Below, one piece after another: positions 1 through 64,000 of a stretch of 64,000 nt of DNA (position 1 is its first letter; the number at the start of each line of letters is the position of its first letter). Made by a program: the position numbers and the translations under genes. Below the pieces are notes generated by a model. That model did no database searches. It saw only the letters and a list, made by a program, of their open reading frames with translations, and was not told where the DNA came from. The stretch lies in the NCBI GenBank assembly GCA_947478865.1, contig CANJXF010000006.1, positions 28,750 through 92,749 of the forward strand, written 5' to 3'. This stretch comes from Verrucomicrobiales bacterium (GTDB lineage: Bacteria > Verrucomicrobiota > Verrucomicrobiia > Limisphaerales > CANJXF01).

Positions 1-406
1 CAACGAGCAGAACTTCGAGCTCGCCGGTCGCCGTCGTTCCTAAAATCTGATAGTCCCAAACCACCTCTTCGAGCGGGAACGGAACGTTTTGACGAGCTTC
101 GTACTCGATGATCTGACCGACCTTTGCCGTATCGACCGGCGGAAGTTTGACGAATTTGGAGAAGACGTGAAAACCGGGCGCGCAAACGTTGATTTGCTTC
201 GAGCCAAAATTCTTTTCCGAAAACAGTTCCTGAATGGCGCGGAGAATGGCGGCCTCGCGAGTGGCTTCTTGCGCACCCTCGATGCCTAATGGCTTAATTC
301 CGTATTGTTTGAGACTGAGTCCGCCGGCTTCGTTCGGTTCGAACTCTGCCATCTTCAGACTACCTGCCCCAAAGTCTACTGCTAGAAATGACTTCGAATT
401 TAACAT
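1..406 (-). CDS. pilM: Type IV pilus assembly protein PilM (actin-like ATPase), 5' part only, runs off the window edge
   Basis: Not in the ORF track. Manual translation from ATG at 406: MLNSKSFLAVDFGAGSLKMAEF...FSKFVKLPPVDTAKVGQIIEYEARQNVPFPLEEVVWDYQIL. Has the D-x-G-x-x-S-L-K phosphate-1 motif and the EA-x-Q-x-x-P-F-P-x-E-E-V-x-x-D-Y-Q PilM signature. Confidence 0.88.
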   Translation of the reverse strand, partial: MLNSKSFLAVDFGAGSLKMAEFEPNEAGGLSLKQYGIKPLGIEGAQEATREAAILRAIQELFSEKNFGSKQINVCAPGFHVFSKFVKLPPVDTAKVGQIIEYEARQNVPFPLEEVVWDYQILGTTATGELEVLLV

Positions 407-567
407 TAAAACACAGTTAACTTTTCCTGATTCATCTCAAAAATTCTTCTGTAATTTGAGCGCATTCAGAAAAGTCTGTGTTGAGTAATGGAAATAAACA
501 TAGCGGTCAAACTGAAAAGCGTTTTTTTCGAAAGAAATCTGTTTTTCCGAGCAGCGATTTTCTTTTT

Positions 568-1545
568 TTAAATTTTTTGGCGGAAATATTCGATCGTGTT
601 CACCAGACCTTCGGCGAGCTGGACCTTCGGTTCCCATTTCAATATTTGCTTTGCTCGCCCGATGTCCGGCTTGCGCTGCTTGGGATCATCCTGCGGCAGT
701 GGCTTGTGAACGATTCGGCTGCGCGAACCGGTCGCGTTGATGATTTCCCGGGCGAACTGCAGCATGGTCATTTCGTTCGGATTTCCGATGTTCACCGGCT
801 CGTTCGTTTCGCTCATCATCAGTCGGAAAATGCCCTCAATCAAATCCGAGCAGTAACAGAAGCTTCGCGTTTGCGTACCTTCGCCAAAAATCGTCACCGG
901 TTTATTGCGCAGAGCCTGACTGATGAACGCGGGAACGACCCTTCCGTCGTTGAGTCGCATCCGGGGTCCGTAGGTGTTGAAGATACGGACAATTTTCGTG
1001 TCAATGCGATGCTCGCGATGGTAGGCCATTACAAGCGCTTCGCCGAAGCGTTTGGATTCATCGTAACATCCGCGGGGGCCGATGGTGTTTACATTGCCCC
1101 AGTAATCTTCTCGTTGCGGGTGCACCAGTGGATCGCCGTAGATTTCCGAGGTCGATGCGAGAAGAAACTTTGCGCCTTTATGTTTGGCGAGGCCGAGGGC
1201 TTTGTGCGTGCCGAGCGATCCGACTTTCAAGGTTTGAATCGGCAATTCCAAATAATCAATCGGGCTGGCCGGGGAAGCGAAATGCCAGACGTAATCAACC
1301 GCCTCTTGTAAAAACAGAAACTCGGTGACGTCCTGCTGTATGAATTTAAAATTCGGATTTCCTGCGAGGTGAGAAATGTTATCCACGCTGCCCGTGACAA
1401 AGTTATCGATCGCAATGACCTTGTGTCCCCGGGCGATCAGCAGATCGGTCAGATGCGAACCCAAAAAGCCAGCGCCACCGGTGATGACGGAGATGGGTTG
1501 TTTGGTTTTGGTTCGCCTGGTTTTCGCCTTGGTTTTCATTGCCAT
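568..1545 (-). CDS. uxs: UDP-glucuronic acid decarboxylase (UDP-xylose synthase), extended SDR
   Basis: Motifs [40 protein letters not shown] and [10 protein letters not shown]. Start probably ATG 1545; the ORF track extends to 1590. Confidence 0.9.
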
Positions 1546-1659
1546 AATTCGGAGCCTTTCGCGGGTTTTGTTCGATGTGCCGTTATCCACGGACCTGAAT
1601 CTGACACATCAAAAGCAGAAAAACCAATTACGTTTCCTCTGAATTATATGGTGAACCGC

Positions 1660-3069
1660 TTACTTCGCTCCCTTGGCGAAGAGCACGACGGGAACGGTCC
1701 ACCAGAGGATTTTGAAATCGAGCCAGAGCGACCAATTGTCGATGTATTCCAAATCCAGCCGGACCCAATCTTTGAAGTTGGTCACGTCGTTTCGCCCTTT
1801 CACTTGCCAGAGGCAGGTCAATCCCGGCTTGACGCTGAGGCGACGGCGATGGGCCAGGTCATCGAAGCGTTTGACTTCTTCCACGGGCAACGGGCGCGGG
1901 CCGACCAGGCTCATTTCGCCTCGCAAAATGTTGAGCAGTTGCGGCAGCTCATCGATGCTTAACTTCCGCAGCCATCGACCGATCGGCGTAATGCGCGGGT
2001 CTTTTGTTACTTTGAAAACCGGTCCGGTCATCTCGTTCATCGAGAGGATTTCGTGCTGACGCTGCTCGGCATTCGTGACCATCGAACGAAATTTGTACAT
2101 CGTGAACGGCTGGCCGTTTAGCCCGCTGCGTTTCTGTTTGAAAAAAATCGGCCCCGGCGACATGAATTTGATCGCAATCGCAGCAAACAAAAATAGGGGT
2201 GAAGCGAGAATCAGCAGAACGGTTGCTCCAACCAGATCAACCAATTGCTTGACGACCGCCTGCCAGGAATTTTCTGGGCCAGAATGAAAAACGAGCATCG
2301 GACGGCCATAGAAATCATCGAAGCTCGTCCGCGAAATCTGCGTTTTGAAAAAATCAGCGACCAACCATGTTTCCACGCCTTCCAATTCGCAGGCGAGAAT
2401 GGCTTTTTCCACCTGGCCGAAATAGCTGTGCTTGGCGTTGACGATCACTCCGTTGACTGAATGCTCGTGCAGAAAATGCAGCAGTTGTTCCGTTGAGGTT
2501 TCGTTCAGGTCAAATTCCGCGAGTATCTCCACTTCCTGTTCCGCCTTGACCGCAATCTCCCTGCGCAAGCGCATCGTGTCTTCCTTTGACCCGATGAGAA
2601 TCAATCGCTTCTTCAATTGCGCCTGCCCGAACTGACTTTTGTAGCCGATGTAGACCAATTCTTCCTTGATGAAGAGCAAAACAAAACTGAGCGGGCCGAA
2701 TAAAATAATGACCGCGCGTGGCGCCACCAACCGCGACATAAAAATAACCAGGATAACGCCAATGGTAATCAAGCAGCAGGCTTTGAAAAGAATCCAAGCC
2801 GTCATGCGCCGGGAGGCCAGCGAGGGCCGTTGATAAAAACCCTGGAGTTCCAGCACCAGCGGGGAAAAGAAACCGATCACCAGATACATCCAGTTGTAAT
2901 CCGGAAACGCGGTGGTGGGATCGCCGAGCAGATTGAAACCGAAAATATTAATTCCACCGCCGTTGGTTTGGGCGCGGACCCAGTGCGCCAGCCAAAAGGC
3001 AACCGTGATCAGAGCAGCGTCCATCAATTGATGGATTTGCGTTCTCATTTGTCGATCGCGGCGCAACAT
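1660..3069 (-). CDS. Polyprenyl-phosphate glycosylphosphotransferase (priming GT, WcaJ/WbaP-like)
   Basis: N-terminal TM helices followed by a Bac_transf domain: KFRSM, DPRIT..GR.LRK.SIDELPQL.N.L.GEMSLVGPRP, KPGLT..WQV.GR. Confidence 0.93.
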   Translation of the reverse strand: MLRRDRQMRTQIHQLMDAALITVAFWLAHWVRAQTNGGGINIFGFNLLGDPTTAFPDYNWMYLVIGFFSPLVLELQGFYQRPSLASRRMTAWILFKACCLITIGVILVIFMSRLVAPRAVIILFGPLSFVLLFIKEELVYIGYKSQFGQAQLKKRLILIGSKEDTMRLRREIAVKAEQEVEILAEFDLNETSTEQLLHFLHEHSVNGVIVNAKHSYFGQVEKAILACELEGVETWLVADFFKTQISRTSFDDFYGRPMLVFHSGPENSWQAVVKQLVDLVGATVLLILASPLFLFAAIAIKFMSPGPIFFKQKRSGLNGQPFTMYKFRSMVTNAEQRQHEILSMNEMTGPVFKVTKDPRITPIGRWLRKLSIDELPQLLNILRGEMSLVGPRPLPVEEVKRFDDLAHRRRLSVKPGLTCLWQVKGRNDVTNFKDWVRLDLEYIDNWSLWLDFKILWWTVPVVLFAKGAK

Positions 3070-3107
3070 ATTTATTCTTCCACCGTCATCCTAAGCAGAG
3101 AAGCGGT

Positions 3108-3887
3108 TCATTTAAAAGCGGTTTGCACATTTGTAAGCGCTGCGCTGGGTTTCGGCGTCCCCGCGGCGAGCTGAAATTGAGGGGCGGATTTTGCGATGAA
3201 CTTTTTCATCTCGTTAAACGTTGCCTCTTCGTTTCCAGGATAACAGCGCGAGAAATAGCTGATGTAGGCCCACCGTTCCAACGTGCCGGTGCGCAACAGG
3301 TTTTTCGCCATCGAAATCATTCGCTCGTTGTGGCTGGCGGTAAGTTTCTGGTCGGCGACGAACCAATACGCATAGATGCCGCGAATGGTTTGCATCGCTC
3401 CGGATTCGTCTTTGTGGCGAATGCTCGCCGTCAATTTCATGAGGGGCAATTCGTAGGGAAAGGGCTTTTCCATTTTGACGGTCACCAATTCGCTCTGCTC
3501 AATCGTCCACCCCTGCCCTTCGAGGCAAAATTGCGGTTTGTGCAAACTCGTGCGGTCCTGGCCCATTAACACCACGCCGACATCCACATTTTTCATCGTG
3601 TTGGGAACCCAGTAGCGACGTTTGCCGAAGGTCGTGTCCTTGGGCAGCATCGTTAGCTCAATCGTGCTAACCGGCAATATGCCCGATTCGTAGCCCAACA
3701 CGTCCTCAGGCAAAATCACCGTCACCTCGGCAACGCGATTCGTGTTCTCATCGAACAACGGCGTGTTGCCAAGCAAAACACCGGGTGCCCCCAAACGTTG
3801 ATTGCCTTTGACGTGGAACAAAAAGCCCGCTGTCGATCCGATCATCGCAAGCCCGGCCAAAAATAAAATCCATTGCGTTTTTTTCAT
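3108..3887 (-). CDS. epsI: Exosortase-associated EpsI family protein
   Basis: N-terminal TM; DRTSLHKPQFCLEGQGW matches the EpsI H-x-P-x-x-C-x-x-x-x-G-W motif, plus YAYWF. Overlaps the exosortase stop. Confidence 0.85.
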   Translation of the reverse strand: MKKTQWILFLAGLAMIGSTAGFLFHVKGNQRLGAPGVLLGNTPLFDENTNRVAEVTVILPEDVLGYESGILPVSTIELTMLPKDTTFGKRRYWVPNTMKNVDVGVVLMGQDRTSLHKPQFCLEGQGWTIEQSELVTVKMEKPFPYELPLMKLTASIRHKDESGAMQTIRGIYAYWFVADQKLTASHNERMISMAKNLLRTGTLERWAYISYFSRCYPGNEEATFNEMKKFIAKSAPQFQLAAGTPKPSAALTNVQTAFK

Positions 3888-4855
3888 GCGGTTTGCTTCT
3901 CGGCGGGCGTGGGAGCTTCAGGTTCGCGCAGCCACACGCCCATGAGCAGCATCGCCACAATCGCGACGATGTAAGTCAGGAACCCGGACCATTCGTGGAC
4001 GAAGTCGCCGGTTTTTTGGCCGAACGCTTCCGCGGCAACCACAATGCTGGTGAGGCGCAGGACATTGCTCGCCACGGCCAATGGCACAGCCATGAAGATG
4101 ACAAGAAGCTGTTTCCAGGTTTTTTTAAACGTCATCAGCCCATAAATCGTGGTCAGGGCCAGAAGCGAAATCAAACTGCGAATTCCGCTGCAAGCGGCCG
4201 CGACGTCGTAATTGTAGGCGCCGTTCGCATCGAAAAGCTGGGTTCCTTTTTTTATCACGGTCAGGCCAAAAACGCCGTGCGTGATGCCATAAGTGATATT
4301 CGTCGCAAAAAGCCGCAGTGGAAATGTGACCGTCTCCACATAACCGCCCACCGGAACACAAAAGACAAACAGCACGAACGGGAAAAAAGTTGCTTTCAAC
4401 CAACCCACACCCCAGGCCAGCCCAATCAAACCGTAGATGCCCAAAAAGAGGCCGCAAATGGAAACGCGGGGTTGTTGCACAAGAAAACCGAACGCATGCA
4501 GCAGCAAGGCGAAACCAACCATGATCAAGCCCGGCCACCAGGTTTTTTGGGGCGTGGCCAGCAGTTCTTTTCGCTTCCACCAAAATAAGGCGAGCACCGC
4601 AAATGGAATCAACATGCCGTGGCCGTCCTCGGTGTTCTTAGCGTTGTAGAGGTCATACATCCAGTTCATCAGCGACGTCGTGTCGATGTAGCCGAAAGTG
4701 GAATTGCCAATGAAATGAAACAGGGCGAACCACGCGGCGAGCAGGCCGAAGAAGAGCCGTTTGTTGGAGAGCGCCTGCCAGCAGGCGCGGAATTCATCGC
4801 GAAATCCCGGGCTCTCTTCCGTCGGGCTGGTTGGGGTTGCGATTTCGGTGCTCAT
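3884..4855 (-). CDS. Exosortase (EpsH family)
   Basis: About 8 TM helices. Catalytic triad motifs VAAACSGIRS (Cys), NVLR (Arg) and VHEW.G (His), plus HGMLIP. Confidence 0.92.
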   Translation of the reverse strand: MSTEIATPTSPTEESPGFRDEFRACWQALSNKRLFFGLLAAWFALFHFIGNSTFGYIDTTSLMNWMYDLYNAKNTEDGHGMLIPFAVLALFWWKRKELLATPQKTWWPGLIMVGFALLLHAFGFLVQQPRVSICGLFLGIYGLIGLAWGVGWLKATFFPFVLFVFCVPVGGYVETVTFPLRLFATNITYGITHGVFGLTVIKKGTQLFDANGAYNYDVAAACSGIRSLISLLALTTIYGLMTFKKTWKQLLVIFMAVPLAVASNVLRLTSIVVAAEAFGQKTGDFVHEWSGFLTYIVAIVAMLLMGVWLREPEAPTPAEKQTA

Positions 4856-4975
4856 TATTTTCCCGGACGAACCGGAATGGTTTTCATTAGTGTCGCGTGC
4901 TCAATTTCCGGATCGGTCAGTCAGGCAGAATCATACAACCAAACCGGTCAACTTCAACAGCAGGAATATTGATCC

Positions 4976-6445
4976 TCAGTGCGTCGGCCTTTCCCAAACC
5001 GAGAATGCCGGCAACGTGGATCGCTGTAGGTATTTTGCATTTTTCAAGAATTGACCAACGGCATTTTGAGAATCGTAAACATCGGGTTTGGACACGAGAA
5101 CCACGTCGGGTGGGGCGTCAGGCAGGGAATTTGCCGCCACGTTGTTGATCAATATGACATTGCCCTGGGAGATTTCGCTGCGGATCGGCACTTTGTAAAA
5201 TAGGGCGCTGAAACGATCGGCATTCCACCACACGGTTTTTCCGCTCGATGACGCGGCTTTCGCGATTTCAGCCGCGCCGCGGTAATCGTCCTTTCGATGT
5301 CGGTCAGCCAAACGCAGCGACAAACAGGAGACCAGATTAAATCCGATGAACAAGGCAGCCAAGATTCTGGGGATGGCGCCGGGGCGGTTCAAGAGTTGAG
5401 CCAGGCCGAATCCAAGCCAGACCAGCACAGCCACGATCAACGGGGAGAAATGCCGGCCCAACACCCGAAAATGAGCCAGGAACCCAAGCGCCAGAAGGCT
5501 TGCGGCGGCACCGGCTAAAAAAAAGGCGGACCAGAAAAGAATTTTTTGCGATGCGAATTTGCCGCGCTCGCGCCACGCCATCCACAAAACGCCACCGAGA
5601 ACCACGGCGTAAATTCCCAGGATTCCGGCGTAGGGTCGAAGTGCGATGAGTCCGTTGTCCCGGATTTCCAGACGGCCGGGCCCGAGTCCGCTGAAACCGA
5701 GAAACTCGTAGCCAACGAACAACAAGTTTTTGAAATCTGTTCCAGCCGCACCCGATGCGCGCGCCCCGAGGCTGAGCGTCCACGCGAAATAAACTCCCAA
5801 CCCGAGCATAGCCAGGAACGTCACCGACCAGAGGACGGGAAAGGGCTTGACCCATTTCCAAATTCGTTTTGGACCAAGGATGAATAAGGAACTCGCCAGC
5901 GCGGCACTCAGCCAGATCACTCCCAAAAGATTGCTGCCGCAAACGAGGAACATCCCAGCTCCCAGACCAGCGGACCAAAGGCGTTGGGAGGCGTGCGAAA
6001 GTTCCAGGCCGGAATTGAGGCGGCAGAGCGCGGCTAAAATCAAAAATGTGCCGCCCAGTTGCATGATGTAGGGGCGCGCCTCGTTCAAATAGAACCAGAG
6101 GAACGGGGAAAGTGCGGCGACGACGAAAATTCCGAATCGCAGCTTTTTAAGCTCGGAGAGCGCATTGAGCAAAGCGCCGAAGCCAAGGAGAAGCCACGGC
6201 AAATTACTGAGGCGAAGGAGCCATTCGCTCGATCCAATCCATTTTTCCCAGGCCCACAGATACGCCATGAAAAGCGGCATCTGCAATTCCGAGCCTCGAT
6301 CGTGAATCATCTGGTTCCAGCACGCTTTTAAGGTGGGCAAGCCGGCCTGCCACGCCGTGGTGGCCTCATCAATCCACAAGCTTTGATTGGAAATGGCGGC
6401 AAGAGCAGCCGCACAAAAAAGGAAAATAAGCGGCCAAACTTTCAT
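4976..6445 (-). CDS. GT-C fold polytopic membrane glycosyltransferase (GT39/GT83, PMT/ArnT-like)
   Basis: SLWIDE after TM1, P-L-x-x-x-Y-L-W-x-W, WLLRLS, NEARPY and DDYRGAA motifs, with many TM helices. Confidence 0.75.
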   Translation of the reverse strand: MKVWPLIFLFCAAALAAISNQSLWIDEATTAWQAGLPTLKACWNQMIHDRGSELQMPLFMAYLWAWEKWIGSSEWLLRLSNLPWLLLGFGALLNALSELKKLRFGIFVVAALSPFLWFYLNEARPYIMQLGGTFLILAALCRLNSGLELSHASQRLWSAGLGAGMFLVCGSNLLGVIWLSAALASSLFILGPKRIWKWVKPFPVLWSVTFLAMLGLGVYFAWTLSLGARASGAAGTDFKNLLFVGYEFLGFSGLGPGRLEIRDNGLIALRPYAGILGIYAVVLGGVLWMAWRERGKFASQKILFWSAFFLAGAAASLLALGFLAHFRVLGRHFSPLIVAVLVWLGFGLAQLLNRPGAIPRILAALFIGFNLVSCLSLRLADRHRKDDYRGAAEIAKAASSSGKTVWWNADRFSALFYKVPIRSEISQGNVILINNVAANSLPDAPPDVVLVSKPDVYDSQNAVGQFLKNAKYLQRSTLPAFSVWERPTH

Positions 6446-6505
6446 GGCTGACGCGCTGTTTGCCGCATCGCCGGAAACGGGTAAGCGCTCGGGATCGCCA
6501 CAGGA

Positions 6506-7483
6506 TTATTTGCGCTGAGTCATTTCGCCGTAAATCCAGGCGTAAGTTTTTTCCAGGCCATCGCGCAGCCGCACGTTGGGCTCCCAGCCGAGATATTTTT
6601 TGATCAACGTGTTGTCGCTGTTGCGTCCGTTCACCCCTTTGGGCGCGGACAAATTGTAGCTGCGCTTGAGCTTGATTCCGGCGATGTCCTCGACGATGTC
6701 CACCAGTTGGTTAATAGAAACCAGTTCGCTGCTGCCAAGATTGATTGGCTCTAAAATATCGCTGGCCAGAATGGTTTGGGTTCCTTTCAAGCAATCGTCG
6801 ATATACATGAAACTGCGGGTCTGATGGCCATCTCCCCAGATTTCGATTTCGTGTTTGCCGGAAAGTTTTGCGGCAATGACTTTCCGGCAAATCGCGGCAG
6901 GCGCTTTTTCGCGACCGCCTTCATAGGTTCCGAGCGGCCCGTAAACATTGTGGTAGCGAGCGACGCGGCTTTGCACGCCAAAATCTTCGCGGAAATGGCG
7001 GCACATGCGTTCGCTGAAAAGTTTTTCCCAGCCGTAGCCGTCTTCGGGCATCGCGGGATACGCATCGGATTCCTTCAACGCGGTGACGTTTGGATCGCGC
7101 TGTTTGTCGGCATTGTAAACGCAAGCCGATGACGCGTAGAAAAATCGTTGCGCACCGTACTTCTTGGCGGCTAGGAGCAAATGCGTGTTGATCAAAACCG
7201 TCAGCATGCAGAGGCCCTTGTTAAGTTCGATGAAACCCATGCCGCCCATGTCCGCCGCCAGATTGTAAACGACGCGCGCATCTTTCAATGCCGTTTCGCA
7301 GGCTTCCTTTTCCTGAAGATCGAGCTGCAAGTTCTCCACTTCCGGAAAGGTTTGATACCATTCGCTGAACGGTTTGATATCGACGGAGCGAACATTGGTG
7401 TGGCCCTGGCGCAGAAGGTCGGCAATAAGATGACCGCCGATAAAACCACCGCCGCCGCAAACCACAATTTTATCTGATTTCAT
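6506..7483 (-). CDS. GDP-mannose 3,5-epimerase-like NAD-dependent epimerase
   Basis: GGGGFIGGH, NLAADMGGMGFI, YASSACVY, DGYGWEKL and GGREKAPAA.CRK, the GME signatures. Start ATG 7483. Confidence 0.85.
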   Translation of the reverse strand: MKSDKIVVCGGGGFIGGHLIADLLRQGHTNVRSVDIKPFSEWYQTFPEVENLQLDLQEKEACETALKDARVVYNLAADMGGMGFIELNKGLCMLTVLINTHLLLAAKKYGAQRFFYASSACVYNADKQRDPNVTALKESDAYPAMPEDGYGWEKLFSERMCRHFREDFGVQSRVARYHNVYGPLGTYEGGREKAPAAICRKVIAAKLSGKHEIEIWGDGHQTRSFMYIDDCLKGTQTILASDILEPINLGSSELVSINQLVDIVEDIAGIKLKRSYNLSAPKGVNGRNSDNTLIKKYLGWEPNVRLRDGLEKTYAWIYGEMTQRK

Positions 7484-7514
7484 AGGTAAAAAGTGCGGCA
7501 CTCTAAAGGCGGCC

Positions 7515-8282
7515 TTATTCGAGTGCAAATTTTTTTATTCGCAAAAGCTGACAGGCCGCTTGGAACACGAAGCGCGGATTGTTTTTGAAATAACGCCGCC
7601 AAAGTCGCTTCGGTTCGACGCACAAACGGAAGAACCATTCCAGGCCGGACCGTTGCATCCAGCGGGGTGCCTGAACAATTCGCCCGCTGTGAAAATCAAA
7701 CGCCGCGCCGACGCCGACCATCAGCGTGACGTCGAGTTTTGGCAGGTATTGCGCCATGAATTTTTCCTGTTTTGGCGTGCTCAAACCAACCCAAAAGATG
7801 TCCGGCCGGGTTTCAGTCACGAGACGTTCAAGGTCAATTTCCTCCTCTGCGCTCAAGGGGCGGAACGGCGGTTCATAAGTGCCGACGATTTCAATTCCGG
7901 GAAATCGCGCTTCCATCTTGTTTTTCAATTCCCGCGCAACCCCGTTTGCTCCGCCATAAAAAAAATGTCGAAAACCGGACGCGCGGGAAATCTCCATGAT
8001 CTCCAGCATCAGGTCGGGGCCGTAAACGCGGTTCATCTGGCTGAATCCCTGCAAGCGGCCCATCCAGGTCATCGGCATGCCGTCGGGCGTGACAAGAAAG
8101 GCGCGATTGTGAATGACACGAATCTTCGGGTCGTCCTGCGATTCCATGATGCCATGAACTCCGGTGACGCAGACGTAGCCTTTCCGCTGGTTTTTCACGG
8201 CATAAACAAAGGCGCTTTTCGCCAACTCCATATTGATGGCGCTGACGCCGACACCTAACACATTAACTCGATCAATCTGCAT
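7515..8282 (-). CDS. WecG/TagA/CpsF family glycosyltransferase (GT26)
   Basis: PDGMP, RVYGPDLM, VGLSTPKQE, GVGAAFDF, AP.WMQ..GLEW..RL..EP.RL.RRY. Start probably 8282. Confidence 0.93.
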   Translation of the reverse strand: MQIDRVNVLGVGVSAINMELAKSAFVYAVKNQRKGYVCVTGVHGIMESQDDPKIRVIHNRAFLVTPDGMPMTWMGRLQGFSQMNRVYGPDLMLEIMEISRASGFRHFFYGGANGVARELKNKMEARFPGIEIVGTYEPPFRPLSAEEEIDLERLVTETRPDIFWVGLSTPKQEKFMAQYLPKLDVTLMVGVGAAFDFHSGRIVQAPRWMQRSGLEWFFRLCVEPKRLWRRYFKNNPRFVFQAACQLLRIKKFALE

Positions 8283-8379
8283 TCGCGCAGTGAATATCGG
8301 GAGAATTTGGCCGGATTCAACTCTCTTCTGGTGTTTGGCTGCGTTCTGCATTAATTGTTTGGCTCCGCTGAAGTCGTAA

Positions 8380-9606
8380 ATGAAATTGGTTGTATTTGCA
8401 CACGTTCCGCCTCCGCACCATGGCCAAAGCTACATGGTGCACCTGATGCTGAACGGTTTCGGCGGCGATCAAAGAGGGAAGCATCCGCAGTCAATTCCTG
8501 AAGCGAGCAACAGTTACGACATCACCTGTTACCACGTCAACGCGCGGCTCTCGCGGGACCTGGAACAGATCGGCGAACTTCGTCCGAAGAAAATCCTGCT
8601 GCTGTTTGGCTATTGCCTCAAGGCCATCTGGTGTCGCTTTCGCTACGGAGCCAAAGCGCTCTACTACATTCCCGCTCCGGGAAAGCGTTCGGCCCTGTTC
8701 CGCGATTGGATGGTGATGATGCTTTGCCGCCCGTTTTTTCCGAAAATCATTCTGCACTGGCACGCCGCCGGGTTGTCCAAATGGCTCGAGACGGCGCTGC
8801 AGATTCGCGCCCGTTCCTTTACTTACAAATGTCTGAAACAAGCCGACCTCAGCATCATCCTCTCGCGGCACAATCGCGCCGATGCCGAGAAGCTGCTGCC
8901 GCAAAGGATCGAGCTTGTCCCAAATGGCATTCCGGATCCTTGCCCGGATTTTGAAATGGCCATCCTGCCTTACCGATTGGCCAGGCAAGAAGCGCGCAGG
9001 AGAATTCGCGCCGGTGAAAATGCTTCACCGCTGACCACCGGCAGCGCGTCGAACGTGTTTCAAGTTCTTTACCTGGCCCATTGCACGCGCGACAAAGGCG
9101 TCTTCGACGCAATTGCCGGCGTGCTGAAAGCGAATGAAAAACTGGCGCGGGAAAACTCCCCGATCACGATCAAGCTGAATATTGCCGGAGGATTCTTCAA
9201 CCAGAACGAAGAATCGGAGTTTTTTGAAATCCTGAAGCAGCCTGGGGCCGCCAAAAATATCCACTACATGGGCTTTGTCTCGGGCGAGCAAAAGGATGCC
9301 GCCCTGCGAGCCGCGGACCTGTTCTGTTTTCCGACGTATTACCGCAATGAAAATCAGCCCGTAAACTTAATTGAAGCGCTGGCCTATGGTTTGCCGGTGA
9401 TTACCACCCGCTGGCGTTCCGTGCCTGAAACTCTGCCCGACGACACCGGCATTGTGAGCCCGCGGAATCCCGATCAGATTGCCGATGCGCTCGTGCATCT
9501 GATGGCGCAAAGTTACGGCGACGCCTTCCGCCAACATTTCCTGAACAACTTCAAAATCGAACGGCATCTGGAAAAACTCGCCGCCGCGTTTCACAGCATC
9601 GAATGA
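8380..9606 (+). CDS. Glycosyltransferase family 4
   Basis: PPPHHGQ, VPNGI, KG, FPTYY..EN.P..LIEALAYGLPVITT (E-x7-E motif). Confidence 0.9.
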   Translation: MKLVVFAHVPPPHHGQSYMVHLMLNGFGGDQRGKHPQSIPEASNSYDITCYHVNARLSRDLEQIGELRPKKILLLFGYCLKAIWCRFRYGAKALYYIPAPGKRSALFRDWMVMMLCRPFFPKIILHWHAAGLSKWLETALQIRARSFTYKCLKQADLSIILSRHNRADAEKLLPQRIELVPNGIPDPCPDFEMAILPYRLARQEARRRIRAGENASPLTTGSASNVFQVLYLAHCTRDKGVFDAIAGVLKANEKLARENSPITIKLNIAGGFFNQNEESEFFEILKQPGAAKNIHYMGFVSGEQKDAALRAADLFCFPTYYRNENQPVNLIEALAYGLPVITTRWRSVPETLPDDTGIVSPRNPDQIADALVHLMAQSYGDAFRQHFLNNFKIERHLEKLAAAFHSIE

Positions 9607-10391
9607 AGTTCTCCATCGTCACACCCAGCCTGAATCAGGGCGGATTCATCCGCGATTGCATCGAAAGCGTCCGCGCCCAGACCGGGGTCGATTGGGAACA
9701 CATCGTCATTGACGCCGGATCGACCGATGAAACGATTTCTATCGTGAAAGAATATCCGCACCTGAAATGGATTTCAGAGCCGGACAAAGGCATGAGCGAC
9801 GGCATCAATAAAGGATTTCTCAAGGCGCAAGGCGAATGGCTGATGTGGCTCAACGCGGATGATTACCTTGTTCCCGGCTCGCTCGCGAAAGTCGCTGAGT
9901 TCGCAAAAAAGAATGCCGACGCGGACGTGATTTACGGCGAATGTATTTTCGTCGATGAATCGAAAAAAGTCATTCGGCGCCGATGGGAACATGGCTTTGA
10001 TTTTTCGATCCTGCTCTTTTACGGCTGCTTTATTCCATCCACCTCGACATTCATTCAGCGGAAAGTGATTGCCGCCGGAGAATTGCTGAACATCGAATAC
10101 CGGGTCTGCATGGACTTCGAGCTTTACGTGCGCTTGTCCGAGCACGGTTATAAATTCAAGTTCCTTCCCGATGCGCTGGCTTGTTTCCGCTGGCATCCCA
10201 CCAACACGAGCACGACTCAATCGAAACGGCGTTATCAGGAACGACTTCGCGTGCAGCAGGAATACCTTCGCCGACATGGAAAAAACTGGATCGCTGGCGA
10301 AAAAACTATTTTTGCGCTGTGGCGTTTGATCACCATAAAGAGGCTGGTTCTCCGCTTAGTTTCCCGCTATTTTCGGCGGCAAAATGTTTAA
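9603..10391 (+). CDS. Glycosyltransferase family 2
   Basis: SIVTPSLNQ, IDAGSTD.T, SEPDKG, WLNADD (DxD) and MDFEL. Confidence 0.93.
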   Translation: MKFSIVTPSLNQGGFIRDCIESVRAQTGVDWEHIVIDAGSTDETISIVKEYPHLKWISEPDKGMSDGINKGFLKAQGEWLMWLNADDYLVPGSLAKVAEFAKKNADADVIYGECIFVDESKKVIRRRWEHGFDFSILLFYGCFIPSTSTFIQRKVIAAGELLNIEYRVCMDFELYVRLSEHGYKFKFLPDALACFRWHPTNTSTTQSKRRYQERLRVQQEYLRRHGKNWIAGEKTIFALWRLITIKRLVLRLVSRYFRRQNV

Positions 10392-11328
10392 GCTTCGCCA
10401 CATTTTTAAACCGGCCGATGCCCAACAGGAACGCGAATTCGAGCGCGCCAACGTAGAGAATAAGCGCGGTCGCTATCTTGAAACCAATCCCCTCGCCCGC
10501 TACGAGCGCGATCTGGTTTATCGGGAAAAAGTGGATCGGATCAAAGCAGGAATTGGCGAACCCAACGGACTTGTCCTGGACATTGGCGGCAACACCGCCG
10601 GCGAAGCCACGCTGCTGAAACAACTTGGTTACGACATCATCGTTGGAGACATCAACGAAACCGCGCTCGATATTTCCCGTGAACGCGTGGAAAAATTCGG
10701 TTTGAAAGCGCCGGGATACGTCGCACTTGACGTCCACCAATTGCCTTTCAAAGACCAATCCTTCAGCGCGGTCACCGTGATCGAAGCGCTGCATCATTTC
10801 GTCAATTACGACCAGGCGCTCAAAGAAATCCATCGCGTGCTCAAACCCGGCGGGAAGCTTTTCTCGCTCGAACCCTACGCGCTCAATCCGCTTCGGCGCG
10901 CATCGGAGGTTCGCGACCGTTTGCGCGCCACAATTGAGAAAAGTTTCTACATTTCACAACTCACGCGCCTCTGCCAGGACGCCGGGTTCGTCAACGTGAA
11001 TGTCGCATCCGTTCCTACGGGACGCTCCAGTTGGAAGCTGGAGGAAGTTCCGGCCTACCGGCGTCCGATTACGCGGCTTCACGCCTGGCTTTCCGTGAAT
11101 GCACCCTCGGTTTTCGGCACGCTGCGACTTGAAGCCAAAAAAGCCGGAACCATCGCTGAGAATGGCAAACCCGAGCTTGCCCAACTCTTTTGCAGCCCAA
11201 AAAATCGAAACGATTTGCGGCGCGACGCCGACAAAAAGCATTGGGTGGAAGCCAACGGCCAACACGCATTTCCCGAACTGAACGGCATCCCGGTTTTGAT
11301 CGCTGAAGATGCCATTGCATTGAAATAG
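10384..11328 (+). CDS. Class I SAM-dependent methyltransferase with C-terminal Trm112-like module
   Basis: VLDIGG, LPFKDQSF, ALHH, EI.RVLKPGG. C-terminus LFCSPKNRNDL...FPELNGIPVLI resembles Trm112/YcaR. Confidence 0.8.
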   Translation: MFKLRHIFKPADAQQEREFERANVENKRGRYLETNPLARYERDLVYREKVDRIKAGIGEPNGLVLDIGGNTAGEATLLKQLGYDIIVGDINETALDISRERVEKFGLKAPGYVALDVHQLPFKDQSFSAVTVIEALHHFVNYDQALKEIHRVLKPGGKLFSLEPYALNPLRRASEVRDRLRATIEKSFYISQLTRLCQDAGFVNVNVASVPTGRSSWKLEEVPAYRRPITRLHAWLSVNAPSVFGTLRLEAKKAGTIAENGKPELAQLFCSPKNRNDLRRDADKKHWVEANGQHAFPELNGIPVLIAEDAIALK

Positions 11329-11344
11329 CCGATTGCCTCCCGTC

Positions 11345-12682
11345 ATGGCTCAAGCCCAAAACATCGGCACGTTGGTCACGGCAATTTTTCAAACCTGGAA
11401 AACCGCAGGGATCGATTTTCTGGTGTTGCGGAACTATGAAACTCTCCCCGATTTCACGACCAACGATATCGACGTTCTCGTCGACAAAGCCCAACTCCCC
11501 CGCGCCGAGCAGTTGCTGATTTCCACGGCGGCAGCGCATCAATTCCGCCTTCACAACCGCGCGGAATATTCCACGCTCGCCCTTTATTTTTCCCATCCGG
11601 AAGACCTGAAGCAAATTCACTTCGACCTGTTCAGCAATTTGCAATGGCGCGGATTTGAATATCTCGACACAACTGATTTTCTCGCCGCAAAAGTCAATCG
11701 CGGCTCGTTTCCCATTCCATCGCCGATGCACGAGGCAGCCGCCAATCTGCTCGGGCTTTTCATTTACACCGGCCGAATTAAGGAGAGATACAAACCGTCG
11801 ATTTGCTCCGGTTTCCGTGCTGATGAGGAAGGTGCGATCCGTCTTTTGTCCAACACTTACGGCCCAAGCCTGGCCCGCTTTTTAGTAACCAATGCGGTTG
11901 GAGAATGCTGGCGCGTCATCGAAGGGAATTTCGCCGCCCTGCGCCGCGCATTGCTCTCCCGTCAATTTGGATTTCATTCGTGCAAAACCCTGCGCTCGCT
12001 CACGCAGAATTTTGTTCGAGTCCTCAAACGCTTTCTGCATCCACCGGGAGTAATGGTTGTCTTGCTCGGAGCGGATGGGAGTGGAAAATCCACCGTGGGG
12101 GCGGCAATTCTGGACAACCTGCAAAACACGTTCAGCCCGCTGAAAAACGTTTACCTCCACTGGAAACCTCGGCTGTTTTCCGCTGCGAAAGAAACCTCTG
12201 CACACACCAATCCCCACGGCCAGACGACGCGCGGGAAAATTGCCTCACTCGCTTATTTCGCCTTCCATTGGCTGGAATTTTTCTTTGGTGGATGGCGACA
12301 GCTTCGTCCGGTTCTTTTCCGCGGAGGAATTGTTCTCGTCGATCGTTACTATCTGGATTTGTTTGTCGATCAAAAGAGATACCGGTTGCAGGTGCCTCAA
12401 ATCATGATCCGCTTTGCCTATGTCTTCCTGAAAAAACCGGATCTCATTTTGATGCTGGATGCGCCCGCTGAAATTCTTCAAGCGCGAAAACAGGAAGTCT
12501 CGATTCAGGAAACCGCGCGCCAACAATTGGCGTATCGAACACTCGCTGCCAGCATGGAAAATTCCATTCTGCTCGATGCCGCCCAACCGGCCGAAGCCGT
12601 CGCACATCAAGCCACGAAAGCCATTTTGGAATTTCTCATCAAACGAACGCAAAAGCGCTTGGCCAAGGACACTCATGGCTAA
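11345..12682 (+). CDS. Fusion of a Pol-beta-like nucleotidyltransferase domain and a thymidylate-kinase-like P-loop domain
   Basis: N-terminal VLRNY..LP....NDIDVLV plus HFDL (NTase DxD..D). C-terminal GADGSGKST, VDRYY.D, KPDLILMLDA and ARKQE. Confidence 0.72.
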   Translation: MAQAQNIGTLVTAIFQTWKTAGIDFLVLRNYETLPDFTTNDIDVLVDKAQLPRAEQLLISTAAAHQFRLHNRAEYSTLALYFSHPEDLKQIHFDLFSNLQWRGFEYLDTTDFLAAKVNRGSFPIPSPMHEAAANLLGLFIYTGRIKERYKPSICSGFRADEEGAIRLLSNTYGPSLARFLVTNAVGECWRVIEGNFAALRRALLSRQFGFHSCKTLRSLTQNFVRVLKRFLHPPGVMVVLLGADGSGKSTVGAAILDNLQNTFSPLKNVYLHWKPRLFSAAKETSAHTNPHGQTTRGKIASLAYFAFHWLEFFFGGWRQLRPVLFRGGIVLVDRYYLDLFVDQKRYRLQVPQIMIRFAYVFLKKPDLILMLDAPAEILQARKQEVSIQETARQQLAYRTLAASMENSILLDAAQPAEAVAHQATKAILEFLIKRTQKRLAKDTHG

Positions 12683-13775
12683 AAACCCCAAATGGACGGA
12701 CTTGTTTTCCGCGGATCGAGGGCAAGCGAATTCGCATTTGCTGCAGCTGCGCGTCGTTCAAAAACGAGGTTGTTCATTTCTGGTGCTGCCGATGGATGCG
12801 CAGCCCGCGGTCGAGGCACTCTCGCTTTATTCGGCTCAAACTCCCGCCGCACGGCTGTTCAAGGCATTTCTTCGATTTGTCATGACGTGCCGGATTCCGC
12901 TCGGATTTGAAACCGCAGAGCTGCGCATCGCAACGGATGCGCGGTTTGTCCAATTTCTTTTGAAGCTGGGCAACCGTTCCACGATTCCGCCGCTGGCCAT
13001 TGCCTGCGGGAATCCGAGGACCGAAGGACAGCGATTTATCATTTTGATCTTCGATCCCGCCGGGCAACCCAGCGTGATTGTGAAAGCCGGGCTCAGCGAG
13101 ATCGCTCGATCGTTGATTGCAAAAGAAGATCAATTCCTAAAAAACGTGCCGGCGAAGTTGGGCATTCCCCGAGTTCGTGAATCGTTTGAATCCGAGCAGA
13201 TTCGCACGTTGAGCTTAGACTACATGCGAGGTCAATCACCGCGATTCACCGATTACACGCCCATGTTTTCGCTGGTGAACTCATGGCTGGAAGAAGCCCA
13301 GCCGATGCCGCTGCAGGAATTCGCTCTCTGGCGCCAACTCAAACTCGCCGTAACTTCGCCGCACTTTTCAAAATTGGAGCCGCGCATAGCCGAGAAAAAA
13401 ATTTACTCCACAATCTACCACGGCGATTTCGCGCCCTGGAATATCAAGGTGAATCATGATTCCTGGACAGCATTGGATTGGGAACGCGGCGAACTTGCCG
13501 GAATCCCGGGTTGGGATTGTTTCCATTTTCTCATCCAACCCGCGATTCTGGTCACACGAACGAGCACAGCATCTCTGGTGGAAGAGATTGAAACGTTTCT
13601 ACATCGGGATGATTTTAGGAGTTACGCAAAGCGAGCGCAAATCGCGGGAGCAGAGCGGGAGCTGGTTCTCTCGTATTTGCTGCAACAAATCGACGTCATC
13701 AAACCGAGCGAGGGAATGGTCGCGACGCAGAACCTCTTCAACGCCCTCGCCTGTCGCTGGCTAGCCGCCGCTTAA
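12675..13775 (+). CDS. APH/choline-kinase-like phosphotransferase
   Basis: VIVKAG (Lys), HGDFAPWNI (catalytic loop) and LDWE (Mg-binding). ATG 12675 overlaps the end of the upstream gene. Confidence 0.8.
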   Translation: MAKNPKWTDLFSADRGQANSHLLQLRVVQKRGCSFLVLPMDAQPAVEALSLYSAQTPAARLFKAFLRFVMTCRIPLGFETAELRIATDARFVQFLLKLGNRSTIPPLAIACGNPRTEGQRFIILIFDPAGQPSVIVKAGLSEIARSLIAKEDQFLKNVPAKLGIPRVRESFESEQIRTLSLDYMRGQSPRFTDYTPMFSLVNSWLEEAQPMPLQEFALWRQLKLAVTSPHFSKLEPRIAEKKIYSTIYHGDFAPWNIKVNHDSWTALDWERGELAGIPGWDCFHFLIQPAILVTRTSTASLVEEIETFLHRDDFRSYAKRAQIAGAERELVLSYLLQQIDVIKPSEGMVATQNLFNALACRWLAAA

Positions 13776-14522
13776 TTTGCGCCGGATGCGGTGGGCGGCC
13801 TTGGCCAGCCATTCACCACCGGAAAGGGGGGTGATTCGGTGCAAAGCAAAGCGCGGAGTAGCCTGCGTATTCACCCCGGATTGCGTGGTGCAAGCCGTGG
13901 AATAACCCGCGGCTTCCACGGCATCGCGAACCGCCGGATTCCACGAGCCGAACGGATAACAAAAATGACGAATGGAAATTCCAAAAGCGTCTTCCAAGCT
14001 TTTTCTACTTCCTGAAATTTCTTCGCGCAACTGATCCGGCCCCACCTTCCGCAGGTTTGGGTGGGTGGCGGTGTGCGAACCAATTTCGTGCCCGGCCGCA
14101 AGCCATTCTTTGATTTGTGACGCATCCATCAACCTTTCGGAAACGTCCCCTTTGGCAACATCCCATTCATTGCGCCGACCGAGAAAATCCGAAACTAAGA
14201 ATTGAATTGCGCTGAATTGGTGCCGCGCCAGAATTTCGAGCGCATTGCGGAAAACGTTTTCGCAACCGTCATCAAACGTGATGACAATTTTTTTGGAAAC
14301 GTTGCCGTTCGCGCGTTCTACGTCTGCAAGAGTTCCCGAAGTGAAACCAGCCTGACGCAATTCTGCCAGCTGTGAGGCAAACCGTTCGGGCGAATGGTAG
14401 AGGAATGGATCGAGCGTCCGTGCTGGAGGCTGGGCGACTTTGTGATACATCAAGACCGGCAAGCCCAGCGCGAACAGCCTTTGCTGCGACGACGACAGGA
14501 AAAAGTCTGACGGCGTAATCAT
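13761..14522 (-). CDS. Polysaccharide deacetylase (CE4/NodB)
   Basis: VLMYHKV, ITFDDG, GSHTATH and FCYPFG. Confidence 0.92.
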   Translation of the reverse strand: MITPSDFFLSSSQQRLFALGLPVLMYHKVAQPPARTLDPFLYHSPERFASQLAELRQAGFTSGTLADVERANGNVSKKIVITFDDGCENVFRNALEILARHQFSAIQFLVSDFLGRRNEWDVAKGDVSERLMDASQIKEWLAAGHEIGSHTATHPNLRKVGPDQLREEISGSRKSLEDAFGISIRHFCYPFGSWNPAVRDAVEAAGYSTACTTQSGVNTQATPRFALHRITPLSGGEWLAKAAHRIRRKLSGG

Positions 14523-14544
14523 GTTGTGCGGGCCTCGGCCAGAG

Positions 14545-15483
14545 CTAGCGGGCCACTGGTTTCGCGACCAGCCAGGAAATTAAGACAAGCAAATCCTCTT
14601 TCGAGTAATGCTGAAATTCCGGTGCGAGCTGGATTTTATTCAAGTCATCCGCTGAGCCGGCGGTGTTCGATTCCTTGGCGATTTGGAACTGCGCATCCTT
14701 CAGCAACTCGCGGTAATCAGAAATTCGAAGTCGGTTCTGCCAGATCAGCGGGCTGTTCAAATACCCCCATTGTTTGGGCGAGAATTTCAAAAAATTGATG
14801 GGCGTAATGGAACGGTCGAAGTACCAAAACTGATCGATCATATTAAGGTAATGACTCTGCGCGGCCTGGGAGGAAGCGATCCTGCGGAATTCTGCGAAGA
14901 TATTCGCCAGCACCGGTCGTGGAATATATTCGAGCACGCCGGTTGAAAAAAACAAATCAACGGAACCGTCGGGCAACCCGGTTTTTTGCGCATCTTGAAC
15001 CCGCACATGGATATTCAGCCTTTCGAGAAAATCGATCGGCTCATCGGTGTCGACCCGGCTATTGAGTTCCCTTAGCTTGGCCATTCGATCCGGGCGCAGG
15101 CGGGGCAGGTGTTTTTTCAAGGTGCCGTTGGCATCGTGCTCAAAGAAAAATTGCAGCATCTGCTTCACGCGCGCCCGCTTGAGCAACGGATCGATGTCAA
15201 ACGTCCAAACGTGTGACGCTCCGCAGAGAAAAAGCCCGACCGGCACGGTGGGAAACCAACCTGTCCCGAGTTCCAGCGCGCTGAAATTTTCCGCGCGTTC
15301 CGGGTAAAGTTCCAAGTAATTCTCCAGGTGCATCCGGCAATCGTTCAGCTTGCCCTCAAACCGATTTGGACTGAGTTCCAATGATTTTGTGACGTAGCGC
15401 TGAAAGAGTTCATTCCATCGCTGACTTTGGGGCAGGAGCGAAATGGTCCGCTGAATTGCAGATTTGATCAGCCAATTGGGCAT
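14545..15483 (-). CDS. SAM-dependent methyltransferase (glycan-associated)
   Basis: LELGTGW (motif I), DLFFSTGVLEY and QNRLR.SDY. Start probably ATG 15483. Confidence 0.78.
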   Translation of the reverse strand: MPNWLIKSAIQRTISLLPQSQRWNELFQRYVTKSLELSPNRFEGKLNDCRMHLENYLELYPERAENFSALELGTGWFPTVPVGLFLCGASHVWTFDIDPLLKRARVKQMLQFFFEHDANGTLKKHLPRLRPDRMAKLRELNSRVDTDEPIDFLERLNIHVRVQDAQKTGLPDGSVDLFFSTGVLEYIPRPVLANIFAEFRRIASSQAAQSHYLNMIDQFWYFDRSITPINFLKFSPKQWGYLNSPLIWQNRLRISDYRELLKDAQFQIAKESNTAGSADDLNKIQLAPEFQHYSKEDLLVLISWLVAKPVAR

Positions 15484-15582
15484 TCGCAAATTGTGCCAAG
15501 ACGATTCACAAATGTGAAGAATGAATCCAAAAAGGCGGCGGGCTTGCATTGGCAATTCTGATTCTTTAGCGTGTTTTTCCAG

Positions 15583-17463
15583 ATGCCTCACCGTCTTAGA
15601 GTTCTTCTTTCAGCCTATGCCTGCGAACCGAATAAAGGCTCCGAACCGGAGGTCGGTTGGCAGTGGGCCTTGCAGATGGCCCGTTTCCATGACGTGACGG
15701 TGCTTACCCGGCGCAACAATCGCCTGGAGATTGAGAAGGAGCTTGAGGTTCTTCGCGGAAAAGTTCCACTGCCCACGTTTCTGTATCATGATGAAGAGCC
15801 GGTGTTTCTGCTCATGAAGGCGCGTTTCCGGGCGGTAAAATCGTATTACGTCCTTTGGCAAAAATCCGCTCACGAGCTGGTCGCGCAACTTCACAAAGTG
15901 AAGCCATTTCACCTGCTCCACCACGTCACATTCGCCGGCTATCGCTATCCGACCGTCATCTGGGATCAGGGAGTGCCTTGCGTGTGGGGACCCATCGGTG
16001 GAATTGAATCAATCCCGATGCGATTGCTGCCGTGGACGCATCCAACTTCGCTGATCCATGAGTCGCTGCGCAACATTCATAATTCTCTTCAATCGCTTCC
16101 GTTCAACATCCTCCCAAAGCGAGCGCACCAGTCCACCACCGTTCTCGCCTCCACCCATGAGATGCAGCAAATCCTGTCTCACCTCGGAACTGATGCGAAG
16201 TTGGTTCCCACAATCGGGTTGCATCTGGAAAGTTCGCCTGCACCAAGGAAAGAACGAAAGCCGGGGCCAATGCGGCTACTTTTTGTGGGCAATATCATTA
16301 CTCTGAAGGGAGTGGATTTGGCGCTGCAGGCGTTAAAGAAGTCCAATACGGACGCGACATTCACGTTGGTCGGCGACGGGAATTTCCTCACCGCTGCCCG
16401 GCGGCTCGCGGAGAAACTCGGCTTGCAGGCGCGCGTCGAATTTCGCGGGCGATTACCGCGGGCGGAGGTCTTGCGGCTTTATTCCGACTTCGATGTTTTT
16501 ATTTTTCCAAGCCTTCATGATACCGGCGGCTATGCTGTGATCGAAGCGATGTCCGCCGGTTTGCCGGTAATCTGTCTGGATTGCGGAGGGCCAGCAGTGG
16601 CCGTGCAAGCAAACTGCGGGCGAAGAATCCCGTTGGGCTCACGAGCGAAAGTCATCGAGCACCTCGCAAGCGCCATTTGCGACTACAACCAGAATCGAAA
16701 CCTTTTCATTGAACATGGAGACGAGGCCCTTAAGTCCGTTTCGGAACGCTACGGTTGGGGGAGAAAGGGCGAGCAAATGAACGAGATTTATCAAGAAACC
16801 GTTGCCTCTGTTAAAGCGCCGAGGCAGACGAGAAATGTCTTTCAGACTGCCTGGAAGTTTTTCTCGATTAAACAATTTCTCCTCAGCACATCCATCTTGT
16901 TCATGCTCGGCGTTTTGGGTTTTTTAAGCGTGAGCGCTCTGAAGAACAAAGCGGAGCTCATCGTCACCAAGAGTTTGCCCAGGCTTTCCTACGCGGGTGC
17001 GGCCAACGCGAATCTCTCCCAGGCCTTTAATCGAACCCTGCTGCTGCTGACCACCGAAGACGCCGATAAAATCGCGGAATTTCAGCGCGACATCGAGACC
17101 TTCAGCGAAATCACCACCAAGTGTTTGGAGGGTTACAAGAATTCAGTGGATTCCGATTTCGATAAAAGAAACTTCGAACGACTTCTGCATAAACGCGAGG
17201 CCTATATTCTGGTCAGGAACCAGGTCGTTGAGCTGGTGGGAAAGAATCAAAAAAAAGAGGCAACAATCCTGTGCAAAAAGTCACTTTTACCGGCCTATCT
17301 TGACTACAAGGAAGCGGGCGATGTCCTTTTGGATTACAATATGCAAGAGGGACGAAGCCGGGGTGAAACCATCATGGATGTCTGCACCTACACGCAGTTA
17401 TTCGTGGCGGTATTTCTCGTCGGCGTCTTCATCATGGGCTTTATGATCGGCCTGTTCCGATGA
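15583..17463 (+). CDS. GT4 glycosyltransferase fused to TM + MCP-type four-helix-bundle sensor + TM
   Basis: SAYACEP..GSEPEVGW, KG, FPSLHDTGG.AVIEAM..GLPVICLD (GT4). Then TM FLLSTSILFMLGVLGFLSV, about 150 aa of amphipathic helices resembling 4HB_MCP_1, and a terminal TM. Confidence 0.75.
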   Translation: MPHRLRVLLSAYACEPNKGSEPEVGWQWALQMARFHDVTVLTRRNNRLEIEKELEVLRGKVPLPTFLYHDEEPVFLLMKARFRAVKSYYVLWQKSAHELVAQLHKVKPFHLLHHVTFAGYRYPTVIWDQGVPCVWGPIGGIESIPMRLLPWTHPTSLIHESLRNIHNSLQSLPFNILPKRAHQSTTVLASTHEMQQILSHLGTDAKLVPTIGLHLESSPAPRKERKPGPMRLLFVGNIITLKGVDLALQALKKSNTDATFTLVGDGNFLTAARRLAEKLGLQARVEFRGRLPRAEVLRLYSDFDVFIFPSLHDTGGYAVIEAMSAGLPVICLDCGGPAVAVQANCGRRIPLGSRAKVIEHLASAICDYNQNRNLFIEHGDEALKSVSERYGWGRKGEQMNEIYQETVASVKAPRQTRNVFQTAWKFFSIKQFLLSTSILFMLGVLGFLSVSALKNKAELIVTKSLPRLSYAGAANANLSQAFNRTLLLLTTEDADKIAEFQRDIETFSEITTKCLEGYKNSVDSDFDKRNFERLLHKREAYILVRNQVVELVGKNQKKEATILCKKSLLPAYLDYKEAGDVLLDYNMQEGRSRGETIMDVCTYTQLFVAVFLVGVFIMGFMIGLFR

Positions 17464-18465
17464 TCACGTTGCGGCCAACAATTTGGATTCGACCAAGCGG
17501 CTTTCGACAAACGCTTTTACTCTCACCCACACCTCCGCCTCACTCACGTTCAGCAGGCAATGGGGCGCGGGGAAACGGCAATAATCAAAGCACGGTTTGT
17601 ACGGACAGGCCTTTCCCTCAATAAAATCACCGCGCGGATGCAGGGGCGCAAACCACTCGGGTAACTGTGCTCCCATGATGGTAAATGTCGGGCACCCGCA
17701 TTTTGCGGCAAGATGGCCGGGGCCGGAATCGTTGCCAATGAAGAGTGTTGAGTCGTCAATTATCTGCAATAGCTCGGCGATCGTTTTCGGCGCAACAACC
17801 GTTTTTTCGCCAAGGTCCAGCCATGATTGCTTCTGGTCGGCGTCGCAAGCCACCTGCACCGGGTGTCCAGAGGCACGCAGGCGTTCCACGATCTTTTTGA
17901 AACGAACCAGAGGCCAGACTCTCACCGCTTGCCCTGCCCCGCTATGGACTAAAATTTTCTCCCCTTCCCTGAGCCGCTCAAAGTTCAGATCTTCTTTTGG
18001 AGGGAGTTCCAGGCCCAACGCCTTGCCGAGTTCACGCCAACTCTGATAACGGTGCGCGGTGCGTTCCGGCAATGGCAGCGGCTGGGTTAAAAAGCTCTGG
18101 CTGTGCAAGCGCGAAAATCCAAAGCGCCGTTCCGCACCAAAAGACCACAAAAGGAAATGATCGCGCGGATCCCATCTGCCCGAGACACCCACTTGAAAAC
18201 GTTGCGATGAAAGATCCCGCCACAGCCGGAAAATCCTCAACCACGGCCAGGAAAGAAACCGATATTTCCCAGTGAACTCCGTCCAGGGTGCCGAGAAGGG
18301 AATCACGGATACTTCGGGCCAAAACCGCTTTTGCAGTTCCAGAGCGAACGGTTTTGCGAGGAGAGTCACCTCATATTTTTTACTGGCTGCCTTTAGGAAA
18401 GGCGTGGCAATCGCCAAGTCGCCAATCCCCCACAATTCCAGCACGATTAGTTTTGGTTTCATCAT
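17464..18465 (-). CDS. Glycosyltransferase family 9 (heptosyltransferase-like)
   Basis: IGDL....P, HSGAG...R.WP and FIGNDSGPGHLAA. Confidence 0.9.
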   Translation of the reverse strand: MMKPKLIVLELWGIGDLAIATPFLKAASKKYEVTLLAKPFALELQKRFWPEVSVIPFSAPWTEFTGKYRFLSWPWLRIFRLWRDLSSQRFQVGVSGRWDPRDHFLLWSFGAERRFGFSRLHSQSFLTQPLPLPERTAHRYQSWRELGKALGLELPPKEDLNFERLREGEKILVHSGAGQAVRVWPLVRFKKIVERLRASGHPVQVACDADQKQSWLDLGEKTVVAPKTIAELLQIIDDSTLFIGNDSGPGHLAAKCGCPTFTIMGAQLPEWFAPLHPRGDFIEGKACPYKPCFDYCRFPAPHCLLNVSEAEVWVRVKAFVESRLVESKLLAAT

Positions 18466-18717
18466 GACACGAATCTGGGGAGGAGCGGCTAGCCACTCAA
18501 CCCCGAGCCCTTGGCCCCTTCCGTTTCCGAGGTGACTAAATTCATCGAGACACTGAAAAGTTTAAATAGGTTTCGCATCATGTAAAGTCTGGCCTCACGG
18601 CCTTTGCCTTCATTTGATTCGGCAAATCTGTAATCAATCTTCGAAGAGACAAGGAAATCCTTCGCCTCATTCAATGTTTTTCACGACAAACGCCTTGGCA
18701 TTTGATACGAATTGGCC

Positions 18718-19602
18718 ATGCGCAAAATCCTATTCACCCTGCTGGTTGCTTTCGCGGCGCTCACATCGCAGTCGCAAAACAACGTTCATTTTACTCGCAC
18801 CGAAGATATCCTTTACGCACGAAAATTCGGCACCGCCCTGACGCTCGACGTGATCCAACCGGACAAACCGAACGGACTCGGCATCATCTTCATGGTCAGC
18901 GGCGGATTTTTTTCCAGTCACGAAGCGATCAACCCGAAATCGTATCAGCCCTATCTGGAGCGCGGCTACACCATCTTCGCCATCGTGCATGGGTCGCAGC
19001 CGAAATTTACCATCACGGAAATCGAGCAGGACATCCATCGCGCGGTGCGGTTTGTTCGGCACAATGCGGCCAAATACAAAATCGATCCGAACCATCTCGG
19101 CATCACCGGCGGCAGCGCGGGGGGACATCTCTCGCTGACCATGGGCACGCAGGGAACAAGCGGCAATCCCGACGCCAAGGATCCGATCGATCGCGAGAGC
19201 AGCGCGGTCCAATGCGTGGCCTGCTTTTTTCCGCCAACTGATTTCGCGAACTGGGGCAAGCCAGGCGATGACGCCGTGGGCGTTGGCACTCTGGTCAAAT
19301 TCCAGCCCGCCTTCGGTTCGCGCAGTGAAACAGCCGAAAGCCGACAGGCCTTGAGCAAAGAGATTTCTCCCATCCATTACGTCACGGCCAAAATGCCGCC
19401 CACCTTGATCGTCCATGGTGACTCAGACAAGTTGGTACCGCTATACCAGGCGCAAGCCTTTGAGAAACGCTGTCGCGAAGTTGAGGCGCCGTTCAAGCTG
19501 ATCGTGCGCGAAGGCAAAGATCACGGCTGGCCCGGCATGGACGTGGACATGCGCGTCTTCGCCGACTGGTTCGACGAACACCTGCGCGGGATCAAGAAGT
19601 AG
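18718..19602 (+). CDS. Secreted alpha/beta hydrolase (esterase/lipase, BD-FAE-like)
   Basis: Signal peptide; SGGF oxyanion loop, GGSAGGHL nucleophile, HGDSDKLVP (Asp) and GKDHGW (His). Confidence 0.9.
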   Translation: MRKILFTLLVAFAALTSQSQNNVHFTRTEDILYARKFGTALTLDVIQPDKPNGLGIIFMVSGGFFSSHEAINPKSYQPYLERGYTIFAIVHGSQPKFTITEIEQDIHRAVRFVRHNAAKYKIDPNHLGITGGSAGGHLSLTMGTQGTSGNPDAKDPIDRESSAVQCVACFFPPTDFANWGKPGDDAVGVGTLVKFQPAFGSRSETAESRQALSKEISPIHYVTAKMPPTLIVHGDSDKLVPLYQAQAFEKRCREVEAPFKLIVREGKDHGWPGMDVDMRVFADWFDEHLRGIKK

Positions 19603-19729
19603 GTTTTCATGAATAGGGAGGCGCAGGGTAAACAGGATATCGGCCCAACGCCTTCCCTGAAATTCTGCCTATCCCTGTAGAAATTTCCTCGTCCTTGTCT
19701 TTGCCTTGCGATTTCGCATAATTTTCTTC

Positions 19730-19957
19730 ATGCCAATCTACGAATTTCATTGTGACAAATGCGGCGCGGACAACGAACTGCTCGTGCGCTCCAGCGACTG
19801 GCAAGGCACGCCCTGTCCCAAATGCGGTTCGACCCGGCTGACGAAAAAGTTTTCCACCTTCGCTTCCTCAGTCAGCGGACAGGATAGCGGCCCATCGTGC
19901 TCAGGTGTGCCCAGCTCGTGCGGCCGCTGCGGCACCGGCGTGCCTCACTCGCACTGA
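19730..19957 (+). CDS. FmdB family zinc-ribbon protein
   Basis: MPIYEFHCDKCG...CPKCGS..L.K..S.F, followed by a Cys/His-rich tail. Confidence 0.9.
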   Translation: MPIYEFHCDKCGADNELLVRSSDWQGTPCPKCGSTRLTKKFSTFASSVSGQDSGPSCSGVPSSCGRCGTGVPHSH

Positions 19958-20010
19958 AAATCAACCCAGCGACAACCCATCGTGTTAAGAATCACCTATA
20001 GCCTGCTGTT

Positions 20011-20466
20011 ATGAAACTATCCGAAGTCATCGCCGAATTACGAACTCTCAACGAACCTGCGCCAAAGCCGGCGCGACTGCCGACCGAAACCGAAGTGGCC
20101 GCGGTGGAGAAGCGTCTTGGAATCCGTTTCCAAACTGACTACCGTTATTTTCTGCTGCACGGCAGCGACATCATTTATGGAGCGGTCGAGCCGGCCATGG
20201 TTACGCCCGATGCGGGCCATTTGGATTTGGTTGAGCTAGCCACCGAGGCGTGGGAGGTGGGCGTGCCGGCCGAATTGCTGCCGTTTTGCGAATCAGACGG
20301 CGACTACTATTGCCTGAAAACGAATGGGCGCGTTCTTTATTGGTCGGATGAGGGCAGCATCAACGAGAGCTGGCCCAATCTCGCCACCTGGATTCAGCAG
20401 GTCTGGATGGAAGAACAAGAAGAGCAAGACGAGGACGAGGAGCCCGAAGAAGACGACGACGAATGA
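20011..20466 (+). CDS. SMI1/KNR4 (SUKH) family protein with acidic tail
   Basis: PTETEV...EKRLG..F..DYR.FL, LLPFCE.DGDYYCL and W.NLA.WI. Confidence 0.85.
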   Translation: MKLSEVIAELRTLNEPAPKPARLPTETEVAAVEKRLGIRFQTDYRYFLLHGSDIIYGAVEPAMVTPDAGHLDLVELATEAWEVGVPAELLPFCESDGDYYCLKTNGRVLYWSDEGSINESWPNLATWIQQVWMEEQEEQDEDEEPEEDDDE

Positions 20467-20526
20467 AAGCGGTCGACATGTCCCGGAGATAGGTTGAGTG
20501 GATAAGTGGCTTTCCGAATTGAAAAC

Positions 20527-21201
20527 TCATCGTAGCTGCTCCGCCTTGAATGCGCGCAAATCCTCCACCGCCCAATCGGGCTTGTGGGCGTGCAGTTCGT
20601 CGAGCTTGGAACCGCCGGTCGCCACAGCAAGAACCTTGGCGCCGATCGCGCGCGCGCAGCGGATGTCCAGCGGCGTGTCGCCAATCACCAGGACTTCTTC
20701 GCCGCGCAATTTCGTTTTCAAAACTTCTTCGCCGCGTTGCTTGGCGATGGCTGCGATCTGGTCGCGCTCCTCGTGGTCGTCGGCGAACCCGCCGAACGCG
20801 AACGATTTCCACAAGTTGTAATGGCGCAATTTGATTTCCGCGCCGCGCCGGATATTTCCGGTGAGCAAACCGATCGCTGGCGGATTGGATTGCAGGCGCA
20901 GTTCATTCAAAAGCGGATTCACTCCGGGACAGATACCGCCTTCGCACTGCAAAATCATTTGCTCCAGATGCGACAAGTAGGTTTCAAAGAAACGTTCGAA
21001 ATGGGTCGCGTCCGGGGTGATGCCGTGATGGGAAAAGAACTCGCGCACGAGCGAGACATCGGTGCGTCCGGCGAATTTTAATTTCTCCGCGCCGTTGGCG
21101 AGACCGAATTCCGTTTCAAACGCGCGCGTGAACGCCTTGACCCCCGCCCCGCCGGTGCGCACGAGCGTCCCGTCGATATCAAATAAAACCAGTTTAATCA
21201 T
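20527..21201 (-). CDS. HAD family hydrolase (phosphoglycolate phosphatase-like)
   Basis: LFDIDGTL, LLTGN and IGDTPLD. Confidence 0.9.
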   Translation of the reverse strand: MIKLVLFDIDGTLVRTGGAGVKAFTRAFETEFGLANGAEKLKFAGRTDVSLVREFFSHHGITPDATHFERFFETYLSHLEQMILQCEGGICPGVNPLLNELRLQSNPPAIGLLTGNIRRGAEIKLRHYNLWKSFAFGGFADDHEERDQIAAIAKQRGEEVLKTKLRGEEVLVIGDTPLDIRCARAIGAKVLAVATGGSKLDELHAHKPDWAVEDLRAFKAEQLR

Positions 21202-21247
21202 TTCGGCGACAATGGTAGGCTAGCCGTCAATCTTTCATCTCAAAAAA

Positions 21248-21928
21248 GTGGTGAGGCCGAAGAATTCAGTGAAAAACAAAATTGCCTTCACGTTGATCGA
21301 GCTCTTGGTCGTCATCGCGATCATCGCGATTCTCGCGGGGTTGTTGTTGCCCGCACTCGCCAAGGCAAAAGAAAAAGCCAATGCCACGCAGTGCCTGAAC
21401 AACCTGAAGCAATGGGGCTTGGCCACGCAGCTTTACGCCACCGACAACAACGACTATTTGCCGCCAGAAGGTTTTGGCAGCCCAGGAGCAGGCCCCATCA
21501 CGAGCAGCGCCTGGTATGTTGATTTGCCGAAAATGCTGGGCCTTCCGGCTTACGACACGATGCCATGGCGCACGAATGCGATCAAACCAGCGCTTTCCCT
21601 CTTCGTTTGTCCGTCCAATCCGCGGCTCAGCAATGGCAACAATCTTTTCCATTACTGTCTCAACGAAAACGTCGATGGAACCGGCGTCAACGACAAGCCA
21701 ACGAAAATTGGCTCGATCAACAACCCAACCCAGATGGTCTGGATCTTTGATTCGAAAAACCTCCCCGCCGTTGGCGGATGGACCTTCGTTCACACCAATC
21801 TCCACAGCAAAGGCGCGCAGTTCACTTTTCTCGACGGCCACGCGGCGCGATTTAGAAGCGCGGATTACTGGGATTTCGCCAGCAACACAGCGCGCACAAA
21901 CAATCCGAATCTCCGCTGGATTCCCTGA
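21248..21928 (+). CDS. Prepilin-type N-terminal cleavage/methylation protein with H-X9-DG motif (PVC expanded family)
   Basis: [40 protein letters not shown] and [13 protein letters not shown]. Confidence 0.88.
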
Positions 21929-21983
21929 CGAATCTTTTCCAAATTCTTTGCCTTGCCGACTGGCTCCCGGTTAAATTTCGCGG

Positions 21984-23381
21984 ATGAAATCCCGCCCCAA
22001 TTTGCTTTTCATCCTCTGCTGTTTTCTTGGCAGTCTGCTTCCGCTGGCTCAAGCAGTCGCGCGTCCGCCGAACATCATCATCATTCTCGCTGACGACCTC
22101 GGTTACGGCGACCTCGGTTGCTACGGTCATCCGAGCATTCGCACGCCGAACCTCGACCGCATGGCTGCCGAAGGAATGCGCTTCACTGATTTTTACGTTG
22201 CCGCCACCGTCTGCACACCGAGCCGCGCGGCATTGCTCACTGGCCGTTTGCCCATCCGCACCGGCATGGCGGGAAGCGAATCGCGTCGCGTGCTTTACGG
22301 AGTTTCAACCGGCGGTCTGCCGACGAACGAAGTCACGATTGCCACTGCGCTCAAATCGAAGAATTACGCCACCGCCTGCATCGGCAAATGGCATCTTGGC
22401 CACCTGCCACAATTCCTGCCGACCTCGCACGGTTTTGACTCCTACTTCGGCTTGCTCTGGTCCAACGACATGGAGCCGAATGGGAAAAATGCCAAACGCG
22501 CCTCGCAAGACCTCGATGCCGATCAGTCCTGGTGGAAACCTTCGCTCTACCGGAATGATAAGGTCATCGAGCAGCCGACCGACTTGTCGTTGTTAACAAA
22601 ACGTTACACCGCCGAGGCAACACAATTTATTCGCGACCATAAAAAGAAGCCGTTCTTCCTCTATCTCCCTCACACCTACCCGCACATGCCGCTGTTTGCT
22701 TCAAAAAATTTCAAGGGAACCTCGGCTCGCGGTTTATATGGAGACGTCGTGCAGGAGCTAGACTGGAGCGTCGGACAAATTCTGGAAACGTTGCGCAAAG
22801 AGAACTTGGCGGAAAATACCTTGGTGTTTTTCACCAGCGACAATGGCCCCTGGCTGATCAAGGAACTTGCCGGCGGCTCGGCCGGCCCGCTCCGCGAAGG
22901 CAAAGGCAGCACGTGGGAAGGCGGCATGCGCGAACCGGCCATCGCCTGGTGGCCGAAAAAGATCAAGGCTGGCGGCGTCACCAGCGCGCTCGCTTCCTCG
23001 CTGGATTTGATTAACACCTGCGCCGCGCTGGCCGGCGCGACGCTGCCCAAAGACCGAACGATGGATGGCGTCAACCTCGCGCCGATTCTTTTTGGAAACG
23101 GAAAAAGCGAACGTGACCTGATGTTTTATTATCGCGGAAACGAACTGTTCGCGGTGCGCAAAGGGGATTTTAAAGCGCACTTCCAAACCGCGCCGGGCTA
23201 CCCGGGAAATCGAGCGCAGGACAAATTTGAAAAGCACGAAACACCGCTGTTGTTCAACCTCGTGCAGGACCCCGGGGAGCGATTCAACATCGCCAGCGCC
23301 CACGCCGATGTGCTCGCCGACATCCAGCGCGAAGTCGCAAAGCATCGCGCCAACCTGGTCCCCGGCACGCCACAATATTGA
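21984..23381 (+). CDS. Secreted Cys-type sulfatase (arylsulfatase A-like)
   Basis: [23 protein letters not shown] (CxPxR), GKWHLG and SDNG. Confidence 0.95.
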
Positions 23382-23397
23382 TTCTGCCACGAACGAA

Positions 23398-23503
23398 GGA
23401 GCGCGGCATTTATGCCGCTTCAAGATGGCAACAAGAGAAGCGGTCCGGACTTTATTTGCGCGAGGCTTGACGCATTGATCAAGGGGCATGAACTCAGCAC
23501 TCC
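23398..23503. repeat. Degenerate REP/REPIN-like inverted-repeat element
   Basis: Left arm GGAGCGCGGCATTTATGCCGCTTCAA (23398-23423) has an internal palindrome GCGGCAT-tt-ATGCCGC. Right arm ATCAAGGGGCATGAACTCAGCACTCC (23478-23503) matches its reverse complement at 18 of 26 positions by manual alignment. Confidence 0.5.
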
Positions 23504-23565
23504 CGCAAGCTTTGTCTCGTAAACCCTGCTGGAGTTTCATCCGAAACTAATTACGCTGCGCCGCA

Positions 23566-24282
23566 ATGAATTGGCCTCTCATCATCGCCATCCTGTCCTG
23601 CGCTGGCTTCGTGCAAGGCATGACCGGCTTTGGCTTCGGACTCGTTTCGATGTCCCTCTTGCCCGCGATTCTCGGCCTGAAGCAAGCCGCGGCGATCGGC
23701 ACCTTTTATGGATTGCTCGTGATCATTGGGACCTTCATTCGGCACTACCGCGATTACAATTGGCGCCTCGGAATCCCCTTCCTGATCAGCTCCTGCATCG
23801 GCGTGCCTGTGGGTGTTTATTTTCTGGAAAATCTGAATGAAGGACTTCTGCTCAAAGTGCTCGGCGTGGTGATGGTCTATTTTGCCGTGCGGGAATTCGT
23901 TTTCAAAAAACGCCTGGAAAGCATCAGCACTCCCACGTCTATTCCGTTCGGTCTGTTCAGCGGCTGCTTGAGCGGTGCGTTTAATCTCGGCGGAATTCCC
24001 ACCGCGACCTACGCCTACGCGCACCCCTGGACGCGCGGACAAATCATGGCGTTTTTGCAAACCATGTTGATCCTCAGTTGCACGCTGCGCCTTTTTCTCT
24101 ACGGCAAAATTGGCTATCTCAAGGAGTTTTCCTGGAGCTTCGGCGCGATCGTCGCGGTGCCGCTGTTCGCCTCGATGTTTTTCGGCAACTACGTCATGAG
24201 CCGCATTCATCCCAGGCATATGCGGAAAGGGATTTTTGCGTTCATCGGCCTGGCGGGACTTTACTACTTGTTTCTTCACTGA
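23566..24282 (+). CDS. TauE/SafE family sulfite exporter
   Basis: AGFVQGMTGFGFG and SG.LSGAF..GG.P repeats; about 8 TM helices. Confidence 0.88.
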   Translation: MNWPLIIAILSCAGFVQGMTGFGFGLVSMSLLPAILGLKQAAAIGTFYGLLVIIGTFIRHYRDYNWRLGIPFLISSCIGVPVGVYFLENLNEGLLLKVLGVVMVYFAVREFVFKKRLESISTPTSIPFGLFSGCLSGAFNLGGIPTATYAYAHPWTRGQIMAFLQTMLILSCTLRLFLYGKIGYLKEFSWSFGAIVAVPLFASMFFGNYVMSRIHPRHMRKGIFAFIGLAGLYYLFLH

Positions 24283-24358
24283 ATCGAACTCACGAGAGCG
24301 CGTTGACTTTCCAGAAAAAAATTAGCAGGCTCGCGTCGTTCCCGTTTCAACAAATTGC

Positions 24359-24559
24359 ATGAAAACAAAAATCATTCCCGTTCTCCTGCTCGCCGTGGTG
24401 GCGATCGTTCTCCAAGGCTGCATCGCCTTTCCGCCGTTGGTTCAGGTGGAGCATAAAGAATCCGCCAACAACAACGACGCCATCATGCGCAAACTCGATT
24501 CAATCGAACGCCGCCTGGACAATCTTGAAAAACGGCCGATGAACCGCCCGCCGCAATAA
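24359..24559 (+). CDS. Small lipoprotein with coiled-coil tail
   Basis: Lipobox VLQGC; heptad RKLDSIERRLDNLEK. Ends 2 bp before ridA. Confidence 0.65.
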   Translation: MKTKIIPVLLLAVVAIVLQGCIAFPPLVQVEHKESANNNDAIMRKLDSIERRLDNLEKRPMNRPPQ

Positions 24560-24561
24560 TC

Positions 24562-24948
24562 ATGGCCAAAAAAGAAATCAAACATCCGGAAAAAGAGAAA
24601 AGCACCGGCGCCTATTCCGCCGGCGTGGAAATCGATGGCTGGGTCTTTGTCAGCGGACAAGGCCCGCTCGATTCGAAAACAGCTGAGGTGATTCGCGGCA
24701 GCATCGAGGAAGAAACATTGCTCGCGCTGTCGCATATCGAAAAAATCCTGCGCGCCGCCGGTTGCACGTTGCACGACGTCGTCAAAAGCACCGTGCATCT
24801 CTCAGACATCAAGGACTTCGACCGTTTCAACGCCGTTTACAAAAACTTTTTCAAGGACGTCTCCGTCCTGCCTGCGCGAACTACCGTCCAATCGGTCCTG
24901 TGGGGCGGCATCAAAGTGGAGATCGATGTCGTGGCGAAGAAGAGTTGA
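24562..24948 (+). CDS. RidA/YjgF family enamine deaminase
   Basis: GAYS, FVSGQ, DVVK.TV.L and PARTTV...KVEID. Confidence 0.92.
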   Translation: MAKKEIKHPEKEKSTGAYSAGVEIDGWVFVSGQGPLDSKTAEVIRGSIEEETLLALSHIEKILRAAGCTLHDVVKSTVHLSDIKDFDRFNAVYKNFFKDVSVLPARTTVQSVLWGGIKVEIDVVAKKS

Positions 24949-24976
24949 TTCCACAAAGTCTCAAGACACGGCTCAC

Positions 24977-25723
24977 TTAATCCATCTCCAGCGAAGCCAG
25001 CACCTCCGGGTCGCGCACATCCACCCAGCGACCTTGAATTTCCAGGCCGGCAATTTTTTCCCCAGCGGCGAGCATCGCGATGATCGCGTCGGTTAATTCG
25101 TATTCGCCGCGCGGCGACTTTTGCAGCTTGGCCGTGAATTCGAAAAGCGTCGGTTTGAAAATGTAAATCCCGGCGTTGTACCAGGCGGTATCGCCTTCTT
25201 TCAGCAAACCTTCGCGATGAAGTTCGTCGAGTTGCGCGGCGCTTGGCTTTTCCACCAACCGCGTGAGACAGAATTCGTGATCGAAAAAGTTCAAGCCGCC
25301 CTTCGTCACATCCTGGCTGCCGGTCGCGGTGACCAATCCGGAGAAGGTTCCCTCGCCAAAACGCTCGATCATTTGCCCGTAGGTTTCGGGCTTCACCAAA
25401 ATGTCGCCGTAGGTGAGAACAAAATTATCGTCACCCACAAAATCTTTGGCGAGTTCAGGCGCTTTGCCGGTTCCGTCCAGAACCACTTGCCGCCCATAGG
25501 AAATTTTCACGCCGAGTTTTTGGCCATCGCCAAAATAGGTTTCGATCGTTTCCGCCTTGAACCCGGTCACGATAAAAAACTCGCGCACTCCGGCCGTCAT
25601 CAGCCCTTCGATGATGTGTTCGAGAATGGGTTTCCCCTGCACTTTCAACATCGGCTTGGGAACTTCGTTGGTGAGTTCGCGCATCCGCGTTCCTTTTCCC
25701 GCAGCTAAAATGACAGCTTTCAT
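24977..25723 (-). CDS. Sugar-phosphate nucleotidyltransferase (NTP_transferase)
   Basis: AVILAAGKGTRM..LT...PKPM, YGD, VEKP, NAGIY and SPRGEYELTD. Confidence 0.9.
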   Translation of the reverse strand: MKAVILAAGKGTRMRELTNEVPKPMLKVQGKPILEHIIEGLMTAGVREFFIVTGFKAETIETYFGDGQKLGVKISYGRQVVLDGTGKAPELAKDFVGDDNFVLTYGDILVKPETYGQMIERFGEGTFSGLVTATGSQDVTKGGLNFFDHEFCLTRLVEKPSAAQLDELHREGLLKEGDTAWYNAGIYIFKPTLFEFTAKLQKSPRGEYELTDAIIAMLAAGEKIAGLEIQGRWVDVRDPEVLASLEMD

Positions 25724-25812
25724 CTACTCACAAAGGAACATGGATAATTTGAATTCAAAAGAAATTTTTCCTCGCGTCGGCGAATCACTGTAAACAAAAT
25801 ATAGAAAATCAC

Positions 25813-28800
25813 ATGAAACTTCTTCTTTCTTTCGCCTTTTGCTCAATGCTCGCCGGGAATGCTTTCGCCGTCGGCAAGCAACTCACGGGCGAGCATGAGC
25901 CCGCCCATTCCCCTGCGCTCTCGCCCGCCGATGCGCAAAAGCAATTTGTCGTTCCGCCCGGGTTTGAAGTGCGTTTGTTCGCTTCCGAGCCGGACGTGAT
26001 CAATCCCGTCGCCATGACCTGGGATGAGCGCGGGCGTTTGTGGGTGGTGGAGCTTTACGAATATCCCGAAGGCGCTCCTGCTGGAACAAAAGGCCGCGAT
26101 CGCATCAAAATTTTGGAAGACACGAACAACGACGGCCGTGCCGACAAGGTAACCGTCTTCGCCGATGGATTGAATCTCGCGACTGGTATTTTGATCGGTA
26201 ACGGCGGCGTTTACGTCGGACAAGCTCCCGATCTGCTCTTCCTGCAGGACACAAATCACGACGACGTCGCCGATACGCGCAAAGTTTTGATGACCGGTTT
26301 CGGCCTGCACGACCGCCACGAATTGCTCAACGGTTTCACCTGGGGACCGGACGGCCAGCTTTATATGACGCACGGCGTTTTCACGCATTCCAAAGTCAAA
26401 ATTCCCGAAGCCACCGAGCCCGGCATCGAAATGAATGCGGCCGTGGCGCGATTTCATCCCATCACGAAAAAATTCGAGATCTACGCCGACGGCACGAGCA
26501 ATCCGTGGGGGGTTGATTTTGATAAATACGGCAACGCGTTCGTCAGCGCGTGCGTCATCGACCATTTATTTCACTTGGCACCCGGCGGAATTTACGAGCG
26601 GCAAGGCGGCATCCCCGGCAATCCTTACGCCTACGAACTTCTGCCCTCGATCGTCAAACACAACCACCATCGCGCGGCGTATTGCGGCATCTGCATTTAT
26701 CAGGGGGACAATTTTCCCGAGGAGTATCGCGGTCGCGTTTTCATGGGCAACATCCATCAAAACGCGATCAATCAAGATCGCCTGATTCCCAATGGCTCCA
26801 GCTTCAACGCCGTGGCGGAAAAAGATTTTCTTACGACGACCGATGGCTGGTTCCGCGCGGTGAGCGAACAGGTTGGACCGGATGGCGCACTCTGGGTCGC
26901 CGATTGGTACGACAAATATCCGTGCTACCAAAACGCGAAAGCCGATCCGGAAGGCGTGGACCGCGAGCGCGGAAGAATCTGGCGCGTGGTTTACACTGGC
27001 AAAGATGCGGGGAAGAAAATGGGTTCGCGGCCGGATACGAAGATGGATTTAACAAAATCCAAAAGCGAAGATCTCGTGAAGTTATTGGAGCATCCGAATG
27101 TGTGGCAAAGGAGAACAGCGCAACGTTTGTTGCAGGAACGGGGAAGCGGATTGGGTGACATAAATAATGCAATACGTCTTTTGAAGCACAGTCAACCAAT
27201 CGAAACACGCTTAGCCGCTTTCTGGGTATTACAACAACGTGGGGATATGTTCCCATTGTTCTGGGAGCCAAGTGTTGCTCCTCCGCAGAAAGACCCCTTC
27301 CGCGATTGGATTTTTGCCCGGCGTATTGGCGAACGGCGAGATTCATCTTCCGACGCTCTACTGACTTTAGAAAGGCTTGCCTCCAATTCGGACTCTTCCG
27401 TTCGCCTCGCCGTTGCCACCGCGTGCCGCCAACTCGTCTCCAGTTCTCTCACCATTGATACCGACATCGACACCAGCGTTCCTGCTGGAAAAATTCTAAC
27501 CGCACTCATCAAATCTTCCGCCGACGCGAAAGACCCATTGATTCCGTTCATGATCTGGATGGCGAGCGAGCCCCTCGTGGCCGCGAATCCAAAGCCCGGT
27601 TTGCAATGGCTCGCGCAAAATGGCGCGGATACCTTGCCGCTGTCCGGAATTCTCACGCGCAAAGCGATGCACCGCATCTGTGACACCGGCGAAGCGGCCA
27701 AGATGGATGCGGCGGTCGAATTTCTCATGGCGGTTGCCGACAAAAACAGCGCGCTCACCATCGCTGCGCTGGACGGCTTGATTGAAGGGCAAAAAGCGAA
27801 ACCCATCCTTCCGGTCGGCGACACCAAAGCGGTTCTGGCGAAGTTGAATGAAAGCCCCAACGCCGATGTGAAAAAACGCACGCAACAACTCGGCGCGCTT
27901 TGGGGCGACGCCACCGCCATTCGCGCCACCGTGGCCAAAATATCCCAGCAACAGCTCAGCGCCCCGGAACGAATCCAGGCCATTCAGGCCGCGAAACAAA
28001 CGAAAACCCAAGACCTCCTGGACGCGCTGATCGTCACAGTCAAAAGTGATCCTGACCAGGCGGTTCGACAGGAAGCACTCCGGGCGTTCGTTATTTTTTC
28101 GGATTATAATTTACCAAAACTCGCGCTCGATCTTTGGAAGGAATTCCCGGTTCAAACCCGCAAAGTCGCAGTGGATGTCATGGCTTCTCGCTCCTCCTGG
28201 GCCAAGGCGCTGCTCGAAGCCGTGGCGAGAGGCACCATTTCACGGAATGACATTTCGGCGTCCGTCATTCGCACGCTGCACCAGAGCCGCGATGAAGTCG
28301 TGCGCGACGAAGCTGACGTGGTCCTCGGCAAATTCCGTGAAGCCACCGCCGACAAGGTCAAACTGATCAAGGAAAAGCGCAGAGAGGTTCTGAGCGGCAC
28401 ACCGAACATCGAGCACGGCCACGAGCTGGCCAAAAAGACCTGCTTCGTTTGCCACAAACTTTACAATGAAGGCGCGGAAGTTGGCCCTGACCTCACGGGC
28501 GTGGGCCGATCCACCCTCGATGCGCTGCTCGCCAACGTGATCGATCCCAACCAGGTCATCGGCAAAGGCTACGAAAATGTCATGGTGGAAACCAAAGATG
28601 GACGCTCCATCAGCGGTCGAATGATCGAGAATTCAGATTCGCAAATAAAGCTTCTGGCGATCGGCCCCGTGGAAACTGTCGTGGCGAAATCGGACATCGC
28701 TTCGATGAAGGTCAGCGAACTCTCCGTGATGCCGGAGGGCTTGGAGCAGATGCCCGATGACGATTTCCGGGACTTGATCTGGTTTATCCTGAACCCGCCG

Positions 28801-28851
28801 CAAGAAGGCGCACTCACGCCCGCAAAACGCGCGACGCTGACTGCAAAATGA
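25813..28851 (+). CDS. PVC-type membrane-bound dehydrogenase / haem c (CxxCH) protein
   Basis: Signal peptide; PGFEV.LFASEP...NPVAM.WDERGRLWV beta-propeller, HEAT-like repeats, then CFVCH...GPDLT and SVMPEGLE. Confidence 0.92.
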   Translation: MKLLLSFAFCSMLAGNAFAVGKQLTGEHEPAHSPALSPADAQKQFVVPPGFEVRLFASEPDVINPVAMTWDERGRLWVVELYEYPEGAPAGTKGRDRIKILEDTNNDGRADKVTVFADGLNLATGILIGNGGVYVGQAPDLLFLQDTNHDDVADTRKVLMTGFGLHDRHELLNGFTWGPDGQLYMTHGVFTHSKVKIPEATEPGIEMNAAVARFHPITKKFEIYADGTSNPWGVDFDKYGNAFVSACVIDHLFHLAPGGIYERQGGIPGNPYAYELLPSIVKHNHHRAAYCGICIYQGDNFPEEYRGRVFMGNIHQNAINQDRLIPNGSSFNAVAEKDFLTTTDGWFRAVSEQVGPDGALWVADWYDKYPCYQNAKADPEGVDRERGRIWRVVYTGKDAGKKMGSRPDTKMDLTKSKSEDLVKLLEHPNVWQRRTAQRLLQERGSGLGDINNAIRLLKHSQPIETRLAAFWVLQQRGDMFPLFWEPSVAPPQKDPFRDWIFARRIGERRDSSSDALLTLERLASNSDSSVRLAVATACRQLVSSSLTIDTDIDTSVPAGKILTALIKSSADAKDPLIPFMIWMASEPLVAANPKPGLQWLAQNGADTLPLSGILTRKAMHRICDTGEAAKMDAAVEFLMAVADKNSALTIAALDGLIEGQKAKPILPVGDTKAVLAKLNESPNADVKKRTQQLGALWGDATAIRATVAKISQQQLSAPERIQAIQAAKQTKTQDLLDALIVTVKSDPDQAVRQEALRAFVIFSDYNLPKLALDLWKEFPVQTRKVAVDVMASRSSWAKALLEAVARGTISRNDISASVIRTLHQSRDEVVRDEADVVLGKFREATADKVKLIKEKRREVLSGTPNIEHGHELAKKTCFVCHKLYNEGAEVGPDLTGVGRSTLDALLANVIDPNQVIGKGYENVMVETKDGRSISGRMIENSDSQIKLLAIGPVETVVAKSDIASMKVSELSVMPEGLEQMPDDDFRDLIWFILNPPQEGALTPAKRATLTAK

Positions 28852-28885
28852 TCAGCCTTCACCCGCACCACGGCTGATTCACAAA

Positions 28886-30007
28886 ATGCGCGAGCGTTTG
28901 GCTATGCTGGATTCAGAGAGAGCAAAGCCGATCGCGCCGGCAAGATTCACGGCAGTCGATGCGCTGCGCGGATTCGATATGTTCTGGATTGTCGGCGGCG
29001 ATGTTTTGATTCGCGCGCTCCCGAAACTCCATGACTCACCGTTGACCCGCGGACTGGCCGAGCAAATGGAGCATTGCGACTGGGCGGGGTTCCATTTTTA
29101 CGACCTGATCTTTCCGCTGTTCGTTTTCATTGTCGGCGTGGCGATTCCATTTTCGATTCCAAAAATCATTGAGCGCGACGGGAAACCGGCGGCGATCAAA
29201 CGAATCGCCTTTCGCTCTGTCATTTTATTTCTGCTCGGCATTTTTTATATGGGCGGCATGGCGAACGGTTTTAAGAATGTCTATCTCGCGGGCGTTTTGC
29301 ACCGCATCGCCGTCGCTTACTTTTTTGCGGCACTACTTTTCTGCCTCTTCAAACCGCGGATGTTGATTGCGATCACCATTCTGTTTCTTCTTGGCTACTG
29401 GGCGTTGCTGACATTTGTGCCGGTTCCCGGAATCGGTGCGGCTTCCTACGAACAAGGCAAAAATCTTGCGTTCTGGATTGACCAGAATTTTCTGCCAGGC
29501 CGGAAATTTGAAGGAACCTTGCTGAGCACGTTGCCCGCCGTGGCGAATTGTTTGCTCGGAATTTTCGCCGGGCTGCTTTTAAAAACCACAGATCTTTCCG
29601 AACGGCAGAAAGTGGGCTGGCTGCTCGGCGGCGGGTTGGCCAGCCTGATCCTTGGTTTAATCTGGGCGCAACATTTTCCAATCATTAAGCTGCTGTGGAC
29701 TTCCTCTTACGTGCTGGTCGCGTGCGGCATCAGCGCCATTCTGCTCGGCGCGTTTCATCAAATCATCGACGTCTGGAGATTTCAAAAATGGGCGCAGCCG
29801 TTTGTCTGGATTGGCATGAACGCGATCACGATTTATCTCGTTTCAGCCATCGTCGGCTTCCAGAAACTCGCGGGACGATTCGTGGGCGGGGACATCGCCC
29901 ACGCACTCGGATCGTCCGCTGATTTCGTAAAATCGATCGTCGCCCTGGCCTTGGTTTTTTGGTTTGTGTTTTTTCTGCATCGAAGAAAACTTTTTCTGCG
30001 TCTTTAG
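28886..30007 (+). CDS. DUF5009 / HGSNAT-like membrane acetyltransferase
   Basis: DALRGFDMFWI, DLIFP.F.FIVG, GVL.RIA, PIIK.LWTSSY and G.NAITIY. Confidence 0.85.
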   Translation: MRERLAMLDSERAKPIAPARFTAVDALRGFDMFWIVGGDVLIRALPKLHDSPLTRGLAEQMEHCDWAGFHFYDLIFPLFVFIVGVAIPFSIPKIIERDGKPAAIKRIAFRSVILFLLGIFYMGGMANGFKNVYLAGVLHRIAVAYFFAALLFCLFKPRMLIAITILFLLGYWALLTFVPVPGIGAASYEQGKNLAFWIDQNFLPGRKFEGTLLSTLPAVANCLLGIFAGLLLKTTDLSERQKVGWLLGGGLASLILGLIWAQHFPIIKLLWTSSYVLVACGISAILLGAFHQIIDVWRFQKWAQPFVWIGMNAITIYLVSAIVGFQKLAGRFVGGDIAHALGSSADFVKSIVALALVFWFVFFLHRRKLFLRL

Positions 30008-30085
30008 GAAAAATGCTTTTGTGGACCGGGTTTGACATTCCCATCCAGTGGGCAGATATCTAAATTGTCACCTCCAAGTCTTTTT

Positions 30086-30475
30086 ATGAATGTCGAGCTA
30101 ACCGATTTTGTCACGGTGTTTAGAACGGGACAACTCGTTCAAATGGATTGGGCATCCAATGCGCTGCAAGAGGCCGGGATTCCCTTTCAACGGCGCGAGG
30201 AAATATCGGGCGGACTCTGGCTAGCCATGCCAACGGCGCCAATGACAGGGCCGGGAACCTGGTGGGCGGTTATCGTGCCGAAATCCCATCTCACGGAAGC
30301 GAAAGAAGTTCTGTCGGGCCTCCCGTTCGAGCAGAGCACGACGCCGGATGTCTGGGATTTTCAGCCGAAGCCGGGGGTGAAATTAGGCTGGCAAATTTAT
30401 TCAGGAATCCTCCTGGCAGCCATAGGGATTGGCGCCGTCATTTGGGCTCTCAATGTTTTCAAGCTGTTGCGCTAA
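30086..30475 (+). CDS. DUF2007-like protein with C-terminal TM helix
   Basis: FVTVF...ALQEAGIPF...V.VP......A..VL pattern plus a terminal hydrophobic helix. Confidence 0.6.
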   Translation: MNVELTDFVTVFRTGQLVQMDWASNALQEAGIPFQRREEISGGLWLAMPTAPMTGPGTWWAVIVPKSHLTEAKEVLSGLPFEQSTTPDVWDFQPKPGVKLGWQIYSGILLAAIGIGAVIWALNVFKLLR

Positions 30476-30578
30476 TCGACTTTCGCTTCCTGCGAGATTT
30501 GCGCTCTGCCTGAATTCGATCGTGCACAATAATTCTTCCAGACTTGCCAGATATCTCTCAGCCAGCTAACACCGTTCC

Positions 30579-31487
30579 ATGAAAATTGCCTCGATGAGCC
30601 GCCGGAAATTTTTACAGACGAGCGCAGTCGCGACGGCTGCAACCGCCTCCGGAATTTTCCCTGCGATTGCTCAACCTAAAAAGATGAATTGGCCGATCGG
30701 CTGTCTCAACCGGCCATGGTTTAGCGACGCGAAAGGCTCGAACCTTGACGTCGCTCTGGATTCGATCCAAGCGGCGGGCTACAAGCTCGCTGGATTGCTC
30801 ACCCGCACAAAAACCGAGCCGCTCATCGGCTCGGATGCAACGCCGGAATATCTGGCGGAGTTGAAAAAGAAAATCGCCGAGCGTGGGCTCAAAGCGAACA
30901 TGGGCGCGCTTCGCACGAATAATGATTTGCCGCTTCCCGAGCAAATTAAGGATTTACGCAAACAAATCGACAACGGGAAAACCGTTGGCGTGGAATTCCT
31001 TCTCACGTTCGGCGTGGATAAGGCAGAGCATTACGAAAATTATTACAAGCTCATCGCCGACGGCGCGGCTTATGCGCAAGAGCACGATCTCAAGCTAGTG
31101 CTGAAACCGCATGGCGGCGGCAGCGGCGCATCTGAGGAAATTCTTCGCTGCATGGAAAAAGTGAAACATCCCAACCTCAAAGTCTGGTACGACGCGGGCA
31201 ATATCATTTTTTACACAGGCAAAAATCCGGTGGAACAATTGAAACCGATTGCACAACACGTAACGGGCTTTTGCGCCAAGGATTGCGACAAGCAAAAGGG
31301 AACGGTGATGAGGAATTTCGGCACGGGCAAAGTCGATTTCCGCGCGGTATTTACCGAACTGAAGAAAGCAGGCTTCAACGGGCCGGTGATGGTCGAATGT
31401 TGCGAACTGGGCGGCACGGCGGCAATCATCGCCGCGAACGCGAAGAAAAATCGCGAGTTTCTGGAGCAGCTTTTCGCTTCCCTCTGA
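30579..31487 (+). CDS. Tat-exported sugar-phosphate isomerase/epimerase (TIM barrel)
   Basis: SRRKFL twin-arginine signal; YDAGN, AKD, GTGKVDF and GPVMVE. Confidence 0.85.
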   Translation: MKIASMSRRKFLQTSAVATAATASGIFPAIAQPKKMNWPIGCLNRPWFSDAKGSNLDVALDSIQAAGYKLAGLLTRTKTEPLIGSDATPEYLAELKKKIAERGLKANMGALRTNNDLPLPEQIKDLRKQIDNGKTVGVEFLLTFGVDKAEHYENYYKLIADGAAYAQEHDLKLVLKPHGGGSGASEEILRCMEKVKHPNLKVWYDAGNIIFYTGKNPVEQLKPIAQHVTGFCAKDCDKQKGTVMRNFGTGKVDFRAVFTELKKAGFNGPVMVECCELGGTAAIIAANAKKNREFLEQLFASL

Positions 31488-31526
31488 GTCGATGCGCGGT
31501 CGAACCACATCGATTGAGAATTTTTT

Positions 31527-32867
31527 CTAGCCTTTGCCGGGAAGAATGGCGGGCTTCGCATCCAGAATAATTTCCAAACCTTCGCGAGCGGCTTCGACGA
31601 TCAAGTCGCTGCCTTTGGCGGCGACTTGCCCGCGGGCACTAGCCACAAGACGGGATATTTTTTCGTCATTGTGATCGGGGTCATGGTGGAAAAGAAAAAG
31701 GCGTTTCACTTTGGCATCGATTGCGAACGCAACGGAATCATCCACGCAATTGTGGCCCCAACCAATATGGGTATTGTATTCGGCTGCGTCGTATTGCGCA
31801 TCCATAATCAAGACATCGGCACCCTCCGCGAACAGCGCCAAGCGCTCATCTTGCAAGCGAGCGAACCTCTCCTCCTCATCGGAGATGCGCTCGGCTTTTC
31901 CCGAACGCATTCGTTGAAAAAGTTCGAAATCGGTCATGTAGCAGATCGACCCCTCTGATGTAAAAATCCGGTAGCCGGTGCAAATGCCGGGGTGATTCAA
32001 AAACACGGCTTGAACCCCGACCTGACCGATGTTGAAGCTGGAATCTTTGAGTTCCTGAATCGAGATATTGCCGGGCATCTCGCCCATGCTGACCGGGAAA
32101 TAGGAACTCTCCATTTGCGATGAAAGAATGTTTTCCAGACCTTTTCGCGCACCTTCAAAACCAAGAATCTTGATTTGATTCTTTGGGTTGTAAGCAGGGC
32201 TAAAGAAAGGGAAGCCCTGAATATGATCCCAGTGCGTATGTGAAATGAGCAACGTGACGTTGACCGGAGTATCCTTAAATTCCTCGTTCAAGGCGACACC
32301 CAGCGGGCGAATACCGCTGCCGGCATCGAACACTATTATTTCACGATCCGCACGCACCTCGACGCACGACGTATTGCCCCCATAAAAAACCGTGTCCGGA
32401 CCCGGAGTGGGAATGGAACCGCGCACGCCCCAGAACTTGAGCCGGGTTGGTGCGGTGGAAACATTGGAAGGGTCGGCTTTAACTGACACCTTGCCGCTGC
32501 CACTCCCAACCGCCAGATCGAGGAGAGCAACAAGATCATTGGGCCTAATTGGCTTTACCAGGTAGTCGTCCGCGCCGGATTCCAGCGCATTGAGCCGATC
32601 GGTGGAATAAGCGCTTCCGGTCGTCACAAAGATTTTTATTTTGGGCAGGCGTTCCTTTTGAGCGCGCAACGAACGGCAAACCTGAAACCCGTTGCAGCGC
32701 GGCATGAGCAAATCACAAAGGACAACATCAGGCTGATGTTCCATGGCAAGCTGCAAACCGAGTTCGCCATCTTCTGCCTGCAAAACACGCCAACCGTTAT
32801 CGATCAACCAATGCGATAGGGCTTCGCGAAATGACTTGTCGTCATCGATTAGCAACACGGTTTTCAC
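31527..32867 (-). CDS. Response-regulator receiver fused to an MBL-fold metallohydrolase
   Basis: Receiver IDDD..D(phospho)LLMP..T..KP, then WGVRGSIP, GGNTSC, SHTHWDHIQG, HPG, DAQY, WGH and FHHDP. Confidence 0.9.
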   Translation of the reverse strand: MKTVLLIDDDKSFREALSHWLIDNGWRVLQAEDGELGLQLAMEHQPDVVLCDLLMPRCNGFQVCRSLRAQKERLPKIKIFVTTGSAYSTDRLNALESGADDYLVKPIRPNDLVALLDLAVGSGSGKVSVKADPSNVSTAPTRLKFWGVRGSIPTPGPDTVFYGGNTSCVEVRADREIIVFDAGSGIRPLGVALNEEFKDTPVNVTLLISHTHWDHIQGFPFFSPAYNPKNQIKILGFEGARKGLENILSSQMESSYFPVSMGEMPGNISIQELKDSSFNIGQVGVQAVFLNHPGICTGYRIFTSEGSICYMTDFELFQRMRSGKAERISDEEERFARLQDERLALFAEGADVLIMDAQYDAAEYNTHIGWGHNCVDDSVAFAIDAKVKRLFLFHHDPDHNDEKISRLVASARGQVAAKGSDLIVEAAREGLEIILDAKPAILPGKG

Positions 32868-33045
32868 CTCGTTACAATTTCAGTTCCAAAGAAAAAAACA
32901 AGCCGTTCGTCGGGACCAGTGAATTCAGCGATCCGCCAACCAGAATTATTTGCCGCAGAAAATAAGCCGCGCTCTCCGGCGATGTTGAGCGGCGAAAAAT
33001 TTATTCTGCCTTTGCACCCTTAAAAACTCTGCGTAATTTTCCGCC

Positions 33046-33690
33046 ATGAAAATAAGTCGAGCCGCTTTCGGACTAATGGTTTTCGCCGTGCTGATGGCGG
33101 GCTGCAGCAGCGCTTATTATTCAACCATGGAAAAATTCGGCGTGCATAAACGTGACTTGTTAAAAAAGCGGGTCATCGCCGCGCGGGATGAACAAAAGGA
33201 AGCCGGGCAACAATTCAAGGACGCGTTGACCCGGTTGAAAGAGCTTTATGGATTCCAAGGTGGGGAACTCGAAAAAGTTTACGACGGGTTGAAACGTGAT
33301 TTTGATAAATCAAGCGCCCGGGCAGAAGCGGTTCGCAAACGAGTCAGGGAGGTCGAAACCTTCGCCAGCGACCTTTTCGATGAATGGGAAAAAGAACTCA
33401 AGCAACTCTCATCCGAAAGCTTGCGGAGCCGTGACCGGGAGCAACTTCGCGAGACGCGACGGCGTTATGAAACTTTGCACGAAGCGCTCAAGCGCGCAGA
33501 AAACAGCATGGAACCGGTGCTGACCCAGTTTCGCGATCAGGTTCTTTTCTTAAAACATAATCTGAATGCGCAGGCTCTGTCGTCCCTGCAAAAAGAGGCG
33601 CTGAATATTCAGGATGACATTTCGAAACTGCTCGCGGAAATGAATCAATCAATCCGGCAGGCGGATAACTTCATTAGGGCGCTTCCCTGA
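33046..33690 (+). CDS. DUF2959 family lipoprotein
   Basis: Lipobox LMAGC; MEKFG.HKRD, LF.EW..E and DQVLFLKHNLNAQA. Confidence 0.85.
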   Translation: MKISRAAFGLMVFAVLMAGCSSAYYSTMEKFGVHKRDLLKKRVIAARDEQKEAGQQFKDALTRLKELYGFQGGELEKVYDGLKRDFDKSSARAEAVRKRVREVETFASDLFDEWEKELKQLSSESLRSRDREQLRETRRRYETLHEALKRAENSMEPVLTQFRDQVLFLKHNLNAQALSSLQKEALNIQDDISKLLAEMNQSIRQADNFIRALP

Positions 33691-34408
33691 CCGGGCTGGA
33701 TTGCGGGTTTTCGTTCGTGTTTTTTGGGGTGAAGCTGATTAACGCAGCAGAAGCGGCGTCGATTTCGGCCAGCTTTTTACTTTTGCCTTTGCCTCGGCCC
33801 AACTCGATGCCGCCATGCCGCACCACGCATTCAAAATCGCGGTCGTGTTCAGGGCCTCGCACCGAGATCGTTTCGTATTGCGGCGCTTCCAGTGAATTTT
33901 TCTGAAGCAGCTCCTGCAAGGTACCCTTTGGATTTTCAAGGCTCGGAATCGCATTCAACTCGCCAAACGCATCCGCAAACGAGCGCAGGACAAATTCCGT
34001 CGCGGCATCAAATCCGCCGTCGAGAAAAATGGCGCCAATCACCGCCTCGAAGGCATCAGCCATGGCAGAAGTTCGCCCTCGGCCCTGGTTTGCTTTCTCA
34101 CCCCGGCTAAAAATTAAATGCTGATCTAAACCAAGCCGCCTCGCCTGCTGGGCCAATGTGCGGCCGTTGACCAACTGCGCGCGAGCAGCGGAAAGAGGGC
34201 CTTCCTGATATCGCGGAAATCTCAGGTAAAGCTCGCGCGTGAGAACAAGCCCAAGAACGGAATCGCCCAAAAATTCAAGGCGCTGGTTGGTTTGCACCTC
34301 TGCCCCCAGTTCGTGGGTGACAGACGGATGAGTCAGGGCGAGCCGCAGCAACTCCGCATCCTTAAACGTGTAGCCGAGCTGCGCCTGGAGTTGGTCAAAG
34401 TCAGCCAC
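33674..34408 (-). CDS. rnc: Ribonuclease III
   Basis: ALTH.S, NQRLEFLGD, ADAFEAVIGAIFLD.G and dsRBD NPK..LQE...GKSKK.AE. Start probably GTG 34408. Confidence 0.96.
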   Translation of the reverse strand: MADFDQLQAQLGYTFKDAELLRLALTHPSVTHELGAEVQTNQRLEFLGDSVLGLVLTRELYLRFPRYQEGPLSAARAQLVNGRTLAQQARRLGLDQHLIFSRGEKANQGRGRTSAMADAFEAVIGAIFLDGGFDAATEFVLRSFADAFGELNAIPSLENPKGTLQELLQKNSLEAPQYETISVRGPEHDRDFECVVRHGGIELGRGKGKSKKLAEIDAASAALISFTPKNTNENPQSSPVREAP

Positions 34409-34418
34409 AGTCCACAAA

Positions 34419-35048
34419 TTATTGCACGATGGCGGAGGGCAGAACGGTTTCGACCAGCTCAACGTTTTCGACGGGAGCCGATTCGGAAACAACCACTTCC
34501 TCTGCGACCGGCGCAGGAGGATTTTCTGCCGCAGGAGGATTCAATCCATGCTCCAGCAGGTAAGCAACATCACGTTGTACTTGTTCGAGCTGGTTCAACT
34601 GGAGATTCGGGTCGGTGATGGTGAAGAAGTCCCCAGTCTTGGGTTGCTCGTAAATGAAGATGCGCGCTCCGTCTCGCTTGAGTTGCTCTTTGATTTTTAG
34701 CAGGCGTTTCCGTTCGAGCATCACTGCGAGAATGTAACACACGGCGCCATACTTCGGATCATTCAATTCCATTAGCTTGCGCAAGAGCAGTTCGGCATTT
34801 CCCTTCTCAATGGCTTCAGGAGGAGCAGCGGGGGGCGCCTCATAAACGCCGTGCCAGCGTGAAATGACATCCTTTTTATCGGTGCCACCCTCAGAAAACT
34901 GAGATTTCCAGCAGGGATCGCAAACATCGAGGCGGCGCAGCTGTTCTTTTTCGTCAAAAAGCAAGGTGTGATAAACCTGCTTATCGGCAAAATGTTTCTC
35001 GCAGCTCTGGCAGGCGTGGGCGCGGGATTGGATGTTCCATTCGTTCAT
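34419..35048 (-). CDS. Conserved hypothetical protein with CxxC/CxxC zinc-finger-like N-terminus
   Basis: MNEWNIQSRAHACQSC...DVCDPCW and YILAVMLERKRLLK. Ends 10 bp upstream of rnc. The longer ORF-track start (35456) is unlikely. Confidence 0.7.
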   Translation of the reverse strand: MNEWNIQSRAHACQSCEKHFADKQVYHTLLFDEKEQLRRLDVCDPCWKSQFSEGGTDKKDVISRWHGVYEAPPAAPPEAIEKGNAELLLRKLMELNDPKYGAVCYILAVMLERKRLLKIKEQLKRDGARIFIYEQPKTGDFFTITDPNLQLNQLEQVQRDVAYLLEHGLNPPAAENPPAPVAEEVVVSESAPVENVELVETVLPSAIVQ

Positions 35049-35591
35049 GTTTATCACGGAGATGATTGTTTTTAAGGGGGTTGAAAACAAGTTCAAGTTT
35101 TGGCAATAATCCGACTGCGCCCCGGCAAAGGGACGTTCTATCCGGACAAAGGGCCAGTGGCTGTGCATTCGCCGCTTCCTGGCGAATTTCCAAGCAAAAG
35201 GGCCCAAAAACGACAGCGATTGGAAATAAAACAATTTTTTTGTGAATTTTGCTGGCGCATCTTCGTCTTTTCGTCGATAAGCGCTGCGGCATTTCGTCAA
35301 ATCGAAGCAGCGAAACCGGATTGTAAACCGCACACGCTGCAAAATCCTGAAAAAACCGGTTAAAAACGGTTTTTTTGCCTCGATGAGAGGCCTAGTGGAA
35401 AAGATTAACTGAAAATTTGTGCAAAAGCGGAATTGATGTATGGTGTGACGCGTCATTCTTCTGAGATTGCGGTTTTCGATAGCTCAGCATGGAGCGAGCA
35501 TGGGTTCCCAGAGAAAATTGGTTGGCGAAGAAGCCACCCTTAAACAAGGGTCGCTCATCTTGATTTAGTAGCGACGGAAAAGATATAAAAT

Positions 35592-37355
35592 ATGTTGAAA
35601 CGGACGGCTCAAAAGTCATCGGCTCGGTCGAGCGCCAAAGCATCTGCTCGCGCAGAAGCGGCCTCGCCAAAAACACAACCTCCAGTTGATCTATCCGCAA
35701 ATGGCGCGCGGTTGCATCCAGACGTTGACGTCGCAACCAAGCTCAAGGAACTCATCCATTTGGCGCACGAGCAAGGTTTTCTAACCTACGATGATATCAA
35801 CGACGCCTTGCCTGATGAATTAATTGCGGCCGACGACCTGGACGCAATCTACAGCAAGCTTCGCGAACGCGACATCGAGATCGTCGAAAGCGCGGAAGCC
35901 CGACGCACCAAACCGCAACCTGCTGCCGAGGCTGAAGAAGCCGAGGAAGAAACAGGGCGCCTGGATATTCTCGATGACCCGGTTCAGATGTACATGAACC
36001 AAATGGGCAAAACCCCCCTGCTCAGCCGCGAGCAGGAAGTGGAAATTTGCAAGCGCATCGAAGCCGCCGAGGACGAAGCCCGGCGTTTGATGTTCCGATT
36101 TGGCTTTACCGCCAAGGAACACATTACCCTTGCCGGCAAACTCCTTTCCGACCCGCCTCAGGAACGGTTTGATCGCGTCGTCGCCGATAAGAAGTTGGGC
36201 TTTCGCGAAAATCATTTAAAAGATCTCAAGAAGCTGATTAAAAAGGTTCGCACGCTCGATGCTCGTCTCGACGACAAATATGCGGAATGGGCCAAAGCCA
36301 ATGCCAAGGGCAAAGGACAAAAGCTGGTAACCGAAATTGAAAAGCTCAGCGCAAAAATGGCGTTGATCTTCCCGGCCTTCCATTATCGACCGAAGTTTGT
36401 GGAAGATTTGACGTCAGTAGCTGGCAACATTCACGAACTCATTCACACGAGCCTGACGCATCTGACCGCGCTGCGAAAGCAGCGCAAGTGCGCAAGCCAA
36501 CAGACGATGATCGCGGCTGAGGAGCTGAAGATTGCCAATCTGGAAAAACTGTTGCGCATGCCACACGAGGAATTCCTCCTGGCTTACACAAAATTGAAAA
36601 AGGCGGAGCAGGACGCGCAAAAAGCCAAGACCCATATGGCTGAAGCGAATTTGCGCCTCGTCGTTTCAGTGGCAAAAAAATACATGAACCGCGGTCAGTC
36701 GCTGCTCGATTTGATTCAGGAAGGCAACATCGGCCTGATGAAGGGCGTCGAGAAGTTTGAGTATCAACGCGGTTATAAGTTTTCCACTTACGCCATCTGG
36801 TGGATTCGTCAGGCGATCACTCGCTCCATTGCCGACCAGGCCCGCACCATTCGTATTCCGGTGCACATGATCGAAATCCTGAACAAGCTTTGGCGCACGG
36901 AAAAACAACTCCTCCAAGAGTTCGGCCGCGAAGCCACGCCTGAAGAACTCGCGGACGAAATGCACATGTCCGCGCAGCGCATTCAGGCCCTGCTGAAAAT
37001 GGCGCAGCAGCCGATTTCGTTGCAAACCCCCATTGGCGAAGAAGGCGACGTGAGCTTCGGCGATTTGATCGAAGACAAGTCCGCCGAAAATCCGTGGGAA
37101 ACGACCAGCGCGCATTTGTTGAAAGAAAAATTGACCGATGTCCTAGCCACATTGACCGAACGCGAACGGCACATCGTCGAAATGCGTTTTGGTTTGGCTG
37201 ATGGCAACGAACACACGCTTGAAGAAATCGGGCAGCAATACAAAGTGACTCGCGAACGTATTCGCCAAATCGAAGCCAAAGCGCTTCGTAAACTCCGTCA
37301 CCCAACGCGTATCCGCCATTTACAGGGCTTCTTGCAAGCGCAGGAAGCAGCGTAA
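35592..37355 (+). CDS. rpoD: Group 1-type sigma70 factor (RpoD or an RpoD paralogue)
   Basis: Region 1.1 (G.LTY.DIND.LP), region 1.2 (DDPV.MY...MG..PLL), NCR, region 2 ([28 protein letters not shown]) and region 4.2 (TLEE.G....[16 protein letters not shown]). Confidence 0.88.
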
Positions 37356-37374
37356 TTTTTCTCCGAAACAATTC

Positions 37375-37404
37375 AGGCCGGACTGGAAACAGTCCGGCCT
37401 TTTT
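37375..37404 (+). terminator. Rho-independent terminator after rpoD
   Basis: 11-bp stem AGGCCGGACTG / GAAA loop / CAGTCCGGCCT followed by TTTT. Confidence 0.88.
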
Positions 37405-37427
37405 CATGTAAAATTTTCTGACGAATC

Positions 37428-38546
37428 CTACGCGTGCTTGGCGAAAAACTTTCCAACCAACTCGCAAACATAGTCAACCTGCTCATTGGTCAATTCAGGA
37501 TACATCGGAAGGGGAAGGATTTTTTCAGAAATCTGCTCTGCCACGAGGAAGTCGCCACGTTGAAAATTCAGGTCTGCATAAACCTTCTGTAGGTGTAGCG
37601 CGAGCGGATAGTAAATCAGAACCGGCACACCGTTATCGCCTAGAAACCTTTGCAGCGCATCTCGTTGCTCGCTGAGCACCGCATAGACGTGAAAGATGTG
37701 CGTGTTGCCCGGAGCCGCGACTGGAAGCTGCAACGGCAAAGTTGCAAATGCGTTTGTGTAACGTGCCGCAATTTCCGCACGGCGCGCGTTCCAACGATTT
37801 AGATGCGGAAGTTTGACGCGCAAAATCGCCGCTTGGATTTCATCGAGGCGCGAATTGAAGCCGTGCAGGTCGTGGTAATAACGTTTCTCAATTCCATGCA
37901 CCCGCAGCATTCGCAATTTTTTTGCGAGCGACTCATCATTCGTCACCACCATTCCACCGTCGCCATCTGCACCGAGATTCTTGGTGGGATAAAAACTGAA
38001 GCATCCGAGACGGCCAAAACTGCCGACGCTTTGCTCGCTGTATTTCGCGCCAATCGCCTGCGCGCAATCTTCGATGATCGCGATGCCGCGCGAATCCGCG
38101 AGGGCGCGAATTTCATTGAGCGGCGCGGCTTGCCCAAAAAGGTGAACGGGAATAATCGCCTTCGTGCGCGGAGAAATCTTTTTTGCCACCTCATTCGGAT
38201 CCAAACAAAACGTGCGCGGATCGATGTCAGCAAAAACAATCTTGGCGCCGACCTGATGGATTGATTCCGCCGGAGCGATGTAGGTAAACGGTGACGTGAT
38301 GACCTCGTCCCCTGCTCCGATTTCCAGAGCACGCAACGCCAGCGTCAATGCGTCAGAGCCGGAATTTACCCCCACGCCGAATTTCGTTTCCGTGAAAGCG
38401 GCAACCTCTTTTTCGAATTCCGTAACGTTTGGTCCAAGAATGTAATGGCCACCGTTGAGAACCTTTTCGACAGCGTCAGAAATTTCGTTCTTCAGCGCGG
38501 CGTGTTGCGCAGCGAGATTCAAAAATGGAACGGTCATTGGTTTCAT
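37428..38546 (-). CDS. DegT/DnrJ/EryC1/StrS PLP-dependent sugar aminotransferase
   Basis: NSG.DAL, PVHLFGQ, IEDCAQA, SFYPTKNLG (PLP Lys) and NSRLDE.QAA. TGATG overlap with fabD. Confidence 0.93.
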   Translation of the reverse strand: MKPMTVPFLNLAAQHAALKNEISDAVEKVLNGGHYILGPNVTEFEKEVAAFTETKFGVGVNSGSDALTLALRALEIGAGDEVITSPFTYIAPAESIHQVGAKIVFADIDPRTFCLDPNEVAKKISPRTKAIIPVHLFGQAAPLNEIRALADSRGIAIIEDCAQAIGAKYSEQSVGSFGRLGCFSFYPTKNLGADGDGGMVVTNDESLAKKLRMLRVHGIEKRYYHDLHGFNSRLDEIQAAILRVKLPHLNRWNARRAEIAARYTNAFATLPLQLPVAAPGNTHIFHVYAVLSEQRDALQRFLGDNGVPVLIYYPLALHLQKVYADLNFQRGDFLVAEQISEKILPLPMYPELTNEQVDYVCELVGKFFAKHA

Positions 38547-39460
38547 CAGGAAATGCCTTCAAGACTCGCGACGTCGGTCACGTTTTGCATCTGGACAGTT
38601 TTGTCGATCCGCTTCATGAATCCACTGAGCGCGGTGCCAGGTCCAAGCTCGATGAATCGCGTGAAGCCCTGCGCCAAAAGATATCGCATCGACGCTTCCC
38701 ATCGCACAGACGAAGTGACTTGGGCCACGAGCTTTTCGCGAATTGCCTCGATCGCGCCATGAGGTTCCGCGGTGACGTTTGAAATCACTGGAACGGAGGA
38801 CTCGTTGAAAACGACTCCCTCCAAAACGGATTTCAATTTCGGCTGGGCGCTGGCCATTAAGTGTGAGTGATACGCGCCAGCGACCGGAAGCGGCAATGCG
38901 CGTTTTGCGCCCTTTGCTTTCGCGAGGTCGCACGCCTTGGTGATTTTTTCCGCTTCACCCGAAATCACAATTTGCCCGGGACAATTCAAATTTGCCAATT
39001 CGACTCCGGCTTCAACGCAAACTTCTCGCGTCGGGGCCTCGTCTAATCCAATGATGGCCGCCATGCTGCCTTGCGTGACTTCACACGCTTCCTGCATGAA
39101 TCGACCGCGCTCGCGAACGATGCGTAAGCCATCTTCAAAACTCGTCACGCCCGCGGCGGTCAGCGCCGTAAATTCGCCAAGCGACAAACCTGCCGTCACA
39201 TGAAACTCAAGATTGGGAATCTTCTCGCGCAACAGTTGGAAGGCGATCCAGCTCACCAGAAAAATTCCCGGCTGGGCGTTTTCTGTTTTGGTCAATTCCG
39301 TTTCCGGGCCATTGAAACAAATGGAAGCCAAATCGTAGCCGAGAATTTCATTGGCACGATCAAAGTAGCGTTTTGCGCTGGGAAACTTCTCAGCCAAATC
39401 GCGCCCCATTCCGACGACCTGGGCGCCTTGCCCGGCAAACAACAGTGCGGTCTTGCTCAT
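38546..39460 (-). CDS. fabD: Malonyl-CoA:ACP transacylase
   Basis: F.GQGAQ..GMG, QP, GLSLGE (Ser), RG..MQ, V.GAYHS and V.W. Confidence 0.95.
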   Translation of the reverse strand: MSKTALLFAGQGAQVVGMGRDLAEKFPSAKRYFDRANEILGYDLASICFNGPETELTKTENAQPGIFLVSWIAFQLLREKIPNLEFHVTAGLSLGEFTALTAAGVTSFEDGLRIVRERGRFMQEACEVTQGSMAAIIGLDEAPTREVCVEAGVELANLNCPGQIVISGEAEKITKACDLAKAKGAKRALPLPVAGAYHSHLMASAQPKLKSVLEGVVFNESSVPVISNVTAEPHGAIEAIREKLVAQVTSSVRWEASMRYLLAQGFTRFIELGPGTALSGFMKRIDKTVQMQNVTDVASLEGIS

Positions 39461-39512
39461 AATTGGCGGCGAATAAACACGAATTTCGCTTTGGAAGAAA
39501 GAGCGAATTGAA

Positions 39513-40919
39513 TCAGCAAACCCCTTTGCACCCGAAAAGATTTCGCGCGCGAATCATTTGCGCGACCTGCGGAGGGACCATTTCCTCCCACGAATCGTCG
39601 TTCGTCCGAATTTTGGCCACAACGTCGCGCGAAAAGATCGGCAAACATTTTTCATCGTAATCGCGCAGGCTTTCGATGAAACGGTTTTCCGCAAGGTATG
39701 CGTGCAGGTGCCGCAGGTTGGGAGCAACGCGCAAATTCGTCGCCGTGATCAGCGAGCCGGTTTTTTCCTCGAGCAATGGATAAACGTAAAGTTTTAAATC
39801 GTTTTTGAACATTCGCCCAAACGATTCCAAAATGCCGCCGGACAAATCCGTGTAATATTTTTCGTCGAAAATCTCCTGCAAGCTCGGGACGCCCATCGCA
39901 ATACCGATCATTTTCTTGGTGTAGCGGAAAAAATATCCAGCGAGCCGGTAATATTCTCCGAAATCAGAAATCAAAACTGTTTTCCCAAGCGCGCCCAATA
40001 TATCCACGCGATCCAGAAAATCCTGCGGGTCGATTTTATTCCCCTCCGTCAGATTCTTTAGCGTCATTTCCATCAGCGTTAAAACCTCCTCGCCGCGAAC
40101 TTTTGGCTCCTGCACAAATTGCGCCTGAGCACAACGCAGCATATCAAGTGTCACCTTGGTGATCGGGCGAAAGCTGCCGCGTTCGACAAGAATGCATTTT
40201 TTATAAAAGGCGTCAGCGGGTTGCACCACTTCGCCGTTGGCGGTGAAGAGGGCGGCGTTGGTCAGCCCGTTTTGAACGAGCTTGAGCGCCATGAAACGGT
40301 TATCGAGTTTCTCGAAAGCAGGACCGGCAAAGCGGATCATGTCCACTTCGACGCGTTCGTTGCCGACATTATCCACGAGGGAAACGATCAGCGCTTCGGG
40401 TTCGTCGTGCAGATACATCGCGCCGTAGAGAAGATTGACCCCAAGAATTCCAAGGGCCTCCTGTTCCTGGAGGTTTTCTTTGTCCCAAAGACGAACGTGG
40501 ATGATGATCTCCGAGGGCTCGCCGCACGGCTCCGTCTGAAAACGGATCCCCAGCCAGCCGTGCGCCTCGTTTTGCTGCGTATAACTTCGCGCGACCACCG
40601 TGTCCGCAAAAACAAAAAACCTAGTGGTGGCGCCTCGCTTTATGTTCAAACGCTCGAGCAACAAATCGTATTCGCGCTCCAACATCGTTTCGAGTCGTTC
40701 GCGGCTGACATAACGTTCAGCCGGGCCGTAGATCGCATCGCTGATCACCATGTCATAAGCCGACATCGATTTGGCAATCGTTCCAGAAGCGCCGCCGACG
40801 CGAAAAAACCAGCGCGCCACTTCCTGTCCGGCGCCAACTTCTGAGAATGTTCCGTATTTGCTCGGGTCGAGATTGATCTGCAACGCCTTTTGGTGCGTGC
40901 CCAAGGGTTCTTTAGTCAT
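39513..40919 (-). CDS. Uncharacterised CinA-like / nucleotidyltransferase(HUP)-like protein
   Basis: YGTF.E.GAGQEVARWFF..GGASGT.AK.MSAYD N-domain and RGSFRP.T C-domain. Soluble, with no signal peptide or beta-barrel. From memory, this family is often labelled nicotinate-nucleotide adenylyltransferase or, wrongly, TonB-dependent receptor. Confidence 0.6.
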   Translation of the reverse strand: MTKEPLGTHQKALQINLDPSKYGTFSEVGAGQEVARWFFRVGGASGTIAKSMSAYDMVISDAIYGPAERYVSRERLETMLEREYDLLLERLNIKRGATTRFFVFADTVVARSYTQQNEAHGWLGIRFQTEPCGEPSEIIIHVRLWDKENLQEQEALGILGVNLLYGAMYLHDEPEALIVSLVDNVGNERVEVDMIRFAGPAFEKLDNRFMALKLVQNGLTNAALFTANGEVVQPADAFYKKCILVERGSFRPITKVTLDMLRCAQAQFVQEPKVRGEEVLTLMEMTLKNLTEGNKIDPQDFLDRVDILGALGKTVLISDFGEYYRLAGYFFRYTKKMIGIAMGVPSLQEIFDEKYYTDLSGGILESFGRMFKNDLKLYVYPLLEEKTGSLITATNLRVAPNLRHLHAYLAENRFIESLRDYDEKCLPIFSRDVVAKIRTNDDSWEEMVPPQVAQMIRARNLFGCKGVC

Positions 40920-40996
40920 AACAAATTAATTTAGGTCAGCGGCGGTTTAGCACAATGAGCTTTGAATTTGGACAAAGGGCCACCGATACTGCGGTT

Positions 40997-41428
40997 ATGA
41001 AACGAAACATAGCAGCAAACATCGTGCTCTATGACGATCAATGCCCGCTTTGCACCTTCCAGATGCGGCTGTTGACCTGGCTGGATTGGTTCAACACAAC
41101 CAGCCTTTTGCCGCTTTCAAGTCCGCGTGTTGCCGAAATCGCACCCGATCTCAGTCGCGAGGCTCTGCTGGAGGCGATCCACTGTATTACGCCGCAAGGA
41201 GAAATTCACCGCGGCGCTCGCTGCATCAGATTCGTTGGAATGCGAATGCCATTAATGGTTCCGCTGGCGCTGTTTCTCTGGCTTCCCGGAGTAATTTGGG
41301 TTGCCGAAAAAATTTATAATCTCATCAGCCGCAATCGCCATTATCTCAGCCGTATTTTTGGATGCAAAGAAGCCTGTCACATTTTGCCCGGACGAAAATC
41401 TCACAAATCAGTCCACACCCAAAAATGA
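40997..41428 (+). CDS. DCC family thiol-disulfide oxidoreductase (DUF393)
   Basis: VLYDDQCPLC (DxxCxxC) and Y..I.RNR. Confidence 0.88.
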   Translation: MKRNIAANIVLYDDQCPLCTFQMRLLTWLDWFNTTSLLPLSSPRVAEIAPDLSREALLEAIHCITPQGEIHRGARCIRFVGMRMPLMVPLALFLWLPGVIWVAEKIYNLISRNRHYLSRIFGCKEACHILPGRKSHKSVHTQK

Positions 41429-41445
41429 TCCTCGCGCCAATCAAG

Positions 41446-42576
41446 CTAAATAGTCACAACCAGTTTCTTTTTGTGTGATTCCAACGCGGCTGCGAAGAGT
41501 TCATGACTTGCCACGGCTTCGTCCGGCGTGACGCAACCCATGCGGTTGCCCAAAGCGCCTGCCCGCTCTGCAGCATACGCAGCCCACATTTGGAGAAAGC
41601 AATCGGGGAAGCCGGCTTCAAAAATTCCGCCAGTGATCGTCGGAAACGCCATTTGATGGCCGAGATCTGTTTTCTGCCAGATCTGTTCTTTGCCGCGCTG
41701 AAATGTCCAAAGCGTCTTTGGTTCTTTCGTGCTGTAACGCAACCCGCCATCCGTCCCGAGAACTTCAATCCACCAGGTATTCGTTTCGCCGGGAGCCATG
41801 CGTTTCATTTCCAATCGCATCGGAACTTCCTGCCCGTTCACCACGACGTCAGTGTGCAAAAGCGCGTTGTCCCAGGTATCGCACGCCGCCATGCCGCCTT
41901 TGCCATCCGGACGTTCGGTATAGATTTTTTGGAGTTGCGCATAAACGCGTTTCGGATTCCAGCCGAGACGAAAGGGAACATGCACAACATGCATTCCCAA
42001 ATCGCCCATCACGCCGATTTCGCCGCAAAATTTATTTTGCCGTTTCCAGTTAATCGGCTTGGTCGGATCTAGATCGCTGGCATGCCAGAAGCAGGAATGA
42101 ATTTCCAAGAGCTTCCCGAACTGGCCCGATTGCGCAGCCTGAAAAACGCGTTGTGCACCGGGCAGAAAAGGAAATTCAGAACTGCAACGAACAAAGCGGC
42201 CAGACTTCTTCGCTGCATCACGAATGGTTTTCGCCGCTGCCAAATCAATGCCGAACGGTTTTTCCGCGAGCAGATCTTTGCCGGCGTTGAGCACATCGAG
42301 ATAAAGCTTCTCGTGCAGGTTGTGGGGAACGGCCACGTAAACCACGTCGACATCCGGCGATCTCAAAAGTTCGTTGTGATCTTTCGTCAGCAACTTGACC
42401 GTCGGAACTTTCTTAAACCAATCGAGAAGTTTGTCCTGCAGGTCGCAGACTGCCACGAGTTCGACCTGCACCGGAAAATCTTCCAGCACAAACCAGCGCG
42501 CAAACGCACTCGCCGCTTCGCGTCCCATCAATCCGCCGCCGATGATTCCCAACCGCATTTTTTGATTCGCACTCAT
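41446..42576 (-). CDS. Gfo/Idh/MocA family oxidoreductase
   Basis: GIIGGGLMG, D.VYVAVP...H, AEKP and G.MGDLG.H. Confidence 0.9.
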   Translation of the reverse strand: MSANQKMRLGIIGGGLMGREAASAFARWFVLEDFPVQVELVAVCDLQDKLLDWFKKVPTVKLLTKDHNELLRSPDVDVVYVAVPHNLHEKLYLDVLNAGKDLLAEKPFGIDLAAAKTIRDAAKKSGRFVRCSSEFPFLPGAQRVFQAAQSGQFGKLLEIHSCFWHASDLDPTKPINWKRQNKFCGEIGVMGDLGMHVVHVPFRLGWNPKRVYAQLQKIYTERPDGKGGMAACDTWDNALLHTDVVVNGQEVPMRLEMKRMAPGETNTWWIEVLGTDGGLRYSTKEPKTLWTFQRGKEQIWQKTDLGHQMAFPTITGGIFEAGFPDCFLQMWAAYAAERAGALGNRMGCVTPDEAVASHELFAAALESHKKKLVVTI

Positions 42577-42582
42577 TTTGAT

Positions 42583-43416
42583 TTAGGCCTGGATGAATTT
42601 CGCCGCGTCTTTTGCATTCGCGCCATCGTGAACAATTGACATCAGCGCACGGGTCATTCCAGCGGGATCGCTGTGTTGAATGATGTTTCGTCCATAAACG
42701 ATTCCTGCGGCGCCTTGTTTAATTAAATTCTCCGTGCGTTCCAAAATCTCTTTGTCAGGTGCCTTGCCGCCACCGCGCACCAGCACTGGAATTCGTCCCG
42801 AGATTTCCACCACTTTGTGATAAAGGCTTACGTCGTCGGTCGGATCAGCCTTAATGATGTCGGCTCCGAGTTCGACGGCTTGACGCACGAGCGGAAGAAT
42901 TTTTTCCAGATCGCCATCGACCATGTATCCGCCAGCTTTTTGGTTCGATTGAAATACCAGCGGCTCAATCATCAGCGGCATTCCGATGCGATCGCATTCC
43001 GGTTTAATCCTTAAAATATTTTGAATGCATTGATCGGTGACTTCGGGTTGTTCTGGAATGCGAAACAGATTTACGACGACACATGTAGCGTCGAGGCGAA
43101 GCGCTTGTTCCACCGGTTGCTCGATCATGCGACTGAACAGGGTTCGCGGAAGCTGATTGCCATAAACATTCGCGACGTCCGTGCGCAAAACGAGTGACGG
43201 CTTTTGTCTGCCGGGAAGGGATTGCAAATAATGCGCCTGACCGACCGTGAGTTGAATGGCATCGGGCGCGGCTTCGACGAGCGTGCGAACACATTTCTCG
43301 AGGTTTTCAATTCCCTGCAAAAATCCGCGTTCATTAAAAAATCCATGATCCACCGCCACGTCGAAGCAGCGATTTGACTTGGCGTTGAAGAGTCGATTAA
43401 GGCGATAAAGTTTCAT
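42583..43416 (-). CDS. Class I (DhnA/LsrF-type) aldolase
   Basis: VAVDHG, MIEP, ELGADIIKA (Schiff-base Lys), VRGG and G.VYGRNI.Q. Confidence 0.88.
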   Translation of the reverse strand: MKLYRLNRLFNAKSNRCFDVAVDHGFFNERGFLQGIENLEKCVRTLVEAAPDAIQLTVGQAHYLQSLPGRQKPSLVLRTDVANVYGNQLPRTLFSRMIEQPVEQALRLDATCVVVNLFRIPEQPEVTDQCIQNILRIKPECDRIGMPLMIEPLVFQSNQKAGGYMVDGDLEKILPLVRQAVELGADIIKADPTDDVSLYHKVVEISGRIPVLVRGGGKAPDKEILERTENLIKQGAAGIVYGRNIIQHSDPAGMTRALMSIVHDGANAKDAAKFIQA

Positions 43417-43477
43417 AAATGCGCCACGTGTTAATCATTTCCAGCCCATGTCGTCGATGTTAAATTATGCACCCGTT

Positions 43478-44581
43478 ATGCGAATTAGCACAGCAACCCT
43501 CTTTCTTCTGACCGCAACTGTGGCCGGCAGTTCCTCATTCGGCGCAAATCCACCCAGCACCAACGCGAGTCATTTCATCGGCATCGAGGATTTTTCCAAG
43601 TTCAAGCAAACGATCGTCAGCCATGAAGTCGTGTTGACTTCGCCGGAACTTAAAGCGCCCATTGCCTGGGACGAAATGGTTCCATCCTGGAATGCGACCG
43701 CCCCTACCGGCACCTTCCTGAAAATTGAAGCACGAGGGCTATATCCAGACCGTGCGACGAAGTTCTACACCCTGGGGCTTTGGTCGGAGGATACCGCAAA
43801 ATTTCCGCGCGAGAGCGTCAAAGGTCAAAAGGATTCAGACGGAAATGTCAGCACCGACACCTTAATGCTCAAGGAAACGGGAGCCGAGTTGCAACTCCGA
43901 ATCACTCTCGGCAACTCGGAGGAAAAAATTAAACCGAAGCTGAATTTCATCGGACTCTCTTTCTTGAACAGCAAGGCGAAAACGACTTCGCTTCCGCCCA
44001 ACAAAAAGGCTTGGGGAAAAATCATTGAGACACCGGAACGCTCGCAGAATTCCTATCCGGAGGAGGAAGGTTGGTGCAGCCCCACGTCGCTCGCCATGGT
44101 GCTGATGCGCTGGTCGGCGGCGTTGCAACGCCCCGACTTGAACGTGGATGTCCGCGAATGCGCCGCAGGGGTGTTCGACAAAAATTATGGCACGGGCAAC
44201 TGGCCTTTTAACACCGCATACGCGGGAAAATTTCCGGGACTTCGCGGCTATGTGACGCGTTTCACGGATATTGCCGAGCTGGAAGACTGGATTTCTGCCG
44301 GGATCCCCGTGATCATTTCCGCACCATTCCATTTGCTGGAGTCGGGACGAAAAGACACTGGCAGCGGTCATGTGATCACCTGCATCGGCTTCACGGAAAC
44401 CGGAGATGTCGTGATTAACGATCCCGCGACGAATTTGAACCAAGGCCAGAAAGTTCGCCATATTTACAAACGTGAGAACGTGATCAATGCGTGGAAAAAA
44501 TCGAACAACACGGTTTACCTGATTTACCCGACATCAGCAAAAATTCCAAAAAACCGTCTTGGCCATTGGGAGAAGAAGTAA
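43478..44581 (+). CDS. Secreted peptidase C39-like protein
   Basis: Signal peptide; RSQ, WCSPTS.AMVL (Cys), GNWPFN.AYA, GHV (His) and NDPA (Asp). Confidence 0.88.
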   Translation: MRISTATLFLLTATVAGSSSFGANPPSTNASHFIGIEDFSKFKQTIVSHEVVLTSPELKAPIAWDEMVPSWNATAPTGTFLKIEARGLYPDRATKFYTLGLWSEDTAKFPRESVKGQKDSDGNVSTDTLMLKETGAELQLRITLGNSEEKIKPKLNFIGLSFLNSKAKTTSLPPNKKAWGKIIETPERSQNSYPEEEGWCSPTSLAMVLMRWSAALQRPDLNVDVRECAAGVFDKNYGTGNWPFNTAYAGKFPGLRGYVTRFTDIAELEDWISAGIPVIISAPFHLLESGRKDTGSGHVITCIGFTETGDVVINDPATNLNQGQKVRHIYKRENVINAWKKSNNTVYLIYPTSAKIPKNRLGHWEKK

Positions 44582-44593
44582 TTTAATCCGCGC

Positions 44594-44893
44594 ATGTTTT
44601 CGCACATTGTCATTTTTTGGACCGATCCGAGCAACCCAACCGCCGCTGATGAATTGGTCGCGGGCATGGAGAAATTCCTGCGCCCGATTCCCGGCGTAGT
44701 TCACTTTCATGTTGGGCGAATGGTTGGGAGCCCTCGCCCCGTGGTCGATCAAACCTATCAGGTCGCGCTCAATTTAGTTTTCCCTGATAAGCAGGCGCAG
44801 GACGATTATCAGACCCATCCGTTGCACGTGGAATTCGTCGAGACGGTTTTCAAGAAGGTTTGCAAAAAAGCGCTGATTTACGACTTCGCGTAA
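44594..44893 (+). CDS. Dabb family stress-responsive alpha/beta barrel
   Basis: H.V.FW, IPGV and YQ.HP.H. Confidence 0.88.
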   Translation: MFSHIVIFWTDPSNPTAADELVAGMEKFLRPIPGVVHFHVGRMVGSPRPVVDQTYQVALNLVFPDKQAQDDYQTHPLHVEFVETVFKKVCKKALIYDFA

Positions 44894-45831
44894 TCTGGTC
44901 CGCGCTGAAGTTTGGCGCGGGGATGAAACTTTTGATGAACTTCCCGCAATCGTGATCCCGCGACGTGGGTGTAAACTTCCGTCGTATTGATCGTCGCGTG
45001 CCCCAGCAATTCCTGAATTACGCGCAAGTCCGCGCCGTGTTCCAAGAGGTGCGTCGCAAAACTATGGCGGAGCATGTGGGGTGTGATGTTGCGGGCGATT
45101 CCAGAGAGTCGCGCCCGCCGCTTGATGCGCCACCATAGAGTCACCGAGGCAAAAGGAGTTCCTCGTCGCGTGAGAAAAACATTCCCGGGGGACCTTCTAT
45201 TGACGAGCGCCGGGCGAGCGGTTCGCAAGTAGCGCTCAATCGCCTCAATTGCTTTTTTACCGACCGGCACGACGCGCTCCTTGTTTCCCTTTCCAATGAC
45301 GTTGATGAAACCGGCCTCCAGATGCAGTTGTTCGAGCCGGATGTTTTTCAATTCCGAGAGGCGCAAGCCAGACGCATAAGCCAATTCCAGGATGGCCTGA
45401 TCACACAGATGACTCTCCGTTTCCGGCATTTGAGGAGTGAAAAGCTGTTCAATTTCAGCATTGGTGAGCGCCTTGGGCAATCGCTTCCAACGGCGCGGCA
45501 AGGAAAGATTCTCAGCGATGTTCAGCGGCAAAAGTTTCTCCTGCTCCGCAAATCGATAGAAGGCACGCAGAGCGGCGATCTCGAGGTAAACACTTTCAGA
45601 ACTCAATTTGCGAGTGGAGTCCTCGGGCTGATTTTCCAGCGAGCGCTGTCGCTCATTTTCGATAAATGACATCAGATGAGACAGCTCAACGGATTTCCAA
45701 TCGGCAATCTTCTCTTTTTCCGCCCAAGCCAAAAATCGTCCAAGCAAGCTGGCGTAGGTTTTTTGGGTGTGCTCGGATTGTCCCCGCTCGTGCCTGAGGT
45801 AAACCAAAAAATTTTCGATAAGGCTCTGCAC
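44878..45831 (-). CDS. xerD: Tyrosine recombinase XerD/XerC
   Basis: LPK.L, LAYASGLR.SE, GKG.KER.VP, TPHMLRHSFATHLL..GADLR.IQELLGH and TEVYTHV. Confidence 0.85.
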   Translation of the reverse strand: MQSLIENFLVYLRHERGQSEHTQKTYASLLGRFLAWAEKEKIADWKSVELSHLMSFIENERQRSLENQPEDSTRKLSSESVYLEIAALRAFYRFAEQEKLLPLNIAENLSLPRRWKRLPKALTNAEIEQLFTPQMPETESHLCDQAILELAYASGLRLSELKNIRLEQLHLEAGFINVIGKGNKERVVPVGKKAIEAIERYLRTARPALVNRRSPGNVFLTRRGTPFASVTLWWRIKRRARLSGIARNITPHMLRHSFATHLLEHGADLRVIQELLGHATINTTEVYTHVAGSRLREVHQKFHPRAKLQRGPDYAKS

Positions 45832-45956
45832 GGAACAAACTTAATCAAAACTTCGGGCGGGCCGCACGAACAAAGGTTCTTGACCGTATGGCTTAACGAA
45901 GGGTTTAAGAGGGCGTTTGGATCCGGTAGAACGAGGGTTGCCGGGCGTGAGCCATA

Positions 45957-46454
45957 TCAACGATTAGTTGGCGCGACCAGATCATTTCCCGGCCCGTTCG
46001 TGCGTTGGCGGCGAGAGCCATCCTTTGGATATTTGCGGCGAAAATCCTCGATGGCCTCTTCTGGCTTGCGTTGGGCCTTCAGTTTTTCCTCAAACTTTTT
46101 CTGCTGCTCCGGGGTGAGTTGGGCTCGAATCTGGTCGCGAACTTTTTTCACTTCCTCACTCATTTCCGGAGCGATTTTTTCCCGGATCTCTTTCGTGTGT
46201 TCCTGGCTTTCCTTCAGGATTTTCTCGATGTTCACGCGCTGTTCGGGGGTAAGGTTCAGGTCATGATCCATACGGCGGAGAAATTCCCGCTGAACCAGGC
46301 GAGACGCGGAGGGCGGCGCATTACTGGACATGCCCGGAAACGGGTGGCGATTTTCGAAGCTGCGGGAAGTTTTTTTCGTGATCAAGACGCCAACCACGAG
46401 GCCGGAGCAGAAGATCACCAAGGTAGCTAGAATGATTTTCCAAGTGCTCACCAA
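45957..46454 (-). CDS. Membrane-anchored Spy/CpxP-like periplasmic protein (LTxxQ motifs)
   Basis: N-terminal TM; LNLTPEQ and LTPEQQKKF. Confidence 0.75.
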   Translation of the reverse strand: MVSTWKIILATLVIFCSGLVVGVLITKKTSRSFENRHPFPGMSSNAPPSASRLVQREFLRRMDHDLNLTPEQRVNIEKILKESQEHTKEIREKIAPEMSEEVKKVRDQIRAQLTPEQQKKFEEKLKAQRKPEEAIEDFRRKYPKDGSRRQRTNGPGNDLVAPTNR

Positions 46455-46768
46455 ACATCCTCACCGATGGCCAGGGCTGAATGTTCTCCCAGCGCAGCGT
46501 AAACCGTTTCCTTCAGTTCCTGTGACAACTCGACGTTGTCGCTGGACATCGTTTGATACGACCAACCGCCCAGCAGAACCATCGCAACGACGCACGCTGC
46601 AGCCGCACGCCAAAGCGCGCCACTCCACATCTCAAGGGCATTGGCGACCGGCCTGGCCAAGTTGGCCATGATCCGTTTTTCAAATGCGAACGGAACATGG
46701 TCGCTCGGCGGATTTTTCCGCGCGGCCAGAATCAATTTTTCCTGAAGCTGCTGTAAATTCATACTCAC
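46448..46768 (-). CDS. Putative single-TM anti-sigma factor
   Basis: Directly downstream of the ECF sigma; short cytoplasmic N-terminus (VPFAFEKRIMA.L) and one TM helix. Confidence 0.7.
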   Translation of the reverse strand: MSMNLQQLQEKLILAARKNPPSDHVPFAFEKRIMANLARPVANALEMWSGALWRAAAACVVAMVLLGGWSYQTMSSDNVELSQELKETVYAALGEHSALAIGEDVW

Positions 46769-46776
46769 AATGTTTT

Positions 46777-46804
46777 AGACGGGCGCTTTCATTTTGCGGT
46801 TACA
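46777..46804 (-). promoter_or_regulatory. Putative ECF sigma promoter TGTAAC-N17-CGTCT upstream of the anti-sigma/Spy-like genes
   Basis: Minus strand reads TGTAAC cgcaaaatgaaagcgcc CGTCT, overlapping the sigma stop codon. Same motif and spacing at 47991-48018. Confidence 0.65.
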
Positions 46805-47384
46805 GGTACTTATCACGACTTATTTTTGCGACGATTTTTCGCATTTCGGCCCGGGCACGAAACGCCCGCACCTTGACCAGCGGTACCGACCAACCCGTCA
46901 ATTCGGCGATCTCCTTGACTGAACGCTCTTCAATTTCCAAAAGGGTGATCACCAATTGCGCGGCGGGCGAAAGCTGGGTCAATATTCTGTCCACGAGTTC
47001 TTTGGCGGCGGTGGCGCTTTCGCTGGCAGTATCGGGCTGAACCACAAACCGATCGAGCCACTCGGATTCAGGCTCAGTTAATTCGCTGAAGGCGGTTTCA
47101 CGATTCCGCTGATGCCCTCGCAAAAAATCGTAACAGGTCCGCACCGCCAGCCGCATCAACCAGTGTTCGAATGGCGCTTCCCCGCGAAAACTGTTCAGCT
47201 TTTGAAACGACTTTGAAAAAATCTCTTGAACGATGTCTTCAACTTCACTCTCCCGCCGGGCATAACGCCGGGCGGTTGCAAACACCCGAGGCTGATACTT
47301 TTTGATCAACGGCTCAAAACTGCTGGCATCGCCGTTGAGCACGGCGGCAATCAGCTCAGAGTCGGTTGGTTCCATCGTGTCCAA
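46800..47384 (-). CDS. ECF RNA polymerase sigma factor
   Basis: D.EL......GD...F..L...Y, EDIVQE.F, F..WL.R.A...C.D and region 4 EIAE..G.....VK.R.FRAR. Confidence 0.93.
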   Translation of the reverse strand: MDTMEPTDSELIAAVLNGDASSFEPLIKKYQPRVFATARRYARRESEVEDIVQEIFSKSFQKLNSFRGEAPFEHWLMRLAVRTCYDFLRGHQRNRETAFSELTEPESEWLDRFVVQPDTASESATAAKELVDRILTQLSPAAQLVITLLEIEERSVKEIAELTGWSVPLVKVRAFRARAEMRKIVAKISRDKYL

Positions 47385-47416
47385 TTAGGGGCAGATCAAT
47401 GGTTCTGTCAAAACTA

Positions 47417-47445
47417 GAAAGCCACTGCGGGTGGCAGTGGCTTTC
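47417..47445 (-). terminator. Hairpin/terminator between the secreted protein gene and the ECF sigma gene
   Basis: 12-bp stem GAAAGCCACTGC / 5-nt loop / GCAGTGGCTTTC, followed on the minus strand by TAGTTTT. Confidence 0.7.
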
Positions 47446-47463
47446 CTATGCTAAGAATTCTGG

Positions 47464-47952
47464 CTATTTGTCGGCCGGCTTTTCCGCTCCTGGTTTTTCA
47501 CGGCGTCCCGGTCCACCCTCACCACGGCGCTGTTCCATGAATTTTTTGCGCATCTCCAGTTTCTCCAAAGTTTCCTTTTCCGAGTCAGTAATGCTTCCGT
47601 CCGTTTTCTTTTTCTGCAGCTCCGTCAGTTTCTTTTCTGCCGCAGCTTTGACTTTGGCCCGGCGTTCATCTTCGGGAAGTTTCTTCAGCTCTTCCGGATC
47701 AAGCCCTAGATCCTTGGCCATTTTCTTCATTTCTTCACCACGTCTTTCGAGATTGGCGGCGCCCTCGGGATGCTTTTCGCGAAGTTCCTTTAGCTTCGCC
47801 TGACGTTCTTCAGGCGTAAGATTTTTCAATTTTTCACGAAGCTCCTCGCGATTCGGACGCTCTTCCGGTTTGGCATCTTCGGCTTGAACCCATTGTGGCG
47901 CCGTCATGGCCATTAGCCCGGCCATCGCGCAGATAAGTTTTACGTTTTTCAT
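47464..47952 (-). CDS. Secreted highly charged helical protein (LTPEER motif; Spy-like or disordered)
   Basis: Signal peptide ending VQA; E/K/R-rich sequence with the repeated unit LKNLTPEER..K / LKKLPEDER..K. Confidence 0.7.
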   Translation of the reverse strand: MKNVKLICAMAGLMAMTAPQWVQAEDAKPEERPNREELREKLKNLTPEERQAKLKELREKHPEGAANLERRGEEMKKMAKDLGLDPEELKKLPEDERRAKVKAAAEKKLTELQKKKTDGSITDSEKETLEKLEMRKKFMEQRRGEGGPGRREKPGAEKPADK

Positions 47953-47990
47953 TTTGTTCTATTAATTGTTGTTTTGCTCGGCATAAGGAG

Positions 47991-48018
47991 AGACGAGGCA
48001 ACAACTTTCGAAGTTACA
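47991..48018 (-). promoter_or_regulatory. Putative ECF sigma promoter TGTAAC-N17-CGTCT
   Basis: Minus strand reads TGTAAC ttcgaaagttgttgcct CGTCT, about 40 bp upstream of ATG 47952. Confidence 0.65.
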
Positions 48019-48050
48019 CGATAATAAATCCTTCCCGGCCGCGAGTCCGA

Positions 48051-48305
48051 TCAATTGCGGATGATGCCAAAGGCGCGCTCGAACTCGGCCGAGAATTGCG
48101 CAATGTCGCTCGATATTTTTGCCGGTTGTTCGCTGAGACTGGCGGACATGCTTCCTGCCAACTCCGGTTTCGTCCGCAATATTTCGACTGAAATAACCAC
48201 CATGGAAAGGTGGTTGTTTATGTCGTGGCGCATCTTTGAAAGTTTTTGCGCCAATTCTTCGATCTGCTGCGGGCTGAACGTAACAGGAGTTTTTGGGGTC
48301 ACCAT
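48051..48305 (-). CDS. Stand-alone HisKA/DHp-like small protein
   Basis: 84 aa with an H-box-like LSKMRHDINNHLS.V....E.L helix-loop-helix; no ATPase or sensor domain. Confidence 0.6.
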   Translation of the reverse strand: MVTPKTPVTFSPQQIEELAQKLSKMRHDINNHLSMVVISVEILRTKPELAGSMSASLSEQPAKISSDIAQFSAEFERAFGIIRN

Positions 48306-48354
48306 TGGGCCACGATGCGGGCATCAGGCATGGGAAATCAAGCGAGTTTGCTTT

Positions 48355-50130
48355 CTAATCCGTCGTGACTGCCGGCAACGCGTCAAGTTCCCGCAAAACC
48401 CGGCTGTAGTAACCGCTGCGTCGAATCAATGCGTCATGCGTGCCGAACTCAACAACCCGTCCGCCGTCCAGCACGAGAATCTTGTCGGCGCGCAGAACCA
48501 TGTTCAAGCGATGGGCCACAATCAAAGTGGTCCGCCCCTGGGTCAATCGCTCCATGCCGGACAACACGAGCGATTCGCTTTCCGCATCCAAGGCGCTCGT
48601 CGGTTCATCGAGTAAAAGAATGGGCGCATTTTTCAAAAATGCGCGCGCCAAATTGATCCGCTGTTGTTCGCCGATGCTCAAGCGCGCGGCGCCTTCGCCA
48701 ATGAGCGTTTCGTATCTGCGCGGCGTCCGCTGGATGAACTCATCCGCATTGGCCAAGCGCGCGGCGTCCTCGATTTCTCGAAGCGACGCGCCCGGTTTTC
48801 CAAACGAAATATTTTCCGCAATGCTGCCCGCCAAGAGGATCGGTTGCTGCAAAACCAAGGCGATTTGCGAACGTAAATCTTTCAACGTAAATTCGCGCAG
48901 AGCCGCTCCGTCCAACTCGATCGCGCCGCTGGTCGGGTCGAAAAAGCGCGGCAGCAAATTCAGCAAGGTCGTCTTCCCGGCGCCGCTCGGACCGACGATG
49001 GCGATGCGCTCGCCTGCTTTCACCGCGAAGCTGACTTGATGAAGGATCTCGACACCCGTTTCGTAGCCGAAGCAAACGTTCTTGAATTCAATGCTGCCTC
49101 GCACCGCGAGGTTCTGCTTTGGCGAAAGATTTTCTTGGATTTCCTCCGGCGCGTCCAAGATTTCAAATACACGGCGAGTGCCTGCGCCCGCGCCAGACAC
49201 CGTCGTTCCAACGTGCGAAAGCTGGTTCAGCGGTTCGTAGAGCTGGGCCAGATATGCGATAAAAATCAAAAGTTCACCCACCGTCAGACGGCCCGCCAAA
49301 ACTTCATTTGCGCCAAGCCACGTAATCGTTGTTCCGCCCAGACCGAACAGAATCGCCAGCGAAAACCAGTAGAGCAGTTCAAATCCATGCTGGGAAATGC
49401 GACGTTCCTCGGCTGCAAAAACCTTTTCGTTGAAGCGTTTCATTTCGAGATCCTCGTGCGTGTAGCTCTGGATCAACTGCATCGAGGCAATGCTTTGTTG
49501 CACAAGCGAAGTCACCTTGCTGTCCGCCTGTTGCGCTGCGGTGGCCCGCCGACTCATCCGTGCTCCAAAAAATTTTATGAACACAACTAGAAGAGGAACC
49601 AGCGCCAGCGCTGCGAGGGTCAATCGTCCGTTCAATTTTGCCATGACGAAAACCATCAGCAGCAGGGACAAGAATGCGGTGGCGAACGTGATCATCCCTT
49701 GCTGGAACAAGGATTGAAACGCGTAGGTGTCCCACGATGCGCGATAGATCAAATCCCCGGAATTCGCGCCTTGGTAAAACCGAAGCGAGAGGCGTTGCAA
49801 CCGCGCAAAAAGTTCATTGCGAACCCGCGTCAGACCGCGCAAGCCGATTTTGATGGAAAGAAAATTTTGCAGCGCCGAAAATCCGCCTTGCGCAAAGTGG
49901 AGAACGAAAACCATGCCGCACAAAATGGCCAGCAGCCCTGTTTTGTTTGCGGCAAAATTCTCGATCGCCGAAGGAACGGATTTCGTTCCCAGAACGGAAT
50001 CGACGATCAGAGCCAGCGGCCAAGGCTTAAGAACATTCAGGACTGTACTGGCCAACATGATGAAAAAAACCAGGGCAAGGCGCGGCGCATCCGGTCGAAA
50101 ATAAGCGAAGGCGCGCAGAAGGTTTTTCAT
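48355..50130 (-). CDS. ABC exporter, fused TMD-NBD (MsbA-like)
   Basis: Six-TM domain; GPSGAGKTT, LSIGEQQR, LLDEPTSALD and IVAHR. Confidence 0.95.
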   Translation of the reverse strand: MKNLLRAFAYFRPDAPRLALVFFIMLASTVLNVLKPWPLALIVDSVLGTKSVPSAIENFAANKTGLLAILCGMVFVLHFAQGGFSALQNFLSIKIGLRGLTRVRNELFARLQRLSLRFYQGANSGDLIYRASWDTYAFQSLFQQGMITFATAFLSLLLMVFVMAKLNGRLTLAALALVPLLVVFIKFFGARMSRRATAAQQADSKVTSLVQQSIASMQLIQSYTHEDLEMKRFNEKVFAAEERRISQHGFELLYWFSLAILFGLGGTTITWLGANEVLAGRLTVGELLIFIAYLAQLYEPLNQLSHVGTTVSGAGAGTRRVFEILDAPEEIQENLSPKQNLAVRGSIEFKNVCFGYETGVEILHQVSFAVKAGERIAIVGPSGAGKTTLLNLLPRFFDPTSGAIELDGAALREFTLKDLRSQIALVLQQPILLAGSIAENISFGKPGASLREIEDAARLANADEFIQRTPRRYETLIGEGAARLSIGEQQRINLARAFLKNAPILLLDEPTSALDAESESLVLSGMERLTQGRTTLIVAHRLNMVLRADKILVLDGGRVVEFGTHDALIRRSGYYSRVLRELDALPAVTTD

Positions 50131-50214
50131 TTTCCGCGAGATTAGACGGAACCGATCACGGGAAACACCAGAAATTTTCTCTGATCAATTGAAGATTGGA
50201 GAATCGTCACAAGG

Positions 50215-50838
50215 TCAGGGCTGCAGGCTGGCTCTGTGCTTCATCAAAAATACGACACCAATTGCCACGAGGACGAAGAGTAAGACGGCCATGCCCCACG
50301 CGATTCCTTTGAAGAGCCGCGCCTGTTCAAACATTTTTTGGGTGCGCTGCTGCTCCTCCGCTTTGAACTGCGCGAACTGCGCTTCGAGCACGGTCGGCTC
50401 AGCGAGGTCTTCTCGCAATTGCAACGTCACCCAGTTCGGTTTGATCTCGCCGAAATCAGCCGGCGCTTTCGCGCGGACTTCAGCCGTAGCTTCGGCGAAC
50501 CCGCAATCCTTCCGCCAAAAGGGCGCTCTCTCATCGGTCCAAAGCCGAAACAATCCGTGATTGGCGGCGACGCTGCCCAGCCGTTGCCAGAGCAGCGGGC
50601 GCAATTCATCGGTCAGCGCAAAATCGGTGTAAGCCTCGCTGTGAATTTTCCCTGAAGATCCGGCGATCTGCATTCCGATCGCGCCAAAAATTTTACCACC
50701 CATTCCTTCGGCGACCTGGAATTCCGTGAACCGCTTTTCCAGTTCGTGCGCAGGCAACAGCGCGGATTGCCAGAGCAGAACCAATTGATCCAGATCATCG
50801 GTCGTGGCCCGGCGCACGCGATATGTTTCTGAATTCAT
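50215..50838 (-). CDS. GNAT-like fold protein with C-terminal TM helix
   Basis: YRVRRAT.DD, FQVAE....I.GA.G and FW....F, then a coiled segment and TM. Start probably ATG 50838. Confidence 0.55.
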   Translation of the reverse strand: MNSETYRVRRATTDDLDQLVLLWQSALLPAHELEKRFTEFQVAEGMGGKIFGAIGMQIAGSSGKIHSEAYTDFALTDELRPLLWQRLGSVAANHGLFRLWTDERAPFWRKDCGFAEATAEVRAKAPADFGEIKPNWVTLQLREDLAEPTVLEAQFAQFKAEEQQRTQKMFEQARLFKGIAWGMAVLLFVLVAIGVVFLMKHRASLQP

Positions 50839-50937
50839 CCCGCGCAATTTATCAAAGGAGGCGGGCCGGGCGATAATTTTTTCGCTCCAACCTGGTTTTC
50901 GCGAGCTGGCCAAACTAACAAGCTCGACGTCTCGCAA

Positions 50938-53004
50938 TTATGGCGCGACCGCGCGAAAGAAACGCCTGGACAGATTCAGGTTGGTCGTGAATTGAAACGA
51001 CGCGTTCGATGTGGCGACATTCGTGGAAATGTTGATCCAGTTCGTCAGGTTCGTGGACGATTGAATTCGGTAGGTCCGCTGCGGCATCGCGGAAAACTGC
51101 AGGACAATGACCCGGTTGGAGGCGACTTGATTCGTCGACGAAAAGCCTAATGAAGAATTGATCGCGACCGGGTTTGCCGAAAAATTGATATTGCTCACAC
51201 TCAATCCGACTACTGGATTTTCCGCGTTCGTCCCCACTGTGACCGTCTGGTTCGTCGGGCTGAAACCGGCACCAACCCCCGTGGGCGTGACCACGAAATT
51301 CCCGGTGCCAAGACCAAAAATTGTATAATACCCGTTAGTCGCCGAGACCCCGGATTGTGTCCCCGCCTTCACCGTGATTCCCGCAACCCCATTGGTTCCT
51401 TCCGTGATCCGTCCGCTGATGCTGTAGGTGGGAATCAATTCAAAGGCGCCCGCATCGCAATTGGTCCCCTGCGGGCGGGGAATGCCGCGTTGGTCAAGGC
51501 CGCCGCAAATCCCGGGATCGCCCGTATCGACGGCTGGACTGTTCGTCAACAAGGCCATGGTCTGAGTCAACCCGCCGTTGCTCGCGATGGCGGCAAGCCG
51601 CAGGTCCAAGCTGTTGCGACTCTTGAACGTCGTAGTAAAATTGCAGCTGCTGTCCGAACAAATATTATAGCCGCCGTCGGTGACGCCGCCGGAACAACTC
51701 GGCCCGGAAACCCCCTTGGCCAAAATCGTATTTTGAAGATAAACGATGCCGCTGAGCCGATAGGTATTTCCGCCGAGCGCAGAGCCGGTAGAGCCATTAT
51801 TGTCCGAGAAATTTGGATTTGTCCCGCCGACTCCGCCCGTCGCGTTATTTGTGGCGAAGGTGCTGCTGACAATCGTGACGTTGTTGGAACTGTAAATCGC
51901 CCCGCCGTTGCCGCTTCCGCCGTTGCCGCCGATCAGGAAATTGCCGCTATAAACGTCACCACCTTTGCCGCCTTGCGACGCATTTTGATGGAACGTGCTG
52001 GTATCAATCGCCACCTCCCCAAGATTGTAAATGCCGCCACCGTGCCCCGCGCCGCCGCTGTCCCCGCTTTTATCAACGCCAGCGTGTTGTGAAATCCCGC
52101 CGACAGTCGTGTTCGTAAAGAAAGTTGAATTCGTAATCAGCACCGTTCCAAGGTTGTAAATCGCTCCGCCCAATGCACTCGACCCGCTGCCGCCCGAACC
52201 CGGCACGCCCGGAAACGATGCCGTGCCACCACTTCCGGCGGAACTGCCGTCTCCAGCGAACGCATGATTATTGACGACAGAACTGTTGAGAATCACAACG
52301 GTGCCGCTGTTGTAAATGGCCCCGCCGCGGGCCGCTGCGCCGTTGCCGCCGTTACCGCCGTTGCCGCCAAACAAGGTCGCATTTCCGCCATTGCCTCCCG
52401 TCCCACCATCGCCGCCGACCGCCGTGTTGCTGGAAATCGTGCAATTGACCAGCACGTTGGTTCCGCCCAGGTTATAAATCGCGCCACCAATTCCCGTCGT
52501 TCCAGCGGTGCCGTTGCCGCCGTCATTGCCCGTTGAGCCGTTCCTTCCGTTCACGCCGTTTGTGCCGCTGGCCTGGTTGCCGGAGAAAACGCAGTTGGTG
52601 AGAAACAGATTGCCGCCCGAATTATAGATTCCGCCGCCATTCGTACTCAGTCCATCGACAAGACTCAGATTTGCCATGCTCAAAGTGACGTTGCTGGCCA
52701 CGTTGAAAAGACGCACGGCGTTGTTGCCGCTGATCGTGATCGAAACGTTGGAGGCGTTAATAAAAACATCCGTGGCGACCTCAAGAACGCTCGTCAGCGT
52801 CAAACTGGAACTGCCATGAAAAGTGATTTCGCCTCCAGCAGCGAGCGCGTTCTGAAAAACGGTTTGAGTGAAGTTGGTGATGACCGAGGCCCTGGTTGCG
52901 GTCGGCATCGAAAGCATCAGGAGGACTGCCAGGAAACCAGCGCCAACCCGCCCACATATTTTGTTTAGAACTGATTTCAAGAGCTTTGTTTGATAGCAAA
53001 ACAC
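50938..53004 (-). CDS. Secreted Gly/Asn-rich beta-helix protein (GGAIYN repeats, choice-of-anchor Q domain, carboxypeptidase-regulatory-like domain, C-terminal FFR module)
   Basis: About 6 GG(A/G)IY(N/S) repeats with Gly-rich loops; NGG.T.T.AL...SPAVD.G...DQRG..RP....D.GAFE; YSISGRI; YRIQSSTNLTNW...FFRAVAP. Start uncertain. Confidence 0.82.
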   Translation of the reverse strand: MFCYQTKLLKSVLNKICGRVGAGFLAVLLMLSMPTATRASVITNFTQTVFQNALAAGGEITFHGSSSLTLTSVLEVATDVFINASNVSITISGNNAVRLFNVASNVTLSMANLSLVDGLSTNGGGIYNSGGNLFLTNCVFSGNQASGTNGVNGRNGSTGNDGGNGTAGTTGIGGAIYNLGGTNVLVNCTISSNTAVGGDGGTGGNGGNATLFGGNGGNGGNGAAARGGAIYNSGTVVILNSSVVNNHAFAGDGSSAGSGGTASFPGVPGSGGSGSSALGGAIYNLGTVLITNSTFFTNTTVGGISQHAGVDKSGDSGGAGHGGGIYNLGEVAIDTSTFHQNASQGGKGGDVYSGNFLIGGNGGSGNGGAIYSSNNVTIVSSTFATNNATGGVGGTNPNFSDNNGSTGSALGGNTYRLSGIVYLQNTILAKGVSGPSCSGGVTDGGYNICSDSSCNFTTTFKSRNSLDLRLAAIASNGGLTQTMALLTNSPAVDTGDPGICGGLDQRGIPRPQGTNCDAGAFELIPTYSISGRITEGTNGVAGITVKAGTQSGVSATNGYYTIFGLGTGNFVVTPTGVGAGFSPTNQTVTVGTNAENPVVGLSVSNINFSANPVAINSSLGFSSTNQVASNRVIVLQFSAMPQRTYRIQSSTNLTNWINISTNVATSNASFQFTTNLNLSRRFFRAVAP

Positions 53005-53081
53005 CGAATGTTACACAAAGTTTTTCGGTTTTACTCACCGGCTAAATTGACAGTCCAAAATTTTACTGCAAAGGTGCGCTC

Positions 53082-54305
53082 ATGAAACGGACAACTCTTG
53101 CCGCGTCGGTTCTGCTCGGAACCTGGGCTTTCTTTTCCATCGCAGCCGTTCAGGCCGCAGACTGGTATCGCTGACGCGGCCCGGACCTCAACGGCATTTC
53201 CACCGAAAAAAACTGGCAAGCCAAGTGGCCCGCCGAAGGCCCGAAACAACTTTGGAAAGCCAGCGTCGGAACCGGTTTTTCATCCGTGTCCGTCAGCCAA
53301 GGGCGCGTCTACACGATGGGCAATGAAAACAATCAGGACAGCGTCGTCTGCCTCGACGCAGGCTCCGGAAAACAAATCTGGAAACATACCTATGATTGTC
53401 CGCTCGATCCAAAATATTATGAAGGCGGACCAAGCGTCACGCCGACGGTCGATGGCGACCAGGTCTTCACGCTCAGCCGCAAAGGTGATTTGTTCTGTCT
53501 CGACGCGGCGACCGGCAAAGTGATTTGGTCAAAAAATATTGCAAAAGAAGTTGGCGCCGAGATTCCGACCTGGGGCCTCGCGGGCTCGCCGCTGGTGGAA
53601 AAGAATCTACTGATCCTTAATGTCGGGAGCGCCGGAACTGCGTTGGACAAAGCGACAGGGAAAGTCGTTTGGAGCAGCGGCAAAGAAGCCGGCGGTTACT
53701 CGACTCCAGTTGGGTGCGAGTTCAACGGCCAGCGCTGCGTCACACTTTTCGGAGCCAAAACAGTATTCGCCCTGAATGCGAGTAATGGAAAAAAAGTTTG
53801 GGAACACGACTGGAAAACCGAATACGACGTCAATGCGTCAGAGCCAATTATTGCCGGCGACAAGGTTTTTATTTCCTCCGGCTACAACCACGGTGGATCG
53901 CTTCTGCAAATCCAAGACGGCAAAGCCACCGTTCTCTGGGAAAACAAGAATATGCGCAATCAGTTCAACAGCAGCGTGCTGCTCGACGGTTTCCTCTATG
54001 GCTTTGATGGCAATACCGGACCGAAAGCTGATTTGAAGTGCGTGGAATTTGCCACCGGCAACGTAAAGTGGAATCAGGAAAAACTCGGCGCGGGCGCCTT
54101 GATGGCAGCTGACGGGAAACTGATTGTGCTGACGGACAAAGGCGAATTGATCATCGCGGAGGCTTCGCCCGCCGCCTTCAAACCCATCTCGCGCGCGCAG
54201 GTGACCGGTGGAAAAAACTGGACCGTCCCCGTCCTCTCCCACAGCAAAATCTATTGCCGCAACGCCAAAGGCGACCTGGTCTGTTTGGATTTGAAGAAGG
54301 AATAA
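53082..54305 (+). pseudogene. PQQ-type (BamB-like) beta-propeller gene interrupted by an in-frame TGA
   Basis: ATG 53082 gives a signal peptide, then ADWYR*RGPDLNG. TGA at 53172-53174 replaces the Trp of the DWxxWRG motif. The frame continues into the 53286..54305 ORF with CLDAxxGKxIW repeats. Confidence 0.75.
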
Positions 54306-54330
54306 TGTTCAGAACTTCACGTCCGATAAA

Positions 54331-54828
54331 TCAGGTTTTCTTGGAAATTGCGCCAGCCGCGCCACTACAACTGTCGGCCACGTTGGCAAGGTCTTCGAGG
54401 AAACTTTCCTGCTTTTCCAGCGGCAGCGCGGATAGGATTTCCGTTTGGAGCGCCACCGCGATTTCCCTCACCTTTTCATATTTGCGCTGGCCTTCCGGCT
54501 TGAGGCTAATCCGGTAGGCACGCCGGTCGGTTTCGTGAGCCTTGCGTTCGATCAAGCCACTTTTCTCCATTCGCTCCACGAGCGACGCGATGGTGTTCGG
54601 GTCGCTCGCCATGTGTTTGGTCAATTGACTTTGAGTGAGTCCAGTTTGGCCGTTTTCCAGGATCGTTCGCATGGCGGTGAACTGGTCTGGCGTCACTCCA
54701 GTATGGGCGATTCTCCGTCGAAAGGCCTGGTTCAAACCGTACCAGGCCCGGCGCAGCAGGATCGGCAAACGCTTACGCTCCGGCGCGTCCACCGGCAATG
54801 GTTTGGATTTAATCTCTGATTTTCGCAC
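54331..54828 (-). CDS. MarR family transcriptional regulator
   Basis: G.T..QF, TQ..L......D.NT...LV.RME..GLI.R and DRR...I.L...G. Start uncertain (GTG 54828 or 54843). Divergent from the 55033 operon. Confidence 0.9.
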   Translation of the reverse strand: MRKSEIKSKPLPVDAPERKRLPILLRRAWYGLNQAFRRRIAHTGVTPDQFTAMRTILENGQTGLTQSQLTKHMASDPNTIASLVERMEKSGLIERKAHETDRRAYRISLKPEGQRKYEKVREIAVALQTEILSALPLEKQESFLEDLANVADSCSGAAGAISKKT

Positions 54829-55032
54829 AGTTTTTCGGACCACTTCGGTTGGCCTTGTGAATAACAATTTCCGCTCAAGCCAAAATAGTCTTTGAATATT
54901 TGGACCGAAAGGCAAATCATACGTGTAAGTAGCAAATGCATTGCAACCCATGGGCGCTTGTAGAATAGTGCCCTAGCGTTTGGAAGATATAAGTTGTCCA
55001 CGCTTTTCTGGAGCGGGCAACAAAAGACAATT

Positions 55033-57363
55033 ATGAAAACTAAAGGTTTGTTGATCGCGGCGCCGTTGGCTCTCTTCTTCTCCGTCACTTCATTGATCAG
55101 CGCCCCAGCGCACGGCTGGCTCAGTTGGCGCGGTCCGCAACAGAACGGGATGTCGCTGGAAAAGAATCTCCCCGACAAAATCGATGTCAATAAACCGCTG
55201 TGGGTCGCCGATTTCCCCGGCCAATCGACGCCGGTCATCGCCAACGGGAAAGTTTACATCATGGGTTATCTCGGGAGCGGCCCGGATTTGCAGGAAGGGG
55301 TCGCCTGCTTCGATGCCGAGACCGGCAAAAAACTCTGGGAAAAGCGCTACAACGATTTCCTGAGCGACACGATTTACCTGCGCTATGCGACCTCCAGTCC
55401 GGCTGTCGATCCGGAGACAGGCAATGTTTACATGCAAGGCACGCAGGGAATCCTGGCCACCCTCGACAGCAACGGAAAACTGCTCTGGCAGCACTCGATG
55501 ATGGAAGAATTTGGCCGGCTCACCTTCCCGAACAGCCGCACTGCGTCGCCGATCATCGATGGAGATCTGGTCATCACGCGCGGGATCACCGCCAACTGGG
55601 GCGCGCAAGGACCGGCGGGCGACCGCTTCTATGCCTTCGACAAAAAGACCGGCCAACTCGTCTGGTCCTCCACGCCCGGCGGACCGCCCAAAGACAATTC
55701 GTTTTCGCATCCCTACTTGACCTTTCTCGGCGGTAAACGTGTTTTCTTCTCCGCCACCGGCGATGGTAGCGTCGTTTGCGCGAACGCCCGGACCGGCGAC
55801 CCGCTCTGGCGCATCCCGCTCTTCAAGGCCGGGATCAACGCCACCGTATTGGTTCATAACGACGACAAGATCATCGCCATCTACGGAACACCCTATGAAC
55901 CCGGCCAGATGGTCGCATTGAAAATTCCCCACGTCACGCCGACGAATGCGGCCAGCGCGCCGGTCGTGGTGGACCGCGCATCCGCGCAGATCTGGGCAAA
56001 CGACCTTTCGACTTCGGCGAGTTCGCCGATTCTGGTGGGTGACAAGATTTATGTCGTGACGGAAAAAGGCGACCTCAACGCGGTGGATGCGAACACCGGA
56101 AAAATTCTCTGGCACATGAAACTGGGCATTGAGCAGCGCAACGCCGCATTGACCTTTGCCGATGGCAAACTTTACGTGCCGATGCTGGACGATCCCGCCA
56201 CGAAAACCGAGGGTGGCGAAGCGGGCAGCACCGGAGCGTTTTACATCATTCAACCGACCGACACGGAGGGAAAAATTTTATCGCACGTCGCGCTGGACGG
56301 ACGCTGCTTCGGAACCCCGACGGCTTACAACGGAAAAATTTACGTGCAGACCACGCGGCATCTGTATGCGTTTGGAACCAAAGGGAACAACAGCGGGTTG
56401 CCCTCAGAACCAGTCGCCCCAAAATGGCCCGTCGCGGGACCCGCCCAACAGCTTCAAATCATTCCATCCGAAGTCTTGATGCGCCCCTCCCAGACCGAGT
56501 CGTTTCGGGTCCGTTCGCTCGACGCCAATGGATTTCTGGTCCAGGAAATCAAGGACGTGAAGTCGGTCAAATGGGCTTCGTTCATTCCTCCCACGGCGAA
56601 GGTGAAATCGACGATGAACGCCGCCTTTGACGCGAACGGCGAACTTGTCGCGGCGACCAACTCCACTCCGTCCGCCGGCGCATTCGAAGCGACCGTCGGC
56701 AACCTGAAAGGCTACATTCGCGGACGCGTTTTGCCCTACCTCCCGATCAAGCAGGATTTCGAGTGGGCGAACCTTTCTGAGACCACGACCAACGAAGTCG
56801 AGGAACCGACCAAGTTCTCCTACCCGCCGCTGCCTTGGATTGGCGCGCGATTCAAATTTGAAATCCGCGACAAGGATGGAACCAAAGCGTTAACCAAAAC
56901 GATCGACAACACATTTTTCCAACGCGGAACGGTTTTCCTGGGCGAACCAAATACGAAGAATTACACGATCGAAGCCGACGTGATGAGCGAGGGCAACAAA
57001 CGCAAAATGTCGGATGTCGGCATCATCTGCCAGCGTTACCTGATCGTGATGAAAGGCAACGAGCAGAAGCTCGAAATCAATTCCAACCTGGAACGATTGC
57101 GGGTCCCCGCCGCCGACGAGGCACCGAATTTTCCGTGGTCAGCCAACGTCTGGTATCACTTGAAAGCGCGCGTGGACACAGCCAAAGATGGTTCCGGCGT
57201 GGTTCGAGCGAAGGCGTGGAAACGCGGCGAACCGGAGCCGGAAAAGTGGTCAGCCGAAGTGGCGCACAAGACCGCGCACCAGAATGGTTCGCCCGGCCTG
57301 TTTGGATTTTCCCCGCAGCGAATGCGCGTGTTTATCGACAATGTTACGGTAACTCCAAATTAA
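55033..57363 (+). CDS. Large secreted PQQ-type beta-propeller protein with C-terminal Ig-like and lectin/ConA-like domains
   Basis: Signal peptide; WLSWRGP..NG; repeats FDAETGK.LW, FDK.TG.LVW and VDANTG.ILW; C-terminal YTIEADV..WY.LK..V beta-sandwich. Confidence 0.85.
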   Translation: MKTKGLLIAAPLALFFSVTSLISAPAHGWLSWRGPQQNGMSLEKNLPDKIDVNKPLWVADFPGQSTPVIANGKVYIMGYLGSGPDLQEGVACFDAETGKKLWEKRYNDFLSDTIYLRYATSSPAVDPETGNVYMQGTQGILATLDSNGKLLWQHSMMEEFGRLTFPNSRTASPIIDGDLVITRGITANWGAQGPAGDRFYAFDKKTGQLVWSSTPGGPPKDNSFSHPYLTFLGGKRVFFSATGDGSVVCANARTGDPLWRIPLFKAGINATVLVHNDDKIIAIYGTPYEPGQMVALKIPHVTPTNAASAPVVVDRASAQIWANDLSTSASSPILVGDKIYVVTEKGDLNAVDANTGKILWHMKLGIEQRNAALTFADGKLYVPMLDDPATKTEGGEAGSTGAFYIIQPTDTEGKILSHVALDGRCFGTPTAYNGKIYVQTTRHLYAFGTKGNNSGLPSEPVAPKWPVAGPAQQLQIIPSEVLMRPSQTESFRVRSLDANGFLVQEIKDVKSVKWASFIPPTAKVKSTMNAAFDANGELVAATNSTPSAGAFEATVGNLKGYIRGRVLPYLPIKQDFEWANLSETTTNEVEEPTKFSYPPLPWIGARFKFEIRDKDGTKALTKTIDNTFFQRGTVFLGEPNTKNYTIEADVMSEGNKRKMSDVGIICQRYLIVMKGNEQKLEINSNLERLRVPAADEAPNFPWSANVWYHLKARVDTAKDGSGVVRAKAWKRGEPEPEKWSAEVAHKTAHQNGSPGLFGFSPQRMRVFIDNVTVTPN

Positions 57364-57388
57364 TCTCTTTATTTTCTAAAAAAAATTT

Positions 57389-58978
57389 ATGAAAAGAACT
57401 TCGTTGATTTTAACCGCACTCGTTGCTGCGCCGATTGTTGGTTCGGCCGTGGATTGGCCGCAATGGGGCGGCAAGCAGGAGCGCAACATGTATTCGCCCA
57501 CCAAAGGTCTGCCCAGCCAGTTTGATCCGGGAAAACCCAAATCCGGCACTGAAGAAATCGATCTGGCCACAACCAAGAACGTGAAGTGGGCCACCAAACT
57601 CGGTTCGCAAAGCTACGGCAACGTCACGGTCGCTGGCGGCAAGATTTTCATCGGCACCAACAACGAGAATCCGCGTGACCCAAAGCACCAGGGCGACCGC
57701 AGTATCCTCATGTGCTTCGACGAAAAGACCGGTGAATTTCTCTGGCAACTGGTTGTGCCGAAGCTTGCTTCCGGCAAAGTCAACGACTGGGAAAACCTCG
57801 GACTGCTCTCCTCCCCGACAGTCGAGGGAAATCGCGTTTACATCGTGACCAGCCGTTGCGAGGTCATGTGTCTCGACGTCGATGGAATGAAAAACGGCAA
57901 CGACGGCCCATTCAAAGAAGAAGGCCAATACGTCGTCGGCCCAGGCAAACCGAAAGTGGAAAGCGGCCCGAAGGACGCGGACATCATCTGGAAATACGAC
58001 ATGATGGATGAGCTGGGCGTGTTCCCGCACAACGCGTCGAATTGCTCGGTGCTGATCGTCGATGACATCGCTTATGCCTGCACCTCGAACGGACAGGACT
58101 GGACGCACTCCAATATTCCTTCGCCCAATTCGCCCAGCTTCATCGCCCTGAACAAAAAGACCGGCGAATTTCTTGGCGAAGACAACGCCAAGATCGGTCC
58201 ACGCATTTTCCATGGCCAATGGAGTTCCCCTTCGACAGGAAAGATCAACGGCAAACAGCTCGTCTTCTTCGGCGGCGGCGACGGATTCTGTTATGCGTTC
58301 GACGCGAAGCCAGTCAAGGAAGGCGATTCGAGCTATTTGAAAAAAGTTTGGTGGGTCGATTGCAACCCGCCGGAGTACAAGAAAAACAAAGAGGGCGAAC
58401 CGATCAAATATCCCGCGGCGGAAGGCCCGAGCGAAGTCAATGCGACTCCGGTGTTTTATAAAGATCGTGTTTATGTCGCAACGGGACAGGACCCGGAACA
58501 CGGCGAAGGCGTCGGCCGTTTGCTCTGCCTGGATGCAACCAAGACCGGCGACATCACCAAGACCGGAATCATTTGGGATTACAAAAAAATTCATCGAACG
58601 ATCTCGACGGTCTCGATTGATCCCGAAACCGGCCTGCTGTTTGTTGGCGATTTTTCAGGATTCCTCCACTGTCTCGACGCGGAGACCGGAAACGTTTACT
58701 GGACCCACGACATGAAAGCGCACATGTGGGGCTCCACATTGGTGGCGGATGGAAAAGTCTACGCCGGCGACGAGGACGGCGATTTCGTCGTGCTCGCCGC
58801 CACGAAGGAGAAGAAAATCCTCAGCGAAACGAACATGGGCGCGCCGGTTTATTCCACCCCGGTGGTGGCGAATGGAAATATCTACATCGCCAGCAACACG
58901 CATCTCTATGCGCTGGGAAATTCGGCAAAGCCGGTCAATACCGACGAAGCACCGAAAATCGAATTGAAGAAACCTTAA
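57389..58978 (+). CDS. Secreted PQQ-type beta-propeller protein
   Basis: Signal peptide; DWPQWGG...RN, CFDEKTG.FLW, CLDA.TG...W and STPVVANG.IY. Confidence 0.88.
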   Translation: MKRTSLILTALVAAPIVGSAVDWPQWGGKQERNMYSPTKGLPSQFDPGKPKSGTEEIDLATTKNVKWATKLGSQSYGNVTVAGGKIFIGTNNENPRDPKHQGDRSILMCFDEKTGEFLWQLVVPKLASGKVNDWENLGLLSSPTVEGNRVYIVTSRCEVMCLDVDGMKNGNDGPFKEEGQYVVGPGKPKVESGPKDADIIWKYDMMDELGVFPHNASNCSVLIVDDIAYACTSNGQDWTHSNIPSPNSPSFIALNKKTGEFLGEDNAKIGPRIFHGQWSSPSTGKINGKQLVFFGGGDGFCYAFDAKPVKEGDSSYLKKVWWVDCNPPEYKKNKEGEPIKYPAAEGPSEVNATPVFYKDRVYVATGQDPEHGEGVGRLLCLDATKTGDITKTGIIWDYKKIHRTISTVSIDPETGLLFVGDFSGFLHCLDAETGNVYWTHDMKAHMWGSTLVADGKVYAGDEDGDFVVLAATKEKKILSETNMGAPVYSTPVVANGNIYIASNTHLYALGNSAKPVNTDEAPKIELKKP

Positions 58979-59000
58979 AGCGGCTCATCAAAATAAATCC

Positions 59001-60707
59001 ATGCCCTCATCCTCTCGCCTGACGCTCACGCAGTGGCTGATTTGTGCCATCGCGGCAATCGGCTTCCTGTTCGACACCTACGAACTACTGATGACGCCGC
59101 TCGTTGGGGTTCCCGCAATTGCTGAACTGCTTCAGGTTCCGCCGAACAATCCGCTCGTCACCGAATGGATGGGGAAAATGCTTTGGATGAGCGCGTTGTG
59201 CGGGGGCGTTTTTGGTTTACTCGGGGGCTGGTTGATCGATCGGTTCGGTCGCAAACGCATCATGGCGGCGAGTATTTTTGTCTATTCACTTTCGCCAGTC
59301 GCGGCGGCGTTGAGCACGACGTTGCCCATGTTTATTTTCTTCCGTTGCACCACGTTCATCGGCGTTTGCGTGGAGTTCGTCGCGGCGATCACCTGGCTTG
59401 CGGAATTATTCCCCGATCCGCGCCGCAAGAAAATCGTTCTCGGAACCACCCAGGCATTCGCCTCGCTCGGCGGCATTCTCGTCACCCTGGTGAGCGCGTG
59501 GATTGTGGCACACGCCAACTCGCTCCCGGCTCTGCATCTGCCTGAAATCTTCAACGCGCACTCGACCTGGCGCTACACGCTTTTCACTGGATTGCTTCCG
59601 GCACTTCCAATTGCGTTGCTCTTGCCCTTTGTGCCGGAATCGCAAGTCTGGCGCGAGAAACGTGACGCAGGAACTCTGAAGCGCCCCAGTTTTGGCGAAT
59701 TGTTTTCGCCCGCGCTGCGTCGCACCACCATTGTCACCGCGTTGCTCTCCGCCTGCGCCTATGCTGCGGCCTTTGGCGCGTTGCAGTTAACACCGTTGCG
59801 GATCGCGCCCGGCCTGCCCGAACTGGCCGACCAACGCAAAGCGCTGAAACCGTTGCAGGATGAAGCGAAGAATCTGAATCAGCAACTGACTGCGGCGATG
59901 CCCGCTTTCGAGCAAGCGACGAAAGAAATTCCCGGACTGGCTGAAGTCGCCGCGCAAAGAGCCAAAACCCGGATCGCGATGCGCACGCCGAAAAAGATTG
60001 TCGACGACCCCGCAGCGTCTGACCCGGCGAAAGCGGCTGCGAAAACGCAGCTTGCGTCGCTATCGGCTCGCATCAGCCAGCTCGACACCAATCTGACGCA
60101 ACTTACTGTGGAAAAACCGGACGCAAAAAAGGCGATCATCGATCGCGAGAAAATTTTGAAACAACTCGGTGACAACCGAGAATTTCAGGAGCCGCTCGAT
60201 CGCAAAATCAAAGAGGTCGGGAATAAAATGCAAGGCTTCCAGGAAACCGGCGGGCTGATCGGGCGAATTCTGCTGGCTATCTTGTTGCTCATCGTCGTTT
60301 CCCATCGCACGCTGCTGCGCATTTTTGTTGTGCCCGGCCTGCTGATGTTGCCGGTGACCTATTGGATGCTCTATCACACCTCCACGCCGGCGATGCAGTG
60401 GGGAATCTTCTTCTGCGGCCTGCTCGTCGTCGCGCAATTCAGTTATTTTGGCGAATATCTGCCCAAAGTTTTCCCGCTTCATTTGCGCGGCACCGGCGGA
60501 AGTTTTGCAACTAACGTAGGCGGCCGAATGATTGGAACGTCCGCCGCATTCCTGACCACGAATCTGCTCGCCCCGAAAATGAATGCGGCCCTGACGTTCG
60601 ACCAGGTCGCGATGGCCGCAGGAATCGTGGGAACAAGCGTTTTCGTCCTCGCGCTGATTTTAAGTTTCTTTTTACCTGAACCCAAAGTTGAACCTTCAGA
60701 GCAGTAA
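59001..60707 (+). CDS. MFS transporter with about 140-aa soluble helical insertion
   Basis: GFLFDTYE, motif A G.L.DRFGRK, G...EF, AELFP, PES..W and YLP.VFP..LRGTG. A hydrophilic insert follows TM7. Confidence 0.9.
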   Translation: MPSSSRLTLTQWLICAIAAIGFLFDTYELLMTPLVGVPAIAELLQVPPNNPLVTEWMGKMLWMSALCGGVFGLLGGWLIDRFGRKRIMAASIFVYSLSPVAAALSTTLPMFIFFRCTTFIGVCVEFVAAITWLAELFPDPRRKKIVLGTTQAFASLGGILVTLVSAWIVAHANSLPALHLPEIFNAHSTWRYTLFTGLLPALPIALLLPFVPESQVWREKRDAGTLKRPSFGELFSPALRRTTIVTALLSACAYAAAFGALQLTPLRIAPGLPELADQRKALKPLQDEAKNLNQQLTAAMPAFEQATKEIPGLAEVAAQRAKTRIAMRTPKKIVDDPAASDPAKAAAKTQLASLSARISQLDTNLTQLTVEKPDAKKAIIDREKILKQLGDNREFQEPLDRKIKEVGNKMQGFQETGGLIGRILLAILLLIVVSHRTLLRIFVVPGLLMLPVTYWMLYHTSTPAMQWGIFFCGLLVVAQFSYFGEYLPKVFPLHLRGTGGSFATNVGGRMIGTSAAFLTTNLLAPKMNAALTFDQVAMAAGIVGTSVFVLALILSFFLPEPKVEPSEQ

Positions 60708-60713
60708 ATTAAC

Positions 60714-61781
60714 ATGATCCAACTCACTCCCGAGCAAGCCCAGCAACAACTCGAAACGCATCTTAGCGAAATCATCCAATGGCATTTTTCGCCGGAAACC
60801 GGCTGCCCGTTCTGGCTTGATTGGGCGAAGAAGAATTTCGATCCGCGCCAAGAAATCAAATCGTTCGCGGACATGTCGAAATTCCCCCATTTCCAGGATG
60901 AATGGCTGCGCGATCTGCAACCGGAAGTCTGGGTCCCCGCGCAGTTCAAAGGAAAACCGTTCAGCATTTTCGAAACGGGCGGCACCACCGGCATGCCCAA
61001 GCAGCGCATTGGCTGGAATGATTTTCGCGTGGATTATTCTGAGTTCAGCGAAAAAATTTCCGACGAACATTTTCCGCGCAATCACTACTGGCTGATGATG
61101 GGGCCAACCGGCCCGCGCCGACTCCGCCTCGCCATTGAACATCTCGCCAATGTGCGCGGCAGCTCGTGCTACTTCATCGACCTCGATCCGCGTTGGGTGA
61201 AAAAACTGATCAGCGGCAAACAGTTTGATCAAGCCCGCGCCTACATGGATCACGTGGTCGATCAAGCCGTGACAATTCTGAAAAACCGCAAAGTTTCCGG
61301 CCTGTTCACCACGCCGAAACTGCTCGAAGCGCTCTCCGAGAAAATAAATATCTGGGACGCTGGCATCCGCGGCGTCTTCTGCGGCGGCACCACGATGGCT
61401 CCGCAATATGTCCGATTCATCGTCGAAGAAGTTTTGGAAGGGCGCATTGGTTTTTATCCGACCTACGGCAACACGCTGATGGGACTCGCGGCGAGCGTTC
61501 CGCTGAAACCCGAGGACAATTTCTCCATCACCTACTACGCCCCGCAACCGCGCGCCGTCTTGCGAGTCGTCGATCCAAACAACACGACTCAATTGAAAGC
61601 TTACGGCGAATGGGGCCGCGTCGAACTCACGACATTGACGAAAGAATTTTTCATGCCGCGTTTTCTGGAGCGCGACGAAGCGATCCGCCGCACGCCGCGC
61701 GCCCCCTACGCCTGGGACGGCGTGGCCGAAGTGCGTCCATTCGGCGCGATGGAAAAGAATATTGTCGAAGGCGTTTACTGA
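60714..61781 (+). CDS. EhpF/LuxE-like truncated ANL-superfamily adenylating enzyme
   Basis: WHFSPETG.PFW, A3 loop ETGGTTG.PK, A5 YGNT, A7-like ERD and C-terminal EGVY. Only 355 aa, with no small C-terminal ANL domain. Confidence 0.75.
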   Translation: MIQLTPEQAQQQLETHLSEIIQWHFSPETGCPFWLDWAKKNFDPRQEIKSFADMSKFPHFQDEWLRDLQPEVWVPAQFKGKPFSIFETGGTTGMPKQRIGWNDFRVDYSEFSEKISDEHFPRNHYWLMMGPTGPRRLRLAIEHLANVRGSSCYFIDLDPRWVKKLISGKQFDQARAYMDHVVDQAVTILKNRKVSGLFTTPKLLEALSEKINIWDAGIRGVFCGGTTMAPQYVRFIVEEVLEGRIGFYPTYGNTLMGLAASVPLKPEDNFSITYYAPQPRAVLRVVDPNNTTQLKAYGEWGRVELTTLTKEFFMPRFLERDEAIRRTPRAPYAWDGVAEVRPFGAMEKNIVEGVY

Positions 61782-61827
61782 TTTTTCGCGGAACAACCGT
61801 TTATTTAAAGCGGGATACGCGAACGAC

Positions 61828-63117
61828 CTAAGGCCGGCGCAACCGGTAGAATTCCGATCCGTTTTGGCGATTCTTTATCGTCACGAATTCGTCTCCTGAT
61901 GCAATGACGCCGTTGGTCTGGGCGATCCAGACTTCGCCAGGGAAAAGAGCCGTGGTGCTTTCGAAGACAAAGGCGCTTGCCGAAACCGGCCATGAGAACA
62001 TGAGTTGGTTTCCCGAAACTGAGAAGCGCAGAGTCGGCGGCACAATGCGCTCAGTTCTAACCGTGTTGTTACCGAGGTCTGCGATATAGAGATAACCGGC
62101 CCCGTCCTTCGCCAGGCCACCGGGAAAAGAAAAACGCGCACTGCTGCCGTTTCCATCCGCGTTTCCGGCCGTCCCCGGCAAACCTGCGACCGTGGTCACC
62201 ACCCAATTCGTTCCGATGGCAGAAATTTTTCGGATGGTTTGATTGCCTGAATCAGAAACAAAAATGTTTCCCGCGTTGTCGGCCACGATTCCCTGCGGTT
62301 GAAAAAATCGAGATTCTTTGTTCGTTCCGTCCACATTTCCCCAAAGACCAGGTGACCCGGCAATGGTGCTGACCGAGCCACTAGCCGTAATCCTTCGAAT
62401 GGTGTGGTTCGAAAAATCGGCGACGTAAAGATTCGTTGCGCTATCCACGGCGATTCCTGTGGGCGAATTGAATCGTGCTTTGGTCACGGAACCATCCAGC
62501 GAACCAGGGTTTCCGGCCAAGCCCGCCCGCGTGGTGACGGCTCCGCCCATCGAAATTTTGCGAATGGTGTGGTTCCATGTGTCCGCCACAAAAACATTGC
62601 CAGCCCTGTCCACGGTCAATGCTTGTGGCTGGAAAAACTGCGCATTCGTTCCCTGACCGTCGAAGCTGTTCGCATAACCGGCAGAACCGGCCAGGGTGCT
62701 CACCAAGCCTTCCGAGGTGATTTTTCGAATCATTGCATTACCCGTGTCGGCGACGTAAATCGATCCGGCGCTGTCCACGGCAATTCCTTGCGGAGCAAAA
62801 AAGCGCGCGCTCGTTCCCATCCCGTTGGTGCTGCCGGTAATTCCGGGAGAGCCTGCAAATGTCGTCACAATTCCGTTCGGAGTAATCTTTCGAATCGTAC
62901 TGTTCTCGGTGTCAGCGACATAAATATTCCCGGTGCTGTCGGCCGCAATGCTGTTCGGATGGCTAAATCGCGCGCTGCTGCTCACTCCATCCGCGATGCC
63001 GATGACGTCGTGGCCGGCGAACGTGTTGATGGATACAGTTTGGGCAGACAGGAGTGCGACTGACATCAGGAAAGCGCCCGCGCTCGCAAAGATGGAAAAT
63101 GACATTCGGGTTCGCAT
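61828..63117 (-). CDS. Secreted NHL-repeat protein with C-terminal FYR module
   Basis: Six F..P.GIA.D..GN.YVAD..N..IRKI repeats. Signal peptide from ATG 63117, 1 bp after the upstream stop. Ends LMFSWP...FYRLRRP. Confidence 0.9.
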   Translation of the reverse strand: MRTRMSFSIFASAGAFLMSVALLSAQTVSINTFAGHDVIGIADGVSSSARFSHPNSIAADSTGNIYVADTENSTIRKITPNGIVTTFAGSPGITGSTNGMGTSARFFAPQGIAVDSAGSIYVADTGNAMIRKITSEGLVSTLAGSAGYANSFDGQGTNAQFFQPQALTVDRAGNVFVADTWNHTIRKISMGGAVTTRAGLAGNPGSLDGSVTKARFNSPTGIAVDSATNLYVADFSNHTIRRITASGSVSTIAGSPGLWGNVDGTNKESRFFQPQGIVADNAGNIFVSDSGNQTIRKISAIGTNWVVTTVAGLPGTAGNADGNGSSARFSFPGGLAKDGAGYLYIADLGNNTVRTERIVPPTLRFSVSGNQLMFSWPVSASAFVFESTTALFPGEVWIAQTNGVIASGDEFVTIKNRQNGSEFYRLRRP

Positions 63118-63118
63118 T

Positions 63119-64000
63119 TCAGTTCCAGTTTGGACGATAGACCGTTCCGGTGGAATCGGATCCGCCGCGTCCGGCCACAGAAGCCTGAATCGTGTAAATC
63201 GAGCCGTTTCGGCGCGCGGGTAATCGCAAAATGTAGGTCGGCTTGACAGGTGTAACGCCGGTGAATCCGGCATGGGTGTCGCGGTCAATTTCAACTCCAT
63301 TCTCTAACAATGCGACCCAGGCGATATCCAATCCGTTCGCCCCAGATTGCCAGCAAAAGCTAAGGTCAATTTCACCGGCGGCGGTGACGCTGGAAGTGAG
63401 GTTCCAACTCAGCGTGTTGTAGTTCGTTGAAACCTGAGCCGGTATCCACGACGCAATTGCCGGCGGAGTTGCGCTCGGATTGTAATTCACCCCCATTTGC
63501 GTGAGCCGTTGCTTGTGAACCACGAGACGGTTGGTGAAGTCGGAATAATTTTTCAGCGCAGCAGGAGTCCAGTTGCCTTCGGCCAATGCGCACAAGCGCG
63601 GGAAAACTCTAAACTGCATGTTTAAGAGAGATGGGATCCACTCAGACCATGAGTTACCCTGTGACCCGAGAATAAAATTTGTGTATCCGGCTGCCAAACC
63701 CGCTGGAATCGGCTCGAAACTATAGGCCGTGTTCAACGAGACAAATCCCGATTGCGCCGGTGGTTCGTTGGACCAGATGACGCCAGCGCCATTGCCGCTG
63801 GTGCTGCCGGTTTCCCATTTGTTGATGTAACACGAAGCGGACGGCGACATGACCGCGTATTGGCCGTTGGTTGCAGTGAACGTTGCTTTGGTGGCGAGCC
63901 AATCCATCAGCACAGCATTGGTGACCAGGCCGCCATTCATGATTTCGCTCCACCCAATCATCGTGCGTCCCTGGCTTTTGATCCAATTGGCGATTTGCTG
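63119..64000 (-). CDS. Beta-N-acetylhexosaminidase (GH20), 3' part only, start is beyond the window
   Basis: GRTMIGWSEI, VMSP...CY, AYSFEP, ILG.QGN.WSEWI and FPRL.ALAE..W, followed by a beta-sandwich domain. Confidence 0.85.
   Translation of the reverse strand, partial: QQIANWIKSQGRTMIGWSEIMNGGLVTNAVLMDWLATKATFTATNGQYAVMSPSASCYINKWETGSTSGNGAGVIWSNEPPAQSGFVSLNTAYSFEPIPAGLAAGYTNFILGSQGNSWSEWIPSLLNMQFRVFPRLCALAEGNWTPAALKNYSDFTNRLVVHKQRLTQMGVNYNPSATPPAIASWIPAQVSTNYNTLSWNLTSSVTAAGEIDLSFCWQSGANGLDIAWVALLENGVEIDRDTHAGFTGVTPVKPTYILRLPARRNGSIYTIQASVAGRGGSDSTGTVYRPNWN

Follow-up and report, generated by a model that had tools for sequence, protein, structure and literature searches.

A conserved glycosyltransferase of Verrucomicrobiota carrying a chemoreceptor-type four-helix bundle, possibly a ligand-responsive membrane tether

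Bacterial polysaccharide synthesis is known to be controlled via transcription, tyrosine kinases or c-di-GMP receptors, and the 4HB module (4HB_MCP_1) is usually at home in Tar and Tsr, in 4HB sensor histidine kinases and in diguanylate cyclases. What, then, is such a module doing at the C-terminal end of a glycosyltransferase (GT)? The question is raised by a single gene in the window, i.e. the whole stretch of 64,000 nucleotides of verrucomicrobial DNA that was analysed. An earlier, sequence-only reading had proposed that this gene may encode a ligand-gated GT. If true, a chemoreceptor-type sensor would be wired straight to a GT, opening a new path, and a very short one, from a chemical on the outside to the structure of a surface glycan. 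In the literature that was searched, no description of a GT linked to a 4HB sensor turned up, and the search for literature on Verrucomicrobia with exosortase or PEP-CTERM likewise returned none.

The open frame (15571..17463, + strand) comprises 630 amino acids if begun at GTG, but the ATG at 15583, which yields 626 amino acids, is the likely start because the 25 aligned relatives begin at that same position. The encoded protein, referred to as GT4-4HB, is laid out as follows.

15583..17463, + strand: whole gene, GT4 - linker - TM1 - periplasmic four-helix bundle - TM2 (626 aa plus stop).
15583..16806, + strand: cytoplasmic GT4 domain with a GT-B fold, residues 1-408 (PF00534, AlphaFold2 model, Foldseek).
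16807..16872, + strand: linker, residues 409-430, disordered and unconserved (pLDDT, alignment, dN/dS).
16873..16941, + strand: TM1, residues 431-453, with invariant G443, G446, F447, S449 and L453 (hydropathy and alignment).
16942..17376, + strand: periplasmic 4HB_MCP_1 four-helix bundle, residues 454-598 (PF12729, module model, Foldseek, dN/dS).
17032..17307, + strand: pocket-equivalent residues R484, S508, T511, R538, Y541, R545 and Y575 (HMMER alignments to the MCP2201 LBD, with residue roles from PMC10735184).
17377..17460, + strand: TM2, residues 599-626 (hydropathy); the protein ends one residue later.

A hydropathy scan of the whole protein gave exactly two hydrophobic segments (~429-455 and ~597-626), the second being followed by a single residue (R) that ends the protein, and the C-terminal ending ...G(L/F/I/M/V)(F/L/A)(K/R) is common to all 25 aligned relatives. 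The AlphaFold2 model of the full-length protein (mean pLDDT 83.3) has a GT-B fold up to residue 408 and helices at 429-490, 494-519, 525-553 and 557-625, with a pLDDT below 50 in the linker (412-427). The proposed order of GT4, linker, TM1, bundle and TM2 within one frame is thus borne out by ORF, translation, Pfam, hydropathy and AlphaFold2, and the TM1 that had been placed at 16876-16935 (residues 432-451) agrees with the first hydrophobic segment. Equally, the claim that the protein stops right after TM2 without a HAMP, MCP or kinase output holds, as only one residue remains there and HAMP, MCPsignal and kinase families all lack a match in the 626-aa protein (Pfam, E <= 1). No NCBIfam family scored above cut-off for the whole protein or for its C-terminal part. 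Nucleotide-sugar transferases work in the cytoplasm and, given two TM segments, the N-terminal GT4 will be found there too. GT4-4HB is a two-pass inner-membrane protein with the GT4 inside and the module facing the periplasm, and the view that the GT is its sole cytoplasmic domain is supported.

Is the fusion real? It could have been an artefact, either of assembly (a chimera) or of a stop codon recently lost between two genes, and would then have no functional meaning; adjacent two-gene forms do occur in some relatives. Logan contigs of four runs from two studies span 15400-17600, and hence cross the junction, with 0 differences, which speaks against an artefact; yet these runs, all of them represented by contigs, may be the window's own source and so add little beyond the assembly. 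Among the data sets listed as containing the stretch there was none of RNA. More telling are the relatives, among which, in the matches listed, PF00534 and PF12729 occur together on 119/120 rows (query included, 48-80% identity), stemming from many independent assemblies. The fused form is also found in 20 of the 80 named loci, including that of the cultured strain Pedosphaera parvula Ellin514, and there is purifying selection on both halves (see below). Most relatives are fused and a few are split, which marks the fusion as conserved and not as a recent stop loss. We consider an artefact practically negligible: this is a conserved, genuine gene of Verrucomicrobiota and its junction does not result from assembly.

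In the case of the GT half, Glycos_transf_1 (PF00534) matches residues 226-370 (E 7.7e-27, 94.3 bits, cut-off 26.4), and the AlphaFold2 model consists of two Rossmann-like halves (GT-B), for which Foldseek returned the retaining GT4 enzymes MshA, BshA, PimB', WaaG and PimA as top matches (E 1e-17 to 1e-12). K242, H312, D313, T314, G315 and E321 are invariant in the 25 aligned members. An E-x7-E type motif is to be expected in the C-terminal half of GT4 enzymes, and the sequence here runs D313-x7-E321, both positions being invariant (25/25) and the first being Asp, not Glu. The N-terminal half of the GT holds the lineage-specific motif GSEPEVGW and was matched by none of the N-terminal GT4 models of Pfam. 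The XrtA/PEP-CTERM GT families TIGR03088 (75.9 bits, cut-off 409.05) and TIGR04063 (47.1 bits, cut-off 442.05) were not reached.

The gene lies among others that relate to polysaccharides.

1660..11328, unstranded: upstream polysaccharide genes, comprising a priming polyprenyl glycosylphosphotransferase, an EpsI-like protein, an exosortase, an unknown 489-aa ORF, an epimerase, a WecG-type GT, a GT4, a GT2 and a methyltransferase (Pfam).
11333..12682, + strand: conserved neighbour with weak NTP_transf_5 and thymidylate-kinase-like matches (Pfam).
12459..13775, + strand: conserved 438-aa neighbour, probably an APH-type phosphotransferase (the true start probably lies downstream of the one listed).
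13761..14522, - strand: polysaccharide deacetylase (PF01522, E 2.6e-29).
14545..15591, - strand: divergent methyltransferase-like gene (Methyltransf_11, E 2.9e-05).
17464..18465, - strand: GT9 (heptosyltransferase-like), convergent, its stop abutting that of GT4-4HB (PF01075, E 2.6e-14).

The upstream genes include matches above the NCBIfam cut-offs to TIGR03025 (395 bits, cut-off 295.55) and to the exosortase subfamily TIGR02602 (106.7 bits, cut-off 105.55). The product of 12459..13775 had no Pfam or NCBIfam match and a PDB sequence search with the 438-aa neighbour came back empty; its putative assignment derives from an atlas lead (0.99) to clusters with PF01636 on 47-52% of their members. 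When fused, split and GT-only loci were compared, no neighbouring gene clearly tracked the presence of the module. For instance, a GT9 orthologue is adjacent in 4/5 relatives' loci and present in 18/80 loci, without a link to the 4HB state (5/17 fused vs 6/18 GT-only), and the 438-aa gene, which has an orthologue in 31/80 loci, behaves similarly (8/17 fused vs 7/18 GT-only). Orthologues of the methyltransferase-like gene were found in 7/17 fused, 1/4 split and 1/18 GT-only loci, where kin are not independent, those of the deacetylase in 5/17 fused and 1/18 GT-only loci, and those of the 11333..12682 gene in 34/80 loci.

The C-terminal part proves to be what the sequence-only reading had taken it for. 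4HB_MCP_1 (PF12729) matches residues 432-591 well above its cut-off (E 1.7e-20, 73.8 bits, cut-off 27; model positions 12-171 of 181), and the module modelled alone (pLDDT 93.7) has the fold of the MCP2201 LBD, the best Foldseek match (7wrm_A, target TM 0.90, rmsd 1.6 A), followed by the Vc1313 LBD (8bsa_A, target TM 0.87) and next by Tsr, Tar, PcaY and HK sensors. MCP2201 LBD chains were also the best sequence match when a profile of the module was compared with solved structures (E 1e-10). In four close pairs the dN/dS of the periplasmic bundle is 0.14-0.22, as compared to 0.11-0.24 for the GT, i.e. both are under purifying selection. Within the source genome (97.31% complete) the fused module is the only 4HB_MCP_1 and MCPsignal has no match anywhere, which indicates that the module is no spare part of a chemoreceptor. 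The bundle has the look of a functioning sensor.

The module is predicted to form a Tar-like homodimer via TM1/alpha1 and alpha4/TM2. The prediction scored 0.71 (runs 0.71, 0.71 and 0.72), the best of the 3 controls reaching 0.00, although this pass may reflect the predictor's memory of solved MCP dimers; in the calibration of the score the mark was reached by 20/30 proteins solved as pairs and by 1/23 solved as single chains. For the partner in the predicted dimer the pLDDT is 84 or more, and at least 95% of the contacts are common to the runs. The interface would contain G443, G446, F447 and L453, and with G619 it would include the invariant TM glycines.

Which signal might such a dimer receive? 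According to PMC10735184, R135, Y138, R142, T108, R81 and Y172 of MCP2201 serve to bind malate or citrate, with responses being lost in mutants. In the fused family the equivalents of R135, Y138 and R142 are R538, Y541 and R545 (25/25 each), and those of T108, R81 and Y172 are T511 (24/25), R484 (22/25) and Y575 (20/25); A474 is kept in 24/25 fused members. In a set of MCP-type proteins, made up of the reference and 24 MCP-length relatives, the equivalent of T108 is T in only 2/25 and that of R81 is R in 10/25. The variation at these positions in MCP-type relatives and their near-constancy here imply that specificity positions have become fixed within the GT4-4HB family. The R..Y...R core, on the other hand, is common in the same set (22/25, 16/25 and 20/25), so that the conservation of the pocket may partly be a family-wide or structural trait. 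As judged from the alignments, the carboxylate-pocket residues of MCP2201 are kept in the GT4-4HB module, from which we infer that it would bind a ligand.

The same observations bear on a more passive role, in which a captured sensor would merely anchor and dimerise the GT, holding it at the membrane near its lipid-linked acceptor, while nothing is sensed and the pocket residues serve to stabilise the bundle. The wide occurrence of the R..Y...R core in MCP relatives and the position of the TM glycines within the predicted dimer interface would fit such an anchor. Nevertheless, one TM helix would do for that purpose, whereas here a periplasmic domain of 145 aa is held at the low dN/dS given above; a plain anchor would not need such selection on its periplasmic part, and we have counted this in favour of a ligand-responsive tether. 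Moreover, positions that vary in MCP relatives (the equivalents T511 and R484, and A474) are near-fixed, and buried Arg-Tyr-Arg clusters should be costly in a protein without a ligand.

The way in which the module is connected to the enzyme is more favourable to an anchor, as the coupling of the GT to the module looks loose. The linker is disordered, shows a mean identity of 0.19 and a length of 12-47 aa in 17 fused genes, and has a dN/dS of 0.22-0.49 (four close pairs), properties with which it would relay a conformational signal poorly. The halves lie side by side as separate genes in L090 and in two independent clades, L049/L051 and L071/L074; in L049 the GT has 419 aa and the module 203 aa. 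In L073 a second, different GT4 sits between the family GT and TM1, adjoining the latter, and in P0082 and P0118 a sulfotransferase has been added N-terminally; these added enzyme domains would suit a general membrane platform. Furthermore, 47 of the 74 GT-domain rows are without a module within 6 kb. In five GT-only genomes the module was found in 0/5 at E <= 1e-5, while the same profile found it in 5/5 carriers, so that the GT evidently works without it, and in L060 the linker and a truncated TM1 alone remain as a tail.

On a tree of close orthologues (quick IQ-TREE search, SH-aLRT support, midpoint root) the state of the module changes 12 times by parsimony, and at least 6 changes are forced by well-supported branches; being quick and midpoint-rooted, the tree does not settle the order of gains and losses. 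It leaves out 7/80 loci in which the GT match is short or broken (L075, L086, L087, L090, L104, L112 and L118), of which L087 (apparently frameshifted) and L090 (split and truncated at a contig end) carry the module. The informative relatives came from an order-level search and not from the phylum-wide sample of 401 genomes, where a close module was present only in G000 and 20 others matched at 18-29% identity within MCP-length frames.

The floppy, unconserved linker, the natural split of the gene, the extra enzyme domains on the same platform, the L060 tail, the absence of the module from GT-only genomes and its repeated loss while the GT9 and the 438-aa gene are kept (fractions as above) all count towards the passive anchor. 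An anchor or dimerisation unit, which the sequence-only reading had named as its alternative, is for this reason a live rival, albeit a somewhat unlikely one. Of the ligand-gated GT itself, one part stands, namely that there is a true, conserved 4HB sensor homologue with pocket residues; gating of the enzyme by a ligand is partly argued against by the disordered linker to TM1, the missing signalling helix after TM2, the split genes, the added domains and the module-less orthologues. TM2 is the signal-carrying helix in Tar-type receptors, and the plan of histidine kinases and diguanylate cyclases, with an output after TM2 via a helix or HAMP, is not followed: the enzyme precedes TM1 and the linker between them is disordered.

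The module's close relatives are most commonly stand-alone, output-less TM-4HB-TM proteins (71 of 150 representatives), which form a large set of membrane proteins. In L122 such a module is preceded by a GT4 from a different lineage, and the cluster also contains two further GT4s, a carbamoyltransferase and a weak match to Wzy (E 1.1e-05, below cut-off). Other stand-alone modules adjoin an L,D-transpeptidase, oxidoreductases, and a protein kinase with a weak ECF sigma match. Six short frames were taken as possible stand-alone modules; L124, L125 and L126, which run off contig ends, were set aside.

Another conceivable role for the bundle would be that of a periplasmic docking or feedback unit that binds an envelope component or the product of the pathway, and not a chemical from the environment, and thereby links the cytoplasmic to the later periplasmic steps; candidate partners would be a polymerase of the Wzy type, a co-polymerase, the exosortase system or an acidic sugar carried by the product. 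Consistent with docking, the module recurs with glycan genes (the L122 cluster), the split forms imply that it acts by non-covalent contacts, and the output-less stand-alone proteins could act, if they do, only through partners. Uronic or other acidic sugars would likewise fit a carboxylate pocket. Against this, there is the lack of a neighbouring gene that clearly tracks the module, the position of other stand-alone copies beside unrelated genes, and the lack of a match to the Wzz/PCP family in the 626-aa protein (Pfam, E <= 1). We regard docking as quite unlikely.

The best reading in our view, to which we assign a probability of roughly 0.4, is that the module serves as an optional membrane tether, dimerising and responsive to a ligand, by which one step of glycan building is tuned. 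The GT4 would add one sugar while the lipid-linked surface glycan specified by the surrounding cassette (priming transferase, exosortase, other GTs, deacetylase, methyltransferases and GT9) is assembled, and TM1, bundle and TM2 would form a chemoreceptor-type, periplasm-facing sensor, i.e. a Tar-like homodimer with an MCP2201-like carboxylate pocket, that serves as an optional regulatory add-on to the GT. A small acidic periplasmic ligand in the pocket would shift the state of the dimer or the packing of the TM helices, and this shift would alter the placement of the two tethered GTs at the membrane, both with respect to one another and to the lipid-linked acceptor, so that one glycosylation step is tuned to outside conditions. 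Coupling would thus proceed by tethering and oligomerisation, and not by a rigid signalling helix. For such a read-out there is a precedent, as malate and citrate shift the dimerisation of the MCP2201 LBD, a dimer that is built through alpha1 and alpha4 (both according to PMC10735184). That the module binds a ligand, that this ligand is acidic and that it affects the GT in any way are suggested by these resemblances, and control of the GT by an outside chemical is plausible.

A wider reading would unite GT4-4HB and the stand-alone, output-less TM-4HB-TM relatives in a new class of membrane sensors without a canonical signalling domain, in which a periplasmic acidic ligand would act through dimer or TM packing on a glycan enzyme that is either tethered (fused forms) or non-covalently bound (split and stand-alone forms). 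We think such a class unlikely; if it existed, a glycan would follow an outside chemical without a kinase, a second messenger or a step of transcription. If, instead, the module is only an anchor, it would still illustrate clearly how a sensor domain can be put to new use as a dimerising tether. The case lends itself to testing, with a cultured carrier, named pocket residues and natural fused, split and module-less orthologues at hand, and a chimera approach has already been published for the MCP2201 sensor (PMC10735184).

How does GT4-4HB compare with known systems? With MshA, BshA, PimA, PimB' and WaaG it shares the GT-B fold, Glycos_transf_1 and the conserved nucleotide-sugar-binding half (K242, D313, E321). 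Unlike these enzymes it has TM segments and a periplasmic domain, and its N-terminal half is set apart from theirs by the GSEPEVGW motif; no NCBIfam equivalog reaches its cut-off. The topology TM-4HB-TM and the fold are common to GT4-4HB, Tar/Tsr, the 4HB kinases and the diguanylate cyclases, but in the latter proteins the output follows TM2 via a continuous helix or HAMP, which GT4-4HB lacks. MCP2201 of Comamonas testosteroni (PDB 7wrm, 5xua, 5xub, 6its, 9kup) likewise has the four-helix bundle between two TM helices; its pocket residues named above all have identical equivalents in GT4-4HB, and the alpha1/alpha4 surfaces described for its dimer are the ones predicted for GT4-4HB. The sequence identity between the MCP2201 LBD and the module is nonetheless ~19-21%, W71 of MCP2201 is replaced by alanine, and MCP2201 runs on past TM2 into HAMP and methyl-accepting domains whereas GT4-4HB stops and has its enzyme before TM1. 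SteAB was considered as a parallel and rejected, since its bundle is a TM four-helix bundle and not a 4HB_MCP_1 module. A looser analogy can be drawn with the pairs of polysaccharide co-polymerase and tyrosine kinase: Wzc and CapA/CapB differ from GT4-4HB by a reversed domain order and another periplasmic fold, but in them, too, a helical periplasmic domain between two TM segments serves a cytoplasmic enzyme that assembles polysaccharide, and fused (Wzc) and split (CapA/CapB) forms both exist, just as they do for GT4-4HB.

The GT4-4HB gene lies in one open frame at 15571..17463 (+), in which the ATG at 15583 gives a protein of 626 aa whose N-terminus aligns with 25 relatives. The sequence-only reading had described a GT4 glycosyltransferase followed by a linker and a bundle between two transmembrane segments, i.e. 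a sensor devoid of signalling output, and both coordinates and description proved correct by ORF, Pfam, hydropathy and AlphaFold2 analysis, including the suspected 4HB_MCP_1 match of the C-terminal part. The features of the protein (AlphaFold2 model: pLDDT 83.3, pTM 0.62) are:

Residues 226-370: Glycos_transf_1 (PF00534), Pfam E 7.7e-27
Up to residue 408: GT-B fold, AlphaFold2 model
Residues 412-427: linker, pLDDT below 50, AlphaFold2 model
Residues 432-591: 4HB_MCP_1 (PF12729), Pfam E 1.7e-20, 73.8 bits vs a cut-off of 27
Residues 429-490, 494-519, 525-553 and 557-625: four long helices, AlphaFold2 model

No HAMP, MCPsignal or kinase family was found in the protein by Pfam at E <= 1, and no NCBIfam family scored above its cut-off (the top one, EpsH, reached 81.7 bits vs 800). 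The hydropathy scan gave exactly two hydrophobic segments, at about 429-455 and 597-626, with the chain stopping one residue after the second; the enzyme is placed N-terminal to TM1 and nothing follows TM2.

The same architecture occurs in relatives: both PF00534 and PF12729 are present in 119 of the 120 proteins among the matches listed (the query counted in; identity 48-80%; most have 620-640 aa), the sensor being absent from P0097 only, and a fused member occurs in the cultured Pedosphaera parvula Ellin514, where it is annotated just as 'glycosyltransferase'. Contigs from 2 studies (4 runs), which may be the source of the window itself, cross the junction with 0 differences. The gene is real and conserved, and the reading of the fusion as an artefact has a negligible probability.

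The fold of the bundle is that of a ligand-binding domain. The isolated TM1-4HB-TM2 module was modelled with a pLDDT of 93.7, and its top structural match is the ligand-binding domain of the Comamonas testosteroni chemoreceptor MCP2201 (7wrm_A, target TM 0.90, rmsd 1.6 A), followed by that of Vc1313 (0.87) and then by Tsr, Tar, PcaY and kinase sensors; the module profile matches the MCP2201 chains with E 1e-10. In the MCP2201 study (PMC10735184), malate and citrate are bound within the bundle by R81, T104/T105/T108, R135, Y138, R142 and Y172, pocket mutants lose their responses, and ligands alter dimerisation and swing alpha4. When these residues were transferred to the module through the ungapped HMMER alignment, the equivalents in the 25 fused members were: R538, Y541 and R545 in 25/25, T511 in 24/25, R484 in 22/25 and Y575 in 20/25. 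In a comparison set of 24 MCP-length relatives plus the reference (n=25) the R/Y/R/Y core is common too (22, 16, 20 and 20 of 25), but the T108 equivalent is T in just 2/25 and the R81 equivalent R in 10/25. The clamp is a trait of this branch of the sensor family, and the pocket positions that vary among receptors are nearly fixed in the GT fusion, as would be expected for one shared ligand class.

A dimer of the module is predicted: the homodimer scored 0.71 (runs 0.71, 0.71 and 0.72), and the best of 3 controls 0.00. Partner pLDDT is 84 or higher and the runs have 95% or more of their contacts in common, the mark for this score being reached by 20/30 proteins solved as pairs and 1/23 solved as single chains. 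The modelled interface is formed by TM1/alpha1 and alpha4/TM2, with the invariant G443, G446 and G619 inside it; the prediction may be biased by solved MCP dimers. Measured on four close pairs whose dS is unsaturated, dN/dS is 0.14-0.22 for the periplasmic part vs 0.11-0.24 for the GT. Because selection maintains a periplasmic domain of 145 aa whose ligand pocket is conserved, the module should be more than an anchor.

Enzyme and sensor are joined by an unconserved linker. Mean identity is 0.19 in the linker vs 0.58 in the GT, 0.39 in TM1, 0.35 in the bundle and 0.47 in TM2, and the linker varies from 12 to 47 aa with a dN/dS of 0.22-0.49. Among 80 named loci collected by a GT-specific motif, 20 hold the fused gene, 5 have the two halves as adjacent genes and 1 is apparently frameshifted; the remaining loci have no module within 6 kb. 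At split loci the GT has about 406-419 aa and the module, which begins 0-85 nt further downstream, 203-204 aa (at the fifth, L090, the contig end cuts the GT). Of the 74 GT domains placed on a quick maximum-likelihood tree, 21 are fused, 4 split, 47 GT-only and 2 of unknown state. The tree requires 12 state changes by parsimony, at least 6 of them forced by well-supported branches; in it the split pairs form two separate clades, and the sister of fused L043 is GT-only L063 (support 99). The GT-only orthologue L060 (5884-7371 (+)) retains the linker and a truncated TM1 as C-terminal tail, which shows that the module was lost from a fused ancestor. The module profile found nothing in 5/5 GT-only genomes at E <= 1e-5, and the same profile recovered all 5 known carriers. 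In L073 a second, different GT4 adjoins TM1, and P0082 and P0118 have an added N-terminal sulfotransferase.

This anatomy argues for loose coupling. A floppy link that can be cut, or taken up by another domain, means that the module is not a rigid transducer; and since close orthologues lack the module, the GT functions without it, so that the module is an accessory. Of the proposed ligand-gated glycosyltransferase, the sensor fold, the conserved pocket and purifying selection on the periplasmic part are supported; gating of the enzyme by ligand is partly argued against by a floppy, naturally split link and by the absence of the module from close orthologues.

Two oddities emerged among the loci. 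In L076 (6001-8918 (+)) no stop separates the GT frame from an aspartokinase (AA_kinase + ACT; 972 aa, the frame still open where the contig ends), which reflects an unusual fusion or else a sequencing/assembly error. L045, L057, L087 and L106 carry this verrucomicrobial-type gene on contigs of MAGs labelled Bifidobacterium, Binatia or Solibacteraceae; that these MAGs are mis-binned or mislabelled is more likely than gene transfer.

The module also occurs by itself. With the module as sole query, an exhaustive search yielded 370 representatives at E <= 1e-3 (29 at E <= 1e-30), of which the best 150 comprise 71 stand-alone TM-4HB-TM proteins of 191-234 aa, 25 MCP- or kinase-like proteins, 12 with a GT or long N-terminus before the module, 31 fragments and 11 other or ambiguous cases. 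The stand-alone proteins (P0126-P0270, module alignment A2) have in common a DTLPGLSxAGxAN motif after TM1 and the R..Y...R core; judged by these sequences they are a large output-less family, nameless or 'hypothetical protein' in public sources. The neighbourhoods of four complete copies were inspected:

Copy 1: preceded by a GT4 from a different lineage; the cluster also holds two further GT4s, a carbamoyltransferase and a weak Wzy match
Copy 2: adjoining an L,D-transpeptidase
Copy 3: adjoining sugar-type oxidoreductases
Copy 4 (L036 4048-8666 (-)): immediately downstream of it come a weak ECF-sigma match that stays below the cut-off (E 3.9e-04) and a Ser/Thr protein kinase of 928 aa with TPR, for which pair it may be the sensor

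The source genome (97.31% complete) has no second 4HB_MCP_1 and no MCPsignal domain, and two HAMP proteins (L002, L003); by sequence, chemotaxis receptors are probably absent from the organism. The module was found in 0/8 other genomes of the genus, 5/8 having just 28-31%-identical paralogues of the GT.

The gene sits within a surface-polysaccharide region, which also encodes a priming polyprenyl glycosylphosphotransferase (TIGR03025, 395 bits), an epimerase, a WecG-type GT, a second GT4, a GT2, methyltransferases and a deacetylase, besides:

3108-3887 (-): weak EpsI-like protein, paired with the exosortase
3884-4855 (-): exosortase
4976-6445 (-): 489-aa ORF between exosortase and epimerase, without Pfam or NCBIfam match; its position would suit a membrane protein of polymerase- or ligase-like type
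11333-12682 (+): NTP_transf_5/kinase-like protein (NTP_transf_5 and thymidylate kinase matches both weak); in 3 of 5 relatives' loci and 34 of 80 loci
12459-13775 (+): 438-aa protein, a probable APH-type phosphotransferase from one indication, an atlas lead of 0.99; in 3 of 5 relatives' loci and 31 of 80 loci
17461-17466: abutting stop codons of GT4-4HB and a convergent GT9; GT9 in 4 of 5 relatives' loci and 18 of 80 loci

The cassette thus recurs in part around orthologues; the 3' ends of the GT4-4HB and GT9 genes overlap by 23 nt in L038 (9277-9299) and 8 nt in L040 (6698-6705). The ORFs 11333-12682 and 12459-13775 share 224 nt, so the true start of the latter is probably further downstream. 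The exosortase passed the general subfamily model (106.7 bits vs 105.55) and no named subtype (top XrtA, 134.5 bits vs 208), and may be of an unclassified type. Elsewhere in the window, at 21248-23381 (+), a DUF1559 protein with prepilin-type N-terminal methylation motif precedes a sulfatase.

Of the readings considered, the best fit, with a probability of roughly 0.4, is that the module is a ligand-responsive, dimerising membrane tether; a passive anchor and dimeriser is less likely, and a docking or product-feedback unit less likely again. In the tether reading, a small acidic ligand in the pocket would alter dimer or TM packing, by analogy with MCP2201, and thereby how the tethered GT domains are positioned towards one another and the lipid-linked acceptor; in split forms the GT domains would associate with the module instead. 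That a ligand binds, which class it belongs to and whether GT activity responds are inferred.

In our literature search no paper described a 4HB sensor linked to a glycosyltransferase, and public records title these proteins 'glycosyltransferase' or 'hypothetical protein'. Sensor module and enzyme family are each known; their arrangement is uncharacterised, and the glycosyltransferase is a new candidate output for this type of sensor.

Follow-up and report, generated by a model that had tools for sequence, protein, structure and literature searches.

A MarR-linked verrucomicrobial operon with secreted propellers and an EhpF-family adenylating enzyme, proposed to serve a two-protein carboxylic acid reductase

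The window, by which we mean the whole 64,000-nt stretch of DNA that was analyzed, contains four co-directional genes on the plus strand: propeller 1 (54994-57363, 789 aa), propeller 2 (57389-58978, 529 aa), an MFS carrier (59001-60707, 568 aa) and a truncated ANL adenylating enzyme of the EhpF family (60714-61781, 355 aa). An ORF check reproduced the arrangement given in the initial annotation, with gaps of 25, 22 and 6 bp between the genes and a divergent MarR-family regulator gene whose longest ORF lies at 54331-54951 on the minus strand. The operon is real and widely kept in Verrucomicrobia, and it combines secreted propellers and a putative importer with one component of an enzyme built from two proteins, which most likely converts an aromatic acid to an aldehyde. 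A survey of homologue neighborhoods found the genes to be syntenic in many genomes; the unit of marR, two propellers, a slot holding an MFS gene, a DUF3311+SSS pair or nothing, and the ANL gene recurs across verrucomicrobial orders. The ANL gene was preceded by an orthologue of propeller 1 in 54 of 68 loci and by one of propeller 2 in 61 of 76, and a marR gene in divergent orientation turned up in 31 of the 64 loci having at least 8 kb of upstream sequence. The cluster had been suggested to be undescribed, and a literature search found no paper on the propeller/ANL cluster.

Both propellers possess N-termini that resemble signal peptides when judged by eye, and both match the Pfam PQQ_2 model (117 bits for propeller 1 and 68.5 bits for propeller 2, against a cut-off of 27.6). 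The true start of propeller 1 is likely the ATG at 55033; the Atlas entry for this protein begins at residue 14. Propeller 1 is composed of an eight-bladed PQQ_2/BamB-like domain followed by a C-terminal extension of ~320 aa that has no Pfam match. A role as PQQ-dependent dehydrogenases was rejected, as the scores against TIGR03075 were 60 and 32 bits with a cut-off of 480; the propellers, propeller 2 being likewise PQQ_2/BamB-like, pass only the general repeat model. Our guess is that they bind or oxidize in the periplasm the same compound that the rest of the operon handles. A third PQQ_2-type gene, propeller 0 (53082-54305, plus strand), lies next to marR; its product scores 126.5 bits against PQQ_2 and has a signal-peptide-like start. 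Its frame is open on both sides of a single in-frame TGA (53172-53174), which occupies the conserved aromatic position of a DWxx(W/F)RG motif, and orthologues are found in the same place in two related loci (L085 and L095).

The carrier matches MFS_1 at 72 bits (cut-off 33.4), and among NCBIfam models it scores best against the aromatic acid/H+ symporter family, with 80 bits, far below the cut-off of 418. Judging from these matches, it is probably an acid importer placed in a variable transporter slot. An MFS gene is present here as reported earlier, yet it is not a fixed member of the unit: of the 70 loci in which the slot was scored, 36 had no transporter, 20 had an MFS gene, 11 had the DUF3311+SSS pair and three had other genes.

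The MarR domain of the regulator (PF01047) was recognized with 45.4 bits against a cut-off of 24.6, and its best NCBIfam matches, HpaR (44 bits) and BilQ (42 bits), are weak and far below the curated cut-offs. At 54920-54931, 102 nt before the propeller 1 ATG, lies the 12-mer TACGTGTAAGTA, which the initial annotation had described as an imperfect palindrome. Its position was upheld and it proved to be conserved; its palindromicity is weak, with eight of 12 positions self-complementary and no report of it from the repeat search. The element is invariant in four same-genus intergenic regions with diverged flanks; it occurs exactly in 16 of 117 loci, those checked having it between marR and propeller 1, and with at most two mismatches in 43 of 65 upstream regions. 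The family consensus is TACGTrTArGTA, with AT-rich and partly palindromic flanks, and among 55 loci the element and a detected marR were found together in 30 and were both absent in 13. The element looks functional, as had been supposed; it is a conserved candidate operator whose recurrence is far from chance. Since this core falls inside the longest marR ORF, the true marR start is probably an internal GTG or TTG at about residue 29-37. Just downstream of the core, TTGCAA ... TAGAAT (54941-54966, plus strand) may constitute a promoter; both hexamers show up again in a column-by-column consensus built from 40 unique operator regions, and a sigma-70 scan did not call the pair.

A search of the 4.4 Mb genome with the degenerate operator pattern returned only two sites, 57-102 nt before operon starts. 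The second is located 57 nt before the C56 operon, which encodes a propeller, a HemN-like radical SAM protein and a chorismate-lyase-fold protein. Of the 31 genomes with the radical SAM gene, 17 carry an exact operator on the same strand no more than 3.5 kb upstream of it. Pattern counts over 41 genomes were only modestly above those of a reversed-pattern control (49 versus 36), so that the argument for a regulon is carried by where the sites lie and not by their number. Sequence searches of Pfam and the PDB gave no match for the 204-aa chorismate-lyase-fold protein. Its fold matches AF1396/DUF98 (E 2e-8) and UbiC (E 1e-4), with UTRA domains scoring in between, the fold being common also to the UTRA ligand-binding domains of GntR regulators; Atlas scores for the chorismate-lyase fold were 0.94-0.98. 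In relatives its gene is followed by that of a halogenase-like flavoprotein, which carries a WFWHIP motif and has the halogenase CmlS as best family match, far below the curated cut-off; in the present genome this gene is unlinked (C76). No operator precedes the ALDH, Fe-alcohol dehydrogenase (Fe-ADH) or flavoprotein genes in the present genome, so that the case for including them in the regulon depends on synteny elsewhere and on co-occurrence.

The initial annotation had identified the last gene of the operon as a truncated ANL enzyme of the EhpF type, and both sequence and fold bear this out. EhpF is the sole PDB sequence match (phmmer E 7e-42, residues 17-355 against 24-366), with 32% identity to the Pantoea protein. 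It is also the top Foldseek match (E 1e-31, TM 0.83-0.85) of the AF2 model, which has a pLDDT of 91.9. PaaK-type ligases form a distant second tier (E about 1e-17, TMt 0.55-0.61, 16-17% identity for the PaaK structures), in which the nearest folds include the aryl-acid adenylases ClxA and NatL2. The general AMP-binding Pfam model is matched with 26.6 bits, under its cut-off of 29.9. The motifs were found where they had been placed, namely GGTTGMPK at residues 89-96, YGNT at 251-254 and the terminal EGVY at 352-355; in an alignment of 38 sequences they are invariant or at least 90% conserved, and the motif A7 Asp within E319-R320-D321 is conserved as well. The usual C-terminal subdomain is missing, as evidenced by the end of the protein at 355 aa with its EGVY aligned to the EhpF C-terminus. 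A full PaaK-type aryl-CoA ligase, a two-domain protein of ~430 aa, was ruled out by this length, by the absence of TIGR02155 from the NCBIfam matches listed and by the second-tier rank of the PaaK folds. Members of the family also occur as fusions to a class-III aminotransferase or a Zn-ADH. By its sequence and modeled fold, the enzyme is a true EhpF-family member, and it is probably the component that activates the acid in a two-protein carboxylate reductase.

A candidate for the reductase thought to be lacking was found outside the window. The initial annotation saw none because the gene, encoding a 478-aa ALDH-family protein, begins 1.3 kb past the window end on the same contig, 3.6 kb downstream of the ANL gene (G000:C6:94089-95525, = L115:5090-6526). 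Two opposite-strand genes are inserted between them, for an NHL-repeat protein (61828-63300, minus strand) and for a hexosaminidase of family GH20 (minus strand, 63119 to a point past the end of the window), both assigned by Pfam. The protein is 26% identical to Pantoea EhpG (E 2e-35), a stronger match than that to the best solved ALDH (5e-13). It retains an invariant catalytic Cys293 and has an invariant His257 in place of the general-base Glu. The search for an ALDH- or LuxC-like partner in homologue neighborhoods was likewise productive: in relatives an EhpG-like gene comes immediately after the ANL gene, the two being 3 bp apart in L002, for instance. In one relative (G008), an NHL gene with a 68% match to the present one follows ehpF, and the ALDH gene is located ~4.2 kb downstream on the same contig.

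We consider it rather probable that the locus belongs to a MarR regulon which takes up or synthesizes an acid of the 4-hydroxybenzoate type and reduces it by a two-protein reductase of the EhpF/EhpG or GriC/GriD type. The four genes would form the first operon of this regulon, which is under MarR control and conserved in Verrucomicrobiota, and its enzymatic core would be a carboxylic acid reductase made of two proteins and dependent on ATP and NAD(P)H. A carboxylic acid, most likely an aryl acid of the 4-hydroxybenzoate type, would enter the cytoplasm through the MFS carrier (elsewhere the DUF3311+SSS pair) and/or arise from chorismate through the chorismate-lyase-fold protein that the C56 operon encodes. 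The 355-aa enzyme would adenylate the acid, the acyl group would pass to Cys293 of the Glu-less ALDH-like partner, and hydride transfer would then free the aldehyde, which the conserved Fe-ADH, unlinked here, may convert to the alcohol. An aldehyde product would be in line with the fusions to a class-III aminotransferase or a Zn-ADH in the ANL family, and with the Fe-ADH genes located within 4 kb after the ANL gene in 19 of 58 loci. MarR would bind TACGTrTArGTA before both operons and presumably be released by the acid.

The same enzyme core might instead serve a non-aryl substrate, such as a fatty, sugar or amino-acid-derived acid, which the propellers, as lyases or hydrolases, would free from a periplasmic polymer for import and reduction. 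A polymer would suit the weak matches of the propellers to the lambda-carrageenase propeller family, and also the tail of propeller 1, for which the Atlas gives, as a lead only, Ig-like and Laminin-G/DUF1080-like domains (score 0.89), that is, lectin or DUF1080-type domains. The carrier's additional NCBIfam matches to sialate/H+ symporters and the last gene of the C56 operon, which encodes an ALDH7-type L-piperideine-6-carboxylate dehydrogenase, point the same way. We nevertheless regard this alternative as unlikely. EhpF and GriC, the members considered here that have an assigned or proposed substrate, act on aryl acids; aryl-acid adenylases stand among the second-tier folds; and the co-regulated operon carries the chorismate-lyase-fold protein, with the halogenase-like flavoprotein following in relatives.

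A second alternative would separate the two enzymes altogether, the ANL enzyme forming esters or amides or acylating proteins, and the ALDH having an unrelated role. The two genes are indeed 3.6 kb apart here with two opposite-strand genes between them, the ALDH gene is without an operator, and in some genomes, such as at locus L020, an Fe-ADH gene comes straight after the ANL gene, without an intervening ALDH gene. In 30 of 82 loci no more than 2.5 kb separates the ANL gene from an ALDH gene downstream, which was counted as adjacent; the other 52 lack an ALDH gene within that distance. Among 41 relatives, an EhpG-like ALDH is encoded in all 32 ANL-positive genomes and is absent from seven of the nine ANL-negative ones; a search of those seven likewise found neither the radical SAM gene nor the flavoprotein gene. 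In six order-level genomes the sole ALDH is an unlinked paralogue of 45% identity. The predicted ANL-ALDH complex scored 0.75 in three runs, compared with 0.00 for the best control, a score that could in part reflect memory of a solved related complex. A score at this mark was obtained for 58 of 80 solved complexes and for 2 of 110 mismatched pairs. The partners had a pLDDT of at least 91, the runs had at least 58% of contacts in common, and the interface uses invariant N-terminal residues of the ALDH. With both proteins homologous to the EhpF/EhpG pair, we find independence of the two enzymes quite improbable, and the protein acylation offered in the initial annotation gained no support. That the enzyme is EhpF in the strict sense, acting on phenazine-1,6-dicarboxylate as in Pantoea, is scarcely credible: EhpF is its closest solved relative, yet the two share only 32% identity, the gene context is entirely unlike the ehp cluster, and the absence of phenazine core genes noted for the window held in a profile search of the whole 97%-complete genome, which found no PhzA/B (PF03284) while detecting the positive control, the Pantoea ehp plasmid, with E 1.9e-75.

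For the preferred reading, an acid reduced by an ANL/ALDH pair, the closest known systems include EhpF/EhpG of Pantoea agglomerans, from the D-alanylgriseoluteic acid (phenazine) cluster, with EhpF structures 3HGU, 3HGV and 3L2K. In both cases the ANL enzyme is truncated to about 355-370 aa, lacks the usual C-terminal subdomain and ends in EGVY, and its partner is a divergent member of the ALDH family in which the catalytic Cys is retained and the general-base Glu is not. The systems differ in that identities are only 32 and 26%, that no phz core genes were found here, that secreted propellers and importers in a MarR regulon surround the pair in place of an antibiotic cluster, and that the ANL and ALDH genes are split by an insertion in the present genome. 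In the LuxE/LuxC fatty acid reductase of bioluminescent bacteria, an acyl-AMP is formed, the acyl group is transferred to a Cys of an ALDH-superfamily reductase, and the aldehyde is released. The likeness to LuxE that had been drawn stands as to this logic, which we propose for the present pair, and falls as to relationship: no LuxE/LuxC Pfam match was obtained for the ANL enzyme (E ≤ 0.01) or the ALDH-like protein (E ≤ 0.001), and the fold matches listed for the former include no LuxE chain.

GriC/GriD of the Streptomyces griseus grixazone pathway are described as a carboxylic acid reductase of two components whose substrate is 3-amino-4-hydroxybenzoate and in which an AMP-binding protein and an ALDH-like reductase convert an aryl acid to the aldehyde without a carrier domain (PMC10179220). 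Their place in a pigment pathway sets them apart from a regulon with periplasmic proteins. Streptomyces homologues with 33-35% identity are named 'arylcarboxylate reductase' by NCBI; GriC/GriD themselves are compared by description and not by sequence, and therefore kinship with them is something that we infer. In Planctomycetales strain 10988, the chorismate lyase BaaA and the flavin-dependent brominase BaaB are proposed to yield a halogenated 4-hydroxybenzoate (bioRxiv 10.1101/723874). The passages of that preprint describing them mention no reductase, propellers or MarR, and the flavoprotein gene is unlinked in the present genome; in its relatives, however, the chorismate-lyase-fold gene followed by the halogenase-like gene resembles, by description, the BaaA/BaaB pair of this other PVC bacterium.

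The gene arrangement at 54331-61781 is real and lies beyond chance, and the reading of it in the initial annotation is largely correct except on two points: a reductase is not missing, and the MFS carrier is not a fixed member. The six-frame ORF list reproduced the run of four co-directional genes, with gaps of 25, 22 and 6 bp, and the divergent marR gene (54331-54951, minus strand), the product of which scores over the Pfam cut-off for the MarR domain. Propeller 1 (54994-57363) and propeller 2 (57389-58978), both on the plus strand, encode PQQ_2/BamB-type proteins according to Pfam and NCBIfam; judged by eye, both have N-termini like those of signal peptides, and against the quinoprotein dehydrogenase models of NCBIfam they score 60 and 32 bits, respectively, where the cut-off is 480. 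Propeller 1 is present in the Atlas from residue 14, which is consistent with a start at 55033, and its 320-aa tail gave no Pfam match even at E ≤ 10. The third gene (59001-60707, plus strand) encodes an MFS carrier, the best NCBIfam match of which, a weak one, is the aromatic acid/H+ symporter family. By eye, this carrier contains a long, charged and helix-rich central insert at residues of about 270-420; related MFS genes elsewhere (for example at loci L041, L043, L051 and L054) encode about 490-510 aa. The fourth gene (60714-61781, plus strand) encodes a 355-aa ANL protein with a sub-threshold AMP-binding match in Pfam. A scan of 54200-62000 for sigma-70 promoters and terminators returned none above shuffled sequences.

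Motif conservation, a sequence match in the PDB and a fold match agree that this last gene is of the EhpF type and bears ANL motifs, as had been proposed from its sequence. GGTTGMPK (residues 89-96), YGNT (251-254) and the C-terminal EGVY are conserved in an alignment of 38 sequences. The two EhpF entries were the sole matches among all PDB sequences at E ≤ 10, with an alignment (E 7e-42) that reaches the C-termini of both proteins, and the identity to EhpF from the Pantoea agglomerans plasmid is 32%. When the AlphaFold2 model of the ANL protein (pLDDT 91.9) was compared with solved structures, EhpF chains ranked first (E 1e-31 to 3e-29, TM 0.83-0.85), and PaaK-type ligases, including the aryl-acid adenylases ClxA, NatL2 and AjiA1, followed far behind at E of about 1e-17 and 16-20% identity; no LuxE chain was among the fold matches listed. 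The ranking therefore sides with EhpF over a full PaaK-type ligase, the alternative that had been named at the outset. Homologues formed 238 clusters at E ≤ 1e-30 in a protein library clustered at 50%, and two of these are fusions, one to a class-III aminotransferase (P0175, 824 aa, Streptomyces) and the other to a Zn-ADH (P0236, 725 aa), both being enzyme types that act on aldehydes. Plasmid-borne homologues are annotated as 'phenazine biosynthesis protein' or 'arylcarboxylate reductase'.

The view that no reductase accompanies these genes does not survive an extension past the window, since an EhpG-like ALDH gene lies on the same contig (G000:C6:94089-95525 of the source genome), at a distance of 3.6 kb downstream from the ANL gene, which places it 1.3 kb past the window end. 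An NHL-repeat gene and a GH20 gene, both on the opposite strand, separate the two in the source genome. In a genome of the same genus (G008), an NHL gene (68% match) likewise follows ehpF and the ALDH gene lies about 4.2 kb downstream, and in other relatives the ALDH gene directly follows the ANL gene, as at L002 with a 3-bp gap. At L071, a Chthoniobacterales locus, an ALDH-family gene and an Fe-ADH gene come after the ANL gene, and the ALDH of the source genome is 77% identical to the product of the former. The source-genome ALDH aligns with Pantoea EhpG over 387 residues at 26% identity (E 2e-35), as against only 5e-13 for the best solved ALDH. The catalytic Cys (Cys293) is retained, and an invariant His occupies the position of the general-base Glu, a residue that EhpG likewise lacks. 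Complex prediction for the ANL-ALDH pair reached 0.75 in three runs, with 0.00 for the best control, a level attained by 58 of 80 solved complexes and by two of 110 mismatched pairs being that of the ANL-ALDH score. Both partners had a pLDDT of at least 91, and at least 58% of the contacts were common to the runs. The predicted interface joins ANL residues 205-239 and 269-270 with ALDH residues 18-20 and 39-46, among which Ser18, Leu19 and Gly42 of the ALDH are invariant and several others at least 90% conserved. This prediction, which may lean on memory of related complexes, supports binding of the ANL protein to the ALDH-like protein. We conclude that the ANL and ALDH-like proteins probably form a two-protein carboxylate reductase in a new and conserved regulatory and periplasmic context. 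According to PMC10179220, GriC and GriD, an AMP-binding protein and a reductase, convert 3-amino-4-hydroxybenzoate to the aldehyde.

The distribution of the two genes was followed in an order-level set of 41 genomes, the source genome included; one member, G009, is unpublished, and no claim is based on it alone. The ANL gene occurs in 32 genomes and the ALDH gene, at E ≤ 1e-40, in 34: all 32 ANL-positive genomes have the ALDH gene, and it is missing from seven of the nine ANL-negative ones. The two remaining ALDH carriers are a 76%-complete genome and one with a propeller 2 orthologue at a contig end. The sole ALDH in six ANL-positive genomes is an unlinked paralogue of about 45% identity. Across the phylum, an even sample of 301 high-quality genomes (source genome included) gave a match in only six, so the system is clade-restricted. 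Within the order, identity to the ANL protein of the window is 72-95%, and the cultured Pedosphaera parvula has a version that is 86% identical. Of the searched genomes that had a match, the five most distant gave identities for ANL, RecA and EF-Tu, respectively, of 72, 76 and 85% (G018), 72, 80 and 81% (G039), 75, 75 and 74% (G010), 77, 84 and 82% (G022), and 77, 83 and 89% (G030, EF-Tu partial). Conservation of the ANL protein thus comes close to that of RecA (72-77% versus 75-84%). Recent horizontal transfer would account for such high ANL identity, but was rejected because the propellers diverge much faster than the ANL protein in the same loci (46-52% versus 82-84% identity in L105 and L107).

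Gene order was compared in 98 non-redundant loci after two duplicates had been dropped from 20 loci of order-level relatives (picked from 31 with a match, mostly on longer contigs) and 80 that were the best of 542 confirmed matches among genome contigs, the latter set being biased toward high ANL identity. Counting loci with enough flank, the propellers are syntenic with the ANL gene in most: propeller 2 lies upstream of the ANL gene in 61 of 76 and propeller 1 in 54 of 68. A divergent marR is present in 31 of 64, the ALDH gene lies within 2.5 kb downstream of the ANL gene in 30 of 82, and an Fe-ADH gene within 4 kb downstream in 19 of 58. The MFS carrier is not the fixed member that the initial annotation took it to be: the slot between propeller 2 and the ANL gene, scored in 70 loci, was empty in 36 and held an MFS gene in 20, an SSS carrier in 11 and another gene in three. 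All five SSS-slot ORFs scanned match Pfam SSF, and in the two cases checked the SSS ORF comes directly after a DUF3311 ORF. That unrelated carriers of two families fill the same slot points to a transport step and, since SSS carriers are importers, to uptake. The Chthoniobacterales cluster at L071 has further genes, for which the coordinates L071:8522-9952 and L071:11087-11857 were noted: an FAD-linked oxidase gene precedes the ANL gene, a sulfotransferase gene lies between the ANL and ALDH genes, and a GT4 glycosyltransferase gene closes the cluster.

The imperfect palindrome that had been noticed between marR and propeller 1 was unreported by the repeat search, and proved to be conserved across loci in an operator-like manner. 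The element, TACGTGTAAGTA at 54920-54931, does not vary among four intergenic regions of the same genus with diverged flanks; it recurs exactly in 16 of 117 loci, those checked falling between marR and propeller 1. When up to two mismatches are allowed, 43 of the 65 regions upstream of propeller 1 contain the 12-mer, mostly at 50-150 nt from the start; we calculate a chance expectation of about 0.02 per region. The consensus reads AAT-n-A TACGTrTArGTA TTATTT, followed by TTGCAa and TAGAAT. Operator and detected marR occur together in 30 of 55 non-redundant loci and are both missing in 13, with discordant counts of 9 and 3. A degenerate pattern has exactly two sites in the source genome, the second being 57 nt upstream of a contig C56 operon, the products of which are a secreted propeller (408 aa), a HemN-like radical SAM enzyme, a 204-aa protein and an ALDH7-type dehydrogenase. 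Over the 41 genomes the pattern gave 49 hits versus 36 for the reversed control, so that the hit count by itself is weak. By comparison of coordinates, 19 hits are on a contig bearing a propeller 2 orthologue and 17 lie within 3.5 kb upstream of a radical SAM gene on the same strand; the seven ANL-negative genomes that lack the ALDH gene have no hit at all. These seven also gave no match for the radical SAM gene or for a flavoprotein gene, each present in 31 of 41 genomes. Most relatives have the flavoprotein gene after the radical SAM gene, with space for the 204-aa gene between them, and in Chthoniobacterales the genes of the second operon are directly downstream of ANL-ALDH-FeADH as a single cluster. 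The flavoprotein and Fe-ADH genes of the source genome are unlinked and without the operator. On these sequence comparisons the palindrome is a conserved putative operator that defines a second operon. The gene at the end of the C56 operon (L121:4099-5655, minus strand) matches L-piperideine-6-carboxylate (ALDH7-type) dehydrogenase with 806 bits (cut-off 730), and its position is occupied in most relatives by the halogenase-like flavoprotein gene.

The second operon also bears on the substrate. The 204-aa protein had no Pfam, NCBIfam or PDB sequence match; its model (pLDDT 85.9) best matched AF1396/DUF98 (E 2e-8, TMt 0.77-0.79), followed by UTRA domains and then by E. coli chorismate lyase at E of about 1e-4, and the Atlas groups it with Chor_lyase/Rv2949c-like clusters (0.94-0.98). 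The flavoprotein carries GAGPSG and WFWHIP, and the WxWxIP form of the latter is characteristic of flavin-dependent halogenases; among families, the flavoprotein best matches the halogenase CmlS, well under the cut-off. A preprint on a planctomycete (bioRxiv 10.1101/723874) proposes that an adjacent chorismate lyase and brominase make 3,5-dibromo-p-anisic acid. MarR gave a weak HpaR-like match and the MFS carrier a weak match to PcaK/aromatic-acid symporters. Together with the aryl acids that are the substrates of EhpF and GriC, these matches point in an aryl-acid direction. No single line is strong, and a 4-hydroxybenzoate-type acid is our best guess.

PQQ salvage was considered and rejected: PqqC was not found in the source genome, although with a model that matched no control genome either, PqqE appeared below the cut-off only, and nothing links PQQ to a cytoplasmic reductase. 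Outside the window, L115:7876-10008 (minus strand; G000:C6:96875-99007) encodes a PQQ-dependent quinohemoprotein alcohol dehydrogenase (657.7 bits against the PQQ model) with a cytochrome c domain; the source organism may depend on external PQQ. A further propeller gene adjoins marR (53082-54305); it has a signal-peptide-like start and one in-frame TGA (53172-53174), which takes the place of the aromatic residue that its paralogues have in the DWxx(W/F)RG motif and after which the frame stays open for 376 codons. A pseudogene, a sequencing error and read-through are all possible explanations; single internal stops also occur in several propeller 2 paralogues of relatives. At 50938-53004 (minus strand), a 688-aa secreted protein has many Gly/Asn-rich 'GGAIYN' repeats, which we take to resemble the polymorphic-membrane-protein type.

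To our knowledge, two-protein, carrier-free carboxylic acid reductases are confined to a few antibiotic and pigment pathways. Literature searches (EhpF with Verrucomicrobia; arylcarboxylate reductase; reductase with beta-propeller) found no paper on this cluster, supplementary tables aside. Here such a pair, itself of biocatalyst interest, would be tied through a recognisable putative MarR operator to secreted propellers, to importers that replace one another and to a chorismate-lyase/radical SAM/halogenase-like set. The defined operator, the proposed two-operon regulon and a short list of candidate acids offer ways into an orphan propeller family, one of many in PVC bacteria, and P. parvula is at hand as a cultured carrier. 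A more far-reaching reading, which we regard as improbable, is a redox cycle between cytoplasm and periplasm, in which the regulon would make one small aromatic compound, export it, re-oxidise it and import it again. Cytoplasmic ATP and NAD(P)H would reduce a hydroxybenzoate, possibly halogenated, to the aldehyde or alcohol, the secreted quinoprotein-like propellers would use or re-oxidise it outside, and the MFS or SSS importer would return the acid, which MarR would sense. If true, this would supply a ligand for a large family of 'empty' PVC propellers. White-rot fungi have a chloro-anisyl alcohol cycle, and the proposed cycle would be its bacterial counterpart.
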